Source of the DNA: Alphaproteobacteria bacterium | GTDB lineage: Bacteria; Pseudomonadota; Alphaproteobacteria; Micavibrionales; CSBR16-224 | Direction: 5' to 3' | DNA: 38,296 bases | NCBI GenBank assembly: GCA_006226225.1 | Contig: SBHI01000085.1 | Span: 1 to 38,296, forward strand | Shown here: piece after piece, positions 1-38,296 of the stretch | Position numbering within the stretch: position 1 is the stretch's first letter | How the letters are laid out: every line of letters starts with the position of its first letter | Translations under genes and position numbers: made by a program | The notes under the pieces: model-generated | The model's input: only the letters and a program-made list of their open reading frames with translations | Databases searched by the model: none | What the model was told of the DNA's origin: nothing

Positions 1-423
1 CCGTGGGCGCAAGGAGCACCATAAGTAAAGCATGAGAACCAATCCCCCAAAACCGCCGCATAAAAAGAAAGCGGGATTTGCAAACATCCAGATACCGCGT
101 TCAATCAAGATGACCTCCGGAAGAGAAGAATCGTAATAAAGCCGCACCTTTTCGCCCGTTTCATTGGCGGCCTTCCACTGCGTTGCGTGGATATCACGGC
201 CTGTCACACTTTCCCCATCTACAGTGTCAAAGGAGGCTTCAACATTTTTAATCCCTTTGACACCAATATGCACCCCGGTGACAACGCCGTCAGTCAAAAG
301 GCCGTCTTTTATCAGATCCAAACGCTGCACCAGCGTAAAATATCCGGCAATAAACGAGCAGGCCGTCAAAACAGCACAGGCGAGCAATATGATGAGAGGG
401 TGGGGTTTCTTTTTCTCGGACAT
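1..423 (-). CDS. Small membrane protein with DUF3592-like two-TM topology; 3' end cut by the window edge
   Basis: Absent from the ORF track because there is no stop in the window. My manual reverse-complement translation from ATG (423-421) gives 141 uninterrupted codons: MSEKKKPHPLIILLACAVLTACSFIAGYF...ERGIWMFANPAFFLCGGFGGLVLMLYLW. Hydrophobic N- and C-terminal segments flank a soluble core. The start lies 8 nt after the stop of the upstream co-directional gene. Confidence 0.5.
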   Translation of the reverse strand, partial: MSEKKKPHPLIILLACAVLTACSFIAGYFTLVQRLDLIKDGLLTDGVVTGVHIGVKGIKNVEASFDTVDGESVTGRDIHATQWKAANETGEKVRLYYDSSLPEVILIERGIWMFANPAFFLCGGFGGLVLMLYLWCSLRPR

Positions 424-430
424 GGCACAA

Positions 431-1192
431 TTACGGCGGCGTTAGCAATTCTTCCGCGGCTTCAAAATCGGCGGGCTTATCAACATCCATTCCCATCCCG
501 GGAAAATCGGAAACATACACGCCGACATCGCGGCCGAAACGCTGTGACAGTCTTTCCGGTATTTCCGCAAATGTCGCACCTTCCAGACCCAAAACACGCA
601 ATATTCCGTGCGGGTCTTTGCGGTTTTTTCTGAGATCGTCAAACAAATGCAAGCCGTTCAGCAGATTTCTGAATTTCCGCACATAATAGATCACGGTTCC
701 CGTATAATGTTTTCCATCCACGGGAATATAGGTGCGTTTCGCCTTGATATCATTTTTGTCGTAAGTTTCTTTTTCAACGTAATGCAGGACAAGATCATGG
801 TCATGCGCTTGAATATTCGCAACGGCATCTCTGATCGCCTCCGGTGTCAGAAACACCGCATCGCAAAACGAGATAATATAGCCCCGATGATCTGTTTGAC
901 GGCGGTAATATTTCCAGCGCATATAAGCAATGCCGCGCAGGATATTACGCCCGAGATTTTTGGTCGCTTCAATGCGTCTGTCGACAAATTTCATACTGGA
1001 CAGGCCGTCCAGCTCCTCTGATCCGACAACAACAATTTTATCAATACAGCCGGATTCCCGAAATGCCTCGATCACCCAATCCAGCATAGGCTTGCCGTGC
1101 ACAGGCAGCATCGCCTTGTTGTCGCAGCCATAAGCATCGTAAAGCGGGCCTTTTTCGCCGCCTGCCAGAATAATCAGATTAAGTTTTTCCAT
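431..1192 (-). CDS. MobA-like (NTP_transf_3 / GT-A fold) nucleotidyltransferase
   Basis: 253-aa ORF. The N-terminal Gly-rich nucleotide loop LIILAGGEKGPL is followed by PMLDWVIEAF and IVVVG, the typical layout of MobA/GlmU-type nucleotidyltransferases. It overlaps the upstream gene by 14 nt. Confidence 0.65.
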   Translation of the reverse strand: MEKLNLIILAGGEKGPLYDAYGCDNKAMLPVHGKPMLDWVIEAFRESGCIDKIVVVGSEELDGLSSMKFVDRRIEATKNLGRNILRGIAYMRWKYYRRQTDHRGYIISFCDAVFLTPEAIRDAVANIQAHDHDLVLHYVEKETYDKNDIKAKRTYIPVDGKHYTGTVIYYVRKFRNLLNGLHLFDDLRKNRKDPHGILRVLGLEGATFAEIPERLSQRFGRDVGVYVSDFPGMGMDVDKPADFEAAEELLTPP

Positions 1193-2375
1193 GCGTCAGC
1201 TCTTCTTCTTTCAGTGTCAGTTTTTTCAAGATATCCGTTTTCAGCGTTAAGCCCAACCCTGTTTGCGCGGCATGAGCGCAGACTTTTCCGTGTTTCATGG
1301 ATGGCCCGCCCTGTACAAATTGCGTGCCGTGCAAAATGCGGTGCGAATAGCCCTGAATATAAAGATGGTCAGAATAAGCACAGCCAAGGAAATATCCTGC
1401 TGCCGCCAGAACGGGACTTTCACCGACCATTGCGCCAAAGCTGAATTTCATTTCCGGCGGCTTCTCCGCCAGCATTTGCGCCACCAGACTATAGCCCCCC
1501 AGTTTCGAGAGGCGCATATTCAAAATATCAGCTGCCTGATGGGTCACGATTTTTTGAAAGCTACGGGGAGAGATTAGCGTTTCATCCAGAATAACCGGCA
1601 TAGATATTTCACGCCGCAGCTGCGCATATTGCTCAAAATGCGCATCCTGCAAGACGGCATCGCGATCGCTTTGTCGTTCTCCTTCCGCCGCTGCGGAAGG
1701 CATGGGAATGCGCAAAGGTTCTTCAATCGCCCAAACACCGTATTTTGCCAGATCGTTTATTTTCTCCGGCGCTTCCTCCATGCTCCACGCCCCATTCGCG
1801 TCAGCAAAGACGGGCGCATCCTGCCCCATGAAATTGCGGATTATTTTCAGGCGGTCACCATCATACTCATCCCCGACCTTCAGCTTAAAGGAACGGATAC
1901 CGCTGATGCGGTAGAGTGCAAGCAGAGCAAGGAGTTTAGCCTTTCCGCCCAGTCCGATCGAGCCCGTATAAGGAAGCGGCCGGATCTCCGCGCCAAGGTA
2001 ACGCCCCATATCTTTTTCCTGCGACTGCGCCAGACAATCATGCAGCGCCAGATCGATGCAGCAGAATGCACAGGACGGAAACGGTGCCCCCCAATCCGCT
2101 GCCAGCCCGCATATCAAATTTTGCGCCTCTTCACGGGACGTGATGTCTTTGCCCAATAGCTGCCTTGCAAGACTCTGCGCATCGCGAAACGCGCTCTCCG
2201 CCGTTTCTCCGGTGACATAGGTTCTTGGTACGGATTCTCCCAAGCCAATATGCCCCTGTTCATCTTCCATACAGCACAGCACGGCAAAAACATCTTTATG
2301 CATTTTCTGCTTATGCCCGTAGGAGACACGAAACGGCAAACGGATCAGATTGATATGAATACGCGCAATTCTCAT
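1179..2375 (-). CDS. Enolase-superfamily enzyme (mandelate racemase / muconate lactonizing / dipeptide-epimerase-like)
   Basis: 398-aa ORF with the ordered MR/MLE signature: FKLKVG (KxK), FADANGAW (metal Asp), AIEEPL (metal Glu) and ILDETL (metal Asp). It has a 4-nt overlap with the upstream TSUP gene. Confidence 0.8.
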   Translation of the reverse strand: MRIARIHINLIRLPFRVSYGHKQKMHKDVFAVLCCMEDEQGHIGLGESVPRTYVTGETAESAFRDAQSLARQLLGKDITSREEAQNLICGLAADWGAPFPSCAFCCIDLALHDCLAQSQEKDMGRYLGAEIRPLPYTGSIGLGGKAKLLALLALYRISGIRSFKLKVGDEYDGDRLKIIRNFMGQDAPVFADANGAWSMEEAPEKINDLAKYGVWAIEEPLRIPMPSAAAEGERQSDRDAVLQDAHFEQYAQLRREISMPVILDETLISPRSFQKIVTHQAADILNMRLSKLGGYSLVAQMLAEKPPEMKFSFGAMVGESPVLAAAGYFLGCAYSDHLYIQGYSHRILHGTQFVQGGPSMKHGKVCAHAAQTGLGLTLKTDILKKLTLKEEELTHGKT

Positions 2376-3145
2376 ATTTTTTCCGCAAACAGATAAAGTG
2401 ACATCAGTATCAGATAGGCGCCAAGCAAACGTTTCATCAGTTTTTCCGGCGCTTTATTCGCCCATATTCCCGCAATAAATGCACAAGGAACGGAGACGGC
2501 AAGAATAACAAGGATCGGCTGAACAACAAGATTTCCCTTCATGTAACTGAAAACAAGCAGTGGCCCACAGGTAAAAACCGTTATCAGTAGTGACAACATT
2601 AAGGCGCGATGATATTGAATGCCGAACAGCACAACCAGCCCAAGCGTGATGAAGATCGCGCCGCCACCGCCGAACACACCGATAATGCAGCCTGCCAGAA
2701 AAGACAGTACACCCATCAGGGGTTCCGGCATATGCAATAACTGCTTCTGCTGTTTTTTTGCATTCGCACGCAGAAAAATGCCTGCAATCAGCATAAACCC
2801 CGTCAAACATAGGCCCAGAAAATGATTGCTGAGCCCCGCCCCGATCAGAAGATAGCTGCATACGCTGCCGATAGCAGCTGGCAACGCAAAAACCACATAG
2901 TCGCGAAAAGACGGCTTATGCTGACGTAAATAAGGCTGGATAGCGAAAGAGGCATTTGTTCCGGCAACGGCAAATGTCGCCGCAATAATTTGTCCGGCAG
3001 AGGTTTTGAACGCCAGCAATACGGAGATAAGAAAAGACATACCGGATGCTCCGGTCAAGCCGGTCAATGTACCCGTTACAACACCGAGTATGATCTGTGT
3101 CAGTAATGAGAGATCATCAAGATTGTGCACAAATTTATCCCGCAC
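2372..3145 (-). CDS. TSUP / TauE-SafE family anion (sulfite/sulfonate-type) permease
   Basis: 257-aa polytopic membrane protein with a two-fold internal repeat and Gly-rich helices (GTLTGLTGASG, GVFGGGGAIF), characteristic of DUF81/TauE. Confidence 0.8.
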   Translation of the reverse strand: MRDKFVHNLDDLSLLTQIILGVVTGTLTGLTGASGMSFLISVLLAFKTSAGQIIAATFAVAGTNASFAIQPYLRQHKPSFRDYVVFALPAAIGSVCSYLLIGAGLSNHFLGLCLTGFMLIAGIFLRANAKKQQKQLLHMPEPLMGVLSFLAGCIIGVFGGGGAIFITLGLVVLFGIQYHRALMLSLLITVFTCGPLLVFSYMKGNLVVQPILVILAVSVPCAFIAGIWANKAPEKLMKRLLGAYLILMSLYLFAEKI

Positions 3146-3152
3146 AGTTCAT

Positions 3153-4073
3153 TTATTTTTTTCCGACATCAATGACCGGCTGTGCGTGACGGTCACCGCA
3201 TAGGATAACCATCAGATTGGAAACCATATCCGATTGTTGCTCTTCGCTCATTTTGATGGTCTTATCTTTTGCCAAACGCTCGACCGCCATTTCAACCATT
3301 CCGACAGCACCTTCCACAATCTTTGCGCGGGCTGAAACAACGGCTTCCGCCTGCTGTCTTTGTAACATGGCAGAGGCGATTTCCGGCGCATAGGCAAGAT
3401 GGCAGAGACGCGCTTCAATCACTTCAATCCCCGCTTTGTTCAGCCTGTCCTGAATATCGTCTTTCAGTTCATCAAGAATGGACGGCGGATTTTTCCTTAA
3501 CGAGATTTCATCATCTTCGCTGTCATATGGATGACGGCTCGCCATATTCCGCAAAGCCGCCTCACTCTGTACCGTGACATAATTTTCAAAATCATCCACT
3601 TCGAACAGCGCTTCCGTCGGATTAACAACCTTCCACACAACAACGGCCGAAATCTCTATCGGGTTACCGGCCTTGTCATTGACCTTCAAAGGTTTGCCCG
3701 CCGTGCGCCCCGATTGTTGCAAAATTTTTCCTTCATGGCTTTTGACTTCGGGAATTTGCGCGGAGCCTGTCTCAAAATTCCGGATACGCAGAGAAATGTC
3801 TTTTCTGCTGTAAAAGGGATTAATGAAGTAAAAACCATTGCTGCGAATGGTTCCTTTATAAACGCCAAACAAAAGCAGTACTTTCGCCCTGTTCGGCTGT
3901 ACCGTAATAAAACCGCGATAGCTCAGCAGTAACAATAAACCCAGCAAAACGGCCGGAAAGGTCATTTTCATCGCAAAAAACCAGAATGCGACAGGATGCA
4001 AAATCAGCACCATGATCAGCATCGGCAAGCCGTAATAGGGTTTGAAAATTTTCTCTTGCATCGCTGTCTCCAT
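3153..4073 (-). CDS. SPFH / band-7 (stomatin-prohibitin-flotillin) domain membrane protein
   Basis: 306 aa. Two N-terminal hydrophobic segments are followed by an SPFH core (ISLRIRNFETG...IEISAVVVWKVVNPTEALFEVDDFENYVTVQSEAALRNM) and a coiled-coil Ala/Glu-rich tail (ASAMLQRQQAEAVVSARAKIVEGAV). Confidence 0.8.
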   Translation of the reverse strand: METAMQEKIFKPYYGLPMLIMVLILHPVAFWFFAMKMTFPAVLLGLLLLLSYRGFITVQPNRAKVLLLFGVYKGTIRSNGFYFINPFYSRKDISLRIRNFETGSAQIPEVKSHEGKILQQSGRTAGKPLKVNDKAGNPIEISAVVVWKVVNPTEALFEVDDFENYVTVQSEAALRNMASRHPYDSEDDEISLRKNPPSILDELKDDIQDRLNKAGIEVIEARLCHLAYAPEIASAMLQRQQAEAVVSARAKIVEGAVGMVEMAVERLAKDKTIKMSEEQQSDMVSNLMVILCGDRHAQPVIDVGKK

Positions 4074-4143
4074 CTATCATCAATCCATTGTTAAAAAATC
4101 ATAGCACCCGCCCTCTTGTTATCAAAGTGCTATGTCCGCAATC

Positions 4144-5232
4144 TTATTTAATATCCTGAAAGGTAATCGTTTTCGGGTCAGTGAAGGACTGCCAGTGACA
4201 ATGCGCCGCACGCTCTTTCAGCAATTCTGCCATACGCGCATCAAGCGCAGCTTTATTTGTACCGACATCACGGATATAGATTGCAAGAATTCTGTCCGGA
4301 TATTTCTTTAAAATAGCCGCGTAAACCTCCGGATCTTTTTCCCCCGAGTCCCCGACCAGAATAAATTTTTTCGCAGGCGCCTGTGCGATAATCGTTTCAA
4401 TCGCGCCAACCTTATAGGCCAATGGGTCGGCAAACAAATTCAGGAAACTGCGGTCTTTCATGCGAAAGTTTTTTAAATAAAATGCGCCTTTGGGAAAGCC
4501 CGCACCGGACATAAATGTATCGAGTTCCGGATAAAGCTGCCACGGGCTGGAAGACACATAATAAAAGTTCACATTCTCTGCTGTTTCGTGCCATTTTTTA
4601 TAGAGTGCCGCCATATCGGGAACGGCCTGAAACTCTTTTTGAAACGTATTTTTTAAAAGCGCGGATTTATCCAGAACATTGCTGATCTTAATCGTATCAT
4701 CAATATCTGAAATCACGCCCAGCCCGTCCGAAAAAATTCTGATAACCTCACCGGAAAACCGCCGCTGATCCGCCTCCGGCAAAACGGCATGGATCTGCGC
4801 AACTCCGTCCGATAACAGGTCTTCACTGAGCGTCACAAGCGCTTGAAAATGACCGTTCTTTTTTGTTTTTGGCATTTGATAATTCCGCTGCCCGATACGA
4901 ATGTAAATATCTTTGCCACGTTCATTATCCGTCAGGAACCACCCGGCACGCCTTTCCAGGACTGTTGAATCTTCCTCATCTTCAAGCTCCATTGTTTTCT
5001 TGAACAGTTCCAGGTTCACGCCTGCAATCTCGGGTTCAAAAACCCAGCCATGGATTTTCAAACGGTATTGGCCTGTCGCAGGATCGCGCGTTAATTCCGA
5101 AGGAAAGAAGATAATGTGTTCATCCGCTGCCAGCCCCCTCGCCATTGCGGTGGAGAAAAATAAGGCCGTGCAGAACACGGCAAATACCACCGCAGAAAGA
5201 AAATATTTCACGTCACTCGGCGTTTTGCGCAT
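4144..5232 (-). CDS. App1-like (DUF2183) phosphatidate-phosphatase-family HAD-type phosphatase, secreted or membrane anchored
   Basis: Contains the DxDxT motif ISDIDDTIK and a distal LVGDSGEKDPEVY motif. The N-terminal signal/anchor is YFLSAVVFAVFCTALFFSTAMA. The ORF track extends to 5301. I prefer ATG 5232 (MRKTPSD...), which still overlaps the rhodanese 3' end by 20 nt. Confidence 0.7.
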   Translation of the reverse strand: MRKTPSDVKYFLSAVVFAVFCTALFFSTAMARGLAADEHIIFFPSELTRDPATGQYRLKIHGWVFEPEIAGVNLELFKKTMELEDEEDSTVLERRAGWFLTDNERGKDIYIRIGQRNYQMPKTKKNGHFQALVTLSEDLLSDGVAQIHAVLPEADQRRFSGEVIRIFSDGLGVISDIDDTIKISNVLDKSALLKNTFQKEFQAVPDMAALYKKWHETAENVNFYYVSSSPWQLYPELDTFMSGAGFPKGAFYLKNFRMKDRSFLNLFADPLAYKVGAIETIIAQAPAKKFILVGDSGEKDPEVYAAILKKYPDRILAIYIRDVGTNKAALDARMAELLKERAAHCHWQSFTDPKTITFQDIK

Positions 5233-5737
5233 CCACAGATGTCCCTTCAAATACCAGCCGCTTTTCCTGTTCCTCATCCGAGACCATCTTTCCATCCGCA
5301 CTGCTCCATAAATTCAGGCGGTATATCTTTGTATAGCCGTTCGCTTTTAAAACCGGATATGCCTGCATGGTCATGGCAATCATGCGTGTCGGGAAAAAAC
5401 TGTAGTCGCAGGCCAGCACAACCGGCGTATCCTTATCGGGCACAGCCTCCGACAAGATTTTCTCCGTCAAATCAGTCAGCGGTATATTCACAGAACCTGC
5501 CAGATGACGATAGGCATAAGATTCTTTGGAGCGAACATCCAGCACAACAACCTCCTCCTTCTGCTTTAGCGCCAGAAACTCCTTCAAATGCAGTTCTTCC
5601 GCATGGGACGGCAGGGCTTCTTTGAACTGATCCAGCGTTAAGGCCTGCACCGGCTCCTGTTGCGCATGGGAAACAGCCGGAAACAGGCATAATGCCAGCA
5701 TCAAACCATATACGGAAATTTTGAAACGCATATGCAA
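5213..5737 (-). CDS. Periplasmic single-domain rhodanese-like protein
   Basis: 174 aa with a cleavable-looking signal peptide (ISVYGLMLALCLFPAVSHA). The rhodanese core is VVLDVRSKESYAYRHLAGSVNIP, and the candidate active-site loop is VVLACDYSFFPTR. Confidence 0.65.
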   Translation of the reverse strand: MHMRFKISVYGLMLALCLFPAVSHAQQEPVQALTLDQFKEALPSHAEELHLKEFLALKQKEEVVVLDVRSKESYAYRHLAGSVNIPLTDLTEKILSEAVPDKDTPVVLACDYSFFPTRMIAMTMQAYPVLKANGYTKIYRLNLWSSADGKMVSDEEQEKRLVFEGTSVDAQNAE

Positions 5738-5765
5738 TCCTTTCTTATAAGATATTCATCCGGTT

Positions 5766-7769
5766 TTATTTCTTTCCAGCTTCCAGAAAATTCTGGTCGG
5801 AAATAAGATCCACCCGCTGTGCATTACATTGTTTTGTTAAGCGCCCGTCCTGTTTCCAGCACACATCAAAAATATAGCTGACACGCTGATGGCCGGGCTC
5901 ACTTGTAAACCCCCAGAGCTTTTTAAAAGACAGACTCTGATCCGGCTCCAGAACGCGGTCAGATGATGGATATTCCCAATAATCTTTGATATCGCCCAAG
6001 CCGCTCGTCGCTCCTGTCCCCGCACTAATGAGATTAACCGAAAGTATTTCAACCGGCGCTTTGCTTGTATTGGTCATGGTCACGGAAAACTCACTATGGC
6101 CATAGATGACTTGTCCATCGACATTATTTGTTGAAAGCGAATGATACACGGCCCTGTCCGGCTTAAAAGAAAGTACAACCTTCTTTCCCGGTGCTTTCGG
6201 ATCCGCTTTTATTTTTTCAATTTTCTTGCGGATGCTTGCCGCGGAAATATTTTTGTCCTGCTTCTTATACGCCCATTCAAGCCATCCGAGCATCCCTAAA
6301 TCAAACGGGTTTTTCTCCAGCTCCTGCGATGCAAATTTTTCTGCCTCCGTATAATTTTTCTTCTGGGAATACAGACGCAGAATCTTCAGCGCGGTTTCAT
6401 GATCAAAGCGTTTCATATAGGGCAACACCAGATCGGGCAGAAATGCGTATAAGCCTCTCTGCGCAAAAATATCGATAAAGCGCGGATCAGTCGGCGCCAT
6501 ACGCGCCGCTTCTTCATAATATTTCAACGCATCAACAAAAGCGAACGCATTCCGGAATAACAACTCCGCCAGCATAAATTTTGCCAATGGATCAGTGCGT
6601 TCCTCCAGCTTTTTAACAACTGCGCTCAACTCCTCTTGCAATGGAAACGCACGCATATCATCATAATGCTTTGCAGTACCGTAAATTTCTTCCAGGCTTT
6701 TATAATAAGGTGTGTTGGCATTCATCAAAGAAAAGCCGCCATCATTTAAGAAAAAGAGGTTTTTCAAAGCTTCCGACATATCAATGCGCCACAGACCATC
6801 CAGCTTTTTCATCAGGATCGGCATAAAACGCGGTGCCGGCGTTTTGGAATAGGCGACGGCGTAATCACCGTCGATCTCAATATATAACGGCTCGGAGCGT
6901 TCAATATTGCGCAAACGATCCCGCTCTTCATAAACGGCATAGGGATATCGCTTCCGCATTTCCTGACTGCCTTTCGTAAACAGCGGCAGTTCGGGATAAC
7001 CGATATAATCCCTGAATGATCGTTTATATGCGGCGATTGTTTCTTCCGGTTTCGCTGCGGGGGCATAGCGTTTTAATTCAGCGTCCGATAATGCCTTTTT
7101 ATAATCGCGGTCAAAATCGGCTTGGGTAATATCCGCTTGCGCTCCCGCACCGCCGGAATACATGCCTGCGATCATTTTATAGTATTCCGTATCCTTATAA
7201 CTGCCATGAATTTCAAAATTACCGTAGAAAGCCTGCTCAATCGCACGGTTTTCCAAATAGCGGACAACATCCATAATCGCCATACCAACAGCACGGTATG
7301 ATGCATAGGGCGCCAATTGATCATGGGCAAGCAATCCCAATATCGCATCCGTATACAGACCTTCCAGCGTAAGAGACGGCTCAATCCGTGCCTGACGGTT
7401 TTCCGCATCAATCAGAATAAGCAGTCCGCCTGTTTTGGCGTTTTCACCGACTTTATATTGTTTGAAAAGTTTTACCGCCGCTTTTTCAATGGGAGTTGCC
7501 CCACCACGGAAGGTTATGATTTTCAGCTCGATCCCCAGCGTTTCATCCCATCGGCGCGCGACCTCATCAAGAATATTACTGAAACCGCCTAACAGATTGG
7601 CACGATCCTCCAGATATTTGCTGTCAAGCTGCGTGAATTGCGCAGCCGGAAATACCGCGGCCGTTCCGCTGTTCCTGATACTTCTCTGGATATCCCATAC
7701 GGCCGCTGCCACAACAGCCAGACATAGAATGATGAGGAGATTTCTTTTCATCACTTTTCTCCGCCGCAC
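5766..7769 (-). CDS. TPM-domain (YgcG-like) protein with TPR-like helical region and C-terminal beta domain
   Basis: 667 aa with an N-terminal anchor (LLIILCLAVVAAAVW). The TPM-like segment is LEDRANLLGG...LGIELKIITFRGG...AAVKLFKQYKVGENAKTGGLLILIDAENRQARIE. A helical repeat region (ALKYYEEAARMAP..., NYTEAEKFASQELEKNP) follows. It sits immediately downstream of LemA, which is the usual pairing. Confidence 0.6.
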   Translation of the reverse strand: MRRRKVMKRNLLIILCLAVVAAAVWDIQRSIRNSGTAAVFPAAQFTQLDSKYLEDRANLLGGFSNILDEVARRWDETLGIELKIITFRGGATPIEKAAVKLFKQYKVGENAKTGGLLILIDAENRQARIEPSLTLEGLYTDAILGLLAHDQLAPYASYRAVGMAIMDVVRYLENRAIEQAFYGNFEIHGSYKDTEYYKMIAGMYSGGAGAQADITQADFDRDYKKALSDAELKRYAPAAKPEETIAAYKRSFRDYIGYPELPLFTKGSQEMRKRYPYAVYEERDRLRNIERSEPLYIEIDGDYAVAYSKTPAPRFMPILMKKLDGLWRIDMSEALKNLFFLNDGGFSLMNANTPYYKSLEEIYGTAKHYDDMRAFPLQEELSAVVKKLEERTDPLAKFMLAELLFRNAFAFVDALKYYEEAARMAPTDPRFIDIFAQRGLYAFLPDLVLPYMKRFDHETALKILRLYSQKKNYTEAEKFASQELEKNPFDLGMLGWLEWAYKKQDKNISAASIRKKIEKIKADPKAPGKKVVLSFKPDRAVYHSLSTNNVDGQVIYGHSEFSVTMTNTSKAPVEILSVNLISAGTGATSGLGDIKDYWEYPSSDRVLEPDQSLSFKKLWGFTSEPGHQRVSYIFDVCWKQDGRLTKQCNAQRVDLISDQNFLEAGKK

Positions 7770-7774
7770 AAAAT

Positions 7775-8431
7775 CTAAAACTGGACTTTAACAGCCTTTG
7801 CCGCACCTTCGTCGGCTTTAAAATACGCTTTGCGCTGAAACCCGCCCATACCGGCCACGAGGCTGGCAGGAATTTTACGAATGGCGGCGTTAAATTCTCC
7901 GACCTCTTCATTGAATTGCATCCGTGCAACATTTATACGGTTTTCCGTGCCCTCCAATTGATATTGAAGCGCCAGCATATTTTCGGCGGAACGCAACTGC
8001 GGATAATTTTCCACCAGCCCGAAAATCCGCTGCACATTTTTGCCGACCATCATCTGTGCCATTGCCAGCTGCTTCATATAATCATCGTCTCCCAAACGGG
8101 CCTTGGCATTTTCCGTCAAGTCTGTGGCCTCTTTGTGATTGGCAAGCAAGTCTTCGACCGCTTTTTCAAGTTCCGCCGTCTTGCTGCGCTCTTTGGTCAC
8201 AGCCAGCAAAACATCATGCTCCTGCTTCATAAAGCCTTTTACGGTACTCACAAGATTGGGGATCAAATCCGCACGGCGCTGATAGTTACTTTCGACCTGC
8301 GCCCAGCTCTGCAAGACGCTCTCTTCCTTAGCGACAAGGCCGTTATGAATCTGCATGAAATAAAATGCGGAAACAATAACAGGCAATACAAGAATTAGAC
8401 CAAGTGATGCTGAATTTTTTGCCGCGCTCAT
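7775..8431 (-). CDS. lemA: LemA family membrane protein
   Basis: 218 aa. An N-terminal TM is followed by the conserved LemA core: NGLVAKEESVLQSWAQVESNYQRRADLIPNLVSTVKG...ENYPQLRSAENMLALQYQLEGTENRINVARMQFNEEV. Confidence 0.85.
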   Translation of the reverse strand: MSAAKNSASLGLILVLPVIVSAFYFMQIHNGLVAKEESVLQSWAQVESNYQRRADLIPNLVSTVKGFMKQEHDVLLAVTKERSKTAELEKAVEDLLANHKEATDLTENAKARLGDDDYMKQLAMAQMMVGKNVQRIFGLVENYPQLRSAENMLALQYQLEGTENRINVARMQFNEEVGEFNAAIRKIPASLVAGMGGFQRKAYFKADEGAAKAVKVQF

Positions 8432-8539
8432 TACATTATACCTCTTTATAAAAATTTTATTTCTTTATACGAATTTAAGTCTAACTTCTCCCGCAATACT
8501 TAGCAATCCGCACGTCAATTCAGGATCTGATGATCAGGA

Positions 8540-8573
8540 TTGCTAGGCAGGCATGGTTACTGTATATACAGTA
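8540..8573 (+). promoter_or_regulatory. Candidate sigma70-type promoter (TTGCTA-N17-TATATA) overlapped by a perfect 16-bp palindrome, TACTGTATATACAGTA
   Basis: TTGCTA at 8540-8545, a 17-nt spacer, then TATATA at 8563-8568. The palindrome at 8558-8573 covers the -10 hexamer, about 35 nt upstream of the yjdM ATG. Confidence 0.35.
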
Positions 8574-8607
8574 TATAAAATAGCCCGATAACAGAAAGAT
8601 AAATAAC

Positions 8608-8952
8608 ATGAGCGAACTACCTCCCTGTCCGAAATGTGAGTCTGTCTATGTTTATGAAGATCGCGGCATATATCATTGTCCCGAATGCGGGCATGAATGG
8701 TCAGCCGCCGACACCGATGGGGGAAGCGGCGGCAAAACCGTGCGCGATGCAAATGGCACGGAATTAAAAGACGGCGACACCGTAACGGTTATCAAAGATC
8801 TGAAAGTCAAAGGCTCATCCTCCGTTGTCAAAGTCGGCACAAAAGTCAAAAACATCCGTCTTGTCGAGGGTGATCACGACATTGACTGTAAAATCCCCGG
8901 CATTGGCGCAATGGGATTGAAATCCGAATTTGTCAAAAAGGTCTCTGATTAA
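8608..8952 (+). CDS. yjdM: PhnA/YjdM zinc-ribbon protein
   Basis: 114 aa. It has an N-terminal CPKC...CPEC zinc ribbon and the highly conserved C-terminal domain [50 protein letters not shown]. Confidence 0.9.
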
Positions 8953-9092
8953 CGTCATGGACGGCCGGTCATTCACCGCACCGACCGCGCTTACGGATTG
9001 CCTTTTCCAACCTCAGAACATAGACTATATGCTGGGTGAAGATGAACGCCAGCAACATATCTTAAAGATCGGACTATGAAAGGCACTTTTCC

Positions 9093-10256
9093 GTGACCAC
9101 ATCCCCGATATCAAAACCATTGCCGAAAATTGAAGCTATTGCGGGCTTTAAGACACTGGCCTGCATACTGATTTTACTGCACCACATTTCTTATTCCTAT
9201 GCACATGCCGATTATTCCCGGACGTTCCTGACCGTTTTCAATATCGATTTCTACCCTCTGCTGGTCAATGGCTGGATCGGCATCTATATGTATTTCGGCC
9301 TGTGCGGCTATTTCGTCATGCGGTCATGGTGGAATATGCCGCAGCGCAACTATAAAGAATATGCGGTTGCGCGCGCCCGGCGCTTTTTGCCGCTTTATTA
9401 TTTCATGCTGCTGATCGTTTTACTGAAGTTCTTCCCCGATTACAAAATGATGAACCCGCCGCATCTGTCATCCATTCTGTATCACGTTTTTCTTGTCTCC
9501 GACTTTTTCCTGCCCGATGTCATGGTACTGTTTGCAACCGCATCGGGAGAATTTAAAATCGCGCTTTTACTGCCTTTCATTCTTTTGTTTTGCCTGCGCC
9601 ATAAAAATCCCGACCGTTCCCTGTTTATTATGATGGCGGTACTGGTGATTGCAGGGCTTGGCTTTCGCCTTTTCGGCTACAGCCATTATGATGTGATATA
9701 TGTATATGCCTTTAATTATTTTATGTTTTTTACACATTGCATGATGGCTTTCGTCCATGCGCTTGACCCCGTTGTCTGCGGCGTGCTGGTTGCCTATCTG
9801 GAATTCATTTCGCAAAAACGCGGAAAACCTGTGATTTCCCAGAGAATGGCGAAAATTCTTTTCCGATGTTCAATTGCCGCGCTGCTGATCTGGATGTTTT
9901 GCGGTGAGAAACTGCTGCATGTCACCCTTTATGACGCGACCTTGCAGCCCATTCTTGTCGGTATTCTGACAGGCTGTATCCTTGCCGGTGTTGTCTTTGG
10001 CGGCGCGCCACGCTTTTTCGAAGGCGGGTTTTCAAAAAATGTCGCGCGCCTGTCCTATGCTATTTATCTCGTGCATATCCCCTTAATTGCGACATCATAC
10101 CGTATTCTGGCCTTTACCCCTCATGCGGGACAATCGCATCTGACCAATTTCCTCTATGTCCTGCCCGCGTATTTTCTTATCGTTTGGATTGCCGCAGAAC
10201 TTTTACAGCGCTTTGTCGAAGAGCCTTTTGTCCGCAAACTCAAACTCTACAGATAA
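9093..10256 (+). CDS. Acyltransferase family 3 integral membrane protein
   Basis: 387 aa, about 10 TM segments, GTG start. The N-terminal motif IAGFKTLACILILLHH resembles the acyltransferase-3 (OafA/NolL-like) opening helix with its conserved His, and a late AIYLVHIPL motif is present. Confidence 0.65.
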   Translation: MTTSPISKPLPKIEAIAGFKTLACILILLHHISYSYAHADYSRTFLTVFNIDFYPLLVNGWIGIYMYFGLCGYFVMRSWWNMPQRNYKEYAVARARRFLPLYYFMLLIVLLKFFPDYKMMNPPHLSSILYHVFLVSDFFLPDVMVLFATASGEFKIALLLPFILLFCLRHKNPDRSLFIMMAVLVIAGLGFRLFGYSHYDVIYVYAFNYFMFFTHCMMAFVHALDPVVCGVLVAYLEFISQKRGKPVISQRMAKILFRCSIAALLIWMFCGEKLLHVTLYDATLQPILVGILTGCILAGVVFGGAPRFFEGGFSKNVARLSYAIYLVHIPLIATSYRILAFTPHAGQSHLTNFLYVLPAYFLIVWIAAELLQRFVEEPFVRKLKLYR

Positions 10257-10331
10257 GCCGCCAGCCAGCTTGAAAGCCTGCTGCTTTTCTGCTATCTGTT
10301 TCTTTTGCAACAGGACAAGGGAGCAGATAGC

Positions 10332-11453
10332 GTGAGAAAAACAGTTATCAGCGGCACAGGGCTTTACACGCCGCCACAGGCCATTTCCAATGAAGAGCTG
10401 GTTACCGCCTTTAATGCATTCGTCGATGATTTTAATGCAAAGAACGCTGCTGCGATTGCCGCAGGCGAAATTGAAGCATTACAGCATTCCAGCGCGGAAT
10501 TCATCGAGAAAGCCTCGGGAATCAAAAGCCGCTATGTCATGGAAAAGCACGGCATTTTAGACCCGCAGCGCATGTGCCCGGAAATTCCCGAACGCAGCAA
10601 TGACGAGATTTCCGTTCTTGCGGAAATCGGACTGCAAGCCGCACGCGAAGCCATCAAAAATGCCGGTCTTACACCTGAAGATATTGACGGCGTTGTTGTC
10701 GCAGCCTCCAATATGCAGCGCCCCTATCCCGCTATGGCTATCGAAATTCAAAATGCGCTGGGCATCGGCGGCTTCGGCTTTGATATGAATGTCGCCTGTT
10801 CTTCCGCAACTTTTGGCATACAGGTCTCGAATGATATGGTGGCTGCCGGTTCCGCCGACCGTATTTTGATGGTCAATCCTGAAATCTGCTCGGGCCATCT
10901 GAATTTCCGCGACCGCGATTCCCATTTCATTTTCGGCGATGTCGCTACCGCGATGGTGATCGAAGCCGAAGAAAAAGCAACCGCCCCGGTGCAATGGAAT
11001 ATCCTCAGCACACGGCTGAAAACGTCCTACTCAAACAACATTCGTAACAATTTCGGTTTTCTGAACCGTTGTGATGAAAACGGCATCGGCAAAAAAGACA
11101 AACTCTTCGTACAGGAGGGGCGTAAAGTCTTTAAAGAAGTCGTGCCGATGGTTGCGGACATGATTACCACCCATCTTGAAGATCTAGGGTTATCCCCTGA
11201 CGGCGTGCGCCGCATCTGGCTGCATCAGGCCAATCTGGGCATGAACCAGCTGATTGCCAAAAAGGTCTTCAGCCGCGAAATTGATCCCGATACCACACCG
11301 ACCATTCTGGACAGCTATGCCAATACCAGCTCTGCCGGATCGGTCATTGCCTTCCATAAACATTCGCAAGATCTATCATCGGGGGATATCGGGCTATTGT
11401 GTTCGTTTGGCGCAGGATATTCAGCGGGATCAATTATCGTACAGCGGCGCTAA
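10332..11453 (+). CDS. Beta-ketoacyl-ACP synthase III family (FabH-like, long form) condensing enzyme
   Basis: The Cys-His-Asn triad is in context: NVACSSATFG, WLHQANLGMN, YANTSSAGS, with a terminal FGAGYSAGS. The ORF track starts at TTG 10305. I prefer GTG 10332, which is preceded by AGGGAG (10317-10322). Confidence 0.8.
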   Translation: MRKTVISGTGLYTPPQAISNEELVTAFNAFVDDFNAKNAAAIAAGEIEALQHSSAEFIEKASGIKSRYVMEKHGILDPQRMCPEIPERSNDEISVLAEIGLQAAREAIKNAGLTPEDIDGVVVAASNMQRPYPAMAIEIQNALGIGGFGFDMNVACSSATFGIQVSNDMVAAGSADRILMVNPEICSGHLNFRDRDSHFIFGDVATAMVIEAEEKATAPVQWNILSTRLKTSYSNNIRNNFGFLNRCDENGIGKKDKLFVQEGRKVFKEVVPMVADMITTHLEDLGLSPDGVRRIWLHQANLGMNQLIAKKVFSREIDPDTTPTILDSYANTSSAGSVIAFHKHSQDLSSGDIGLLCSFGAGYSAGSIIVQRR

Positions 11454-11461
11454 AGCCCTTA

Positions 11462-11656
11462 TCAGCCCGGCCCCATAACCGCTTCGTATAAGCCATCATA
11501 GAATGCCGCGATCGTGTCGCCAAAGGCGTAAACAACGCCAAAAATCGCCACGGCAATACCGGCAACCATCAGAGAATATTCGATTGCTGTTGCGCCGCTG
11601 GTATCCGACCGGAATTTGCGAAAAGAGAAAGCCACCCGTTTTTTGCGCCAAAACAT
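11462..11656 (-). CDS. flp: Flp/Fap family type IVb (Tad) pilin precursor
   Basis: 64 aa. A basic leader is followed by the prepilin peptidase site and Flp motif SG/ATAIEYSLMVAGIAVAIFGVV. Confidence 0.85.
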   Translation of the reverse strand: MFWRKKRVAFSFRKFRSDTSGATAIEYSLMVAGIAVAIFGVVYAFGDTIAAFYDGLYEAVMGPG

Positions 11657-11835
11657 ATAAATCTACACCCGCTGCGGTTAAAATTGCCTCTTTTTCTATT
11701 TTATCCTATTCCGGCGGATTTTTCCAATAAGAAACGCTTTATATGCGGGGATCACTACAGCACGCTCCTCCATAAACCCTTGCAATAAGCGCAGAAAATG
11801 GGGAGAATAATGACTCTGAACAAAGGAGTTTTTCC

Positions 11836-12162
11836 ATGCAGCGCTGCAGTCGTTTTCTTATTTTATTACTGGCTTTGGCCGTTTTCCTGCCCACTCCCGC
11901 CATGGCGGACCCCCCTGCATCCTGCAAGGATGAAACAGCCGCATGGCGCAGCTGTAAAAGCGAGAAAGATTGCGTCACAATCTCCAACCCTTGCGGCTGG
12001 CCATCAGATGCCGCGAATAAAGCCTTCGCGGAACAGGCACAGCAATGCAACATCAGACGCGGTGCCGCGATCGGTTGCCCTGCATATGATATAGAACGGG
12101 ACGGCAGTTATACCGCACGCTGCATTGTCGGCAAATGCGTTGCCGTCAAAGATATTCCGTAA
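11836..12162 (+). CDS. Small secreted Cys-rich protein (hypothetical)
   Basis: 108 aa. AAAGGAG RBS, signal peptide FLILLLALAVFLPTPAMA, 8 Cys in the mature part, and a strong hairpin terminator downstream. Confidence 0.6.
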   Translation: MQRCSRFLILLLALAVFLPTPAMADPPASCKDETAAWRSCKSEKDCVTISNPCGWPSDAANKAFAEQAQQCNIRRGAAIGCPAYDIERDGSYTARCIVGKCVAVKDIP

Positions 12163-12208
12163 TCCGCAATTGACATATTTATAATATTGCCATAATGTGC
12201 TGCCATTC

Positions 12209-12245
12209 CTTACATGCCGAGTCGGTATGTAAGTCATTCTTTTTA
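12209..12245 (+). terminator. Rho-independent terminator
   Basis: CTTACATGCCG-AGT-CGGTATGTAAG forms an 11-bp stem (one G-U pair) with a 3-nt loop, followed by TCATTCTTTTT. Confidence 0.7.
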
Positions 12246-12263
12246 TATTAATGGAGGGTTCCC

Positions 12264-12989
12264 ATGATCAAAGCAGAAGATTTTTTCAAACAGCACGAAA
12301 GCAAAGCAGGCGAATGCGTTTTCGCACCTACAGTTGAGGCACGCCATGTTCAGAAAGGCGACAGCGTCATCATTAATGTCGGTTTTAATATTCAGACCAC
12401 AGCAGAAGAGGACGGCTGGCAGGTTTTTGTCGGGCGCACCCCTAAATTTGTCAATGAAGAAGACTTTGCCGCACAATTTCTGAAACTTGACCTGCAAGGC
12501 ACGCAGGAGCTGCCGGAAGGCGCAACAGCCGACCCCGTTCTGAAAGGACAGGAAATCTATGTCCAGCCTTGGGATGATACCGAGCTGGGTGTGGTTGCCA
12601 ATGCCGAAAGCGCCGGATGGGTCGTAACCCTGCCGGAAAACGGCAAACCGCGCTTTATGTCCGATGCGGAATTTCGCGCCACATATAAAACGGATGCCGC
12701 ACCTTTGGCTGATGACGGGCAACAGGGCGTTTTTCGATATGTCCCGCAGGAAGATGGCCCCTCTCACCGTTTTGTCGTACTGACCGAAGACACAACATTT
12801 GATTTCGCCGATGGTGCCTATACGGCAGCAGCAGGATATGTTCTGTATGAGAATAAAGATGATGTCGATGGCTATACTGTTGTTCCCGGCGATCATTTCA
12901 AAGAGAATTACACCGTCACAAAAGTACCGGAAGCGCCGCAAAATGATGCAAAACGCAGCGGCCCGAAAGGCAACCGCTTCACACGCTGA
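12264..12989 (+). CDS. Acidic hypothetical protein with three internal beta-type repeats
   Basis: 241 aa. GGAGG RBS 6 nt upstream, a normal amino-acid composition, and a bidirectional terminator downstream. The repeated element is GW.V...(P)(K/R)F..(E/D)(E/A)(D/E)F...(Y/F)K at GWQVFVGRTPKFVNEEDFAAQFLK, GWVVTLPENGKPRFMSDAEFRATYK and GYTVVPGDHFKENYTVTK. Confidence 0.6.
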   Translation: MIKAEDFFKQHESKAGECVFAPTVEARHVQKGDSVIINVGFNIQTTAEEDGWQVFVGRTPKFVNEEDFAAQFLKLDLQGTQELPEGATADPVLKGQEIYVQPWDDTELGVVANAESAGWVVTLPENGKPRFMSDAEFRATYKTDAAPLADDGQQGVFRYVPQEDGPSHRFVVLTEDTTFDFADGAYTAAAGYVLYENKDDVDGYTVVPGDHFKENYTVTKVPEAPQNDAKRSGPKGNRFTR

Positions 12990-13011
12990 TCGCGGGCCTT
13001 ATACATCAAAG

Positions 13012-13049
13012 AAAAAGCCTGACAGCGGATAGTCTGTCAGGCTTTTTTC
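13012..13049. terminator. Bidirectional rho-independent terminator between convergent genes
   Basis: AAAAA-AGCCTGACAG-CGGATAGT-CTGTCAGGCT-TTTTTT. This is a 10-bp perfect stem flanked by an A-tract and a T-tract. Confidence 0.8.
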
Positions 13050-13070
13050 TTTCAGTCACACAGGCGTCTT

Positions 13071-13595
13071 TTACATGCCGTGTTTTTTGTCTTTTGTTTT
13101 GCGCGCCTTCGCTTTTGGCTGCTTGTCAGCCTTAACGGCTTTGGGCGCAGATTTTTCGAAGTCAGACTGTGCGGATTTTCCGGTCAAAGCCGTTTCCTCT
13201 GTGTGCACAGCAGCATTGCGCGCGGTGGTATCAACAGATTGTTCCGCTTTTTTTCCACGCCCGAATAATTTCTCTTTCGCCGCTTTCAAACCGCGCCCCG
13301 CCAGTGCAAAAGGCGCATAAAGCGCCATTGCTGACCCCGCAATAATATATTCCTTGTTTTTATAAATGGCGTTGGCGGCAATAAAACCTGTGATGCCGAC
13401 AACAACGCCCAAGGCTGCCCCTGCCGCAGCGCAGGCAACACCAAGAGCCACAGCTCCACCGGCTGTTGCGCCGAAGAAACCGGCCGTTGCGCCGAGATAA
13501 CCGCCGCCCGCCAGCCCCAGTACGGGAATTGCTCCTGCCACATAAAGCGACAATGTCTCGAAACGTTCACGATTGTTACGCCATTTTTTTGCCAT
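13071..13595 (-). CDS. Glycine-zipper membrane protein with Lys-rich C-terminal tail (hypothetical)
   Basis: 174 aa. The Gly/Ala-rich hydrophobic core (GLAGGGYLGATAGFFGATAGGAVALGVACAAAGAALGVVVGITG) is followed by a basic low-complexity tail (KADKQPKAKARKTKDKKHG). Confidence 0.5.
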   Translation of the reverse strand: MAKKWRNNRERFETLSLYVAGAIPVLGLAGGGYLGATAGFFGATAGGAVALGVACAAAGAALGVVVGITGFIAANAIYKNKEYIIAGSAMALYAPFALAGRGLKAAKEKLFGRGKKAEQSVDTTARNAAVHTEETALTGKSAQSDFEKSAPKAVKADKQPKAKARKTKDKKHGM

Positions 13596-13742
13596 GACAT
13601 CCTCACAAAATAATCATATTGAATGCCCGAAAGGTGACATAACGTGCCAAGGATGGCAAGGATTATATTGCCATCAATGTCCTCTTTCCGAATCAATGAT
13701 TTTGGCGTAGTGTTTGATAGTAAAATATTATGCAGGGCAAAA

Positions 13743-14216
13743 ATGCAAACGACTGAACGCCTCGCTTCCTATCGTATCGCCCCCGCTCTTCCGGCTGATA
13801 TCGGCCGCCTTCAGGAGCTTGAAACGGATTCCTTTTCCAGTGACCGCCTGTCCCGCCGCCAGATGCTGTACCATCTGCATAATCCGCGCGCCGTATTCCT
13901 GACAGTCAGGGAAGAGAACGGCAGCCAGACCGCTTTGGGTTATGCACTTATTCTGCGTGCAAAAAACCGCCCTGCACGGCTGTATTCCATTGTCGTCGCG
14001 AAAGAATCCCGCGGGCTGGGACTGGGAAAAATTTTGTGCCGTGCCGGACTGGATGCCTTGCGTGATGCAGGCGAGAAAAAACTGCTACTGGAAGTCGACG
14101 CCCATGACAACGCGACTGTCGGCTTTTATGAAAGACTAGGATTTGAAACAATACGCCGCCTGCCCGCCTATTACGAAGACGGACGGGATGCCCTTAAAAT
14201 GCAGGTATTGCTATGA
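13743..14216 (+). CDS. GNAT family N-acetyltransferase
   Basis: Acetyl-CoA motif A (IVVAKESRGLGLGKIL) and motif B (FYERLGFE) are present. The ORF track starts at 13644. ATG 13743 gives a canonical roughly 157-aa GNAT. Its stop overlaps the next ATG (ATGA at 14213-14216). Confidence 0.8.
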   Translation: MQTTERLASYRIAPALPADIGRLQELETDSFSSDRLSRRQMLYHLHNPRAVFLTVREENGSQTALGYALILRAKNRPARLYSIVVAKESRGLGLGKILCRAGLDALRDAGEKKLLLEVDAHDNATVGFYERLGFETIRRLPAYYEDGRDALKMQVLL

Positions 14217-15700
14217 AAGAAAACACACCCGTCAAACATATCATCGTTTCCGACAAGCCGCTGGACTTTTTGCCTACGGATCCTGCCGTTCTGACCATGA
14301 GCGCCACCGATTTTATTGCCAATAAAGTCGAGATTGATCTGCGCAAACAGCCGCTGCTGAAAGTTATTAACCTATGCAGCAATTTCGATTATCTGTCGAA
14401 AGGCTATTACTGCTCCCTGCTTGCCGAGGCACGCGGCATGCGCTGTGTTCCCTCTGTCGCCCATATCGTTACACTAAACTGGAAACGTAACTATCAATCG
14501 GAACTGCCTGAATTAAATGCGCTTTTGGAAAAGCATTACAAGGAAGAGCCGGACGAGCCACTCGCCCGCACCTATACCGTCTATTTCGGACGCTGCAAGA
14601 TCGAGCAGTTGGAGCCGCTGGCGCGGCGCTTGTTTGATATGTTCCGTTTTCCGCTGATGCAGGTGGAGATCAAAGCCGACCCGAAAGGAAAATGGATCAT
14701 CAGTGATATTGCACCGCTGTCCTTGGCGGAATTGCCTGTGATGAAACAGGACTACTTCATTTCCTCTCTGCAGAAATTTACCGGTTCGGCATGGCGCAGC
14801 CCGCAAAAGAAAAAAGAGAAATATTGGATTGCCATTCTGCATGACCCGGAAGAACAGCATGCACCATCAAACAAAACGGCCTTGCAGAAATTTATCAAGG
14901 CAGGAAAAGATCTGAATGTGTCCGTTGAACTCATTACAAAGAATGACTTTTCTTCCCTACTGGAATATGACGGGCTACTGATCCGCGAAACAACGGCAAT
15001 TAATCACCACACCTACCGCTTTGCTTTAAAAGCGGAGAGCGAGGACATTCCCTCCATTGACGATACCCATTCCATCATCCGCTGCTGTAACAAGGTCTTT
15101 CAATACGAAATACTGCATGCGCACCGGATACCGCTGCCAAAAACATGGATTCTGGATCGAAAATCGGCGAAAACCAGCGTCGGATCTTTTACCTTTCCGT
15201 TGGTGGTCAAGATCCCGGACGGGGCCTTTTCGCTCGGCGTCATCAAAGTCGATAAGGAAGAAAAATTTCAGGCCGCCGTCAGCGACCTTTTGAAAAAATC
15301 GGAGATTATTCTGGTGCAGGAATTTGTGCAGTCGGAATTTGACTGGCGCATCGGCGTGCTGGATGGGCAACCGCTTTTCGCCTGTAAATATTTCATGGCT
15401 GACGGACATTGGCAAATTTACAATCACAGCTCCAAAACCAAAAAAGGTCAGGAAGGCGCGCATATCACCATGGCGGTTGAAGACGTTCCTAAAGCCGTCA
15501 TGGATGTTGCAACCAAAGCCGCCAAGCTGATCGGTGACGGGCTTTATGGTGTGGACTTAAAGCAGTTCGGTGATGACATCGTGGTTATGGAGGTGAATGA
15601 CAACCCCAATTTGGATGCTGGCATCGAAGACCAGCATCTGGGCGACAAACTTTACCGCACCGTACTAGAAAGCCTGATCACACGCATTGAAAACCGTTAA
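14213..15700 (+). CDS. RimK-type ATP-grasp ligase (alpha-L-glutamate-ligase-like) with an N-terminal extra domain
   Basis: 495 aa. The C-terminal ATP-grasp is PLVVKIPDGAFSLGVIKV...ILVQEFVQSEFDWRIGVLDGQPLFACKYFMADGHWQIYNH...GLYGVDLKQFGDDIVVMEVNDNPNLDAGIE. Confidence 0.8.
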   Translation: MKENTPVKHIIVSDKPLDFLPTDPAVLTMSATDFIANKVEIDLRKQPLLKVINLCSNFDYLSKGYYCSLLAEARGMRCVPSVAHIVTLNWKRNYQSELPELNALLEKHYKEEPDEPLARTYTVYFGRCKIEQLEPLARRLFDMFRFPLMQVEIKADPKGKWIISDIAPLSLAELPVMKQDYFISSLQKFTGSAWRSPQKKKEKYWIAILHDPEEQHAPSNKTALQKFIKAGKDLNVSVELITKNDFSSLLEYDGLLIRETTAINHHTYRFALKAESEDIPSIDDTHSIIRCCNKVFQYEILHAHRIPLPKTWILDRKSAKTSVGSFTFPLVVKIPDGAFSLGVIKVDKEEKFQAAVSDLLKKSEIILVQEFVQSEFDWRIGVLDGQPLFACKYFMADGHWQIYNHSSKTKKGQEGAHITMAVEDVPKAVMDVATKAAKLIGDGLYGVDLKQFGDDIVVMEVNDNPNLDAGIEDQHLGDKLYRTVLESLITRIENR

Positions 15701-15703
15701 ATT

Positions 15704-16423
15704 TTACCGGCACAGATTATCCTGACAGACCGGAACAGGTTGCGGACAATCCATTTCACAATGCTCGTATTCCGTGCGTGATGCCGCGCAGAAATCTTTG
15801 TGCTTTTGCGCGTATTCTTCCGCAAAGGCTTTGGCAATCGGTGTGCCGCAGTCACAACTGCCGCAATGCGTTACAATAGCCGTACAATCATCCGCCGTTT
15901 CACACAGCCGTGCCTCTGCCGGGATTTTCGTATGTTCACCGATGCCGACAAACTGTTCCAGCACCGCGATATCGCCCTGCGATTTCGCATGTTCCAGAGG
16001 TACGGTATTGCTGCACAGCGGCACCCAGAACAAATCGCCAAGCTTTCTAGTGCCAATCACCAAAAAGCTTTGCTGCGGAGGAAACACATCTCCCCAATAC
16101 GTATTATAAAGAATGGCGACTTTTTGTCCTTGTGCAACCCCCTTCCACGGTTTTCTGACAGTGAAGTCAAACACTCGCAAGTTTGATGTGTCTCCGCCTT
16201 TCATCGATAAATTATGCAATTTGAATGCTGCTTTTTCCCTGCGGGTCAGCTCACGCGATTCTGCTGCCGCACCTTCAAAAATGACCGGAACAGAGGCAAT
16301 ATTTTTCTCATTCAGGGGGGCGGCAGCACAGCTGAGTGCATAGGCTGACACAGCGCCGCTCAAGACAACAACCAGCGCAACAATCATGCAAAGAATTTTT
16401 TGAGACATAGATAAACCTTTCAA
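15704..16423 (-). CDS. Secreted two-domain protein: possible TIMP/NTR-like OB N-domain plus a C-terminal Cys-rich module
   Basis: 239 aa with signal peptide ILCMIVALVVVLSGAVSAYA. The mature N-terminus is near SCAAAP. The C-terminal 65 aa carry 10 Cys and share a motif with the 11836-12162 product. Confidence 0.6.
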   Translation of the reverse strand: MKGLSMSQKILCMIVALVVVLSGAVSAYALSCAAAPLNEKNIASVPVIFEGAAAESRELTRREKAAFKLHNLSMKGGDTSNLRVFDFTVRKPWKGVAQGQKVAILYNTYWGDVFPPQQSFLVIGTRKLGDLFWVPLCSNTVPLEHAKSQGDIAVLEQFVGIGEHTKIPAEARLCETADDCTAIVTHCGSCDCGTPIAKAFAEEYAQKHKDFCAASRTEYEHCEMDCPQPVPVCQDNLCR

Positions 16424-16458
16424 AAAACATTCCTGCGTTATTTTAGGCGGAAAAACGA

Positions 16459-17304
16459 TCAGAACAAAGCACGAATAGCATCGGCGATCACCTGTATCGC
16501 CTTCACATTTTTATTTTCCATGCGAAAAATCATACAATGTTCATCATAAAAAACCGGCGCTCTTGGTACGCGCACGAGTTTTTTACGCGCCATCCCCGCA
16601 ACACGCGCGGGCAGAATTCCCGTGCCGCAGCCATTGGCCGTCAAATCCGCAATCACCTCAAGACTGCCGGAAAAAACAGTGCGTTCAAAAGACATGCCGC
16701 GTTTTTTTAAATCCTTCAGCAAGGACTGTGATTGCAGCAAATCGGGATCACAGATCAAAACGCCGGGATTTTTTTGCGCCCCTTTCTCGGGAAGCCATAA
16801 GGTCACTTCATCCTTACACAGCTGATGAATAATTAAATCCGGGTGCTGGGCGGGATTCACAACAACACCGATATCCGTTTTCATGCTGATCACATTTTCG
16901 GCCACCTTGCGGGACAAATCATGGCGGAGCGTAATATTCAAATGCGGATGTTTCGCCATCATCTCCGGCAAAAAACCCGACAGCAGCGCCAGTGCAACGG
17001 AGGGGTGACTACCGATGGAATAACTGCCGCGAATTTCATTCATTGATGCCTGCGCCTCGGCACGGATATCCTCCCATGACTGCAGCAGCATTTTCGCATG
17101 TGTTAGAAGCTGCTTGCCCGCCTGCGTTAAAGTCACGCCGCGTTTACTGCGCGTCAATAATGCCGCACCTGTTGCATGCTCAAGCCTTTGCATTGCCAGT
17201 GACAGTGAGGGCTGACTGATACCAAGACGTTCCGCGGCACGGGAAACATTCAGCGTATTGGCAACCTCGACAAAATAGGTCAGATCGGCGGGGGAAGGAA
17301 TCAT
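16459..17304 (-). CDS. LysR family transcriptional regulator
   Basis: 281 aa. The N-terminal wHTH is LTYFVEVANTLNVSRAAERLGISQPSLSLAMQRLE, followed by a typical LysR substrate-binding domain. It is divergent from the gene at 17435. Confidence 0.9.
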   Translation of the reverse strand: MIPSPADLTYFVEVANTLNVSRAAERLGISQPSLSLAMQRLEHATGAALLTRSKRGVTLTQAGKQLLTHAKMLLQSWEDIRAEAQASMNEIRGSYSIGSHPSVALALLSGFLPEMMAKHPHLNITLRHDLSRKVAENVISMKTDIGVVVNPAQHPDLIIHQLCKDEVTLWLPEKGAQKNPGVLICDPDLLQSQSLLKDLKKRGMSFERTVFSGSLEVIADLTANGCGTGILPARVAGMARKKLVRVPRAPVFYDEHCMIFRMENKNVKAIQVIADAIRALF

Positions 17305-17324
17305 AGTTTTTACCTATTACAATT

Positions 17325-17342
17325 ATAATAAATTGATATTAT
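17325..17342. promoter_or_regulatory. Possible LysR-type dyad (ATAATA-N6-TATTAT, containing T-N11-A) in the divergent intergenic region
   Basis: The inverted repeat is seen directly. However, the region is very AT-rich, so a chance occurrence is plausible. Confidence 0.25.
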
Positions 17343-17434
17343 ATCTATAAAATAAATCACGCTAGGATTTTCTTAGGCCGGATGAAAAACAAACCATAAT
17401 CCGGACAACCCACAAGGAACCAAGGAGAAAAGCT

Positions 17435-17863
17435 ATGTGTGGAGATTACTTTAACCTGAATGCAGGACGCAGTTTCAACGAACCCGAACAGACGGTTTCG
17501 GCCTACCACCTGCATATCTACTTTGAACCGGGCACAGATGCCGAACAAAACGCGCTGGATATTGCGCAGGAACTAAAACAGCGCTTTCCGCAAGCTGTCA
17601 CAGACGCGCACCGCGTCGGCAAAGTAGGGCCGCATAGCCAAGCCAATATCGGTGTCACAATTACACCGGAAAGCTTTGGCGACGTCGTATCCTTTCTGCA
17701 GCTGAACCGGAAAGATTTGTCCATTCTGGTTCACCCGCGTACGGGCGATGAATGGGTCGACCATAAGGATGCAGCGATGTGGATCGGCCCTCCGGTCGGT
17801 TTCAATGAAAAATTCTTTGAATCTCTGCGTCCGAAAATCAAGAATGGCCCGTCAAGAGGCTGA
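17435..17863 (+). CDS. DOPA 4,5-dioxygenase family protein (PF08883-like)
   Basis: 142 aa with YHLHIYF...VGKVGPHSQANIGV...LSILVHPRTGDEWVDHKDAAMWIG, which matches the conserved blocks of this family as I remember them. Confidence 0.7.
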   Translation: MCGDYFNLNAGRSFNEPEQTVSAYHLHIYFEPGTDAEQNALDIAQELKQRFPQAVTDAHRVGKVGPHSQANIGVTITPESFGDVVSFLQLNRKDLSILVHPRTGDEWVDHKDAAMWIGPPVGFNEKFFESLRPKIKNGPSRG

Positions 17864-17884
17864 AGAATAACGAAAAAAATATTG

Positions 17885-17920
17885 CGGCGGGGTCAGGCAT
17901 GATCTCGCCGTTTCTTTTTT
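17885..17920 (+). terminator. Rho-independent terminator
   Basis: CGGCGGGGTC-AGGCAT-GATCTCGCCG forms a 10-bp stem including two G-U pairs, followed by TTTCTTTTTT. Confidence 0.65.
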
Positions 17921-17934
17921 ATAAACATCTGTGA

Positions 17935-20900
17935 TTAACCACCTTCAACCTCCTGCAACAAAGCCTCTTTTAGAATATCGCTCTGTTTCTGGTAATAATC
18001 GGCAATATCCGAAAGCTGCTGCGTGGTACTGCGCATATAGGCAATTTGTTCCTGTAGCTTGCCTGCATCGGTATTTTCCTGTCCAGCATCCTGCTGCGAT
18101 GGCTGGCTGCCATAGAGTGCCTGAAACAATCTGTTATGCACCAGACGATCAGGGAGCGAGTTCTGGGGCGCATCACTTTCCGTTTGTTCCGGTACGCTGC
18201 CGGATTCCGTCCGTTGGAAAGCGGCATTCTGAGGCTGCACCTTTTCCAGCGCGTCGTTTTGCGCGTCCGGCATTACATCCTGCCCGTTAATATTATCGCG
18301 AATTTGCTGTGACAAACCGTCTGTGCCGTAGAATGCCTGCAAAAAACCGTCACGGGAATGATCCGTTGCCTGCCGGATCAATTCGCTCTCTCCACCAAAA
18401 AGATCGGGACGTAAATTATTGTGCAAATAATCCAGCAAACCGAAATAGCGGCCATCCTGCCCGCTACCTATATTATCAAGGCCGTCTGTGCTGCCCGGCC
18501 GCGCATCTGTTGTAGAGTCGTCCGCCGGAATAAAGCCGTTAAACTCGATTTCATCAAGAACATTCATCACAAAAGCTTGATCGAAAAAGCCGCCATTGCC
18601 GTCACTGACCCTGATTGTCACATTGTGATTAGTCTGTGTTTCAAAATCGACCGTATCCATCAGACGCAGCATATTGCCCGCAATCGTGAATTTCCCGTCA
18701 GGATCACTTTGAATGCTGTAAGTAAAGCTGTCACCCGGCAAGTCGGCATCTGTTGCCGACAATGTGGCGATATCTTTGCCCACCGCCGTCAGCTCCGGCA
18801 AATCGGTGCCGGACAGCATCACCGCTGTCGGAAAATCATTGACCGGATTAATCGTCAGGGGTTTGGTATTGACGATACTGGTATAACCGCTTGTATCCGA
18901 AACGGTAAAATCGAAACTGTCCGCTGTCACTTCACTGCCGTCATGCGTGTAAAGCAAGCGTCCCGCATCAATATCGGTTTGCGTGAACATTCCGCCGACA
19001 CCGCGTGCTTCTCCCGCATCCAAGGTGCCGTTACTATTGGCATCCACGAATAATGTGCCGGTATCCGGTGCATCCGTTACGGTATAAATAATATGACCGC
19101 CGTAAACGATCTGCGTATCTGTCTGGTAAAATGTATTCGGGCTGAAATGGTTGCGGTATTCCGCCGCAACCCATGCGCCGCTGGTCGTACCTTCATAAAC
19201 GCGCAGATTATCATACAGCCCATCGTAATACACATTGTTACGACTGCCATCAAAACTTGTTGCCTCTGATCCGTCACCTATAAAGGCGTAACGCGTCCCA
19301 TCACCCAAACTAGCACCGCCATGTGAATTGGCATCGCGCGCCACTTCCGCACCATCGACATAAAGAATTTTATCCGTACCATCATAAACGGCGGCAATAT
19401 GATGCCAATTGCCATCATTCACCGTCACGCCAGTCGAGTAAAAGTCATCAATGCCAAACCCAGTCCCAGCGGTTGAAAAGCCGACCCGCCCATCACCGTG
19501 AATAAAAACATTAAAAAATTCGCTACGGTCAAAATCGATCAATGACCAGTTCTCACTTAAGCTGGTACCATTAACCGTTGTATTCACCCAGCCGCTCACA
19601 GAAATCTGCGGTAAGGAGTTATTGCCGGACAGGCCGTAATCCAGCGCGATATATTCGGAATTGTTAAATTCCGCCCCACTACCGAAGGCCCCTGCCACCT
19701 GATTACTACTGTCAAAACCGTTGCGCCCAAAGCCGTTATGCGCCCCTTGCGAGCTATCACTGATTTCAACATCAAAATCGCTTTCAAAATGCCAGACACC
19801 GCCATATTCATTGCGCCATGTTGTCGTCTGATTGGTCTCGGACGCGGCTGCATTGCCGTAATAGATATAAAAAATCGTATCCTCTGCGGCTTTCAAATCG
19901 CCACGCGTATAAAGCTGCATGCTTTGCGTGCCCGTATTGAAGGCCACCAGTTCACGGTCAAGCTTGGTCAAACCATCCGCGCCGGTGACAACAATATCCG
20001 ATCCGTCGGCTTTCACATTTCCCCAGAAATCCGCACCAAAGCCGGATTCCGTTAACAGCAGGGCAAAATCATCCAGATCGGCATCGACCAGATCATGGTC
20101 AACGGTAATTTTTTGACGGTATATCCAATTATTATCATACCATGCCGCATCATAGGAAAGCTGCGCATTGGTGATTGCCGTAATCGCCCCCTCATCCGCC
20201 GATGTTGTCGTCAGCGTATCCAGTGCCGGGCTGATCTCGATATCAGCGGTATGCGGGCCGGTGACATTTTCGGCATCACTAACAGTAAAGGAAAAACTAT
20301 CCGTACTATTCGCACCCGCACCATGTGTATAGCTGATATTGCCATCCAGAATATCCTGCTGTGTAAAACTATCACCCAGAGATAACGCTCCGCCGCTTAA
20401 AAACAGCGTACCATTGGACGGCAGTGCCGTCAGTTCGTAAACCAGTCCACCGTCAGGGTCATTAATATCCGTTGCGGTCAACACATCCGTTGTTAAAACA
20501 AGACTGCCGCCCTGCCCCAGCACAGCAGTACCCGTTGTCACCTGCGGTGGGCCTTTAATCCATTTATCAACGATATAATCATTGATGTCGCTGACTTCCT
20601 GCGCGGTCAGCGCATGATTCCATGACCAAAACTCACCGATACTCCCCTGAAAATAGGAGCCCGATCCCAGATTGGCATCGCCAACGGGAGTTTGGCTGTC
20701 ATTGGAATGTCCGATCGTCACATTACCGCTATGCGATCCCAACGTGTCCACCCGCGTCAGAACCTGCGCAGGCCCGCCATTCAGACTGACGGAAAAAGTG
20801 CGGTTATTGATATCAGCATCAGTTGCATCATGGACTGCCGTCACGTAATAGACCGTATTCGGAGCCACCGCCCCCAGATTAACCGATTTATAGCGGTCTG

Positions 20901-21405
20901 CCGCCGCCCAATAACTTTCCCCCCATGTGTAGACGTATAAATCGCCGCCGACCATAATGATATTATAACCGTTTGAGCCGCCGCCCTGTTCATACAGCAT
21001 TTGCGTGCCGCTGACATCTGCGCCGGTTTCAAACACCATTGCAAAAGACTTTTCGCTGTAGCTGCCGGTATTGATTTCCGTCGCATTGGCAATATCAAGA
21101 TAATCGGATGCGCCGTCAAAAAGGATACCGCCTCTGCCGCCAAAAGCCGTATCTTCAAAAGCCGGACGGCTGCCGCCGCTGCCCGTCGCATCATAATTAT
21201 TGCCGCTGTCATCATCCCAGACATCAATCAAGGCACCATCTGCGGGCTGATCATTCGTCAGTCCGTCACCGTCAACATCCAGCGCATCGAAATGAAAAAT
21301 CGTATTGGCAATCACAGGGAAAGAGGCATCAAGCAGCACACGCTGTTCCAGCGCCATCAGCGTCATTTTTGACGTTTTTGCCTTTTTCTCCTTCCCCAAA
21401 AACAT
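17935..21405 (-). CDS. Large extracellular multidomain protein: LEPR-XLL-like N-terminus, LamG, cadherin-like, DUF2341, LamG, cadherin-like, cadherin, and a Gln/Asp-rich tail
   Basis: 1156 aa.
- N-terminus MTLMALEQRVLLDAS, with no hydrophobic signal peptide.
- Two LamG/ConA-like blocks (aa ~60-283 and ~530-755, e.g. NWHHIAAVYDGTDKILYVDGAEV).
- DUF2341-like block NWIYRQKITVDHDLV...IFYIYYGNAAA.
- Cadherin-like blocks ending DSFSFTVSDAEN and DSFDFTVSDTSG.
- Canonical cadherin-type block VNDFPT...ATDADLPGDSFTYSI...VTIRVSDGNGG.
The exact start is uncertain: the GGAG lies only 1 nt from ATG 21405. Confidence 0.8.
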   Translation of the reverse strand: MFLGKEKKAKTSKMTLMALEQRVLLDASFPVIANTIFHFDALDVDGDGLTNDQPADGALIDVWDDDSGNNYDATGSGGSRPAFEDTAFGGRGGILFDGASDYLDIANATEINTGSYSEKSFAMVFETGADVSGTQMLYEQGGGSNGYNIIMVGGDLYVYTWGESYWAAADRYKSVNLGAVAPNTVYYVTAVHDATDADINNRTFSVSLNGGPAQVLTRVDTLGSHSGNVTIGHSNDSQTPVGDANLGSGSYFQGSIGEFWSWNHALTAQEVSDINDYIVDKWIKGPPQVTTGTAVLGQGGSLVLTTDVLTATDINDPDGGLVYELTALPSNGTLFLSGGALSLGDSFTQQDILDGNISYTHGAGANSTDSFSFTVSDAENVTGPHTADIEISPALDTLTTTSADEGAITAITNAQLSYDAAWYDNNWIYRQKITVDHDLVDADLDDFALLLTESGFGADFWGNVKADGSDIVVTGADGLTKLDRELVAFNTGTQSMQLYTRGDLKAAEDTIFYIYYGNAAASETNQTTTWRNEYGGVWHFESDFDVEISDSSQGAHNGFGRNGFDSSNQVAGAFGSGAEFNNSEYIALDYGLSGNNSLPQISVSGWVNTTVNGTSLSENWSLIDFDRSEFFNVFIHGDGRVGFSTAGTGFGIDDFYSTGVTVNDGNWHHIAAVYDGTDKILYVDGAEVARDANSHGGASLGDGTRYAFIGDGSEATSFDGSRNNVYYDGLYDNLRVYEGTTSGAWVAAEYRNHFSPNTFYQTDTQIVYGGHIIYTVTDAPDTGTLFVDANSNGTLDAGEARGVGGMFTQTDIDAGRLLYTHDGSEVTADSFDFTVSDTSGYTSIVNTKPLTINPVNDFPTAVMLSGTDLPELTAVGKDIATLSATDADLPGDSFTYSIQSDPDGKFTIAGNMLRLMDTVDFETQTNHNVTIRVSDGNGGFFDQAFVMNVLDEIEFNGFIPADDSTTDARPGSTDGLDNIGSGQDGRYFGLLDYLHNNLRPDLFGGESELIRQATDHSRDGFLQAFYGTDGLSQQIRDNINGQDVMPDAQNDALEKVQPQNAAFQRTESGSVPEQTESDAPQNSLPDRLVHNRLFQALYGSQPSQQDAGQENTDAGKLQEQIAYMRSTTQQLSDIADYYQKQSDILKEALLQEVEGG

Positions 21406-21500
21406 ACTCCTTTTTGGACGGAATACCCTTTATCTATTTTAACATGAGCAAAGTTAACGCAGGTTTAATTTACCTTTTTTTATAAATAGTTACGAAGATA

Positions 21501-23627
21501 TCAAAACGCAGCTTCTCTTTCCCAGAATGCCGCCAGACGCTGCCAGTATCTCCAGATCATGCTTTCAGCAGAGCTTTCAAGATGCACAACGCCGCGCACA
21601 ACATGCGGGTTTGGCAAAAAATCTTTCATATCCGCCTCAACGGAGAACTGCGCGTCATAAAGCCCGTAACGTGCCGTTAGGCTTGTTTTCCCGGGCACGC
21701 CATCGGTCGGGATACTGCCGCCGAAGGTGGCCGAAAGCTCCGGCCACAACAGGGCATCACTGCTGCTGTCTGCCAGCTTTTCCAACCGTACAGGAAAAGC
21801 TGAGGGAAAATCCGTATCAGGATAAAACTGCCCCATGCCGGAGAGATAGTTTTTTTCTCTTTTATTTTCATGTATATAGCCGCTAACTCTTAAGCTGTCG
21901 GGCTGCACCAATACTCCCAGACGCTGCGCAGGACTGATCCAGCGCCCCTGATGCAGCTCTGTTGCCACATCACTCACTATACCGGATATATCCGCTGTCA
22001 TTACCAGCCGTTGCTGCTGTTCGCGTAAACCGGACAATCTTTGCGCAGCAGCAGCCAGTTTTTCCGTCAATGGCTCCTGTTCGGGATGGTCGCGGGCAAG
22101 GATTTGCTGCTGATCCCGCAATCTCTGCAGTGATTGATAGTCCAGCTCTGCCAGGGTAATTTGCTGCTGTAATTGTGGTGATTCAATCACCGCCAGAATA
22201 TCCCCTTTTTCAACCTGTTGTCCTGCCGTCATATTGAACGTCGTCAGCTTTCCGGCAACCGGCGCATACAGATCCGTATAAGAGGCGCTATGCAGCACCG
22301 CAGGAATACTGACCGTATGTGTCCGCGGCAATGCCGCCACCATGAATATGCCGATTATCACACAGATGCAGATCAAAGCGCGGAGGGAACGGTATGATTT
22401 TCCTCTCCCTCGCCACCAGACAGTCATTTCCCGCCAGATCGGCAAAGCGATAAACCATGCAATTTCAACAACCATCAAAAAGATATTCAAGGGCGGAAAG
22501 AACAGTGCAAAAACCACCCAGGCAATCCCCAGAAACAGAAACAAGCGGTAGACCCAGAGCGCAAAACCGAAACATTGAAAGAAGCGCCGCTGCCGTAAAG
22601 AGAGATTCTCCGGCATATCATCCTGCCAGCCCCATAAAAACCGTCGCAAGCGCCATTTTGCCCAAAGACAGGTGCGGTCTTGCAGGTTTTCAATGCCCAG
22701 CGCATCGGACAGCAGGTAATAGCCGTCAAACTTCATCAACGGATTTAAATTCACCAGCAAGCTACCTGTCAGAGAAACCAGCGCGACAAAGAAGGCAGTA
22801 CTTTTGCCCAGCCCTGCGGGAAGAACATGCCACAACAATAAGGCGATGGCGGCAAGGCTGATTTCCGTCAGCACGCCTGCCGCAGCAATCACGACACGCT
22901 TGCGCCTGTCGGTCAGCGCCCACGCCCCCGTTGTCTCCGTATACAGAACCGGGTACAGCACAATAAATGCGACACCGATCACCGGCACCTTGACCCCGTA
23001 TTTTGTCGCCGCGTAGGCATGCCCCAATTCGTGCAATGTTTTGACAAACACCGTTGTCAGCACAATCAGTACCGCCCCTTCCCAATTCAAGATATTTTGA
23101 AAGCTGTGCAGGAATTCATCCATACGCTGAAAGGTCATCAACAACCCTGCCGCCAGTAAAAGCAACATCATCAGCAGAAAAGTCTTCGACAAGAACGGCC
23201 GCACAATGGGCAGACTTCGCTCCAGAAAATTTTGTGGTTTAAAAAGCGGAAGTGTTACAAAAAGATAACCATGCAACGCACTCTTCCAAAAGGGTTTTTC
23301 CGCAAGCTGCGCACGACGCCCATGCTGCGCCGATGCTTGCGGTGTCGCCCCTTGCACCAGTTGGTTTTGCACAAGAAAACCCGACAAGTCCCGCACCGTT
23401 TCCGTATCAATCGTCAGCGTTGTTTCCGCATTCACAGCGCGGACAAGATCATCAGCCTGGCCGCAATCCGCCAAACGGCGCAGGCATTCAAACGCCGTCC
23501 ACCCAATCTTATAAAAGCGATGCGCCAGCGGGTCGTAAATCACCCAATGCGGCGCGCCATCCGTACCTGATGCGGTTCTGTCGATTTGCAAATCTTCCCG
23601 CAACAACGGTAAATCGCGTTTTGCCAT
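21501..23627 (-). CDS. Fusion protein: PqqD/RRE-like N-domain + polytopic M50 (site-2-protease family) zinc metalloprotease + C-terminal HlyD-type barrel/coiled-coil domain
   Basis: 708 aa.
- HExxH as LHELGHAY (23019-23033).
- Second S2P motif NLNPLMKFDG (22722-22751), which fits NxxPxxxxDG.
- Multiple TM helices between aa ~145-435.
- N-terminal aa ~25-92 (HWVIYDPLAHRFYKIGWTAFECLRRL...ADDLVRAVNAE...VRDLSGFLVQNQLV) look like a PqqD-type winged helix.
- The C-terminus has a lipoyl-like hairpin (LYAPVAGKLTTFNMTAGQQVEKGDILAVIESPQL) and a Gln-rich coiled coil. Confidence 0.8.
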   Translation of the reverse strand: MAKRDLPLLREDLQIDRTASGTDGAPHWVIYDPLAHRFYKIGWTAFECLRRLADCGQADDLVRAVNAETTLTIDTETVRDLSGFLVQNQLVQGATPQASAQHGRRAQLAEKPFWKSALHGYLFVTLPLFKPQNFLERSLPIVRPFLSKTFLLMMLLLLAAGLLMTFQRMDEFLHSFQNILNWEGAVLIVLTTVFVKTLHELGHAYAATKYGVKVPVIGVAFIVLYPVLYTETTGAWALTDRRKRVVIAAAGVLTEISLAAIALLLWHVLPAGLGKSTAFFVALVSLTGSLLVNLNPLMKFDGYYLLSDALGIENLQDRTCLWAKWRLRRFLWGWQDDMPENLSLRQRRFFQCFGFALWVYRLFLFLGIAWVVFALFFPPLNIFLMVVEIAWFIALPIWREMTVWWRGRGKSYRSLRALICICVIIGIFMVAALPRTHTVSIPAVLHSASYTDLYAPVAGKLTTFNMTAGQQVEKGDILAVIESPQLQQQITLAELDYQSLQRLRDQQQILARDHPEQEPLTEKLAAAAQRLSGLREQQQRLVMTADISGIVSDVATELHQGRWISPAQRLGVLVQPDSLRVSGYIHENKREKNYLSGMGQFYPDTDFPSAFPVRLEKLADSSSDALLWPELSATFGGSIPTDGVPGKTSLTARYGLYDAQFSVEADMKDFLPNPHVVRGVVHLESSAESMIWRYWQRLAAFWEREAAF

Positions 23628-23630
23628 CTT

Positions 23631-24965
23631 CTATACTCCCAGAAAACGGCGCAGGGAAATCAACGGACGTCTGAAAAGGCTGTAAGCCAGAAAACTGCGC
23701 GCACCATAGATCTTTGCCGTCCCTGTCAGGCCGATACGCGCCGCATCATCCTCTGCAAAAGTCGCGCGTATTTTATAAGTCAGCAGGCCGTCGGCATCGA
23801 GCGATGCCTGATAACCAATGGTTCTCAGATGTGCCTGATGTTTTTTCAAAGGTGCCGTATTCAGGAAAAAGGCCGCAGGCGCGGCTTCGTCAATCCGCAA
23901 CATGGCATCAACAGGAACGCGGATCAGCAGCTCCGTATCATGTGGCGGTGCCAGCATCATAACCTTATCACCTGTCCGTACGGGGCGGCCGCGCAAGTCG
24001 TTTTTATCAGAGAAAACCGCAACACCGTCGCGCGGCGCCGTTATCACGGCTTGCGCGAGAAGTTCTCGCGCATAATGTAATTCCTGCTGCCGCAGCGCAA
24101 TCTCCGCCCGCAGCGCCGCCAGCTCCTGCTTCTTTTCCGGCGCTGTGATGGATTCGCGCTCCGCCTTTGCCAGCACAGCCTGTGCCATCGTTTGACGGTG
24201 CTCCGCTTCCGCGACCTGACTGCGCAAAGCCGTATCATCTATTTTTGCCAAGACTTCTCCCTGTTTGACCAACGTATTCGGCTCAATCAGGATATCCGCC
24301 AACATGCCGTCGAAGGGGATGGTGATTACGTAAGGGTCTTTGGCAACAACCTCCGCCGGCGCGGTTACCGACAGCTTGACAGGCCAGCACAGCGCTACCA
24401 ACACGGCCAACAGAAAGACCTTTCCCTTCCAGCTGGGCAGCTTTTTTCCACGCCTCTGTACCAACACTTGTAAACCGTAACCATAAGCATCTGCCAATTC
24501 ATCCAGCAAGACCTTATCCAAGGCTGCAAACGGCTCTTCCCGGTCTATCCACAAGGCACCTGTCACATGACCGCTACGGTCATATAATGCAACCAGTGCA
24601 GCATTGGCGGAACACCATGTTTGCCAGTTTTTTTTATCCGTTCCTTCTACATCTTTCGCATGCAAAATACGCACAGCCTCATCCGACTCCTGCTGCGGTA
24701 AATGCCGTGCAATAAAATCAGACAGCCACAACAGATACGGGCTGTTTTTTTCCATCTCCGTCAAACCGGAAACCGTTTCAATGCCATTTTCACCTGTCCA
24801 GAACAGCGCCTGCCGGTACGGAACAAGGCGGTAAGTTTCATTGACCATCATAAACGCCAGCTCTGCCGCCGTCTTTTGACTGCGGGACTGGCGTTGCAGA
24901 GAAAGAAGCAAGAGCAGCTTTTCAGCCTGTGCGTCTATTTTTTTGGTGTTTTTCTTACTCATCAC
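23631..24965 (-). CDS. HlyD-family periplasmic adaptor with an N-terminal cytosolic GAF-like domain
   Basis: 444 aa. Residues ~1-175 are soluble and GAF-like (ELAFMMVNETYRLVPYRQALFW...ALVALYDRSGHVTGALWIDREEPF). A single TM (VFLLAVLVALCWPV) follows. The adaptor core is ITIPFDGMLADILIEPNTLVKQGEVLAKIDD, a coiled coil, then VITAPRDGVAVF. The start overlaps the upstream gene by 11 nt. Confidence 0.75.
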   Translation of the reverse strand: MMSKKNTKKIDAQAEKLLLLLSLQRQSRSQKTAAELAFMMVNETYRLVPYRQALFWTGENGIETVSGLTEMEKNSPYLLWLSDFIARHLPQQESDEAVRILHAKDVEGTDKKNWQTWCSANAALVALYDRSGHVTGALWIDREEPFAALDKVLLDELADAYGYGLQVLVQRRGKKLPSWKGKVFLLAVLVALCWPVKLSVTAPAEVVAKDPYVITIPFDGMLADILIEPNTLVKQGEVLAKIDDTALRSQVAEAEHRQTMAQAVLAKAERESITAPEKKQELAALRAEIALRQQELHYARELLAQAVITAPRDGVAVFSDKNDLRGRPVRTGDKVMMLAPPHDTELLIRVPVDAMLRIDEAAPAAFFLNTAPLKKHQAHLRTIGYQASLDADGLLTYKIRATFAEDDAARIGLTGTAKIYGARSFLAYSLFRRPLISLRRFLGV

Positions 24966-26400
24966 TCGAATCCTGCGGTGCTTCTTCGGGATTTGCCGCT
25001 ACTTTCAGCCCGATAAAGCCCAACGGGATTTTCTTGCGTGCGGCTCCGACATCAAAAATCGCTTTGCCGCCCATACCCGGCAGCAATTCCTCCTGATATG
25101 ACGACAGCTCAGCAACGATTTCCGCCGTCTGGCTGACAGGATCGACTTTTCCATGGACGCGAATGACTTTCGCCGGATATGTTTTTCCGCTTTCCTCCAC
25201 ATAGACATCAAACGGCGTACCGACATTCAGCCAGCGCAGCCAGACAGACGGCACAAGAAATTGCAGCAGCAACGGTTCATTGGAAGAAATTTCCATCAAT
25301 ACACGCCCGCGTTCCGCATATTCATAGGGGCTTGCCAGCCTGTTGGTCACACGTCCGTCAAAAGGTGCCTTAATCGTGCAAAGCGCGATGCGTTTTTCAA
25401 CCTGTGCCAAACGCGCTTGCTCCTGCGCTACGCTTTCCTGTGCCGCAATATATTCGATTTCCGATAAGGTTCCCAATTTGCGCAATTGCTTTTTGGCTTT
25501 CAGTTCGGCATCCGCCAAACGCAGGGCTGCGCTTTTTTCACTGTAAAGCGCCTCTTCAAGCGCACAGTCGAAACGTGCCAGAATATCTTCGGCGGAAAAA
25601 ACATCACCGTTCTGAAAAGGAAAATCGAGAATCCTGCCGCTCATCAGGCTTGAAATCACCGCCTGTCTACGCGCAATCAGAACGGACTGCACCTCATGCG
25701 TTTCAACAGGCGCTTCGACCACGGGCGGCAATGTTTCCACAGCTGCCGTTTCGACCGGATTATCCCCAGCTGCCGGAGCAATCTGTGCGAAACTTTCAAT
25801 ATCCTCCAGCACTTTCCGCATCGGGTCAGCCTCGTCGGCGATGGGCGGCTCCTGTTTTTTCTCTTCCTTAAGAGAGGCCAGCTGCAGAGGTGTCTTTTCA
25901 CGCGATGAAACGGAGAAGAATAATTTCCGTGCCGCTGCAAATTCGACGGTTTTTTGCTCAAACGCGCGGATATCCCGCGACACTGCCGTGATCGTATGGG
26001 ATGCCGTCTGTATAAAAGGTGCATAAGCTATAACAGCCTGCTGTTTGAGTGTTGTCAAATCGGGCAGCTTCACATCTGCGAGTTTTTGGACTGTCTGTTT
26101 CCGCAGCTTTCCGGCTTTATCTGCCGTCTCCCGCCCCAACTCACCTGCAAAAGCGCCAAATGCTTGCAATTGCTGTCCCGCAAGTGCAGGGGCGCGGCGC
26201 CAATCTTCTTTATTAAATAAAAGCGGGTCGGAAAGCACCAGCATCAATCCCAGCACTGCACCAAACAGCGCGCAGGCAACAAACAACGCACGGGTTTTGC
26301 CCGCAGGTGCTTTACGCTGCGCGCGCCCTTCGGATTTCCGTCCGAACGGTACCGTTTTGTTTTTGCCTCCCGATGCATCAAGCATGGTGTCTCTTCGCAA
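24955..26400 (-). CDS. HlyD/MFP-family periplasmic adaptor subunit with a long N-proximal spacer
   Basis: 481 aa. A basic N-terminus is followed by a TM (ALFVACALFGAVLGLMLVL), a ~180-aa spacer with PVET-type short repeats, and an adaptor core (SGRILDFPFQNGDVFSAEDILARFD..coiled coil..CTIKAPFDGRVTNRL...FDVYVEESGKTYPAKVIRV). Confidence 0.75.
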   Translation of the reverse strand: MRRDTMLDASGGKNKTVPFGRKSEGRAQRKAPAGKTRALFVACALFGAVLGLMLVLSDPLLFNKEDWRRAPALAGQQLQAFGAFAGELGRETADKAGKLRKQTVQKLADVKLPDLTTLKQQAVIAYAPFIQTASHTITAVSRDIRAFEQKTVEFAAARKLFFSVSSREKTPLQLASLKEEKKQEPPIADEADPMRKVLEDIESFAQIAPAAGDNPVETAAVETLPPVVEAPVETHEVQSVLIARRQAVISSLMSGRILDFPFQNGDVFSAEDILARFDCALEEALYSEKSAALRLADAELKAKKQLRKLGTLSEIEYIAAQESVAQEQARLAQVEKRIALCTIKAPFDGRVTNRLASPYEYAERGRVLMEISSNEPLLLQFLVPSVWLRWLNVGTPFDVYVEESGKTYPAKVIRVHGKVDPVSQTAEIVAELSSYQEELLPGMGGKAIFDVGAARKKIPLGFIGLKVAANPEEAPQDSSDE

Positions 26401-26408
26401 CCTTTCCT

Positions 26409-27962
26409 TTACCGATGCGGTGTTTGCAATGCCGCATCAAGCTGTGTCAGGTGATATTGTTTATCGTCTTTTTTTTGTTTTTCTCCGTCTTGTTTTTCGG
26501 CATTCTGCCACACATCCACCCCCAGACTGTTCAGCATGCGTGCATAAGCATGCTGCGCCGCCTGATAGGCGAAAATCCTATCCCATTGCAACAAAGCGTC
26601 ATCCAGCTCTGTGTTTAAAACACTTAAATCACTGCCCAACCCCGCTTCACGCTTGCGTCTTTCGCTACGCAAAATCCTCCGGTAATTATCGGCCTGTTCA
26701 TCCATTTGTGAAAACTGGCTGCGACTTTCCTCCAATTGCTGTTTAGCGACATGAACCTGCGCAATCACCGCAACCAGCAGGGCATAGCGTTGCTTATCAG
26801 ACAGTGCCTTTTTGTTCTTGGCCTGCTCATAGCGCTGCGGCAGCGTAAATAAATCCATCAGCATTGCAGAAAGCGACACCGAGAAATTCGCCCAATCCTG
26901 ATCAGATAAAAAAGAGTTCGTATCTTTGTTTAGCCCCAGAAAAAAGCGCGCACCGGGCAGAACTTCCAGCACCGTCGTTTTGATTTCGCGCAGAGCAATG
27001 CGCTCTTTCAAAAAAGCTTCTTTCACTTCCGGACGGTTCATCAGAGCCGTGTCCTGCAGCTTCTCCAGATCCTGTTCCAGCTTGGGCAAGTCATCCGAGG
27101 TCAGCCAGTTTTTTTGCGGTAACTGTAATACAATTTTATCGTCAGGCGATAATCCGATCAGTGTTTTCAGCTCCAGCATCGCCCGGGCAACATTACGGCG
27201 TTTCTCCGCCAGTGTATTGCGCTTACGCAGCAGCTCCTCTTTTTTCTGCAAGCCGCTTTCATAGGGAATAATGCCTTTTTTGATAGCTTGCTCCAAATCC
27301 GCCAGCCGCTTATCCGCCTCTGTCAGCAGCGCGGCATGTTTGGATGACGTTTCCTGTTCTGCCGCCGCACGCCAGAAGGCGACATAAACATCCTGCGCCA
27401 GATTTTGCAGAACTTTGCGGCGGCGCTCATGCGCGATCAATACACGGTCTGATGCCGTACGCGCATGGGCAACGGTGACTGCAGCATCCAGAATATTCCA
27501 ACTTGCTTCCAATTGCGCCGTGCGGCGGTGCCTGTCCGTTGAAATCGATGGCTCCAGCGACTGCATCCCCGTCAAAGCCGACCGGCTTGATGATGCCCCC
27601 GTATTACTGCGCCCCTGATAGGATGCACCGGCTTCGATTTTCGGCAGCAGGCTTAATTTTTCGATATTATATTCACCGCTGCGGATCAGCTCTTCCATCA
27701 GCGCGACCTGCACATCCAGATTGCGCTTCACGGCCAAATCAAGCGCATCATCCAATGTTATCTGCAAAATGCCATCATTACCTTGCGCGACTGCCTCCAA
27801 ATCACCGCGCAGCCTTTCAGCATATTCTTCTTCCCCCATAGGGCTGGTTGCCGTTGAACAAGCAGCCAAAAGCAGCAATCCGGACAACAGCAAAAAGAAT
27901 TTGCTAAGATGACACAGGTTTATACGGGAACAAAGAGTCATAGAGACCAAAATTTCCAACAA
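26409..27962 (-). CDS. TolC/NodT-like outer-membrane factor lipoprotein
   Basis: 517 aa. Lipobox LLLLAAC, then two tandem OEP-type helical repeats (LDDALDLAVKRNLDVQVA..., LEKLQDTALMNRPEVKEAF...). The start may be M8 (27941). Confidence 0.8.
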   Translation of the reverse strand: MLEILVSMTLCSRINLCHLSKFFLLLSGLLLLAACSTATSPMGEEEYAERLRGDLEAVAQGNDGILQITLDDALDLAVKRNLDVQVALMEELIRSGEYNIEKLSLLPKIEAGASYQGRSNTGASSSRSALTGMQSLEPSISTDRHRRTAQLEASWNILDAAVTVAHARTASDRVLIAHERRRKVLQNLAQDVYVAFWRAAAEQETSSKHAALLTEADKRLADLEQAIKKGIIPYESGLQKKEELLRKRNTLAEKRRNVARAMLELKTLIGLSPDDKIVLQLPQKNWLTSDDLPKLEQDLEKLQDTALMNRPEVKEAFLKERIALREIKTTVLEVLPGARFFLGLNKDTNSFLSDQDWANFSVSLSAMLMDLFTLPQRYEQAKNKKALSDKQRYALLVAVIAQVHVAKQQLEESRSQFSQMDEQADNYRRILRSERRKREAGLGSDLSVLNTELDDALLQWDRIFAYQAAQHAYARMLNSLGVDVWQNAEKQDGEKQKKDDKQYHLTQLDAALQTPHR

Positions 27963-28022
27963 TTAAAGGCGGCAGAAAAGCCGGATGAAAGCATAGAAGA
28001 GTGCAGAATTATGCACTCTTCC

Positions 28023-28050
28023 ATTCTACGCTCTTCTCTATATAGGTCAA
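28023..28050 (-). promoter_or_regulatory. Candidate sigma70-type promoter for the TolC/adaptor/M50 operon (TTGACC-N16-TAGAAT)
   Basis: On the minus strand, TTGACC is at 28050-28045, followed by a 16-nt spacer and TAGAAT at 28028-28023. This lies downstream of the DUF465 terminators and 60-90 nt upstream of the TolC start. The predicted +1 falls inside the 27997-28020 palindrome. Confidence 0.45.
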
Positions 28051-28085
28051 TATGTTAGTAATTTTTTAATAATTTATGTGATAAA

Positions 28086-28131
28086 GGCGGCTTTGAAAAA
28101 GCCGCCCTTCACAACCCCTGTCAGACAGGGG
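28086..28131 (-). terminator. Tandem hairpins terminating the DUF465 transcript
   Basis: Read on the minus strand, the first hairpin is CCCCTGT-CTG-ACAGGGG. The second is GGCGGCTTT-TTC-AAAGCCGCC, followed by TTTAT. Confidence 0.6.
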
Positions 28132-28163
28132 GTATTATCAATACATCGTAAAACCTTTTTGCC

Positions 28164-28412
28164 TTATGCAGCTTCGGTTTTGACAATGATTTCCAGCATT
28201 TCATCCTTCAGCGCAAGGCGTGTCTTTTTCAGATTTTCCAGACGCTCGTCGCTTGCGGCTTCAATTTCTTTTTCGATGCGCAGGATTTCTTTCGTCACGT
28301 CTTCATATTCGTCGAAAAGCTTTTTAAAATGCGCATCCGTCGTTTTCAGCGTATGAATAGCTTCTTTGTGTTCCGGCAATTCATGTACCAAATCGTGATG
28401 TTCTTCCAACAT
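28164..28412 (-). CDS. DUF465 (YdcH-like) small coiled-coil protein
   Basis: 82 aa: LVHELPEHKEAIHTLKTTDAHFKKLFDEYEDVTKEILRIE...LENLKKTRLALKDEM, which matches the family signature. Confidence 0.8.
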   Translation of the reverse strand: MLEEHHDLVHELPEHKEAIHTLKTTDAHFKKLFDEYEDVTKEILRIEKEIEAASDERLENLKKTRLALKDEMLEIIVKTEAA

Positions 28413-28481
28413 GTCGTTTTCCTTTCATTTGCAGTGAGTCCAAGGGAGTTTAAAGCCTGTGGCGTCAAAAATAAAGTATTA

Positions 28482-29738
28482 TCATCCCGCCGTTCCAAAA
28501 CGGCGTATTGCTTCATAACCCAGTCCCAAGCCAACACTGGACAGCTTGTTCTCCTCGGAAATATCAGCTTGCGGAAATTTCGCCGCAACGGTTTTCTTCA
28601 GTAGCGGCACTTCCGTTGTGCCACCTGTCAGAATAATCAGCTCGACATCTTTTTCCCTCACCTGCGCCTGCCGCAAACAGTCATCAATATCGGAAACAAT
28701 CGCGCGCACATGTTTATCTACCGCCGCATTGAAAACCGCGCGCGCTACGGAGACGGCAAATCCCGCCTCGACAAAATCCAGCAGCGCCGTCATTTGCAAA
28801 TGATCCGTCAAGCCGATCTTGCATTCTTCAACCGCTGCCAAAAGCTGATGCCCCTTTCCCTCCTCCAGCAATTTGATATAACGCGAAAACTTCTCCGGTG
28901 CATGCGACTGCGGCAGAATATCCCGCATTTGTTTGTGCATTTTCGGCGTATATAAAAAATTGATCTTCGACCATTCGGACATATCGTGGAACGGAACCGC
29001 AGGCAGCGGCAAATTTTTCTCGCCGTAATCCGTTCCATATCCAAAATCAGGCATAAAAGCGCTGAGACTTAGATCCTTATCGAAATCATTGCCGCCAATA
29101 CGAATGCCGGAATTGCCGAGAATGTCATCCGTGCGGTCACTTTTATCCATCATGTTCTGCGCCAGACGAATGACGGTAAAATCCGATGTACCGCCCCCGA
29201 TATCGGCAACCAGTGCCAGTTGTTCGGAACGCAGTGTCCTCTCATGCGCAAAAGCCGCAGCAATCGGCTCATACTGAAAGGCGACATGTTTAAATCCGAC
29301 CGCCTTTGCGATATTCTGCAATTCATCCTGTGCGCGGCTGTCGGTTTTACTGTCATTATCGGCAAAATGCACGGGTCTGCCCATGACAACATTCGTCATT
29401 TCAACACCGCTGTGCCGTTCCGCCGCCGCTTTCATATTCCCGATAAAATCACCCAACACATCTTCAAATCTTTTTAGTTTACCGTTCACCACAGTACCAT
29501 CATTCATCAGACTGGTGCCCAGAATGCGCTTCAAACTGCGCATGAAACGCCCTTCTTCGCCCTCCATAAACAACCGCATCGCTTGTTTACCGAAACGGGC
29601 ATCCGACGCATTGACGGCATAAAAGACCGCGCTGGGAATTGTGATCTCCTCCCCCTCTAAAGGTACAAGCGTTACAGCACGTTCCCGGCAAAGAGAAAGC
29701 GTTGAATTCGAGGTTCCAAAATCAAGACCGCAATTCAT
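28482..29738 (-). CDS. Hsp70-family ATPase, YegD-like
   Basis: Actin-fold phosphate-1 motif CGLDFGTSNSTLS at the N-terminus, phosphate-2 VADIGGGTSDFTVIRL, and adenosine motif LTGGTTEVPLL. The ORF track extends 108 codons further (to 30062), but homologues start just before DxGT. ATG 29738 was verified in the sequence. Confidence 0.8.
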   Translation of the reverse strand: MNCGLDFGTSNSTLSLCRERAVTLVPLEGEEITIPSAVFYAVNASDARFGKQAMRLFMEGEEGRFMRSLKRILGTSLMNDGTVVNGKLKRFEDVLGDFIGNMKAAAERHSGVEMTNVVMGRPVHFADNDSKTDSRAQDELQNIAKAVGFKHVAFQYEPIAAAFAHERTLRSEQLALVADIGGGTSDFTVIRLAQNMMDKSDRTDDILGNSGIRIGGNDFDKDLSLSAFMPDFGYGTDYGEKNLPLPAVPFHDMSEWSKINFLYTPKMHKQMRDILPQSHAPEKFSRYIKLLEEGKGHQLLAAVEECKIGLTDHLQMTALLDFVEAGFAVSVARAVFNAAVDKHVRAIVSDIDDCLRQAQVREKDVELIILTGGTTEVPLLKKTVAAKFPQADISEENKLSSVGLGLGYEAIRRFGTAG

Positions 29739-29880
29739 GGAAATATCTGTTCTGTTTGGTGGTGACGCAAATGCCTTCCATAGATAGGAAGGATAGCGGC
29801 TTTTGTCAAGCTGCGGCGCAGGCAGATCGCATATAGGGCTGGCGCAATCTAAAATATCTCCTCTATAATCAAAAAATAGA

Positions 29881-30558
29881 ATGCCCGCAATTTTTGCCTT
29901 ATGGTTTTCAGATATGCCGGATTTCACAGTTTTCGACAAAACAACGCTGATTACAATTGCCAGCGCAGCAGCAACATTTATCGCCGTGCTGGGGATCGGA
30001 CTGGCAGTCATTAAAGACAAAACACGGATACAGAAAAAACGGCAAAAAACGCGCGGCGGCAAAGGCTGGCAAAATGCCCGTCAAAGCCTGCGCCATATGC
30101 CGTGGAAACGACTGCGCTTTTCTTCTGTCAAAAATCTCCGCAACATCCTGATTATTCTCTTCCTGCTATCAATCATCCTCGTGGGCAAAGTGCTGGAACC
30201 ATCCCCCCCGAAAAAAAGTGGCAAAAACGTAGACAGCTCGATTTTCTGCCATTCTCCCTACATTATTGACGGGGATACTTTCGACTGTGTCGGCACACGC
30301 ATCCGTCTGATGGGAATTGATGCGCCGGAAATGCCCGATCATTGCAGGCCCGGACGACGCTGTACAGAAGGAGACCCTTTTGCCGCCAAAAAATATCTGG
30401 AATCTCTGGCGACAGGATGGGTGAAATGTCGTGCAATCGAGATTGACCATTACGGCCGCACCATTGCCCGCTGCAAGGTAAAAGATGTTGACCTTTCCTG
30501 CGCCATGATCGCCTCCGGTCACGCCGTCCGGCGTTACAGCAGTATTTCCTGCCCTTAA
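29881..30558 (+). CDS. Thermonuclease (staphylococcal nuclease-like) family protein with N-terminal membrane anchor(s)
   Basis: SNase motifs are present: YIIDGDTFDC, IRLMGIDAPEM, DHYGRTIARC. There is a hydrophobic segment ILIILFLLSIILVG. The start is uncertain (29881, 29911 or 30097), and none has a clear SD. Confidence 0.65.
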   Translation: MPAIFALWFSDMPDFTVFDKTTLITIASAAATFIAVLGIGLAVIKDKTRIQKKRQKTRGGKGWQNARQSLRHMPWKRLRFSSVKNLRNILIILFLLSIILVGKVLEPSPPKKSGKNVDSSIFCHSPYIIDGDTFDCVGTRIRLMGIDAPEMPDHCRPGRRCTEGDPFAAKKYLESLATGWVKCRAIEIDHYGRTIARCKVKDVDLSCAMIASGHAVRRYSSISCP

Positions 30559-30566
30559 ACCGGCAA

Positions 30567-33500
30567 TCAGAAACTGCCGACGATATTAAAGAAAACACCG
30601 CGGCTTTGGTAATCCAGATTGGTCAGATCATCCGAGAAGTCGGTAAAATTGTAGCCGATGCCGAGTTTAACATTCTCGTTCACATGTCTGTACACACCGA
30701 CCAATCCGCCGGCTTTTGCATCGCCGGCATCTTTCGCATCAAGATAGCGCAGTTCACCCGTTACATCCCATTCATGCACCACATGCCAATCGGCGCGTGC
30801 CACACCCAGCCATGCGGTACTGCTAAACCACGGCGTGCCGGATGCCGTCGTGTCGTGCAGCTCGCCAATGCGGTATCCCAGCTTGCCGCCCACTGACAGT
30901 TTCGGACACAGGTCATAAATAAAATCACCCGAGAAGACATGACTGCGCTGCTCATATCCGTTCGCAGCGCCCGTGCCGGAAACCTGTCCCGGGCTACCTT
31001 CATCAGACAAATAAGTATAACGCACCAACGCATTTAACTTGTCATTTAACACGGGACGGTAACCAAAGCCCAGATTCAGCTCGGTAAAATTCGCATCCGT
31101 TGTGCTGCCTGTGCCTGCCTCGCTTAGTGCGACATCCAGCCCACCCGAGAAACGCCAGTCTTCCGAAACCTGATAGACCAATGTGTTTTTCATCAACCAT
31201 GATGTCCTGTCGCCGGTTGTATTGCCGCTTTCATCACGCCATTCCAGCGTACCGCCATATTTAACTTTATCGCGGGTATAGCCCGCAGAAATTGAGGCTG
31301 CAATCCGGTCAAGATCACCCGTTGCCGGGTCGGAGGTTTTACCCGTTTCGAATTTACCGCCCCATGTCCAATAATCGCTGGCGGCAAGATCCAGCCCCAT
31401 CGCATGCATAATGCCGGATTGTCCTTGCTGTGCATGCAGATAGCGCTGCTCGGAAAACACAGACAGATTATCGGTATAACGGGAACGCGTCCCCGCCACC
31501 AGCATATTACTGCGTCCGTTATTGCCGGTATCGGTACGTCCCGTATCAGAAAGATAATTTATATAATGGCTTGTGCGGTCATCAACACGGTAATCCAGCC
31601 CCGCTTTACCGCCGAGGCCGTCGTCGCCGCCTGTCAGCTCGGCGCTGATTTCCAGCCGGTCATTCAGGCGGAATAATCCGCCGCCGCCATAACGGTCATT
31701 ATCCAGACGAGTCCTGTCACGGTGCAATGTTGTTTGCGCCAAGCCATAAATTTCATAACGTCCCGGCGTGCCCTCTGTCGTCAGCGGCGCATGACCCAGT
31801 TTGACAATGGCATCCGTCCTCTCACCCGTTTGCGCCAATACAGTACTGCCACCAGCTGCCAGAGCCGTATCACGGTCGTCATGACGCGCACCGACTGTGA
31901 GGGTTGTTTCCTGCGACAGTGCGTAGTCAACACCTGCCTCAACTGCCTTGTAACTGCCGGTTGTCTTGCCTTCCTTAAAGTCGGCCTTCGCCGTAAAATC
32001 CAGCCTGTCCGATACCGGTAGACGCAACATGCCACCCGCTTGTTCGACACCTTCATTCGTCAACTGCCCCGGCGCAGAAAAACCGTTTTGCCTGTTCAGC
32101 CAGTATCCCGACAATGTGCCGCTTTGCCCGCCATCCGTCAGTTCGGCAAAATCGGCGGCGATTTCGACACGGTGCGCGTCTGCCGCAATACCTGCAGTTC
32201 CCGTCTGCGGGATTGCGCCGAAATTGAAACCGCCATTCTGCGACGACATGCCGCCTGTTCCCGGGCCGTCAGAGCGCGCGGTTTCCAGCTTCAGATAAGT
32301 GCCGGGTTTGTAACGCAATGTCATATCCGCCCCCAGCAGACTTTGCTGCCGCCCCGTCCCTTTTTGCTCATAACCCGATGCGCCAATCCGCAAATGATCA
32401 TTCACCCAATGACTGGCACGGCCGCCTTTGGTCATGTTATCGACGGAAGAGACACCGGGCGTAAATTCATAGCCTGCGACCAGATAAACAGGGTTACCGC
32501 CCTGCGTACCATTTAGAATAAAAGCGGAAATCCCTGCTGTTGATTCCAGCGGCGTGCTTAAAATGACACGCCCTTGAATATAATTGATGTCGTAATCCTG
32601 CCCGTAAATCAGCGTCTTGGATTGCAAGACAATGCCGGATTCCTGATCACGCACTTCAACACGCAGCCTTTCCGATCCGATAACAATATCCTGATTGCGC
32701 AGATAATAAAGCGATCCACCGGTACCGCGGAATTCTTCAATCGCGTCCAGCGTTCCGGGATCAGCGGCAAACAGGTCAAGTTCCGTACGCTTTTCGCCAA
32801 AGGCGGTTGTCGTCATACTGCCGTGATGTGCATTCGCCCCATAAAGCGTGCGGCTGAAATTCATCAGATCTGTTCCCGTCAAACGGGTCTGGAAACTGCC
32901 CCACAGCACCTTGGTATCGTTTTTTTCAACCTTCACATAGAATTTTCCTAAAGTCGGCGCATCCTCGATCAAGGTGGAATCATCGCCATAAACCGGATAA
33001 TAGGCACTGGGATCAAGGCGGCGCAGCAGACTGCGGGCATCTTTTTCATCGAATTGCGAGAAAATATCTTCAAGCGGCTTTTCCTGCGTATCGGCGCTGG
33101 AGGTCACTTGCCAGCCATTCTGTAATTTACCTTTGGTGTAATAGGCCAAACGCCCTTCGGTATAGAGTTTTTCATTATAGCGGTCACTGTTCTTGCCTGT
33201 AACCAATGCCGCGGGGCCTTTGACATCATTCAGCCCCATTGTCAGGTCGGCAATACCGACCGTAAACCACTCATGTGACGGAATATCGATATGGCGACTG
33301 AATTCCGTACGACCACCATCCGTTTTTTCACGCACGACATCCACGCTGTGATCGCCCGCAGGCAATATCTGCTCTACGGCAAATTTTCCGTTCCCATCCA
33401 CCGGAACAGACTGCCCCATCACCAGTACCTTTTCCCCTGCCGCAATATCCGCACCATTGACCGTCACAGTACCGCCATGAACGGGAATATTGCGCAGCCC

Positions 33501-34715
33501 GATATGGTTTTCACCATATCCCGTCAATATTTCGCGTGTTTTACCTTCATCCGGCTGGGCACCGCGCCGCGCATCCAGAATATCCAGAATTTTCGGTGTC
33601 GTTTCATCAAAAAGGCCTTTTTCATCATACACGCGCAATAGATATTTCACCGCTGCCAATTCATTATCCTGCGGCACATTCCACGTGACTTCGCCAAAGC
33701 CTTCATCAAAAGGAACAACGGCAAGAGGCGGTGTATCCGTTGATGCGTCTTCTTTAAAAATGCGCAGCTCCGCTTTTCTGATAAAGGCACGGTAATTCGT
33801 ATAAGGAAGAAAAGAGACAACCTCCCCCCTGACCGCACCTTCCGGCCAAACCGTCACATTCAGCACGGGCTCAACCTCCAGCCCGTCAAAACGCAGCTGA
33901 ATCTCCGCTTTTTCAAGCGCAATATCCATGCAGCGCATTACATCTGCACTATTGGGCACATCCTCTCCCGGTGATACCTCTCCATCAATGGAAATACGGA
34001 ACGGCAGGTCGCTATCCTGCGCAGGTGCATCTTTACACACGCCGGTTTGTGGGACGCTATAACTCGCCGTTTTATACCAAACACGCAATTCCGCCCTGCG
34101 GTCATCCGCCATGCAATCCTGATAATCTTTTTTTGCCTGTTCCGGCGTTGCCGCACCTGTAATATCAAGGCGGCAATCCGTTGTTGTCGCAGTATCTCCC
34201 ATGCCCGTTATATGCACGGGAATCTCCTGCCAGCCGTCCAGCTCTTTCAAATAAGCGGCAACCTCTTTCGCACGGGCAACGGATAATGCGTAGTTATCGG
34301 TGTAATATTTACGCGACTCATCTGATAGAGGCTGCTTGTCGGTATAGCCGACGATCTCGGCATGTTCGATTTTCCGTCCCTGTAATTCCTCAGCAAGATT
34401 TGTCAGGGATTGTTTCCCCGCATCCGACAGCTGATGGCGCCCTGATGCAAAATAAGGCACGTCAGCATTCCCCAGTTTAGAAACTTCAGCCTTTTTCCGC
34501 CACAAGACCAGTACTTCATCCGCAGGACGGCGGCGCTCCGTATCGGGCGGCACAACACGTTTTACAACCCGCGAAACCATCGCCGTTTTCCCCGGCTGCT
34601 CCAAAGGTGGGCAGGTATCGCACTCCTCACCGATCGCGGGAGAATTTCCCGCAAGGAAGACGATGGCAGCACCGGCAAGAAGCAAACGTCTGAAAGATGA
34701 ACGGGAGAAAACCAT
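30567..34715 (-). CDS. Large outer-membrane protein: signal peptide, N-terminal OmpA/MotB-like peptidoglycan-binding domain, long central region, C-terminal beta-barrel
   Basis: 1382 aa.
- Signal peptide LLLAGAAIVFLAGNSPA.
- OmpA-like block (34077-34463): FASGRHQLSDAGKQSL...IVGYTDKQPLS...DNYALSVARAKEVAAYL...DDRRAELRVWY.
- The last ~600 aa show alternating amphipathic Gly/Tyr-rich strands and end in the OMP signature FFNIVGSF.
- The start ATG shares a base with the upstream stop (TGATG). Confidence 0.75.
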   Translation of the reverse strand: MVFSRSSFRRLLLAGAAIVFLAGNSPAIGEECDTCPPLEQPGKTAMVSRVVKRVVPPDTERRRPADEVLVLWRKKAEVSKLGNADVPYFASGRHQLSDAGKQSLTNLAEELQGRKIEHAEIVGYTDKQPLSDESRKYYTDNYALSVARAKEVAAYLKELDGWQEIPVHITGMGDTATTTDCRLDITGAATPEQAKKDYQDCMADDRRAELRVWYKTASYSVPQTGVCKDAPAQDSDLPFRISIDGEVSPGEDVPNSADVMRCMDIALEKAEIQLRFDGLEVEPVLNVTVWPEGAVRGEVVSFLPYTNYRAFIRKAELRIFKEDASTDTPPLAVVPFDEGFGEVTWNVPQDNELAAVKYLLRVYDEKGLFDETTPKILDILDARRGAQPDEGKTREILTGYGENHIGLRNIPVHGGTVTVNGADIAAGEKVLVMGQSVPVDGNGKFAVEQILPAGDHSVDVVREKTDGGRTEFSRHIDIPSHEWFTVGIADLTMGLNDVKGPAALVTGKNSDRYNEKLYTEGRLAYYTKGKLQNGWQVTSSADTQEKPLEDIFSQFDEKDARSLLRRLDPSAYYPVYGDDSTLIEDAPTLGKFYVKVEKNDTKVLWGSFQTRLTGTDLMNFSRTLYGANAHHGSMTTTAFGEKRTELDLFAADPGTLDAIEEFRGTGGSLYYLRNQDIVIGSERLRVEVRDQESGIVLQSKTLIYGQDYDINYIQGRVILSTPLESTAGISAFILNGTQGGNPVYLVAGYEFTPGVSSVDNMTKGGRASHWVNDHLRIGASGYEQKGTGRQQSLLGADMTLRYKPGTYLKLETARSDGPGTGGMSSQNGGFNFGAIPQTGTAGIAADAHRVEIAADFAELTDGGQSGTLSGYWLNRQNGFSAPGQLTNEGVEQAGGMLRLPVSDRLDFTAKADFKEGKTTGSYKAVEAGVDYALSQETTLTVGARHDDRDTALAAGGSTVLAQTGERTDAIVKLGHAPLTTEGTPGRYEIYGLAQTTLHRDRTRLDNDRYGGGGLFRLNDRLEISAELTGGDDGLGGKAGLDYRVDDRTSHYINYLSDTGRTDTGNNGRSNMLVAGTRSRYTDNLSVFSEQRYLHAQQGQSGIMHAMGLDLAASDYWTWGGKFETGKTSDPATGDLDRIAASISAGYTRDKVKYGGTLEWRDESGNTTGDRTSWLMKNTLVYQVSEDWRFSGGLDVALSEAGTGSTTDANFTELNLGFGYRPVLNDKLNALVRYTYLSDEGSPGQVSGTGAANGYEQRSHVFSGDFIYDLCPKLSVGGKLGYRIGELHDTTASGTPWFSSTAWLGVARADWHVVHEWDVTGELRYLDAKDAGDAKAGGLVGVYRHVNENVKLGIGYNFTDFSDDLTNLDYQSRGVFFNIVGSF

Positions 34716-37700
34716 CAGTTCCCTCCCTTACCGGGGGTCACGAATTCCTCCTCCACCAGTAATTCATGACAGCAGCTATGCTGTTTCCAAAGTTTTGTAA
34801 CCTCGTCCGATACGGCCTTCAGGCGTTCACGCGCCAGTTTTTCGTCTTCCTGTTTTGCCGTATAAGCCAAACGCAGCACAATCGGACGATCACGCATTTT
34901 TTCCAGCACCTGTTCCAGCTGTTTGCGGAAATCAGGCTTCAGCACGGTTTTACCGGACAGGAAGGCATCATCGCGCATATCGACCCGCACCACTTTGTGA
35001 ATGGCTGCACCGAAATTAATTTTTGCCATCTTGCCGCGTGTTGCACGGATGATGCGCGGATTTTCTGTCGTGACACGATATCCTGTCGGCAAACTGCGCT
35101 CATCCAGCTTCATGATGAAATTACTGCCGCGCTCTTCATCCGGAATGGCGGCACAGGCAACATGAAAACGTCCCTGCGCATCCGTCGTTACCAATAGACC
35201 GTTCACAGTTGCCAGACGCACGGCCGGAATGCCCGGTTCCCCTTCGTCTTGATAACCATTGGCGTTTTTATCATCAAAGACCTTGCCGATCAGGTCAGAA
35301 CAGTCAAAGACCGGATCGGGCACAACGCGCACCGTTGCCGTTGCCACATTGGAAGCAGCATTGGCAAAGCCCGGCGGCACCAGATTATTGATTGTCACAA
35401 CACTGTTCACATACTCGCCCGGCTGTACACCCGCACCGACAACAAGGATCATTTTCAATGTCCGTGTCGCGCCCGCCGCGATGGTCAAATTCGGCCAGGT
35501 CAGCGTCCGGTTCACCACAGTCGGCTCACTCGCCACACCGTCCAGTGTGGCGCTACCCGCCTTATATTTGAAGCCCGGCGGAATGGTATCAATGATATTG
35601 AGATTGCTCAAATTCGCCGCCAGTGTATTGCGTGCCGTGATCGTATAAGGCACAAGCTGCCCGACACTAACATTCGTCATCGGTGTGGTTTTGGTCAAAA
35701 CGATCGCTGTATCCAGAACGGGATCCAGCGGGATATGGTTGTTGACCAGATTGGCCGATGTCGCCGGATCGATGACAAAGCTGAAATAATGCTGCGTGGT
35801 TGCCTGATCGGCAGGCGTAAAGGCCGCCGTTGTCGCCGGACAGGCAGCAGGGTTATGCGCAGGAGCTGCCAAAACGGGTGCCAAAGCGCTTGCCTGCACT
35901 TGTGTGGGATCAGGCGGCGGCGGCGAGACGGTCAGCGTATTCACACAAACCGGGATAATGACCGAGGGCACCGGAATATAAGCACCGGGATAACTGGAAA
36001 TTGACAGCGTATAGGTTCCCACAGGTGCGGCAGGCGTCAGCAAAAACTGGTAGAGGCCATCTACCGCCGTCGTCACCGTCGCCGTACCGCCGACCAAATG
36101 AACGGCAGGGTTAAATCCGGCAGGCCCCGCAATTGTCACATCCGCCCCGGCAACCGGCAGACGGGTAATGGAATCATAGACCACACCGGCAGGATCCAGC
36201 GGCAGACTTTGCTGGATAATATTATCACCTGCCAGCAGCGACAGATTGCTCAATGTACCGTCACCGCTGGAAACATCTGCCCCTGCCGGATTACCGGTAT
36301 TGGTACCGCCGTTACTGGTAGATGCACCCGTATCACGCGTTCCGTTTACGGGCACAATGCCTTGTTCATTCGGAACGGCACGGCCATATACCAATCCTGT
36401 TGTCGGCTCACGGAACTGGATTTTATAACCTGCACCGGGCGCGATACCGGAAAAAGCGTAAGTGCCGTCCGCTGCTGTCGTCGTCGTACTGACAACGATA
36501 TTGTTGAACAGCAGCTCGACCGTCCAGCCCTGCACAAGCGTTTCACCACCATCAATCTGACGGTCATGGTCATAATCGCGCCAGATCGTACCACTGATAT
36601 CTGCGACATTGGCAATCGCCACCGTATCGGTATCGGTATTATTACCGTCAAAACCGGGCGGCTCCCCGCCGCCGGAGATAACGACCGTATTAACCAGCAG
36701 CTGCCCCGCCGTGCCACCCGCAACAGCCACCCGCAACGTAATCGGGTTACCGTTGCCGCCCGCCGCAATGACATCCGTACTGGTGCAGGTCACCGTTGTT
36801 GCGCCGATTGCCCCGACGCAGCTCCAGCCTGTCCCCGTCGCAGGGGCGGCCACCGTCATACCAACCGGCAGCGTATCAACCACTGTCACTGTACCGGTGG
36901 TTGCCACTGTTCCCACATTCGAGGGTGTGATGGTAAAGACACCTGTCGTTGACCCTTCCCCGAAACTGGAGGGAGCGTGGCTTTTTGAAATCGTCAAATC
37001 AGGTGCCGCGCCCGGAACCTCGGCAAAATTATTACCGCCCGATACCGTATTCGCACCTGTCAGGTCAAAACCTGCGATGCGGCTGGTTGTCGCGGTCGGG
37101 TTACTGGCCACACCGCCGGTGCTGCCTGCGGTCACAATTCCGTTGGTCGTGCCTGTGGCCTGCGCGGGTTGATCCAGCGTATAGGTTCCCGGCGGCAATC
37201 CGGTAAAGCTGTAATCCCCGTTTGTATCCGTCATTGTTGTTGCGTTAACGGGATTGCCGTTGATATCCGTTCCCGTCAGATTGATCGTCTGGTTTGACAG
37301 TCCGTATTCCGTGCCGTTCAACACACCGTTATTGTTGTAATCAAGGAAGACGTTTCCAAGCGCGCTGCGCCCGTTGATGATCTCGGCAAAATTATTATCG
37401 GCAGCTGTTGTATTTGGCGGCAGGATAATGGTCGCGATCACGCTTGGCACTGTTGTGGGGTTGGTGGGCGTTCCCGCCGTACCGCCATTTGCCACTGCTC
37501 CCGCCGTCGTAATACCGTTCGATGTCCCAGCAGGCTGGTTCGGCTGGCGCACTGAATAGGTCGCAGGCTGCAATCCGGTAAAGCTATAAGCGCCTGCGGC
37601 GTCTGTCGTATCTGTTGTGATGACGGTATTCCCCGCATCCAGCAACTCGATCAATTGTCCTGCAATCCCCGTATCGCCGCCATTCTGGATACCGTTGTTA

Positions 37701-38296
37701 TTGGCATCCTGAAAGACTGTTCCCGAAATGCTGGAAAGAACGATTTCCGCGAAATTATTTCCGGTCGATCCGCTGACTTCGCCGCCGGCACCGTCATTAT
37801 TCAGAATGATATTGATAATCTGACTGCTTGTCGCCGTCGGGTTCGAAGCCGTTCCCGCCGTTCCGGTACTACCGTTGACACTGCCGATGACCCCAGCTGT
37901 TGTTATGCCGTTACTGGTTCCCGCAGGCTGGGCATTCTGGCAAACGGAATACGCACCTCCCGCAAGGCCGGAGAACAGATAATTACCCGCCGCATCCGTC
38001 AATTGCGTATCCAGCAAGGCACCGCCACAAGTCGCACCGCTATGCAGCTCGACCGCCTCACCGGCAATCACCGTATCCGTCCCTGACTGGAACACACCAT
38101 CAGGAGCGACATTATTATCACGGAACATTTTACCGGAGATAAAGCCCAGCGTACTGACCGACAACACCGCATTCGCAGGTTGCTGGTTGTTGCCCAGATT
38201 GGTCTGCAAACGTCCGGCCGGAATATTATTTGTATGATCGCCCGGCGTATTCGCCGTAATATCAACACTGATCGTACAGCCACCCGCCGGAATTTG
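34715..38296 (-). CDS. Giant repetitive surface protein (SdrD-B-like / Cna-B-type repeats plus two DUF11 conserved-repeat domains); 5' end lies outside the window
   Basis: The ORF track begins at TTG 38209. I translated the frame upstream to 38296 and found no stop (..QIPAGGCTISVDITANTPGDHTNNIPAGRLQTNLG..), so the gene is N-terminally truncated here.
- SdrD-B motifs: ISGTVFQDANNNGIQNGGDTGIAG...TDAAGAYSFTGLQPATYSV.
- DUF11 blocks: DLTISKSHAP...VTVVDTLPVGMTV and VLTKTTPMTNVSVGQLVPYTITARN...IIDTIPPGFKY. Confidence 0.85.
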   Translation of the reverse strand, partial: QIPAGGCTISVDITANTPGDHTNNIPAGRLQTNLGNNQQPANAVLSVSTLGFISGKMFRDNNVAPDGVFQSGTDTVIAGEAVELHSGATCGGALLDTQLTDAAGNYLFSGLAGGAYSVCQNAQPAGTSNGITTAGVIGSVNGSTGTAGTASNPTATSSQIINIILNNDGAGGEVSGSTGNNFAEIVLSSISGTVFQDANNNGIQNGGDTGIAGQLIELLDAGNTVITTDTTDAAGAYSFTGLQPATYSVRQPNQPAGTSNGITTAGAVANGGTAGTPTNPTTVPSVIATIILPPNTTAADNNFAEIINGRSALGNVFLDYNNNGVLNGTEYGLSNQTINLTGTDINGNPVNATTMTDTNGDYSFTGLPPGTYTLDQPAQATGTTNGIVTAGSTGGVASNPTATTSRIAGFDLTGANTVSGGNNFAEVPGAAPDLTISKSHAPSSFGEGSTTGVFTITPSNVGTVATTGTVTVVDTLPVGMTVAAPATGTGWSCVGAIGATTVTCTSTDVIAAGGNGNPITLRVAVAGGTAGQLLVNTVVISGGGEPPGFDGNNTDTDTVAIANVADISGTIWRDYDHDRQIDGGETLVQGWTVELLFNNIVVSTTTTAADGTYAFSGIAPGAGYKIQFREPTTGLVYGRAVPNEQGIVPVNGTRDTGASTSNGGTNTGNPAGADVSSGDGTLSNLSLLAGDNIIQQSLPLDPAGVVYDSITRLPVAGADVTIAGPAGFNPAVHLVGGTATVTTAVDGLYQFLLTPAAPVGTYTLSISSYPGAYIPVPSVIIPVCVNTLTVSPPPPDPTQVQASALAPVLAAPAHNPAACPATTAAFTPADQATTQHYFSFVIDPATSANLVNNHIPLDPVLDTAIVLTKTTPMTNVSVGQLVPYTITARNTLAANLSNLNIIDTIPPGFKYKAGSATLDGVASEPTVVNRTLTWPNLTIAAGATRTLKMILVVGAGVQPGEYVNSVVTINNLVPPGFANAASNVATATVRVVPDPVFDCSDLIGKVFDDKNANGYQDEGEPGIPAVRLATVNGLLVTTDAQGRFHVACAAIPDEERGSNFIMKLDERSLPTGYRVTTENPRIIRATRGKMAKINFGAAIHKVVRVDMRDDAFLSGKTVLKPDFRKQLEQVLEKMRDRPIVLRLAYTAKQEDEKLARERLKAVSDEVTKLWKQHSCCHELLVEEEFVTPGKGGN
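37022..38140 (-). repeat. Three tandem ~115-130-codon coding repeats inside the giant surface-protein gene
   Basis: Each unit starts with (I/L)(S)G.(V/M)F.D.NNNG-type SdrD-B sequence and contains QP(A)GT(S/T)NGI(T/V)TAG. Each ends in NNFAE(I/V), at aa 24-155, 161-275 and 284-396 of the track ORF. Confidence 0.7.

Follow-up and report, generated by a model that had tools for sequence, protein, structure and literature searches.

Classical type I secretion systems (T1SS), represented by HlyB-HlyD-TolC and, for giant adhesins, by LapBCE, are among the closest described relatives of the gene cassette analysed here, which lies within a 38,296-nt stretch of alphaproteobacterial DNA (the window). 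Both feature a TolC-family factor, HlyD-type adaptors and genes clustered with those of giant, repeat-rich substrates devoid of a Sec signal; however, the cassette has no ABC transporter in its conserved unit, encodes three different adaptors, places an S2P protease at the inner-membrane position, and its recognisable signal lies in an N-terminal leader, where T1SS substrates have an RTX block and signal at the C-terminus. Peptidase-containing ABC transporters (PCATs), which serve double-glycine-leader bacteriocins, likewise recognise an N-terminal leader that is cut by a protease domain within an inner-membrane export complex, coupled to an adaptor and TolC in Gram-negative versions, but they carry a C39 cysteine peptidase on an ABC pump and move small peptides, whereas the cassette features an RRE and a zinc S2P on an adaptor, no ATPase in cis, and a predicted protein cargo of 1,000 to >10,000 aa. 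The combination of an N-terminal RRE and an S2P core is known from RiPP intramembrane metalloproteases of the MpaP and YydH/LiaK types, whose described role is leader removal, MpaP having been described as an RRE-dependent intramembrane peptidase. In contrast to the cassette fusion, whose daptide_HExxH score falls below the equivalog cut-off, these Gram-positive enzymes have neither a C-terminal HlyD adaptor nor TolC/adaptor partners, process peptides some 30-60 aa long and are clustered with modifying enzymes.

Further resemblances are partial. Accessory Sec (SecA2/SecY2), which exports giant serine-rich adhesins, is paralleled solely in a sister clade of the cassette, where a dedicated SecA paralog appears linked to giant adhesin export; the cassette systems, however, are Gram-negative with TolC and adaptors, lack SecY2 and Asp proteins, and the paralog is truncated in the sister clade and absent from the clade of the window. 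Paired-adaptor efflux pumps (e.g., TriABC-OpmH) and MacAB-TolC also provide several non-identical adaptors per TolC-family channel, and the cassette adaptor fold (lipoyl, beta-barrel, alpha-hairpin) is nearest to MacA, AcrA and EmrA, but the cassette includes no RND, ABC or MFS transporter, its linked cargo is a protein, and of its adaptors one is fused to a protease while another has a GAF-like domain in the cytoplasm. With LapG/LapD-LapA, the cassette would share the cutting of a giant adhesin close to its N-terminus at a TolC-like channel, and possibly a cytoplasmic sensor input; it contains, however, neither the periplasmic cysteine protease LapG nor the c-di-GMP receptor LapD, and its own protease is intramembrane and fused to an adaptor.

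Judged from sequence comparisons, the four genes and the gene downstream of them (Table 1) most plausibly form one unit, namely an envelope system dedicated to the export of a giant LEPR-XLL surface protein and to the processing of its N-terminus (probability roughly 0.6).

Table 1. Features of the cassette and its flanks in the window (nucleotide positions; residues refer to the respective protein).
Feature	Position	Strand	Basis or remark
TolC-family outer-membrane factor, probable lipoprotein (lipobox LLLLAAC)	26409-27962	-	Pfam OEP 4.4e-31
Adaptor A, periplasmic adaptor (PAP/MFP)	24955-26400	-	HlyD_3, RND_mfp
Adaptor B, GAF-like domain + HlyD-type adaptor	23631-24965	-	HlyD_3
RRE/M50/HlyD fusion, 708 aa	21501-23627	-	profile, motif and fold matches
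RRE (PqqD-like winged-helix) domain, cytoplasmic, residues 1-95	23343-23627	-	AF2 + Foldseek
S2P/M50 polytopic membrane core, residues about 132-432	22332-23234	-	
HExxH	23019-23033	-	
NxNPxxxFDG	22722-22751	-	
Periplasmic adaptor part, residues 435-708, alpha-hairpin 484-539	21504-22325	-	
LEPR-XLL giant, 1156 aa, predicted substrate	17935-21405	-	Pfam, NF012209
N-terminal leader MFLGKEKKAKTSKMTLM-ALEQRVLLDAS	21322-21405	-	LEPR-XLL motif residues 18-28
DUF465-like ORF, 82 aa	28164-28412		between Hsp70-like gene and TolC gene
Sigma-70-like promoter candidate TTGACC-16-TAGAAT	28023-28050	-	upstream of TolC gene; 10/12 consensus
GC-rich strong hairpin	17884-17911	.	directly past the giant gene's stop codon; 12-bp stem, 7 GC pairs, T-run on + strand

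The packing of the four minus-strand genes described in the initial annotation (8-nt gap, 11-nt overlap, 3-nt gap) was exact at all coordinates, and a 95-nt spacer separates the fusion gene from the giant gene on the same strand. The assertion that the operon is pump-less was likewise borne out, as the profile HMM search returned no ABC_tran, ACR_tran or MFS match for any of the four proteins. The proposed regulatory boundaries fared less well. Promoter-like sites in the region numbered 15, compared with 11+/-3 in shuffles, i.e., not above chance, and the operon's supposed own promoter, despite its 10/12 match, is therefore statistically not meaningful and a candidate only; the supposed insulating terminators upstream are weak hairpins only, equally without statistical meaning. 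At the other end, the sequence of the strong hairpin suggests that it is likely a bidirectional terminator closing the unit.

The TolC-like protein matches Pfam OEP in two stretches, its hydrophobic N-terminal segment ends in LAAC, and its gene is the first of the cassette, conserved in 52 of 80 genome loci. Adaptor A (HlyD_3 3.4e-15; TIGR01730 RND_mfp, 107 bits vs. a cut-off of 94.9) possesses one N-terminal TM helix (residues 35-63) and, with 481 aa, is longer than most orthologs (about 250-300 aa); the position of its gene is conserved across the genome loci. Adaptor B (HlyD_3 5.1e-10) consists of a cytoplasmic GAF-like domain of ~180 aa, a TM helix (181-204) and a periplasmic HlyD-type adaptor. 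Its N-domain is conserved throughout the family, and the GAF-like designation was upheld at the family level (Pfam GAF in 6 of 23 homologs, best 2.1e-5; sister-clade ortholog 4e-10) but not for the window copy itself, which has no Pfam GAF match.

The fusion protein represents a large family, with at least 3298 cluster representatives at E<=1e-30. As proposed, it contains an M50 module (Peptidase_M50, 28.9 bits vs. a cut-off of 27.2), in addition to matches to Biotin_lipoyl_2/HlyD_3. The catalytic motifs are HExxH (H199/E200/H203) and NxNPxxxFDG (293-302), of which HExxH and the pattern NxxPxxxxDG are invariant in 65 homologs, and MjS2P (3b4r) matched at the HExxH region in a profile search against the PDB. 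The AF2 model of the protein is confident (pLDDT 83.7) and folds the S2P core as helix, beta-hairpin, helix, helix. The RRE assignment, for which the region in the window fusion gave no Pfam match while the sister-clade ortholog exceeds the Pfam PqqD cut-off, was substantiated by its fold: the modelled N-domain is beta3-alpha3 (beta 14-18, 27-32, 37-41; alpha 43-52, 58-68, 75-87; pLDDT about 90), and its top six PDB matches were all lasso-peptide B1 RRE proteins with bound leader peptides (Foldseek prob 0.99-1.0, TM 0.62-0.69, with modest E-values of 1.6e-3), the seventh match having a prob of 0.16. The best of them, TbiB1 (5v1u/5v1v) and 6jx3, were both solved with the leader peptide bound. 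For the adaptor part, HlyD (8dck, 6.9e-16) was the best PDB profile match, followed by MacA and EmrA, and Foldseek returned MacA, AcrA, MexA and EmrA, each with prob 1.0. The RRE and S2P modules together match NCBIfam daptide_HExxH (2.5e-43, residues 27-373; 148.6 vs. an equivalog cut-off of 300) and the YydH/LiaK model (2.7e-10). As modelled, the module for recognition joins a genuine RRE fold to an S2P core, and it shares homology with MpaP, the leader peptidase of daptides.

The 1156-aa protein carries the LamG and cadherin domains attributed to it (Cadherin_3 twice, Laminin_G_3 and Cadherin in Pfam), whereas DUF2341 was not detected in the Pfam search. Neither a hydrophobic segment nor a GGxGxD motif was found in it, in agreement with the initial annotation, and the giants of the family in general lack hydrophobic segments of the Sec type and are essentially free of RTX repeats. 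The protein had also been called leaderless, a description that has to be abandoned, since its N-terminal ALEQRVLLDA motif, extended to ALEQRVLLDAS, passes NCBIfam NF012209 LEPR-XLL (19.8 bits vs. a cut-off of 17) and defines a LEPR-XLL leader. The motif is unique in the six frames of the window, and the leader can be aligned to 41 others taken from different loci; in loci L005, L066 and L081, an ortholog of the giant comes immediately after the fusion gene.

The linkage between cassette and giants was surveyed in both directions. The forward survey comprised 80 loci from species-representative genomes of at least six phyla or classes. The order TolC-adaptor-adaptor-fusion was conserved, and the sole recurrent neighbours were adaptors/fusion (77 loci), TolC (52) and giant proteins (51), with neither a recurrent small-peptide gene nor a recurrent pump gene. 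Giant ORFs with a LEPR-type start (ALEPRxMFDGAA) occurred in 38 of the 80 loci, a further 19 had an adjoining giant whose N-terminus lay outside the locus edge, and no LEPR-type motif was found in the 425,038 other residues of these loci. In the reverse survey, 80 metagenome loci were chosen solely by the back-translated leader; cassette genes were present in 34 of them (31 of 59 among loci >=4 kb). About half had no cassette nearby, in some cases despite >8 kb of upstream flank, and some LEPR-XLL proteins are therefore encoded apart from any cassette. PGAP, an independent annotation, gives neighbouring genes the name 'LEPR-XLL domain-containing protein'. The A. brasilense giant begins MALEPRFMFDAAG, and the surrounding +/-16 kb contain no pump. 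E. coli IncF/IncHI1B plasmids carry the same five genes between IS5 and IS1 (24 of 5426 complete genomes). Moreover, the leader subtype follows the fusion clade, being LEPRxMFDGAA in the window clade and the classic LEPRxLLSAD in the sister clade. Where the initial annotation had left the substrate as either the adjacent protein or a peptide, the adjacent protein is preferred because of the two-way linkage across phyla, the linkage on E. coli plasmids, and the lack of a recurrent small-peptide or pump gene in the loci.

The mechanistic steps of RRE-leader binding, cleavage and secretion are all inferred from homology and gene linkage. The cytoplasmic RRE of the fusion would bind the leader with which the 1156-aa protein starts (basic residues followed by ALEQRVLLDAS), as RREs bind RiPP leaders, and bring it to the fused S2P active site (H199/E200/H203, D301), where it would be removed at the inner membrane. 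The adaptor part of the fusion, adaptor A and adaptor B, probably arranged in a mixed ring, would dock onto the TolC-like lipoprotein and thus form a duct across the envelope, by which the giant may leave the cell in unfolded form; the GAF-like domain of adaptor B may gate export. The S2P domain would fill the inner-membrane place normally taken by a pump of the ABC, RND or MFS type.

An energiser encoded elsewhere had been postulated, and a concrete candidate class is now available, namely a SecA-type motor. In sister-clade operons on 12 replicons, a truncated SecA paralog of about 640-670 aa immediately follows the fusion gene; it aligns to SecA over NBD1-PPXD-NBD2 only (SecA_DEAD 1e-91 to 1e-103, PPXD retained). 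Neither SecA-like ORFs nor a recurrent ATPase were found in the window and about 160 loci. With no motor in cis, the window clade would therefore borrow one, housekeeping SecA being the leading candidate, or use another energy source. To our knowledge, there is no precedent for moving a 1000-10,000-aa protein over the inner membrane without a motor, and we know of no S2P core that conducts proteins; both points count against the export model.

Foremost among the alternatives, though unlikely, is a classical T1SS whose ABC transporter is encoded elsewhere, so that the adaptors and TolC would serve an ABC pump and the S2P fusion would merely be an accessory leader peptidase. The adaptor part is indeed most similar to T1SS HlyD and MacA, T1SS genes may be divided among loci, and many window-clade giants have a short conserved C-terminal tail in common, which could be the actual signal for export, as it is in T1SS, and as such counts against a leader-guided model. 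However, just 5 of the 80 loci contain an ABC-like ATPase, its position is not conserved, and no family of ATPases was recurrent; known T1SS keep the ABC and MFP genes together, with TolC as the dispensable neighbour, which is reversed here. Furthermore, the IS-bounded E. coli module contains no ABC gene, relatives carry the SecA paralog instead of an ABC protein, and the GGxGxD repeat is absent altogether from 22 of 26 complete giants.

Next in rank, and improbable as well, is a retention-and-release device comparable to LapG/LapD-LapA, in which the giant would surface by another route with its leader tethered to the RRE/S2P at the base of the TolC-adaptor duct, until GAF-gated intramembrane proteolysis frees it. 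Regulated release is a classical S2P role, a module at the N-terminus of LapA-type adhesins sits in the TolC-like channel and anchors them, and both the cytoplasmic GAF-like sensor domain and the hydrophobic C-terminal anchors of some giants would suit such a device. It needs, however, another translocation route for proteins without Sec or RTX signals, LapG-type and LapD-type genes are not linked in the 80 loci, and the SecA paralog of the relatives keeps the preprotein-binding domain, which argues that the system itself translocates a polypeptide.

Far less probable is a device for envelope quality control or efflux that plays no part in exporting the giant and would, for example, clear mislocalised or aborted giant fragments, or another toxic molecule, via TolC. 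Breakdown of remnant signal peptides is a known task of S2P family members, RseP among them, and the missing motor would be easier to accept in a degradative role, but the RRE-protease fusion, the retention of three adaptors and TolC, the co-movement of module and giant gene on plasmids, and the SecA-type translocation motor of the relatives would be left unexplained. Least probable of all is RiPP- or bacteriocin-type maturation and export of a small unannotated peptide, the giant's adjacency being incidental: RiPP leader peptidases are homologs of the RRE-S2P module, and RiPP pathways are where RRE domains are otherwise found, but the strong two-way linkage is specific to LEPR-motif giant ORFs, the 80 loci contain no RiPP-modifying enzyme or recurrent small ORF, the NCBIfam score lies far under the equivalog cut-off, and leader subtype and fusion clade co-vary.

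The dedicated export-and-processing system is the preferred reading. No literature on this cassette or export system was found, and the machine is probably so far undescribed. Since the cassette adjoins LEPR-XLL giants in many phyla, it is probably their dedicated machine.

All five genes considered here, i.e., the four minus-strand genes of the cassette and the downstream gene for a giant protein, were recovered in an ORF map at the same positions as in the initial annotation (see table). The cassette genes are separated by an 8-nt gap, an 11-nt overlap, and a 3-nt gap, and the giant gene follows after a 95-nt spacer; the cassette–giant unit is closed by a strong hairpin. Regulatory elements that had been proposed upstream were less convincing: the promoter (28050-28023) matched the consensus at 10 of 12 positions, yet such sites were no commoner than in shuffled sequence, and the terminators proved weak.

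Coordinates of the analyzed features in the window and in the comparison loci (L-numbers)
Feature	Location	Strand	Size or remark
TolC-like protein	26409-27962	-	517 aa
Adaptor A	24955-26400	-	481 aa
Adaptor B	23631-24965	-	444 aa
Fusion protein	21501-23627	-	708 aa
Giant protein	17935-21405	-	1156 aa
C-terminal tail region of giant	17935-18060
Hairpin	17884-17911
DUF465-like ORF	28164-28412	-	82 aa
Hsp70-like YegD-type protein	28482-30062	-	NF008673, 1.4e-79
OmpA-domain protein	30567-34715	-	1382 aa, Sec-type signal
SdrD_B/DUF11 protein	34715-38209	-	1164 aa
Truncated SecA paralog	L206 11090-13048		directly after fusion
Truncated SecA paralog	L207 10881-12866		directly after fusion
Truncated SecA paralog	L208 9964-11880		directly after fusion
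Truncated SecA paralog	L209 11023-13047		directly after fusion
DUF3467 protein	L207 6605-6886
DUF3467 protein	L208 5486-5806
DUF3467 protein	L210 5657-5953
DUF4347 case	L203 1527-11726
DUF4347 case	L205 2791-3591
In-frame TAG in giant gene	L205 2751-2800		NZ_AP018397.1, ~195750-195790

Profile searches assigned the TolC-like protein to the Pfam family OEP (4.4e-31), its score against the TIGR01844 subfamily (42.7) remaining under the cut-off of 225, and a lipobox (LLLLAAC) was recognized in the hydropathy scan. Adaptors A and B both matched HlyD_3/RND_mfp. According to hydropathy, adaptor A possesses a single TM helix, while adaptor B starts with approximately 180 cytoplasmic residues followed by one TM helix. 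Adaptor A, as encoded in the window and in a close relative (476 aa), exceeds most of its orthologs (~250-300 aa) by about 200 residues, and no Pfam match was obtained for the extra periplasmic region (residues ~64-230). The cytoplasmic N-domain of adaptor B is kept family-wide. Its description as GAF-like appears reasonable at the family level, with GAF matches for 6 of 23 homologs (best 2.1e-5) and for the sister-clade ortholog (4e-10), but does not extend to the window copy, for which neither Pfam nor PDB sequence searches returned a significant match. The reported lack of a pump was corroborated by profile HMMs, as none of the four cassette proteins contains an ABC, RND, or MFS domain, ACR_tran included.

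Upstream of the cassette, the genes for the Hsp70-like, DUF465-like, OmpA-domain, and SdrD-like proteins form a block whose synteny extends to the closest relative, L081 (83% identity). The Hsp70-like, OmpA-domain, and SdrD-like genes were rejected as system components because they are kept in this closest relative only and not in other lineages. The four-gene block looks like a lineage-specific surface-protein island, within which the Hsp70-like ATPase is a candidate helper for the system.

The fusion protein features the two motifs defining site-2 proteases, HExxH and NxxPxxxxDG, of which the second supplies the third zinc ligand (Asp). In an alignment of 65 homologs, H199-E200-x-x-H203 was invariant, as were N293, P296, F300, D301, and G302 of the second motif (N293-L-N-P296-L-M-K-F300-D301-G302). 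The match to Peptidase_M50 (PF02163) was a marginal pass (28.9 bits; gathering score 27.2), and the protease MjS2P (3b4r) matched in the HExxH region only (6.5e-5). According to hydropathy, about 138 N-terminal residues form a cytoplasmic domain, followed by approximately seven TM helices, with the C-terminal part in the periplasm; the protein also matched Biotin_lipoyl_2/HlyD_3. The AlphaFold2 model built from the 65-sequence alignment was confident (pLDDT 83.7). Its N-domain shows a beta3-alpha3 order and leads into a helical membrane core, in which a beta-hairpin follows the HExxH helix (residues 182-209); in the periplasmic adaptor, residues 484-539 form an alpha-hairpin. A fold search with the whole model retrieved adaptor structures only (MacA, AcrA, MexA, and EmrA), and the HlyD protein of a type I secretion system (T1SS; 8dck) ranked first in the PDB sequence profile search (6.9e-16).

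For the N-domain of the window copy, no Pfam match was found even at E ≤ 10, and nothing significant was detected among PDB sequences. This domain (beta14-18/27-32/37-41 and alpha43-52/58-68/75-87; pLDDT ~90) was modelled alone for a separate Foldseek search against the PDB. The top six matches were lasso-peptide B1 RRE proteins with leader peptides (including TbiB1, 5v1u/5v1v, and 6jx3), with probabilities of 0.99-1.0 and target TM-scores of 0.62-0.69, the probability of the seventh match being 0.16. These matches confirm the earlier assignment as an RRE-like/M50/HlyD fusion, together with the invariant protease motifs and the HlyD-type adaptor part. Among relatives, a sister-clade ortholog passed the PqqD profile PF05402 (24.1 bits, cut-off 23.4), and several relatives carry the PGAP label 'PqqD family'. 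Residues 27-373 also matched NCBIfam NF041824, the daptide intramembrane metalloprotease (2.5e-43), although the score of 148.6 bits did not reach the equivalog cut-off of 300 bits; on profile evidence, the fusion protein is a homolog of the daptide leader peptidase and not its equivalog. In the paper on the daptide enzyme, an RRE is described as fused N-terminally to a site-2 protease of the intramembrane type that cleaves off the leader peptide (bioRxiv 10.1101/2023.03.08.531785).

In the giant protein of the window, Cadherin_3, Laminin_G_3, and Cadherin domains were identified, whereas a previously proposed DUF2341 was not matched. As had been noted before, it lacks a Sec-type signal and RTX repeats, the hydropathy scan yielding zero hydrophobic segments and the GGxGxD count being 0. 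When the first 72 residues were scanned alone, residues 18-35 matched NF012209 (LEPR-XLL) with 19.8 bits (cut-off 17); this match went unreported when the whole protein was scanned at E ≤ 0.01. The motif is unique across all six frames of the window, and the gene may start at M1, M14, or M17. Judged by the profile, the giant bears a defined leader of the LEPR-XLL type.

The fusion family comprises a window clade, including the window copy, and a sister clade. Giants linked to the window clade share a short basic/polar stretch, the consensus llALEPRimFDGAAaATaAEv, and an acidic low-complexity linker, whereas leaders of the sister clade show the classic form (IEPRILLSADP, MEPRVLLSADP, and LEPRVLLNADV). 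Thus, the leader subtype tracks the fusion clade, the window leader (ALEQRVLLDAS) being intermediate between both forms. Many window-clade giants carry DUF4347 (e.g., VVFVDxxVxDYQxLL) behind leader and linker, as seen in L203, L205, and the N-terminal regions of L027 and L080. In the window giant, LamG/cadherin modules come directly and DUF4347 is missing, so this domain is not needed for the linkage to the cassette. At the other end, many window-clade giants share the tail P-x-[LF]-[TS]-x-Q-[LV], followed after about 15 residues by LLxAL; the tail region of the window giant reads TTQQLSDIADYYQKQSDILKEAL. Nitrospira-type giants and that of L080 have instead a common hydrophobic C-terminal segment, GLSVGYVxWLLRSGVLLxALLSTVPxW. 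These C-termini, seen in the window, L203, L204, L107, L117, L135, L162, and other loci, could act as an additional signal for export or anchor the protein in the membrane.

To assess the distribution of the system, the fusion protein was searched in sequence collections, resulting in at least 964 full-length matches in a word-indexed search and 3298 cluster representatives at E ≤ 1e-30 in an exhaustive search, the top 150 being nearly all 700-720 aa long. A scan of one genome per species confirmed at least 590 loci, of which the best 80 were examined. They span Alpha-, Beta-, Gamma-, and Zetaproteobacteria, Nitrospirota, Scalindua, Bdellovibrionota, and Desulfobulbaceae, and cultured carriers include Pseudomonas, Stutzerimonas, Halomonas, Phytobacter, Azospirillum, Niveispirillum, and Methylobacterium. 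Wherever the flank suffices, the order TolC–adaptor A–adaptor B–fusion is kept in these 80 loci. Clustering of their flanking ORFs yielded three recurrent families only, namely adaptors/fusion (77/80 loci), TolC (52/80), and giant proteins with a median length of 1942 aa (51/80).

A strict LEPR-type pattern occurred within the first 150 residues of the cassette-adjacent giant ORF in 35 of the 80 loci and nowhere else in them (0 in 425,038 residues). Three further loci have slightly divergent leaders, and in another 19 a giant ORF is adjacent, with its N-terminus past the 10-kb locus edge. In the reverse direction, back-translated A-L-E-P-R-x-x-F-D-G-A was scanned against metagenome contigs and returned 80 loci; cassette genes lay beside the giant ORF in 34 of them, and in 31 of the 59 that were at least 4 kb long. 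The linkage between cassette and LEPR-XLL giants is specific and two-way. Some LEPR genes with long flanks in this metagenome scan have no cassette nearby, so a single cassette may handle more than one substrate, or the genes of some substrates may lie far from it. Several Pseudomonas/Stutzerimonas loci (L059, L064, L070, and L072; ~12210-12785) contain a conserved ORF of about 170-250 aa between the fusion and giant genes, which the window lacks.

Public records provided further examples. In Azospirillum brasilense, a 3399-aa 'DUF4347 domain-containing protein' beginning with MALEPRFMFDAAG is followed by TolC, two adaptors, and the fusion, and no annotated transporter lies within 16 kb. On E. 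coli IncF/IncHI1B plasmids, the five genes of cassette and giant are flanked by IS5-family and IS1 elements, the giant leader containing ...RFALESRQLFDGAALAE. At ≥99% identity, the fusion gene occurred in 24 of 5426 complete genomes of E. coli, where it was mostly plasmid-borne. ABC transporter annotations were absent within ±15 kb in both the A. brasilense and the E. coli records. In one plasmid locus (L205), the giant gene is interrupted by an in-frame TAG, leaving a 266-aa fragment with leader and DUF4347 and, separately, an Ig-like protein of 4179 aa. The interruption could reflect a nonsense mutation or pseudogene in that strain, or a sequencing issue.

The sister clade was represented by plasmid matches of about 25% identity from Rhodobacterales, Rhizobiales, and Thalassospira. 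Its operon comprises the giant gene, an optional DUF3467 gene, a GAF-adaptor, the RRE-M50-HlyD fusion, a 638-674-aa protein, a short adaptor, and an optional TolC. The giant genes measure 12-39 kb, and in three loci PGAP labels the product 'LEPR-XLL domain-containing protein'. The 638-674-aa protein matched SecA_DEAD (1e-91 to 1e-103), SecA_PP_bind, and P-loop_SecA, which identifies it by its domains as a SecA paralog, one of a distinct truncated family; public labels are inconsistent ('SecA', 'translocase', 'DEAD/DEAH box helicase', and 'prepilin peptidase'). Because the alignment covers residues 16-509 of E. coli SecA and 29-603 of B. subtilis SecA, we take it to be an NBD1-PPXD-NBD2 motor without most of the scaffold/wing region, including the SecY-engaging two-helix finger. 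By tblastn, the paralog was found within about 2 kb of the sister-clade fusion gene on 12 replicons, and one Thalassospira locus lacks it. SecA-like ORFs were absent from the window, from approximately 160 loci of the window clade, and from the loci of Azospirillum and E. coli. In several sister operons, a DUF3467 protein of 93-106 aa is encoded between giant and GAF-adaptor. This strongly conserved protein is a possible substrate chaperone; among PDB sequences, no chaperone match that could be interpreted was obtained.

Considering these results, we propose, with a probability of roughly 60%, that the cassette is an export-and-processing system for LEPR-XLL giants. The RRE of the fusion protein would bind the LEPR-XLL leader, for which the tracking of leader subtype with fusion clade is an indirect hint, and the site-2 protease would remove this leader. 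The three adaptors and the TolC-like protein would form the exit duct, and translocation might be powered by a SecA-type or other motor.

The system shares with T1SS the HlyD-family membrane fusion proteins, three in this case, and a TolC-family outer-membrane protein. However, T1SS has a dedicated ABC transporter, and none was found with the cassette: a linked one was rejected by regex and cluster analysis of the 80 loci, of which five showed ABC-like ATPase signatures, at unrelated positions, and among which no ATPase family was recurrent. T1SS substrates, moreover, carry a C-terminal signal, usually after RTX repeats, whereas 22 of 26 complete LEPR giants, among them that of the window, lack GGxGxD, and sister-clade giants have scattered internal copies with essentially none within the last 400 residues. 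The short C-terminal tails shared by many giants are a caveat here. We consider a T1SS served by an ABC pump in trans unlikely, and the mobile five-gene module without a pump argues against any dedicated ABC partner. That the cassette acts as a retention-and-release device is likewise improbable.

A quality control or efflux device is highly improbable. Tripartite efflux pumps have an energised inner-membrane transporter, and no RND, MFS, or ABC protein was a recurrent neighbor of the cassette among the 80 loci. Least probable of all is a RiPP peptide exporter, in spite of the homology to the daptide enzyme, as daptide/YydH peptidases sit with short precursors and modifying enzymes, neither of which was recurrent in the 80 loci, while the recurrent partner of the cassette is a giant protein. 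Accessory SecA2-type export has a SecA paralog in the locus, a feature present in the sister clade and lacking in the window.

Since an energised transporter is absent, the cassette falls outside both T1SS and tripartite pumps as these are defined. All parts belong to known families, and the overall logic of the export-and-processing model resembles PCAT/T1SS export, so the cassette is classed among the TolC-adaptor export systems, as a variant. More tentatively, with the odds somewhat against it, it may constitute a new Gram-negative secretion class distinct from T1SS, in which an adaptor-fused RRE/S2P platform recognises and removes the LEPR-XLL leader and giants pass through a hetero-adaptor/TolC duct with no ABC, RND, or MFS pump, driven by a SecA-type motor (the truncated paralog in the sister clade; housekeeping SecA or another force in the window clade). 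Full-text literature searches returned no description of this system; 'M50' in reviews on tripartite pumps turned out to be residue M507 or a DOI string and not the peptidase.

If the model holds, the cassette would deserve to be recognised as a secretion system in its own right. To our knowledge, TolC-adaptor conduits have been thought always to require an ABC, RND, or MFS engine, a rule that the pump-less cassette challenges, and its relatives point to an unexpected pairing in which TolC ducts would work with SecA-type motors. RRE domains would be extended from small RiPP precursors to giant proteins, this being the first RRE known to act on a full-size protein. LEPR-XLL is a curated, functionally orphan N-terminal signature on some of the largest bacterial proteins (genes of up to 39 kb here); it would gain a function as a sorting signal with a widespread machine, comprising thousands of representatives in many phyla and on E. 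coli plasmids. Precedents for such signal–machine pairing are PEP-CTERM/exosortase and LPXTG/sortase. The finding is also relevant for annotation, current labels being 'HlyD family efflux transporter', 'biotin/lipoyl-binding protein', and even 'prepilin peptidase'. Carriers are culturable and genetically tractable, which opens the model to direct test, and its practical relevance would lie in biofilm formation and host or root colonisation by Azospirillum, rhizobia, Pseudomonas, and nitrifiers.

Follow-up and report, generated by a model that had tools for sequence, protein, structure and literature searches.

A minus-strand gene in the 38,296-nucleotide stretch of DNA analysed here (the window) encodes a 708-aa protein that is composed of an N-terminal RRE/PqqD-type winged helix, a site-2 protease (S2P, M50) core and a C-terminal HlyD/MacA-type adaptor. 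The original prediction that three modules are joined in this single chain is borne out by domain models, motif conservation, and AlphaFold and Foldseek comparisons. The domain composition of the protein, the conservation of its catalytic residues and the tight linkage of its gene module to genes for leader-bearing cargo were observed directly, and they are probably, if by no means securely, explained by a dedicated five-gene system that would recognise, cleave and export giant surface proteins of the LEPR-XLL type, with the fusion protein as its inner-membrane core. A literature search found no description of an RRE-S2P-adaptor module paired with LEPR-XLL giant proteins.

Architecture of the fusion protein

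In the ORF translation, the fusion gene runs from an ATG at 23627 to a stop codon at 21501-21503 on the minus strand, and its parts are as follows.

21501-23627, minus strand: RRE, site-2 protease and HlyD adaptor fusion gene, 708 aa (Pfam, NCBIfam, alignment, AlphaFold, Foldseek)
23367-23588, minus strand: RRE/PqqD-like winged helix, residues 14-87 (AlphaFold, Foldseek; inside the NF041824 match)
22332-23186, minus strand: polytopic M50 core, residues 148-432 (hydropathy, AlphaFold, Pfam PF02163, weak match to mjS2P 3b4r)
23019-23033, minus strand: HELGH zinc-binding and catalytic motif, residues 199-203 (alignment of 28 homologues)
22722-22751, minus strand: NLNPLMKFDG, the second S2P motif, residues 293-302 (alignment of 28 homologues)
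21504-22325, minus strand: periplasmic adaptor part, residues 435-708 (Pfam, Foldseek, AlphaFold secondary structure)

The NCBIfam model daptide_HExxH (NF041824), whose protease family has been published as an "RRE-dependent intramembrane peptidase" (PMC10036551), matches residues 27-373 of the fusion protein, aligned to 326 of the 379 model positions (E 2.5e-43), and the score of 148.6 bits is below the equivalog cut-off of 300 bits. NF058609 (YydH) matches residues 148-317 (E 2.7e-10), and the NCBIfam model RND_mfp is also matched by the 708-aa protein. Homologues retrieved at E<=1e-30 form 3,298 representative clusters at 50% identity, nearly all of them about 700 aa long, and judged by these sequences the triple fusion is a large conserved family and no singular event.

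The AlphaFold model of the N-terminal domain (pLDDT 83) has a beta3-alpha3 fold, in which strands 14-18, 27-32 and 37-41 form an antiparallel sheet that is followed by helices 43-52, 58-68 and 75-87, and it meets the criterion of a winged helix-turn-helix for an RRE. The six best PDB matches of this model in Foldseek are lasso-peptide RRE proteins with bound leader peptides, and the matches to TbiB1 (5v1u/5v1v) and TfuB1 (6jx3), with TM-scores of 0.54-0.73, probabilities of 0.99-1.0 and modest E-values (2e-3 to 5e-2), uphold the proposed resemblance to RRE/PqqD folds. The seventh match is CteB, a sactipeptide synthase that has an RRE. Membership of Pfam PqqD (PF05402) is not met, with no match for residues 1-121 at E<=10, and a profile of the N-domain found nothing relevant among PDB sequences. 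A relative that is 26% identical and shares both architecture and gene context passes the Pfam PqqD model (28.7 bits vs a gathering score of 23.4), and the N-domain profile aligned with the PqqD-positive N-domain from Methylosinus in the right register, but too weakly for the match to be counted (hhalign, E 0.053). A Pfam match of the isolated N-domain to Zwint was rejected as meaningless.

The M50 core is made up of seven transmembrane (TM) helices and a re-entrant beta-hairpin at residues 217-230, according to hydropathy and the AlphaFold model. Pfam Peptidase_M50 (PF02163) is matched by residues 193-286 (28.9 bits vs a gathering score of 27.2), and the HExxH region matches mjS2P (3b4r) weakly in the PDB (E 1.6e-3). 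HELGH lies inside helix 182-209 of the AlphaFold model, as a site-2 protease with its HExxH in a TM helix should have it, and the second motif, of the NxxPxxxxDG type, lies at the end of a TM helix on the same membrane face, which is likewise an S2P criterion. Across 28 homologues of 34-84% identity, residues H199, E200, H203, N293, N295, P296, F300, D301 and G302 are invariant, with D301 as the presumed third zinc ligand. The positions that had been given for HELGH and NLNPLMKFDG proved exact in the ORF translation, and the expectation that these catalytic motifs are kept in orthologues held across all 28 homologues; proteolysis itself is inferred. The predicted cytoplasmic loops contain 18 lysine and arginine residues and the short periplasmic loops one, and by the positive-inside rule this charge distribution places the N-domain in the cytoplasm and the adaptor part in the periplasm, so that hydropathy and charge agree with the topology originally predicted. 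By this inferred topology, the helices that bear the two S2P motifs cross the membrane from outside to inside, with the motifs at their cytoplasmic ends.

The adaptor part comprises a lipoyl-like domain, a Gln-rich alpha-hairpin (484-510 / 518-539) and a beta-barrel, and Pfam identifies Biotin_lipoyl_2, HlyD_3 and HlyD_D23 in it (residues 453-587). In Foldseek it matches MacA, AcrA, EmrA and MexA with E-values of about 1e-13 to 1e-10 (best 7.5e-14). The criterion for a HlyD-family adaptor is met by the lipoyl domain, hairpin and beta-barrel that follow a membrane anchor and are periplasmic by the positive-inside rule, and the lipoyl hairpin and Gln-rich HlyD-type C-terminal part that had been proposed are supported by both Pfam and Foldseek.

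The gene module and its giant partner proteins

The neighbouring genes of the window that are relevant here are all on the same strand as the fusion gene.

28023-28050, minus strand: candidate sigma-70 promoter, TTGACC-16-TAGAAT, upstream of the outer-membrane factor gene (consensus scan, 10/12)
26409-27962, minus strand: TolC/OEP-family outer-membrane factor (OMF), 517 aa as the longest ORF (Pfam OEP, E 4.4e-31)
24955-26400, minus strand: adaptor (MFP) paralogue 1 (HlyD_3, E 3.4e-15; TIGR01730 (RND_mfp), 107 bits)
23631-24965, minus strand: adaptor (MFP) paralogue 2 (Pfam HlyD_3, E 5.1e-10)
17935-21405, minus strand: presumed cargo, a 1156-aa LamG/cadherin-repeat protein (Pfam Cadherin_3, E 1e-30; Laminin_G_3, E 5.6e-20)
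21322-21351, minus strand: LEPR-XLL-type leader core LEQRVLLDAS, cargo residues 19-28 (NCBIfam NF012209 and motif scan)

The OMF probably carries a lipoprotein signal (LLLAAC), as far as this can be read from its sequence. By hydropathy, adaptor 1 has a basic N-terminal tail, one TM helix (residues ~38-58) and a periplasmic HlyD/RND_mfp part, and in the window it contains an additional low-complexity stretch of ~170 aa that has no Pfam or PDB sequence match. Similarly, adaptor 2 has a cytoplasmic N-domain of ~180 aa, also without a Pfam or PDB sequence match, one TM helix (residues ~183-201) and a periplasmic HlyD part. No ABC transporter or ATPase was found in the 38-kb window. The sigma-70 candidate is a pattern match only, promoter-like sites being no commoner in the region than in shuffled sequence, and apart from this one candidate the terminator and promoter scans were uninformative.

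The gene order of TolC-like OMF, adaptor, adaptor and fusion is kept in Proteobacteria, Nitrospira, Scalindua and E. coli plasmids. It was found in 46 of the 63 loci with enough upstream DNA, where the OMF gene is the conserved first gene of the module, and both adaptors are present in 10 more. Clustering of the neighbouring ORFs in 85 loci yielded only three families common to more than 10 loci (the adaptors, the OMF and the giant proteins) and no ABC, RND, MFS or ATPase family common to these loci. In the same 85 loci, no sigma/anti-sigma genes, modifying enzymes or small-ORF families are conserved near the module, and the daptide gene cluster (Thr-ending small precursors and MpaB/C/D/M) is absent from them and from the window. 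On E. coli IncF plasmids, an IS-flanked cassette consists of the giant gene, the TolC gene, two adaptor genes and the fusion gene; one E. coli plasmid that bears it is NZ_CP104683. Of 5,426 complete E. coli genomes, 24 have this cassette on a plasmid of the IncF type, which makes the system directly testable in a standard laboratory organism. The ABC partner that a T1SS requires is missing from the window, from the 85 loci and from this cassette.

Homologous giant proteins flank the module in 57 of the 85 loci and range in size from 1,156 aa in the window to ~8,800 aa elsewhere. The window gene has a Shine-Dalgarno sequence (GGAG) just 5' of its ATG, and in its product a Lys-rich N-terminus precedes LEQRVLLDAS; when the N-terminal 78 aa alone were scanned, residues 18-35 matched NF012209 (LEPR-8K) with 19.6 bits against a cut-off of 17, which meets LEPR-XLL membership. 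Leader-bearing giant ORFs number 45 in 84 loci, every one directly adjoining the module, and 37 of them lie downstream on the same strand (median gap 226 bp). The common motif at their N-termini is ALEPRxMFDGA, present once per giant protein. All 44 unique leaders have the L, E and D of the motif, while its R was a condition of the search pattern. The pairing is kept on the E. coli plasmids, where the giant protein begins MTTIKNRRLRPRAHRFALESRQLFDGAA, and in a distant variant from Methylosinus, with a giant protein that carries ...FDTLEPRVLLNADV. A leader HMM applied to all ORFs of at least 40 aa in the 85 loci detected only giant ORFs or ORFs cut by the locus end, and no small leader-bearing ORFs that could be RiPP precursors were found among them. 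The suggestion that the first ~30 aa of the 1156-aa protein are the ligand of the N-domain is thus strongly backed by the conserved LEPR-XLL leader and by comparative genomics, with binding itself an inference.

The pairing of leader and module has exceptions and limits. Leader variants (LEKR..LLDAS vs LEPR..MFDGA) track the phylogeny of the module, and co-adaptation therefore cannot be separated from shared descent by RRE-leader covariation. No leader-bearing protein was found within 10 kb in 18 of the 51 loci with ample flanks, which is partly a sampling effect, since the Azospirillum giant gene lies further upstream than the loci of its relatives had at first covered. In addition, LEPR giant proteins of Chlorobium chlorochromatii have been reported beside TolC-like and SapC genes, with no mention of an M50-adaptor (Chlorochromatium preprint), and pairing in cis may thus not hold for every leader. 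RTX repeats are absent from the presumed cargo of the window; among 19 complete cargo ORFs, GGxGxD is lacking in 16 and occurs in one or two copies in the other three. At the C-terminal end of several cargo proteins there is an amphipathic helix that looks conserved. The cargo criterion for a T1SS (a C-terminal signal with RTX repeats) is accordingly not met, and a C-terminal signal is not excluded.

Proposed mechanism and alternative explanations

The five genes of the proposed system encode the cargo, the fusion protein, the TolC-like OMF and a pair of single-pass adaptors. In the cytoplasm, the RRE-type winged helix would bind the cargo leader, which has a basic N-region, then (L)(L)A-LE(P)R-x-(M/L)-(F/L)-D-(G/A)-A and then an Ala-rich stretch. 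The S2P active site, on the cytoplasmic side of the membrane like the RRE, would then remove the leader at a cleavage site that has not been identified. By homology to MacA and AcrA, the fused adaptor and its two paralogues may form a periplasmic tube docked on the OMF, through which the cargo would exit the cell or be displayed on it. Peptide binding, leader cleavage, export and the inner-membrane route are all inferences. No protein-conducting channel or energy source was identified for the module, and both the inner-membrane route and the energy source remain unassigned because the module contains no ATPase or known transporter. To our knowledge, S2P-family proteins have not been found to translocate proteins. 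A precedent for the proposed system is the M50 protease EpeP, which is believed not only to cleave its peptide but to export it as well (PMC10885120).

A bolder form of the proposal, offered only tentatively, is that the module represents an unrecognised class of diderm secretion system, an RRE-guided protease-adaptor engine without an ABC component. Giant proteins would pass N-terminus first, possibly co-translationally, through a heteromeric conduit of three adaptors and TolC, the LEPR-XLL leader would be removed at the cytoplasmic face, and power might come without a dedicated ATPase, for example from proton-motive force or from the extracellular Ca2+-dependent folding of cadherin-like repeats. 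If this bolder form is true, LEPR-XLL would be the export signal that has long been missing for many of the largest proteins of bacteria. Some of the largest proteins known in bacteria are LEPR-XLL proteins, and if the five-gene proposal holds, a family that exceeds 3,000 clusters at the 50% identity level would be given a function, a widespread N-terminal motif would be explained, and a tripartite envelope system would have a protease and no transporter as its inner-membrane component, so that one would have to ask what energises transport.

A serious if unlikely competitor is secretion of the giant protein by a machine encoded elsewhere, such as a classical T1SS, with the module holding its N-terminus at the inner membrane and cleaving it so as to free or control the adhesin, an arrangement for which the control of LapA by LapG and LapD is an analogue. 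The N-terminal leader would be the last part to leave in C-terminus-first secretion, the conserved-looking C-terminal amphipathic helix of several cargo proteins could be a C-terminal signal, and the absence of a translocase or ATPase from the module is as expected; however, a conserved OMF and three adaptors exceed the needs of a release protease, the E. coli cassette moves between IS elements without any ABC gene, and RTX repeats are missing from the cargo proteins (none in 16 of 19 complete ones).

Three further readings are less likely still. The fusion protein is matched best in NCBIfam by RiPP proteases (daptide, YydH/LiaK), and RiPP pathways typically contain RRE domains, which would suit maturation and export of small RiPP-type peptides (daptide- or epipeptide-like) next to an unrelated giant gene, but this is very improbable given that the leader motif is confined to giant or locus-end-cut ORFs (HMM on ORFs of at least 40 aa, 85 loci), that modifying enzymes and small-ORF families are not conserved and that the daptide model score of 148.6 bits is under the cut-off of 300. 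The invariance of the entire zinc-protease motif set, the fusion of a peptide-binding fold to the M50 domain and the specific linkage to leader-bearing giant proteins leave little room for a tripartite efflux pump for small molecules or metals, with the M50-like domain recruited as a membrane anchor or transporter, even though the adaptors resemble MacA, AcrA and EmrA and the RefSeq label is efflux adaptor. The canonical role of the S2P family to which the fusion belongs is signalling by regulated intramembrane proteolysis, with an anti-sigma factor as one possible substrate, but this role is scarcely credible here, with no conserved sigma/anti-sigma genes nearby and no role in such signalling for the adaptor fusion and the conserved OMF.

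Relation to known systems

The original prediction that the arrangement is new needs correction: an RRE-S2P fusion is already known in MpaP, the daptide leader peptidase, which has an N-terminal RRE and an intramembrane site-2 protease (Ren et al. 2023, PMC10036551), and what is new is the conserved gene context with its OMF, adaptors and giant proteins. The likeness is to the RRE-S2P half, and leader removal by MpaP is RRE-dependent. Unlike the fusion protein of the window, MpaP has no adaptor domain, OMF or partner adaptors. It is encoded in RiPP clusters of Gram-positive bacteria, where small precursors with an ELExMEAP leader and a C-terminal Thr are accompanied by modifying enzymes; neither such precursors nor such enzymes are present here. 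EpeP/YydH is likewise an intramembrane M50 protease, with presumed cleavage and export of its substrate (PMC10885120). It differs in being Gram-positive, in lacking an adaptor and OMF, and in its small peptide substrate.

In PCAT systems and in the colicin V exporter CvaAB-TolC, a protease domain of the exporter cuts the N-terminal leader, and maturation is coupled to adaptor/TolC export. The logic of coupling leader recognition and cleavage to export is the same, but the PCAT protease is a cytosolic C39 cysteine peptidase on an ATP-driven ABC transporter with small bacteriocins as substrates, whereas the window system has an intramembrane metalloprotease on an adaptor, no conserved ABC component and cargo of 1,000 to >8,000 aa. 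The T1SS of giant adhesins (LapA/LapBCE with LapG, SiiE/SiiCDF) resemble the present module in having repeat adhesins with cadherin- or Ig-like domains whose genes adjoin those for an MFP and a TolC-like protein, and they involve proteolysis at the N-terminus of the adhesin, as is proposed here. They differ in their use of an ABC ATPase, of RTX repeats and of a C-terminal signal, none of which is seen with the window module.

Rhombosortase/GlyGly-CTERM and exosortase/PEP-CTERM systems pair a short terminal tag with a polytopic intramembrane processing enzyme. They have in common with the LEPR-XLL proteins a conserved terminal tag on many surface proteins and a dedicated intramembrane enzyme, but their tags are C-terminal and include a TM helix, their enzymes are of other classes (rhombosortase is a serine rhomboid), and they have no envelope-spanning conduit. 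TriABC-OpmH, a tripartite RND-driven pump that needs two different adaptors and exports triclosan, likewise has more than one adaptor paralogue per assembly; it differs in its RND transporter drive, its small-molecule export and its lack of a protease. The labels now given to members of the fusion family go no further than "HlyD family efflux adaptor", "biotin/lipoyl-binding protein" or "PqqD family protein", and RefSeq names the fusion protein an efflux adaptor.

Architecture, active site and topology of the fusion protein

The original prediction placed an RRE-like domain, a site-2 protease (S2P) and a membrane-fusion protein in one 708-aa chain, and this triple fusion is confirmed, with the coordinates predicted for both catalytic motifs being exact:

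21501-23627 (-): fusion gene, 708 aa, ORF confirmed
23019-23033 (-): HELGH, fusion protein residues 199-203
22722-22751 (-): NLNPLMKFDG, fusion protein residues 293-302

In Pfam, residues 193-286 match Peptidase_M50 (28.9 bits, barely over the gathering score of 27.2) and residues 453-587 match Biotin_lipoyl_2, HlyD_3, and HlyD_D23. The NCBIfam model NF041824, a daptide intramembrane metalloprotease, covers residues 27-373 (E 2.5e-43) at a score under its cut-off (148.6 vs 300 bits), and NCBIfam also has matches to several adaptor models and to that of the YydH/LiaK epipeptide protease. Across an alignment of 28 homologues (34-84% identity), H199, E200, H203, N293, N295, P296, F300, D301, and G302 are invariant; on sequence grounds the protein is thus not the pseudo-protease that loss of these motifs in orthologues would have indicated, while proteolysis itself is inferred. 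Invariant charged residues also lie outside the zinc site, in or near predicted membrane helices (R244, E255, R361, E388, and E400, from alignment and model), and a gating or proton-coupling role for them is speculation.

The full-length AlphaFold model (pLDDT 81.3) gives the adaptor part beta-rich domains and a helical hairpin (484-510/518-539), resembling MacA, AcrA, EmrA, and MexA in Foldseek (E 7.5e-14 to 1e-10), and the HExxH helix has a weak sequence match to the solved archaeal S2P 3b4r. Hydropathy and the model together place seven transmembrane helices at approximately 148-167, 182-209, 241-268, 273-293, 344-375, 378-406, and 415-432, with a re-entrant beta-hairpin at residues 217-230, a feature in common with S2Ps. 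Predicted cytoplasmic loops hold 18 K+R residues vs 1 in the short periplasmic loops, so by the positive-inside rule the RRE and both catalytic motifs would face the cytoplasm and the adaptor part would be periplasmic, in agreement with the topology first proposed.

Although the N-domain has no Pfam PqqD match even at E<=10, and no PDB sequence match with a 24-sequence profile, its structure model bears out the predicted RRE/PqqD-like fold. Modelled separately with AlphaFold (pLDDT 83.3, pTM 0.70), it forms three strands followed by three helices, and the six PDB structures that it matches best belong to two lasso-peptide RRE proteins, TbiB1 (5v1u, 5v1v) and TfuB1 (6jx3), each solved together with its own leader peptide (probability 0.99-1.0, TM-scores 0.54-0.73, rmsd 2.6-5.3 Å, with TfuB1 at 2.6 Å). 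The seventh match is the sactipeptide synthase CteB, which carries an RRE, and later matches have probabilities below 0.3. The RRE identity is also supported by the NF041824 match, that daptide protease family being published as an 'RRE-dependent intramembrane peptidase' (PMC10036551), and by a 26%-identical Methylosinus-plasmid relative with the same three-module architecture and context, named 'PqqD family protein' in RefSeq, whose residues 37-101 pass Pfam PqqD (28.7 vs 23.4 bits); compared directly by profile, the two N-domains align in register, with weak significance (E 0.053).

The gene module, its neighbourhood and its distribution

The fusion gene lies in a tightly packed set of genes, all on the minus strand:

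26409-27962 (-): TolC-like outer-membrane factor (OMF)
24955-26400 (-): adaptor 1
23631-24965 (-): adaptor 2, with an 11-nt overlap with adaptor 1 and a 3-nt gap to the fusion gene
17935-21405 (-): 1156-aa LamG/cadherin protein, after a 95-nt gap from the fusion gene, with a good Shine-Dalgarno sequence

The order OMF, adaptor 1, adaptor 2, fusion gene recurs among 85 loci from elsewhere searched by BLAST with the window proteins; where at least 6.5 kb of upstream DNA was available, all three partners were present in 46/63 loci and both adaptors in 10 more. When all non-overlapping ORFs of the 85 loci were clustered, only three families were common to more than 10 loci, namely adaptors (82) and, in 57 loci each, giant repeat proteins and the OMF. 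These clustered ORFs include no conserved RND or MFS protein, ABC transporter, or ATPase of another kind, and none of these was found anywhere in the 38-kb window.

Adaptor 2 (23631-24965(-)) has a cytoplasmic domain of ~180 aa (residues 1-182) before its single transmembrane helix, without Pfam or PDB sequence matches; since HlyD-type adaptors contact substrate or transporter at this position, it may be a second domain for recognising cargo, or a regulatory one. Adaptor 1 (24955-26400(-)) has 481 aa vs ~250-290 aa for its counterparts in most other loci, and the extra ~170 aa (residues ~60-230) are a periplasmic stretch of low complexity, rich in Ala, Glu, and Pro, that matches no family. The region upstream of the module (30567-38209(-)) encodes two large envelope proteins, a 1382-aa OmpA-domain protein and a 1164-aa SdrD_B/CarboxypepD_reg/DUF11-repeat protein, whose synteny extends to the close relatives L001 and L002 and which lie outside the conserved module. 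Between these large envelope genes and the OMF gene, only the closest relatives share a YegD-like Hsp70-family gene (28482-30062(-); NF008673 at 268 bits, short of the 331-bit cut-off), together with a small ORF (28164-28412(-)) where they have a DUF465 gene; the 526-aa YegD-like ORF is probably over-extended at a TTG start, because relatives are called at 418 aa. An overlapping gene pair at 13644-15700(+), one for a GNAT acetyltransferase and the other for a RimK-like ATP-grasp protein with an RLAN N-domain, is kept in the close relatives and has no connection with the module.

Judged by homology searches, the three-module architecture is a large, stable family. Among 8,000 candidates scored, 964 match at E<=1e-5, mostly with lengths of 700-725 aa, and 3,298 representative clusters (50% identity) match at E<=1e-30, the top 150 being aligned nearly all end to end. 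At least 590 candidate stretches in a species-representative genome collection carry a relative, and the best 80 of them come from Alpha-, Beta-, and Gammaproteobacteria (including several Pseudomonas species, Halomonas, Azospirillum, Methylobacterium, and Phytobacter), Nitrospira, Scalindua, Desulfobulbaceae, and Bdellovibrio-like MAGs. Relatives also occur on 68 plasmids, including 18 of E. coli and 8 of Citrobacter, and in 24 of 5,426 complete E. coli genomes. Their annotation is generic, for example 'HlyD family efflux transporter periplasmic adaptor subunit', 'biotin/lipoyl-binding protein', 'site-2 protease family protein', or 'putative peptide zinc metalloprotease protein'.

The LEPR-XLL leader and its presumed giant cargo

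The 1156-aa protein begins with MFLGKEKKAKTSKMTLMALEQRVLLDAS..., which scores over the curated cut-off of the NCBIfam model NF012209 'LEPR-XLL domain' (19.6 vs 17). A search by regular expression, and then by an HMM built from its matches, found the motif in 45 ORFs of 84 non-duplicate loci, once per protein, 8-125 aa from the longest-ORF start, and only in ORFs that are giant (~590 to >3,300 aa, many of them incomplete where the locus stops) or that run off the locus end. All 45 adjoin the module: on its own strand, 37 follow it downstream (median gap 226 bp; 26 begin within 600 bp of the fusion-gene stop) and 4 directly precede it, and the remaining 4 are divergent. The logo of the 44 unique leaders shows a basic/Pro-rich N-region, (L)(L)A-L-E-(P/S/K/Q)-R-(I/M/L/V)-(M/L/V)-(F/L)-D-(G/A)-A, and an Ala-rich stretch AAATxAEV; its L, E, and D never vary, even though other residues at E and D would have satisfied the search pattern, and the R was required by the pattern. 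Of the loci that reach at least 4 kb downstream and at least 6 kb upstream, 33/51 have a leader-bearing protein, an underestimate, since in Azospirillum a giant 'DUF4347' gene upstream of the OMF lay beyond the reach of the loci first fetched for its relatives. RTX GGxGxD repeats are almost absent from the cargo (none in 16/19 complete proteins). Read by eye, cargo leaders have charged residues at the would-be Sec h-region.

The pairing of module and leader holds in two independent plasmid settings. One is a cassette between IS elements on IncF plasmids of E. coli, which comprises a 13.4-kb 'Ig-like domain' gene, TolC, genes for two adaptors, and the fusion gene, and whose giant protein begins with MTTIKNRRLRPRAHRFALESRQLFDGAALAE. 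The other is a distant Methylosinus variant with a 26.5-kb LamG cargo gene whose product starts ...RRAKIIFDTLEPRVLLNADV. The latter (Methylosinus sp. C49 plasmid pMSC49a, 6486-15162) differs in gene order and has extra genes alongside those for TolC, the PqqD-M50-HlyD protein, and a second adaptor; the extra products are a DUF3467 protein, an adaptor of 629 aa, and a 638-aa protein with the annotation 'prepilin peptidase'.

A similar amphipathic helix (…YYxKQSDxLKxALLQE…, …YHxxxQxxLxxAL…) forms the C-terminus of several cargo proteins, including the window protein (17935-18200(-)) and the cargo of loci L010, L057, L069, L071, and L076, while Nitrospira cargo ends in a hydrophobic helix and then a basic tail; these C-terminal helices may act as a second signal, for sorting or anchoring. 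In four loci from Rhizobiaceae/Pseudomonadota MAGs (L007, L008, L012, and L018), no LEPR-leader giant follows the module, and different conserved genes stand downstream of the fusion gene (e.g., L007 12304-17542), encoding ~362-aa coiled-coil, ~390-aa, ~634-aa, and ~430-aa proteins, which may be an alternative cargo set.

Proposed mechanism and alternatives

From the observed domain composition, intact active site, conserved five-gene unit, and specific linkage to leader-bearing cargo, a route is inferred in which the LEPR-XLL leader would be bound by the cytoplasmic RRE and removed by the S2P site, which lies on that same side of the membrane, and the three adaptor paralogues with the OMF would then form a conduit out of the cell; how the inner membrane would be crossed, and by what driving force, is unknown. 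It is speculation that an N-terminal signal could let export start before a multi-thousand-residue protein is fully translated. The logic is that of peptidase-containing ABC bacteriocin exporters, with an RRE-guided intramembrane metalloprotease in place of the C39-ABC protein, and giants as cargo. A weak precedent for M50-linked export of cargo is EpeP, an M50 protease thought to cleave and also export its peptide (PMC10885120).

The same genes might instead constitute a tether-and-release device acting on an adhesin exported by another machine, which is considered unlikely. A RiPP system for small peptides has very little in its favour, as neither small leader-bearing ORFs, searched for down to 40 aa, nor modifying enzymes accompany the module, and a small-molecule efflux pump is just as hard to reconcile with the invariant protease motifs, the RRE, and the linkage to cargo. 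Signalling by regulated intramembrane proteolysis is the least credible, regulator genes not being conserved nearby. The export reading originally offered is supported and is sharpened by a likely substrate signal, the LEPR-XLL leader; that the module represents a new class of secretion system is a substantial possibility, though less likely than not.

Adaptor-TolC conduits are known, as is the coupling of leader cleavage to export (PCATs). Within the arrangement first put forward as mechanistically new, the RRE-S2P fusion is also already known, from MpaP (PMC10036551). The full-text literature search found no description of an adaptor fused to RRE-S2P, of the constant association of this fusion with two further adaptors and an OMF but no transporter, or of its pairing with LEPR-XLL giants, and an earlier description of any of these is not excluded; LEPR-XLL/LEPRxLL was mentioned only in passing in the literature found. 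The family is very large, and the hypothesis addresses the export of the largest bacterial proteins; it is directly testable because E. coli carries a self-contained cassette. On the E. coli plasmid NZ_CP104683 (96967-116712), the five-gene unit lies between IS5-like and IS1 elements, as it does in 23 other complete E. coli genomes, on IncF plasmids from clinical, wastewater, and faecal sources, and it occurs at the same identity on Citrobacter and Hafnia plasmids. The unit behaves as a mobile cassette encoding an Ig-like surface protein of ~4,450 aa.

Follow-up and report, generated by a model that had tools for sequence, protein, structure and literature searches.

A two-gene unit proposed to mount a giant fibre on the outer membrane through a very large predicted beta-barrel

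Two overlapping genes in the 38,296-nucleotide stretch of DNA analysed here (the window) lead us to propose a unit that mounts a giant fibre protein on the outer membrane, with the product of the second gene, a predicted beta-barrel, acting as both conduit and anchor; we give this reading a probability of about 0.58. Judged from sequence comparison and structure prediction, the pair appears to be a means, not described before, of attaching giant fibres to the cell surface.

Table 1. Features of the two genes and their products, with positions in the window
Feature	Position	Strand	Basis
Giant fibre gene, 3' half, 1193 codons	34715..38296	-	ORF listing and translation
Top-scoring of the five SdrD B-like (CnaB-type) repeats	37460..37732	-	Pfam PF17210, residues 189-279 of P0002
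C-terminal module of the giant, 337 aa and conserved, with CLIPPER, SdrD_B-like and small alpha/beta domain	34718..35728	-	Homologue search, AF2, Foldseek, synteny
CLIPPER (DUF11) domain of the tail	35333..35704	-	Pfam PF01345, residues 865-988; AF2 beta-sandwich, tail residues 9-135
Penultimate SdrD_B-like domain	35000..35299	-	AF2, tail residues 144-243
Last domain, degenerate OmpA-like (beta-alpha-beta-alpha-beta), without peptidoglycan-binding loop	34739..34996	-	AF2, hhalign, relative P0218
Cys-Cys pair (HSCCHELL) near giant C-terminus	34769..34774	-	Kept in at least 70% of 121 tails
Junction of the two genes, with Shine-Dalgarno GGGAGGG followed by overlapping stop and start (TGATG)	34713..34727	-	Sequence read
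1382-aa OmpA-domain/giant-barrel protein gene	30567..34715	-	ORF and translation
Predicted Sec (SPI) signal peptide of barrel protein, ~residues 1-29	34629..34715	-	Inferred by reading MVFSRSSFRRLLLAGAAIVFLAGNSPAIG
CDTC cysteine pair, mature N-terminus	34611..34622	-	Sequence
OmpA-like peptidoglycan-binding domain, residues 88-182	34170..34454	-	Pfam PF00691, 2.2e-11, above gathering score
First beta-sandwich, ~residues 272-380	33576..33902	-	AF2 model strands 87-195, block pLDDT mostly 80-93
Second beta-sandwich, ~residues 405-478	33282..33503	-	AF2 model strands 220-293, pLDDT 80-90
Predicted strand-rich barrel region, residues 482-1382	30570..33272	-	AF2, DSSP, Foldseek
Best-conserved stretch, residues 536-685, including DPSAYYPVYGDDST and EEFRGTGGSLYY; partly low-confidence model	32661..33110	-	Mean identity
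Beta-signal-like motif VFFNIVGSF, terminal Phe	30570..30596	-	Translation

Linkage of the two genes

Both genes lie on the minus strand, and the giant repeat gene is 5'-open, truncated at the contig end. As an earlier note on this DNA had read at 34713-34717, the stop codon of the giant (TGA, 34717-34715) shares a base, A34715, with the start codon of the barrel gene (ATG, 34715-34713), and the Shine-Dalgarno sequence stands upstream of that start at 34727-34721 (junction sequence, GGGAGGGAACTGATGG). Overlapping junctions recur at 67 of 84 related loci (48 ATGA, 17 TGATG and two 8-base overlaps); the remainder comprise 8 gaps of at most 12 nt and 9 longer ones, so that 75 of the 84 junctions overlap or are separated by no more than 12 nt. 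Translational coupling would lead to the giant and the barrel protein being produced together.

A word-indexed search returned at least 1687 homologues of the barrel protein, and an exhaustive search of 1.84 billion representatives gave 1497 matches at E<=1e-3. The tail module of the giant matched 2386 proteins, the best 120 mostly at 52-85% identity and one at 39%. At all 78 related loci with upstream DNA, which come from different species, this module lies directly upstream of the barrel gene, implying an adjacency beyond chance. The pair is always either adjacent or fused across hundreds of Gram-negative species, and the synteny spans several phyla; cultured carriers include Stutzerimonas stutzeri 24a13 and Pseudomonas kuykendallii NRRL B-59562. 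To assess co-occurrence, 401 genomes of the phylum were sampled in a balanced way, and all ten strong full-length tail matches fell in barrel-containing genomes; for seven of the ten the assembly allows a comparison of position, and in all seven the tail immediately precedes the barrel, with contig and strand in common, one of them (G350) being a fusion. The synteny on which the earlier note had staked its proposal is therefore present. No third gene is conserved at the loci, the most frequent flanking family being a promiscuous PAS-type sensor found at 14 of 82.

Gene overlap by itself is no proof of a common function, and the barrel might be an ordinary porin or transporter that happens to share an operon with an adhesin. 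Synteny at 78 of 78 loci over several phyla, the recurrence of fusions, and the observation that in the genome sample the full-length tail module never occurs without the barrel make this highly improbable.

The natural gene fusions provide independent support for a physical partnership. Seventeen of the best 150 cluster representatives are fusions, of 1949-6889 residues (Deferrisoma is among the named hosts), and for one, from a complete-quality genome, the DNA itself shows 2079 codons in one uninterrupted reading frame. Their order is giant tail, OmpA domain (in some), beta-sandwiches and barrel, which implies that the C-terminal end of the giant is kept on the periplasmic side. OmpA domains bind peptidoglycan in the periplasm, and their position, either between tail and barrel in fusions or at the giant's own end in a relative, P0218, likewise suggests a periplasmic topology, as does the OmpA-like remnant that ends the giant of the window.

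The predicted barrel protein

The earlier note placed an OmpA-like domain at the N-terminus of the 1382-residue protein (34077-34463), and the Pfam match falls within that span. In the domain, the YTD Asp and the ARA Arg are kept; NCBIfam returns TssL, YfiB and MotB-type OmpA domains, and the domain profile matches PomB, MotB, OmpA and Pal structures, at values as low as 7.8e-12. The roughly 500 residues that had been left unassigned in the middle of the protein now resolve, in the AF2 model, into two Ig-like sandwiches and, from about residue 482, the first part of the barrel. The second sandwich has a weak Pfam match to Glucodextran_B (3.4e-4, below cut-off).

The C-terminal region is predicted, with moderate confidence, to adopt a very strand-rich outer-membrane barrel fold, in agreement with what had been proposed from the letters alone. 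Its ~900 residues form long beta-strands, of which DSSP counts 45, with 34 uninterrupted past residue 743, on an AF2 model of moderate quality (pLDDT 72.7, pTM 0.55; pLDDT falls under 50 over model residues 371-405 and 487-496). Foldseek against the PDB matched the protein to large outer-membrane barrels only (TonB-dependent receptors, Deinococcus SlpA, MtrB and LptD), with TM-scores of at most 0.33. A Pfam OMP_b-brl match at residues 1137-1241 is sub-threshold; no Pfam or NCBIfam family matches the barrel region at threshold, and the family is undescribed in Pfam, NCBIfam, PDB or literature matches. The C-terminal Phe signature noticed earlier is real: the protein ends in GVFFNIVGSF, in which G, F and N are invariant in a 60-sequence alignment, and the majority-rule consensus ends GKF.

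Mean identity among barrel proteins is 66-72% in the best-conserved stretch, against 35-60% elsewhere. A conserved, poorly modelled insert of ~75 residues (model 471-534) follows the first 6-7 strands of the barrel, at the site of the plug in chaperone-usher pores (PapC/FimD), which are likewise large barrels with periplasmic Ig-like domains serving an Ig-fold fibre. These likenesses would fit a plugged pore of that type, with the giant as the terminal or only subunit of a fibre. We consider such a platform very unlikely. No PapC/FimD, chaperone or pilin family was detected, and no usher appeared in the top 50 Foldseek matches. The window and each of 82 loci analysed have one giant gene and no additional subunit or chaperone gene; the fibre is a single chain of 2,590 residues. 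Moreover, the CLIPPER and SdrD_B domains of the tail are complete in the AF2 model, with no strand missing.

The giant fibre protein and its tail

Pfam identifies in the giant five SdrD_B repeats (1.2e-56), two DUF11/CLIPPER domains (2.4e-11) and a DUF7933 domain (7.3e-10). The 3' half aligns at 89% identity with residues 1394-2584 of a relative, P0124 (2586 residues). The missing 5' end, whose signal type the earlier note had wished to see, was recovered on contig C60 of the same assembly (L008:1492-5055); it encodes the N-terminal 1188 residues and opens with a Sec signal, MRFHHKFKKILGCLILLCGLFWSETAYA followed by A. At full length the giant is a stalk of antibody-like domains of ~2,590 residues. 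A search of a full-length relative found no T1SS, T5SS, T9SS, TPS or sortase-type sorting domain.

Conservation is concentrated near the C-terminus. Identity, based on P0124, is 31-44% over residues 1-2000 versus a mean of 78% in the 100-residue segment matching the penultimate SdrD_B-like domain, which is the best-conserved part of the entire giant and may serve as a contact domain or lie in the lumen. AF2 models the tail module with a pLDDT of 90.4 as three domains, and Foldseek matches it to pilins, SdrD and a solved CLIPPER domain, 9ifr (TMt 0.72).

The OmpA-like character of the last domain, suggested tentatively before, is moderately supported. Its modelled secondary structure (E245-251, H265-277, E283-290, H296-316, E324-330; block-mean pLDDT 85-95) is of this kind, and hhalign of the tail profile with the OmpA profile of the partner gives a probability of 57% (E 1e-4), with a 14-column gap exactly at the GHxD...N loop. 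In P0218 a canonical OmpA domain stands in place of the degenerate one.

With such a tail, and with true OmpA domains ending some relatives, the giant might remain in the periplasm and, together with the OmpA-barrel protein, tether the outer membrane to the cell wall. The inter-domain elements adjoining the barrel are all of periplasmic types, and SlpA, an outer membrane-wall connector with a peptidoglycan-binding N-terminus and a 30-strand barrel, is among the better fold matches. We nevertheless think a periplasmic scaffold quite unlikely: we estimate from domain size that ~25 tandem Ig-like domains would measure several times the width of the periplasm, the N-terminal 2,000 residues diverge fast, like exposed surfaces, and arrays of CLIPPER, SdrD_B and DUF7933 are known in cell-surface stalks in the cited parts of a survey of fibrillar adhesins (PMC12617251).

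The Cys-Cys pair of the giant co-occurs with the N-terminal Cys pair of the barrel protein (Fisher p 1e-7); 38 of 83 barrel relatives, mostly those with a CC-bearing giant, have a Cx(2-12)C pattern. This co-variation, which might point to a disulfide tether, loses significance under phylogenetic control.

Proposed mechanism and comparison with known systems

The in silico results show which domains and signal peptides the proteins have, the strict adjacency and overlap of their genes, the fusions, the gradient of conservation and the barrel-type fold; that the proteins touch, where the tail lies relative to the membrane, passage through the lumen and surface exposure we infer. Linkage and conservation suggest that the tail contacts the barrel. 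Most likely, the C-terminus of the fibre remains inside the barrel or in the periplasm, with the barrel protein serving to export the stalk, to anchor it, or both. Both proteins would enter the periplasm via Sec, and the 1382-residue protein would then become a very large beta-barrel of the outer membrane, inserted by way of its BAM-type C-terminal signal. Its N-terminal OmpA domain would tie the barrel to peptidoglycan, and its Ig-like sandwiches would sit in the periplasm or at the barrel mouth. The giant, with its DUF7933, SdrD_B and CLIPPER domains, would be gripped by its conserved C-terminal module: the degenerate OmpA-like domain on the periplasmic side, beside the N-terminal region of the barrel protein; the conserved CLIPPER/SdrD_B pair filling or traversing the lumen; and the variable stalk of ~2,200 residues extending from the cell surface. 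A tail so held, a pair crossing the lumen and a projecting stalk would make the barrel both conduit and anchor. One point against a conduit is the question of how, with no energy source, the membrane would be crossed by a stalk of ~2,200 residues made of stable Ig-like domains.

Export of the giant could instead follow a different path, such as type II secretion, or release followed by recapture, with the barrel protein serving as no more than a docking site for its tail, in the outer membrane and linked to peptidoglycan. Linkage, fusions and the conserved tail fit binding without transport equally well, the OmpA domain indicates an anchoring role, and the passage of stable Ig-like domains through a barrel is conjectural. 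Yet an anchor alone seems unlikely to us. The module is self-contained, lacking a conserved third gene, and no common separate exporter is evident across very different host genomes. The fusions are single chains with a periplasmic OmpA domain between passenger and barrel, implying that the membrane is crossed somewhere, and the size of the barrel would be hard to account for by anchoring alone.

With the barrel as conduit and anchor, the logic of the unit is autotransporter-like, and its parts are non-homologous to autotransporter parts. This fits the earlier suggestion of a system analogous to, but distinct from, two-partner secretion or inverse autotransporters, as no T5SS, usher or TPS family was detected and the giant, which carries a Sec signal, shows none of the known sorting domains. 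Like type V systems (Va autotransporters; Vb, TpsA/TpsB), the unit pairs a Sec passenger with a predicted outer-membrane beta-barrel of its own, the two sharing one gene (fusions) or lying in neighbouring genes (here), and encodes no ATPase or inner-membrane component; in fusions the passenger is N-terminal and the barrel C-terminal. Unlike them, it matches autotransporter, Omp85/TpsB, POTRA and TPS domains neither in sequence nor in profile searches; has ~36-45 predicted strands rather than 12-16; places the passenger gene first; carries OmpA and Ig-like periplasmic domains between passenger and barrel; and has a passenger of isopeptide-type Ig-like domains instead of a beta-helix. To our knowledge, the tail-OmpA-sandwich block is absent from known autotransporters.

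Inverse autotransporters (Ve; intimin and invasin) also have a periplasmic peptidoglycan-binding domain N-terminal to the barrel (LysM there, OmpA here) and a barrel that displays an Ig-like stalk, as we propose here. Their passenger, however, is C-terminal to a 12-strand barrel in the same chain, whereas in our unit it has a gene of its own upstream, or is fused at the N-terminus, and the predicted barrel is several times the size; Pfam and NCBIfam gave no match to intimin or invasin families. Deinococcus radiodurans SlpA shares an N-terminal cell-wall-binding domain and a very large C-terminal barrel, and in MtrAB(C) a partner inside a 26-strand barrel links the periplasm with the cell surface. 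The better Foldseek matches include both (7zgx and 8agd, TMq 0.27-0.28; 6r2q_B, TMt 0.33), at TM-scores so low that the general fold class alone is held in common; SlpA is trimeric, has SLH rather than OmpA and has no fibre partner, and the Mtr partners are cytochromes.

Finally, the domain families of the giant are those that the cited parts of the survey (Protein Sci 2025, PMC12617251) describe as building the stalks of fibrillar adhesins, Gram-negative ones included, and for which stabilising isopeptide bonds are predicted. The sorting domains listed in those parts are Por_secre_tail, CHU_C and LPXTG, with no mention there of a partner barrel. Relative to that list, the conserved 337-residue tail and its barrel would add another sorting route to fibrillar adhesins.

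The gene pair and the giant

The window is one entire contig (C101) of a 2.19 Mb assembly in 229 contigs, and the earlier note's account of the two genes proved right in all checkable details, from the open reading frames and junction to the Pfam content and the C-terminus. At the junction, GGGAGGGAACTGATGG, the TGA of the giant gene and the ATG of the barrel gene have one base in common, and the barrel-gene start is preceded, at 5-6 nt, by a strong Shine-Dalgarno sequence. In the part of the giant that lies in the window, Pfam finds five SdrD_B domains, two DUF11 ('CLIPPER') domains and one DUF7933 fragment, all scoring above their cut-offs (190, 44 and 39 bits, respectively); in the barrel protein it finds an OmpA domain above the gathering score and an OMP_b-brl match below threshold. 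NCBIfam returned nothing for either protein but the OmpA domain and MSCRAMM-type repeats.

The giants of close relatives, whose barrel proteins are 87-91% identical to that of the window, are 2586-2591 aa long. A search with a relative's giant located the N-terminal 1188 codons on another contig of the same genome (C60, L008:1492-5055), reaching that contig's end. The assembly break thus falls inside the giant's repeats, at window position 38296, with about 200 residues missing between the two contigs. The recovered N-terminus, on which the earlier note had made the signal type depend, is a standard Sec signal, MRFHHKFKKILGCLILLCGLFWSETAYA/ALGAS. The full-length relative P0124 has nine DUF7933 domains (424 bits) followed by SdrD_B and CLIPPER domains, and no TPS, autotransporter, RTX/type I, type IX or sortase sorting domain was found in it. 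With its signal peptide and tandem stalk domains, the giant has the make-up of a fibrillar-adhesin stalk; no distinct adhesive domain was identified at its N-terminus. CLIPPER, SdrD_B and DUF7933 are described in a 2025 survey as (predicted) isopeptide-bonded stalk domains of such adhesins (PMC12617251). Mean identity along the giant is 31-44% over residues 1-2000, 78% in the penultimate, SdrD_B-like domain and 36% in the last domain.

The last 337 residues, the conserved tail, were modelled by AlphaFold2 with a pLDDT of 90.4 as three complete domains: a CLIPPER sandwich, an SdrD_B-like sandwich and a small beta-alpha-beta-alpha-beta domain. Foldseek matched this model to Gram-positive pilins, SdrD and the solved CLIPPER domain 9ifr, a search dominated by the two Ig-like domains and uninformative on the last one. 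Pfam gave no match to the giant's last 90 or so residues even at E 10. Comparison by hhalign with the partner's OmpA profile gave a probability of 57% (E 1e-4, 59 columns), with a 14-column gap that deletes the GHxD...N peptidoglycan-binding loop; the predicted fold is compatible with an OmpA-like one, and P0218, another relative of the giant, has a canonical OmpA domain at the homologous position. The last domain is best called a degenerate OmpA relative, predicted to be unlikely to bind peptidoglycan. The tentative suggestion of a degraded OmpA-like fold is therefore reasonable, but stops short of proof.

A hairpin of 11 bp at the junction, in which the Shine-Dalgarno GGGAGGG pairs with codons 2-4 of the barrel gene (UUUUCUCCC) and the AUG lies in or beside a 3-nt loop, was considered as a coupling device and also flagged as terminator-like. 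It was rejected: its energy against shuffled sequences gives z -0.47, and it is conserved neither in L002, L003, L005 or L006 nor in distant relatives.

Features of the module and of the other genes in the window
Feature	Position	Strand	Remark
Giant ORF, 5'-open	38296..34715	minus	1193 codons visible
Stop codon (TGA) of giant	34717-34715	minus	
Start codon (ATG) of barrel gene	34715-34713	minus	
Junction hairpin	34703-34727	minus	rejected as coupling device
Barrel protein ORF	34715..30567	minus	1382 aa
Motif region of barrel protein, residues 40-75	~34491-34598	minus	N-terminal peptide
SNase-like nuclease	29881-30558	plus	225 aa; convergent with actin-fold gene, directly downstream of barrel gene
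Hsp70/MreB-like actin-fold protein	28482-30062	minus	526 aa; directly downstream of barrel gene
TolC-like OEP protein	26409-27962	minus	cluster downstream of module
HlyD-type adaptor protein	24955-26400	minus	same cluster as TolC-like OEP
HlyD-type adaptor protein	23631-24965	minus	same cluster as TolC-like OEP
Peptidase_M50/HlyD-like fusion	21501-23627	minus	708 aa; same cluster as TolC-like OEP
Cadherin_3/Laminin_G protein	17935-21405	minus	1156 aa; same cluster as TolC-like OEP
RimK-like ATP-grasp protein, RLAN N-terminal domain	14213-15700	plus	495 aa; unrelated to module

Distribution, linkage and natural fusions

The barrel family has at least 1687 homologues in a word-indexed search, and an exhaustive search of 1.84 billion cluster representatives gave 1497 matches at E<=1e-3. 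With one genome scanned per species, at least 596 species genomes carry it, from the Alpha-, Beta- and Gammaproteobacteria, Desulfuromonadales, Syntrophia, Nitrospirota (Nitrospiraceae) and Acidobacteriota; those in culture are, among others, Stutzerimonas stutzeri 24a13, Pseudomonas kuykendallii NRRL B-59562, Marinobacter salexigens and species of Microbulbifer, Methylobacillus and Polaromonas. When the 80 best loci were fetched, the 337-aa tail lay directly upstream of the barrel gene in all 78 that have upstream DNA, the remaining two beginning at a contig end. Desulfuromusa kysingii shows the same adjacency, and so does an alphaproteobacterial MAG with a barrel protein that is without the OmpA domain; in both, the flanking genes are wholly different. 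Among 84 junctions there were 48 ATGA overlaps, 17 of the TGATG type, two 8-base overlaps and eight gaps of at most 12 nt.

A balanced phylum sample gave a consistent picture. The barrel was present in 18 of 401 genomes (16 of 212 genera), among them every one of the 10 genomes with a strong match over the full tail. In the seven of these where the assembly permits comparison, tail and barrel share contig and strand, with the tail just upstream. Weaker, CLIPPER-only matches in genomes without the barrel cover the first two-thirds of the query only. The synteny and co-occurrence on which the earlier note had staked its proposal therefore hold, and the alternative that giant and barrel are unrelated neighbours is barely credible. 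A search for recurrent ORFs in the flanks found no third conserved gene; the largest family there, a promiscuous PAS-type sensor, occurs at 14 of the 82 loci. The unit consists of two genes.

Fused forms were also found. Among the best 150 representatives, 17 are proteins of 1949-6889 aa with the barrel at the C-terminus, Deferrisoma providing named examples such as the 2662-aa protein WP_461395022.1. BLAST of the separate pieces gave the order giant tail, OmpA domain (in some), beta-sandwich region, barrel; no second signal peptide is present, and the fusions without an OmpA domain have linkers of about 15-60 residues after the tail. In one case the fusion was traced to an uninterrupted reading frame of 2079 codons, in a genome that belongs to the same class and is scored 100% complete. 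Because no fusion occurs among the 80 best genome loci, separate genes are the commoner arrangement. Fusions of this kind are classical evidence that two proteins work as one unit. Moreover, since the peptidoglycan bound by OmpA-like domains is periplasmic, the end of the giant joined to such domains must, on the predicted topology, lie on the periplasmic side or in the barrel lumen. A periplasmic scaffold built from both proteins we regard as quite improbable. Two candidate fusions were discarded: P0216 (3637 aa) is merely a longer giant, and P0218 is a giant with a true OmpA domain at its end.

If the module is defined by a conserved CLIPPER-SdrD_B-alpha/beta tail that directly precedes a barrel homologue or is joined to it in one protein, the window pair belongs to it by its junction, by the arrangement in the fetched loci and by the fusions. 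It is a real, widespread two-gene surface-fibre module, and apparently an undescribed one: no description of the tail-barrel pair was found in the literature covered, which was incomplete and in which the CLIPPER/isopeptide survey (PMC12617251) was the sole relevant paper.

Microbulbifer sediminum TT37 (NZ_JAJSAP010000001.1; L052, L053) has the whole module twice on one contig; the copies lie about 16 kb from each other, and their junction sequences are identical. The barrel proteins of the Microbulbifer clade, at about 1700-1790 aa, have room for extra N-terminal domains. In one sampled family (f38), many genomes of 1.4-2.9 Mb encode proteins of 1,600-2,300 aa that match CLIPPER and part of SdrD_B only (E 1e-21 to 1e-29). 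These genomes are without the barrel gene, except G333, which has the full module, and it looks as if their CLIPPER giants are handled in some different way.

Architecture of the barrel protein

Residues 88-182 of the barrel protein match the OmpA domain (PF00691) with 44.4 bits, where the cut-off is 27.2 (E 2.2e-11), and the profile of this domain family matches the structures of PomB, MotB, OmpA and Pal. OmpA/Pal domains contact the stem peptide of peptidoglycan through a conserved Asp (..TD..) and a conserved Arg (..RA..); both motifs are kept here (GYTD...NYALSVARAKEV), and the segment is an OmpA-like domain with predicted peptidoglycan binding. The N-terminal peptide before it carries a conserved GK...S.V...PPxTExR motif. 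The fusions retain this motif, where it follows the giant's tail and precedes the first beta-sandwich.

Residues 186-1382 were modelled by AlphaFold2 from a 60-sequence alignment (mean pLDDT 72.7, pTM 0.55). The model contains beta-sandwich domains at about 272-380 and 405-478, followed from residue 482 to the C-terminus by 45 DSSP strands; from residue 743 onwards, the final 34 of them run without interruption, each 8-17 residues long and with short connections. The honest range for the predicted strand number is about 36-45. To our knowledge, the largest solved barrel is SprA, with 36 strands. Foldseek against the PDB returned large outer-membrane barrels only (TonB-dependent receptors, Deinococcus SlpA, which has 30 strands, MtrB and LptD), with probability 1.00 and TM scores of at most 0.33. 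The model clearly places the C-terminal region in the fold class of large outer-membrane barrels, but it has no relative of solved structure. When the PDB was searched by sequence and by profile, the barrel protein gave the OmpA domain only, a calsequestrin match being spurious, and Pfam on sub-segments at E<=10 gave nothing meaningful for the barrel. The protein ends in ...GVFFNIVGSF, in which G, F and N are invariant over 60 homologues (the alignment consensus ends in GKF). With an N-terminal signal, this conserved terminal ...GSF, long predicted strands and the Foldseek matches, the protein has the features of an outer-membrane beta-barrel inserted as a BAM substrate. The beta-barrel that the earlier note had proposed for the C-terminal region is supported by the modelled strands and by these matches.

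Conservation in the barrel protein peaks at residues 536-685 (66-72%), which include segments poorly modelled by AlphaFold2 on their own. This peak and that of the giant's penultimate domain are candidates for a contact surface. A disulfide tether was also considered. A Cys-Cys pair near the giant's C-terminus and a Cx(2-12)C pair at the N-terminus of the mature barrel protein are associated in raw counts (28/7/10/38, p 1e-7), and both are missing in eight of the nine fusions whose junction sequence was examined. Under phylogenetic control, independent pairs gave 3.8 changes in the same direction, 0.6 opposite and 4.6 without change (median p 0.25), and the sign test, on only about 10 independent contrasts, was not significant. 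The giant CC-barrel CxxC tether is kept as a lead only.

Proposed display route and other genes downstream

Composition, signals, linkage, fusion order, fold class and conservation pattern were observed in silico; we infer contact between giant and barrel, sidedness, passage of the giant and exposure at the surface. Both proteins would cross the inner membrane via Sec. The barrel protein would be inserted in the outer membrane, its OmpA domain tying the barrel to the wall, and the conserved C-terminal module would hold the giant: its OmpA-like stopper would sit in the periplasm, its CLIPPER/SdrD_B pair within the barrel lumen or at it, and the variable stalk outside the cell; overlapping translation would couple the synthesis of the two. 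We put the probability that the barrel is both conduit and anchor for the giant at about 0.6, and the earlier note's interpretation that the barrel anchors or exports its partner is supported as far as computation reaches. That the barrel acts as an anchor only we think unlikely.

The current explanations of how Gram-negative bacteria display giant adhesins are type I, V and IX secretion and ushers; by sequence or fold, the module fits none of these. It resembles type V secretion in combining a passenger with a dedicated barrel, split or fused, and intimin/invasin in having a wall-binding periplasmic domain. However, the defining type V families (autotransporter PF03797, TpsB/Omp85 with POTRA, TPS domain) gave no match at E<=0.1 in the giant, the barrel protein or the full-length relative, and the barrel is several times larger than those of type V systems and inverse autotransporters. 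Periplasmic domains lie here between passenger and barrel, and we know of no autotransporter with that arrangement. With SlpA and MtrAB the module has only general architecture in common. Ushers are likewise big barrels with periplasmic Ig-like domains, and the barrel could on this ground be an usher-like assembly platform; against this, Pfam and NCBIfam found no usher, PapD-like chaperone or pilin, the 82 loci contain no conserved extra gene and the top 50 fold matches include no usher, so that we consider such a platform scarcely probable.

Taken jointly, the conduit-and-anchor features would describe a distinct diderm outer-membrane display pathway, apart from type V and ushers. In it, a single-chain barrel at least the size of SprA, OmpA-stapled to peptidoglycan, would pass a folded or partly folded isopeptide-type Ig chain and retain it with CLIPPER/SdrD_B as plug and an OmpA-like domain as periplasmic stopper, a CC-CxxC disulfide between the two proteins perhaps serving as lock; this full combination we offer tentatively, as a doubtful possibility. 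If the barrel does conduct and hold the fibre, it would give proteins of very large size and mechanical stability a new ATP-free way across the outer membrane, be a candidate for the largest beta-barrel made from a single chain and provide the sorting route still missing for many Gram-negative CLIPPER/SdrD_B 'fibrillar adhesins'. Several carriers are cultured and non-pathogenic, which makes the module directly testable.

Other genes lie downstream of the module. The actin-fold and SNase-like genes are kept in the closest relatives (L003, L004), not in distant ones. The cluster at 17935-27962, around which no ABC transporter was found among the ORFs scanned, may serve the export of the cadherin-like protein as a system of its own; the same set also follows the module in L002 and L003.
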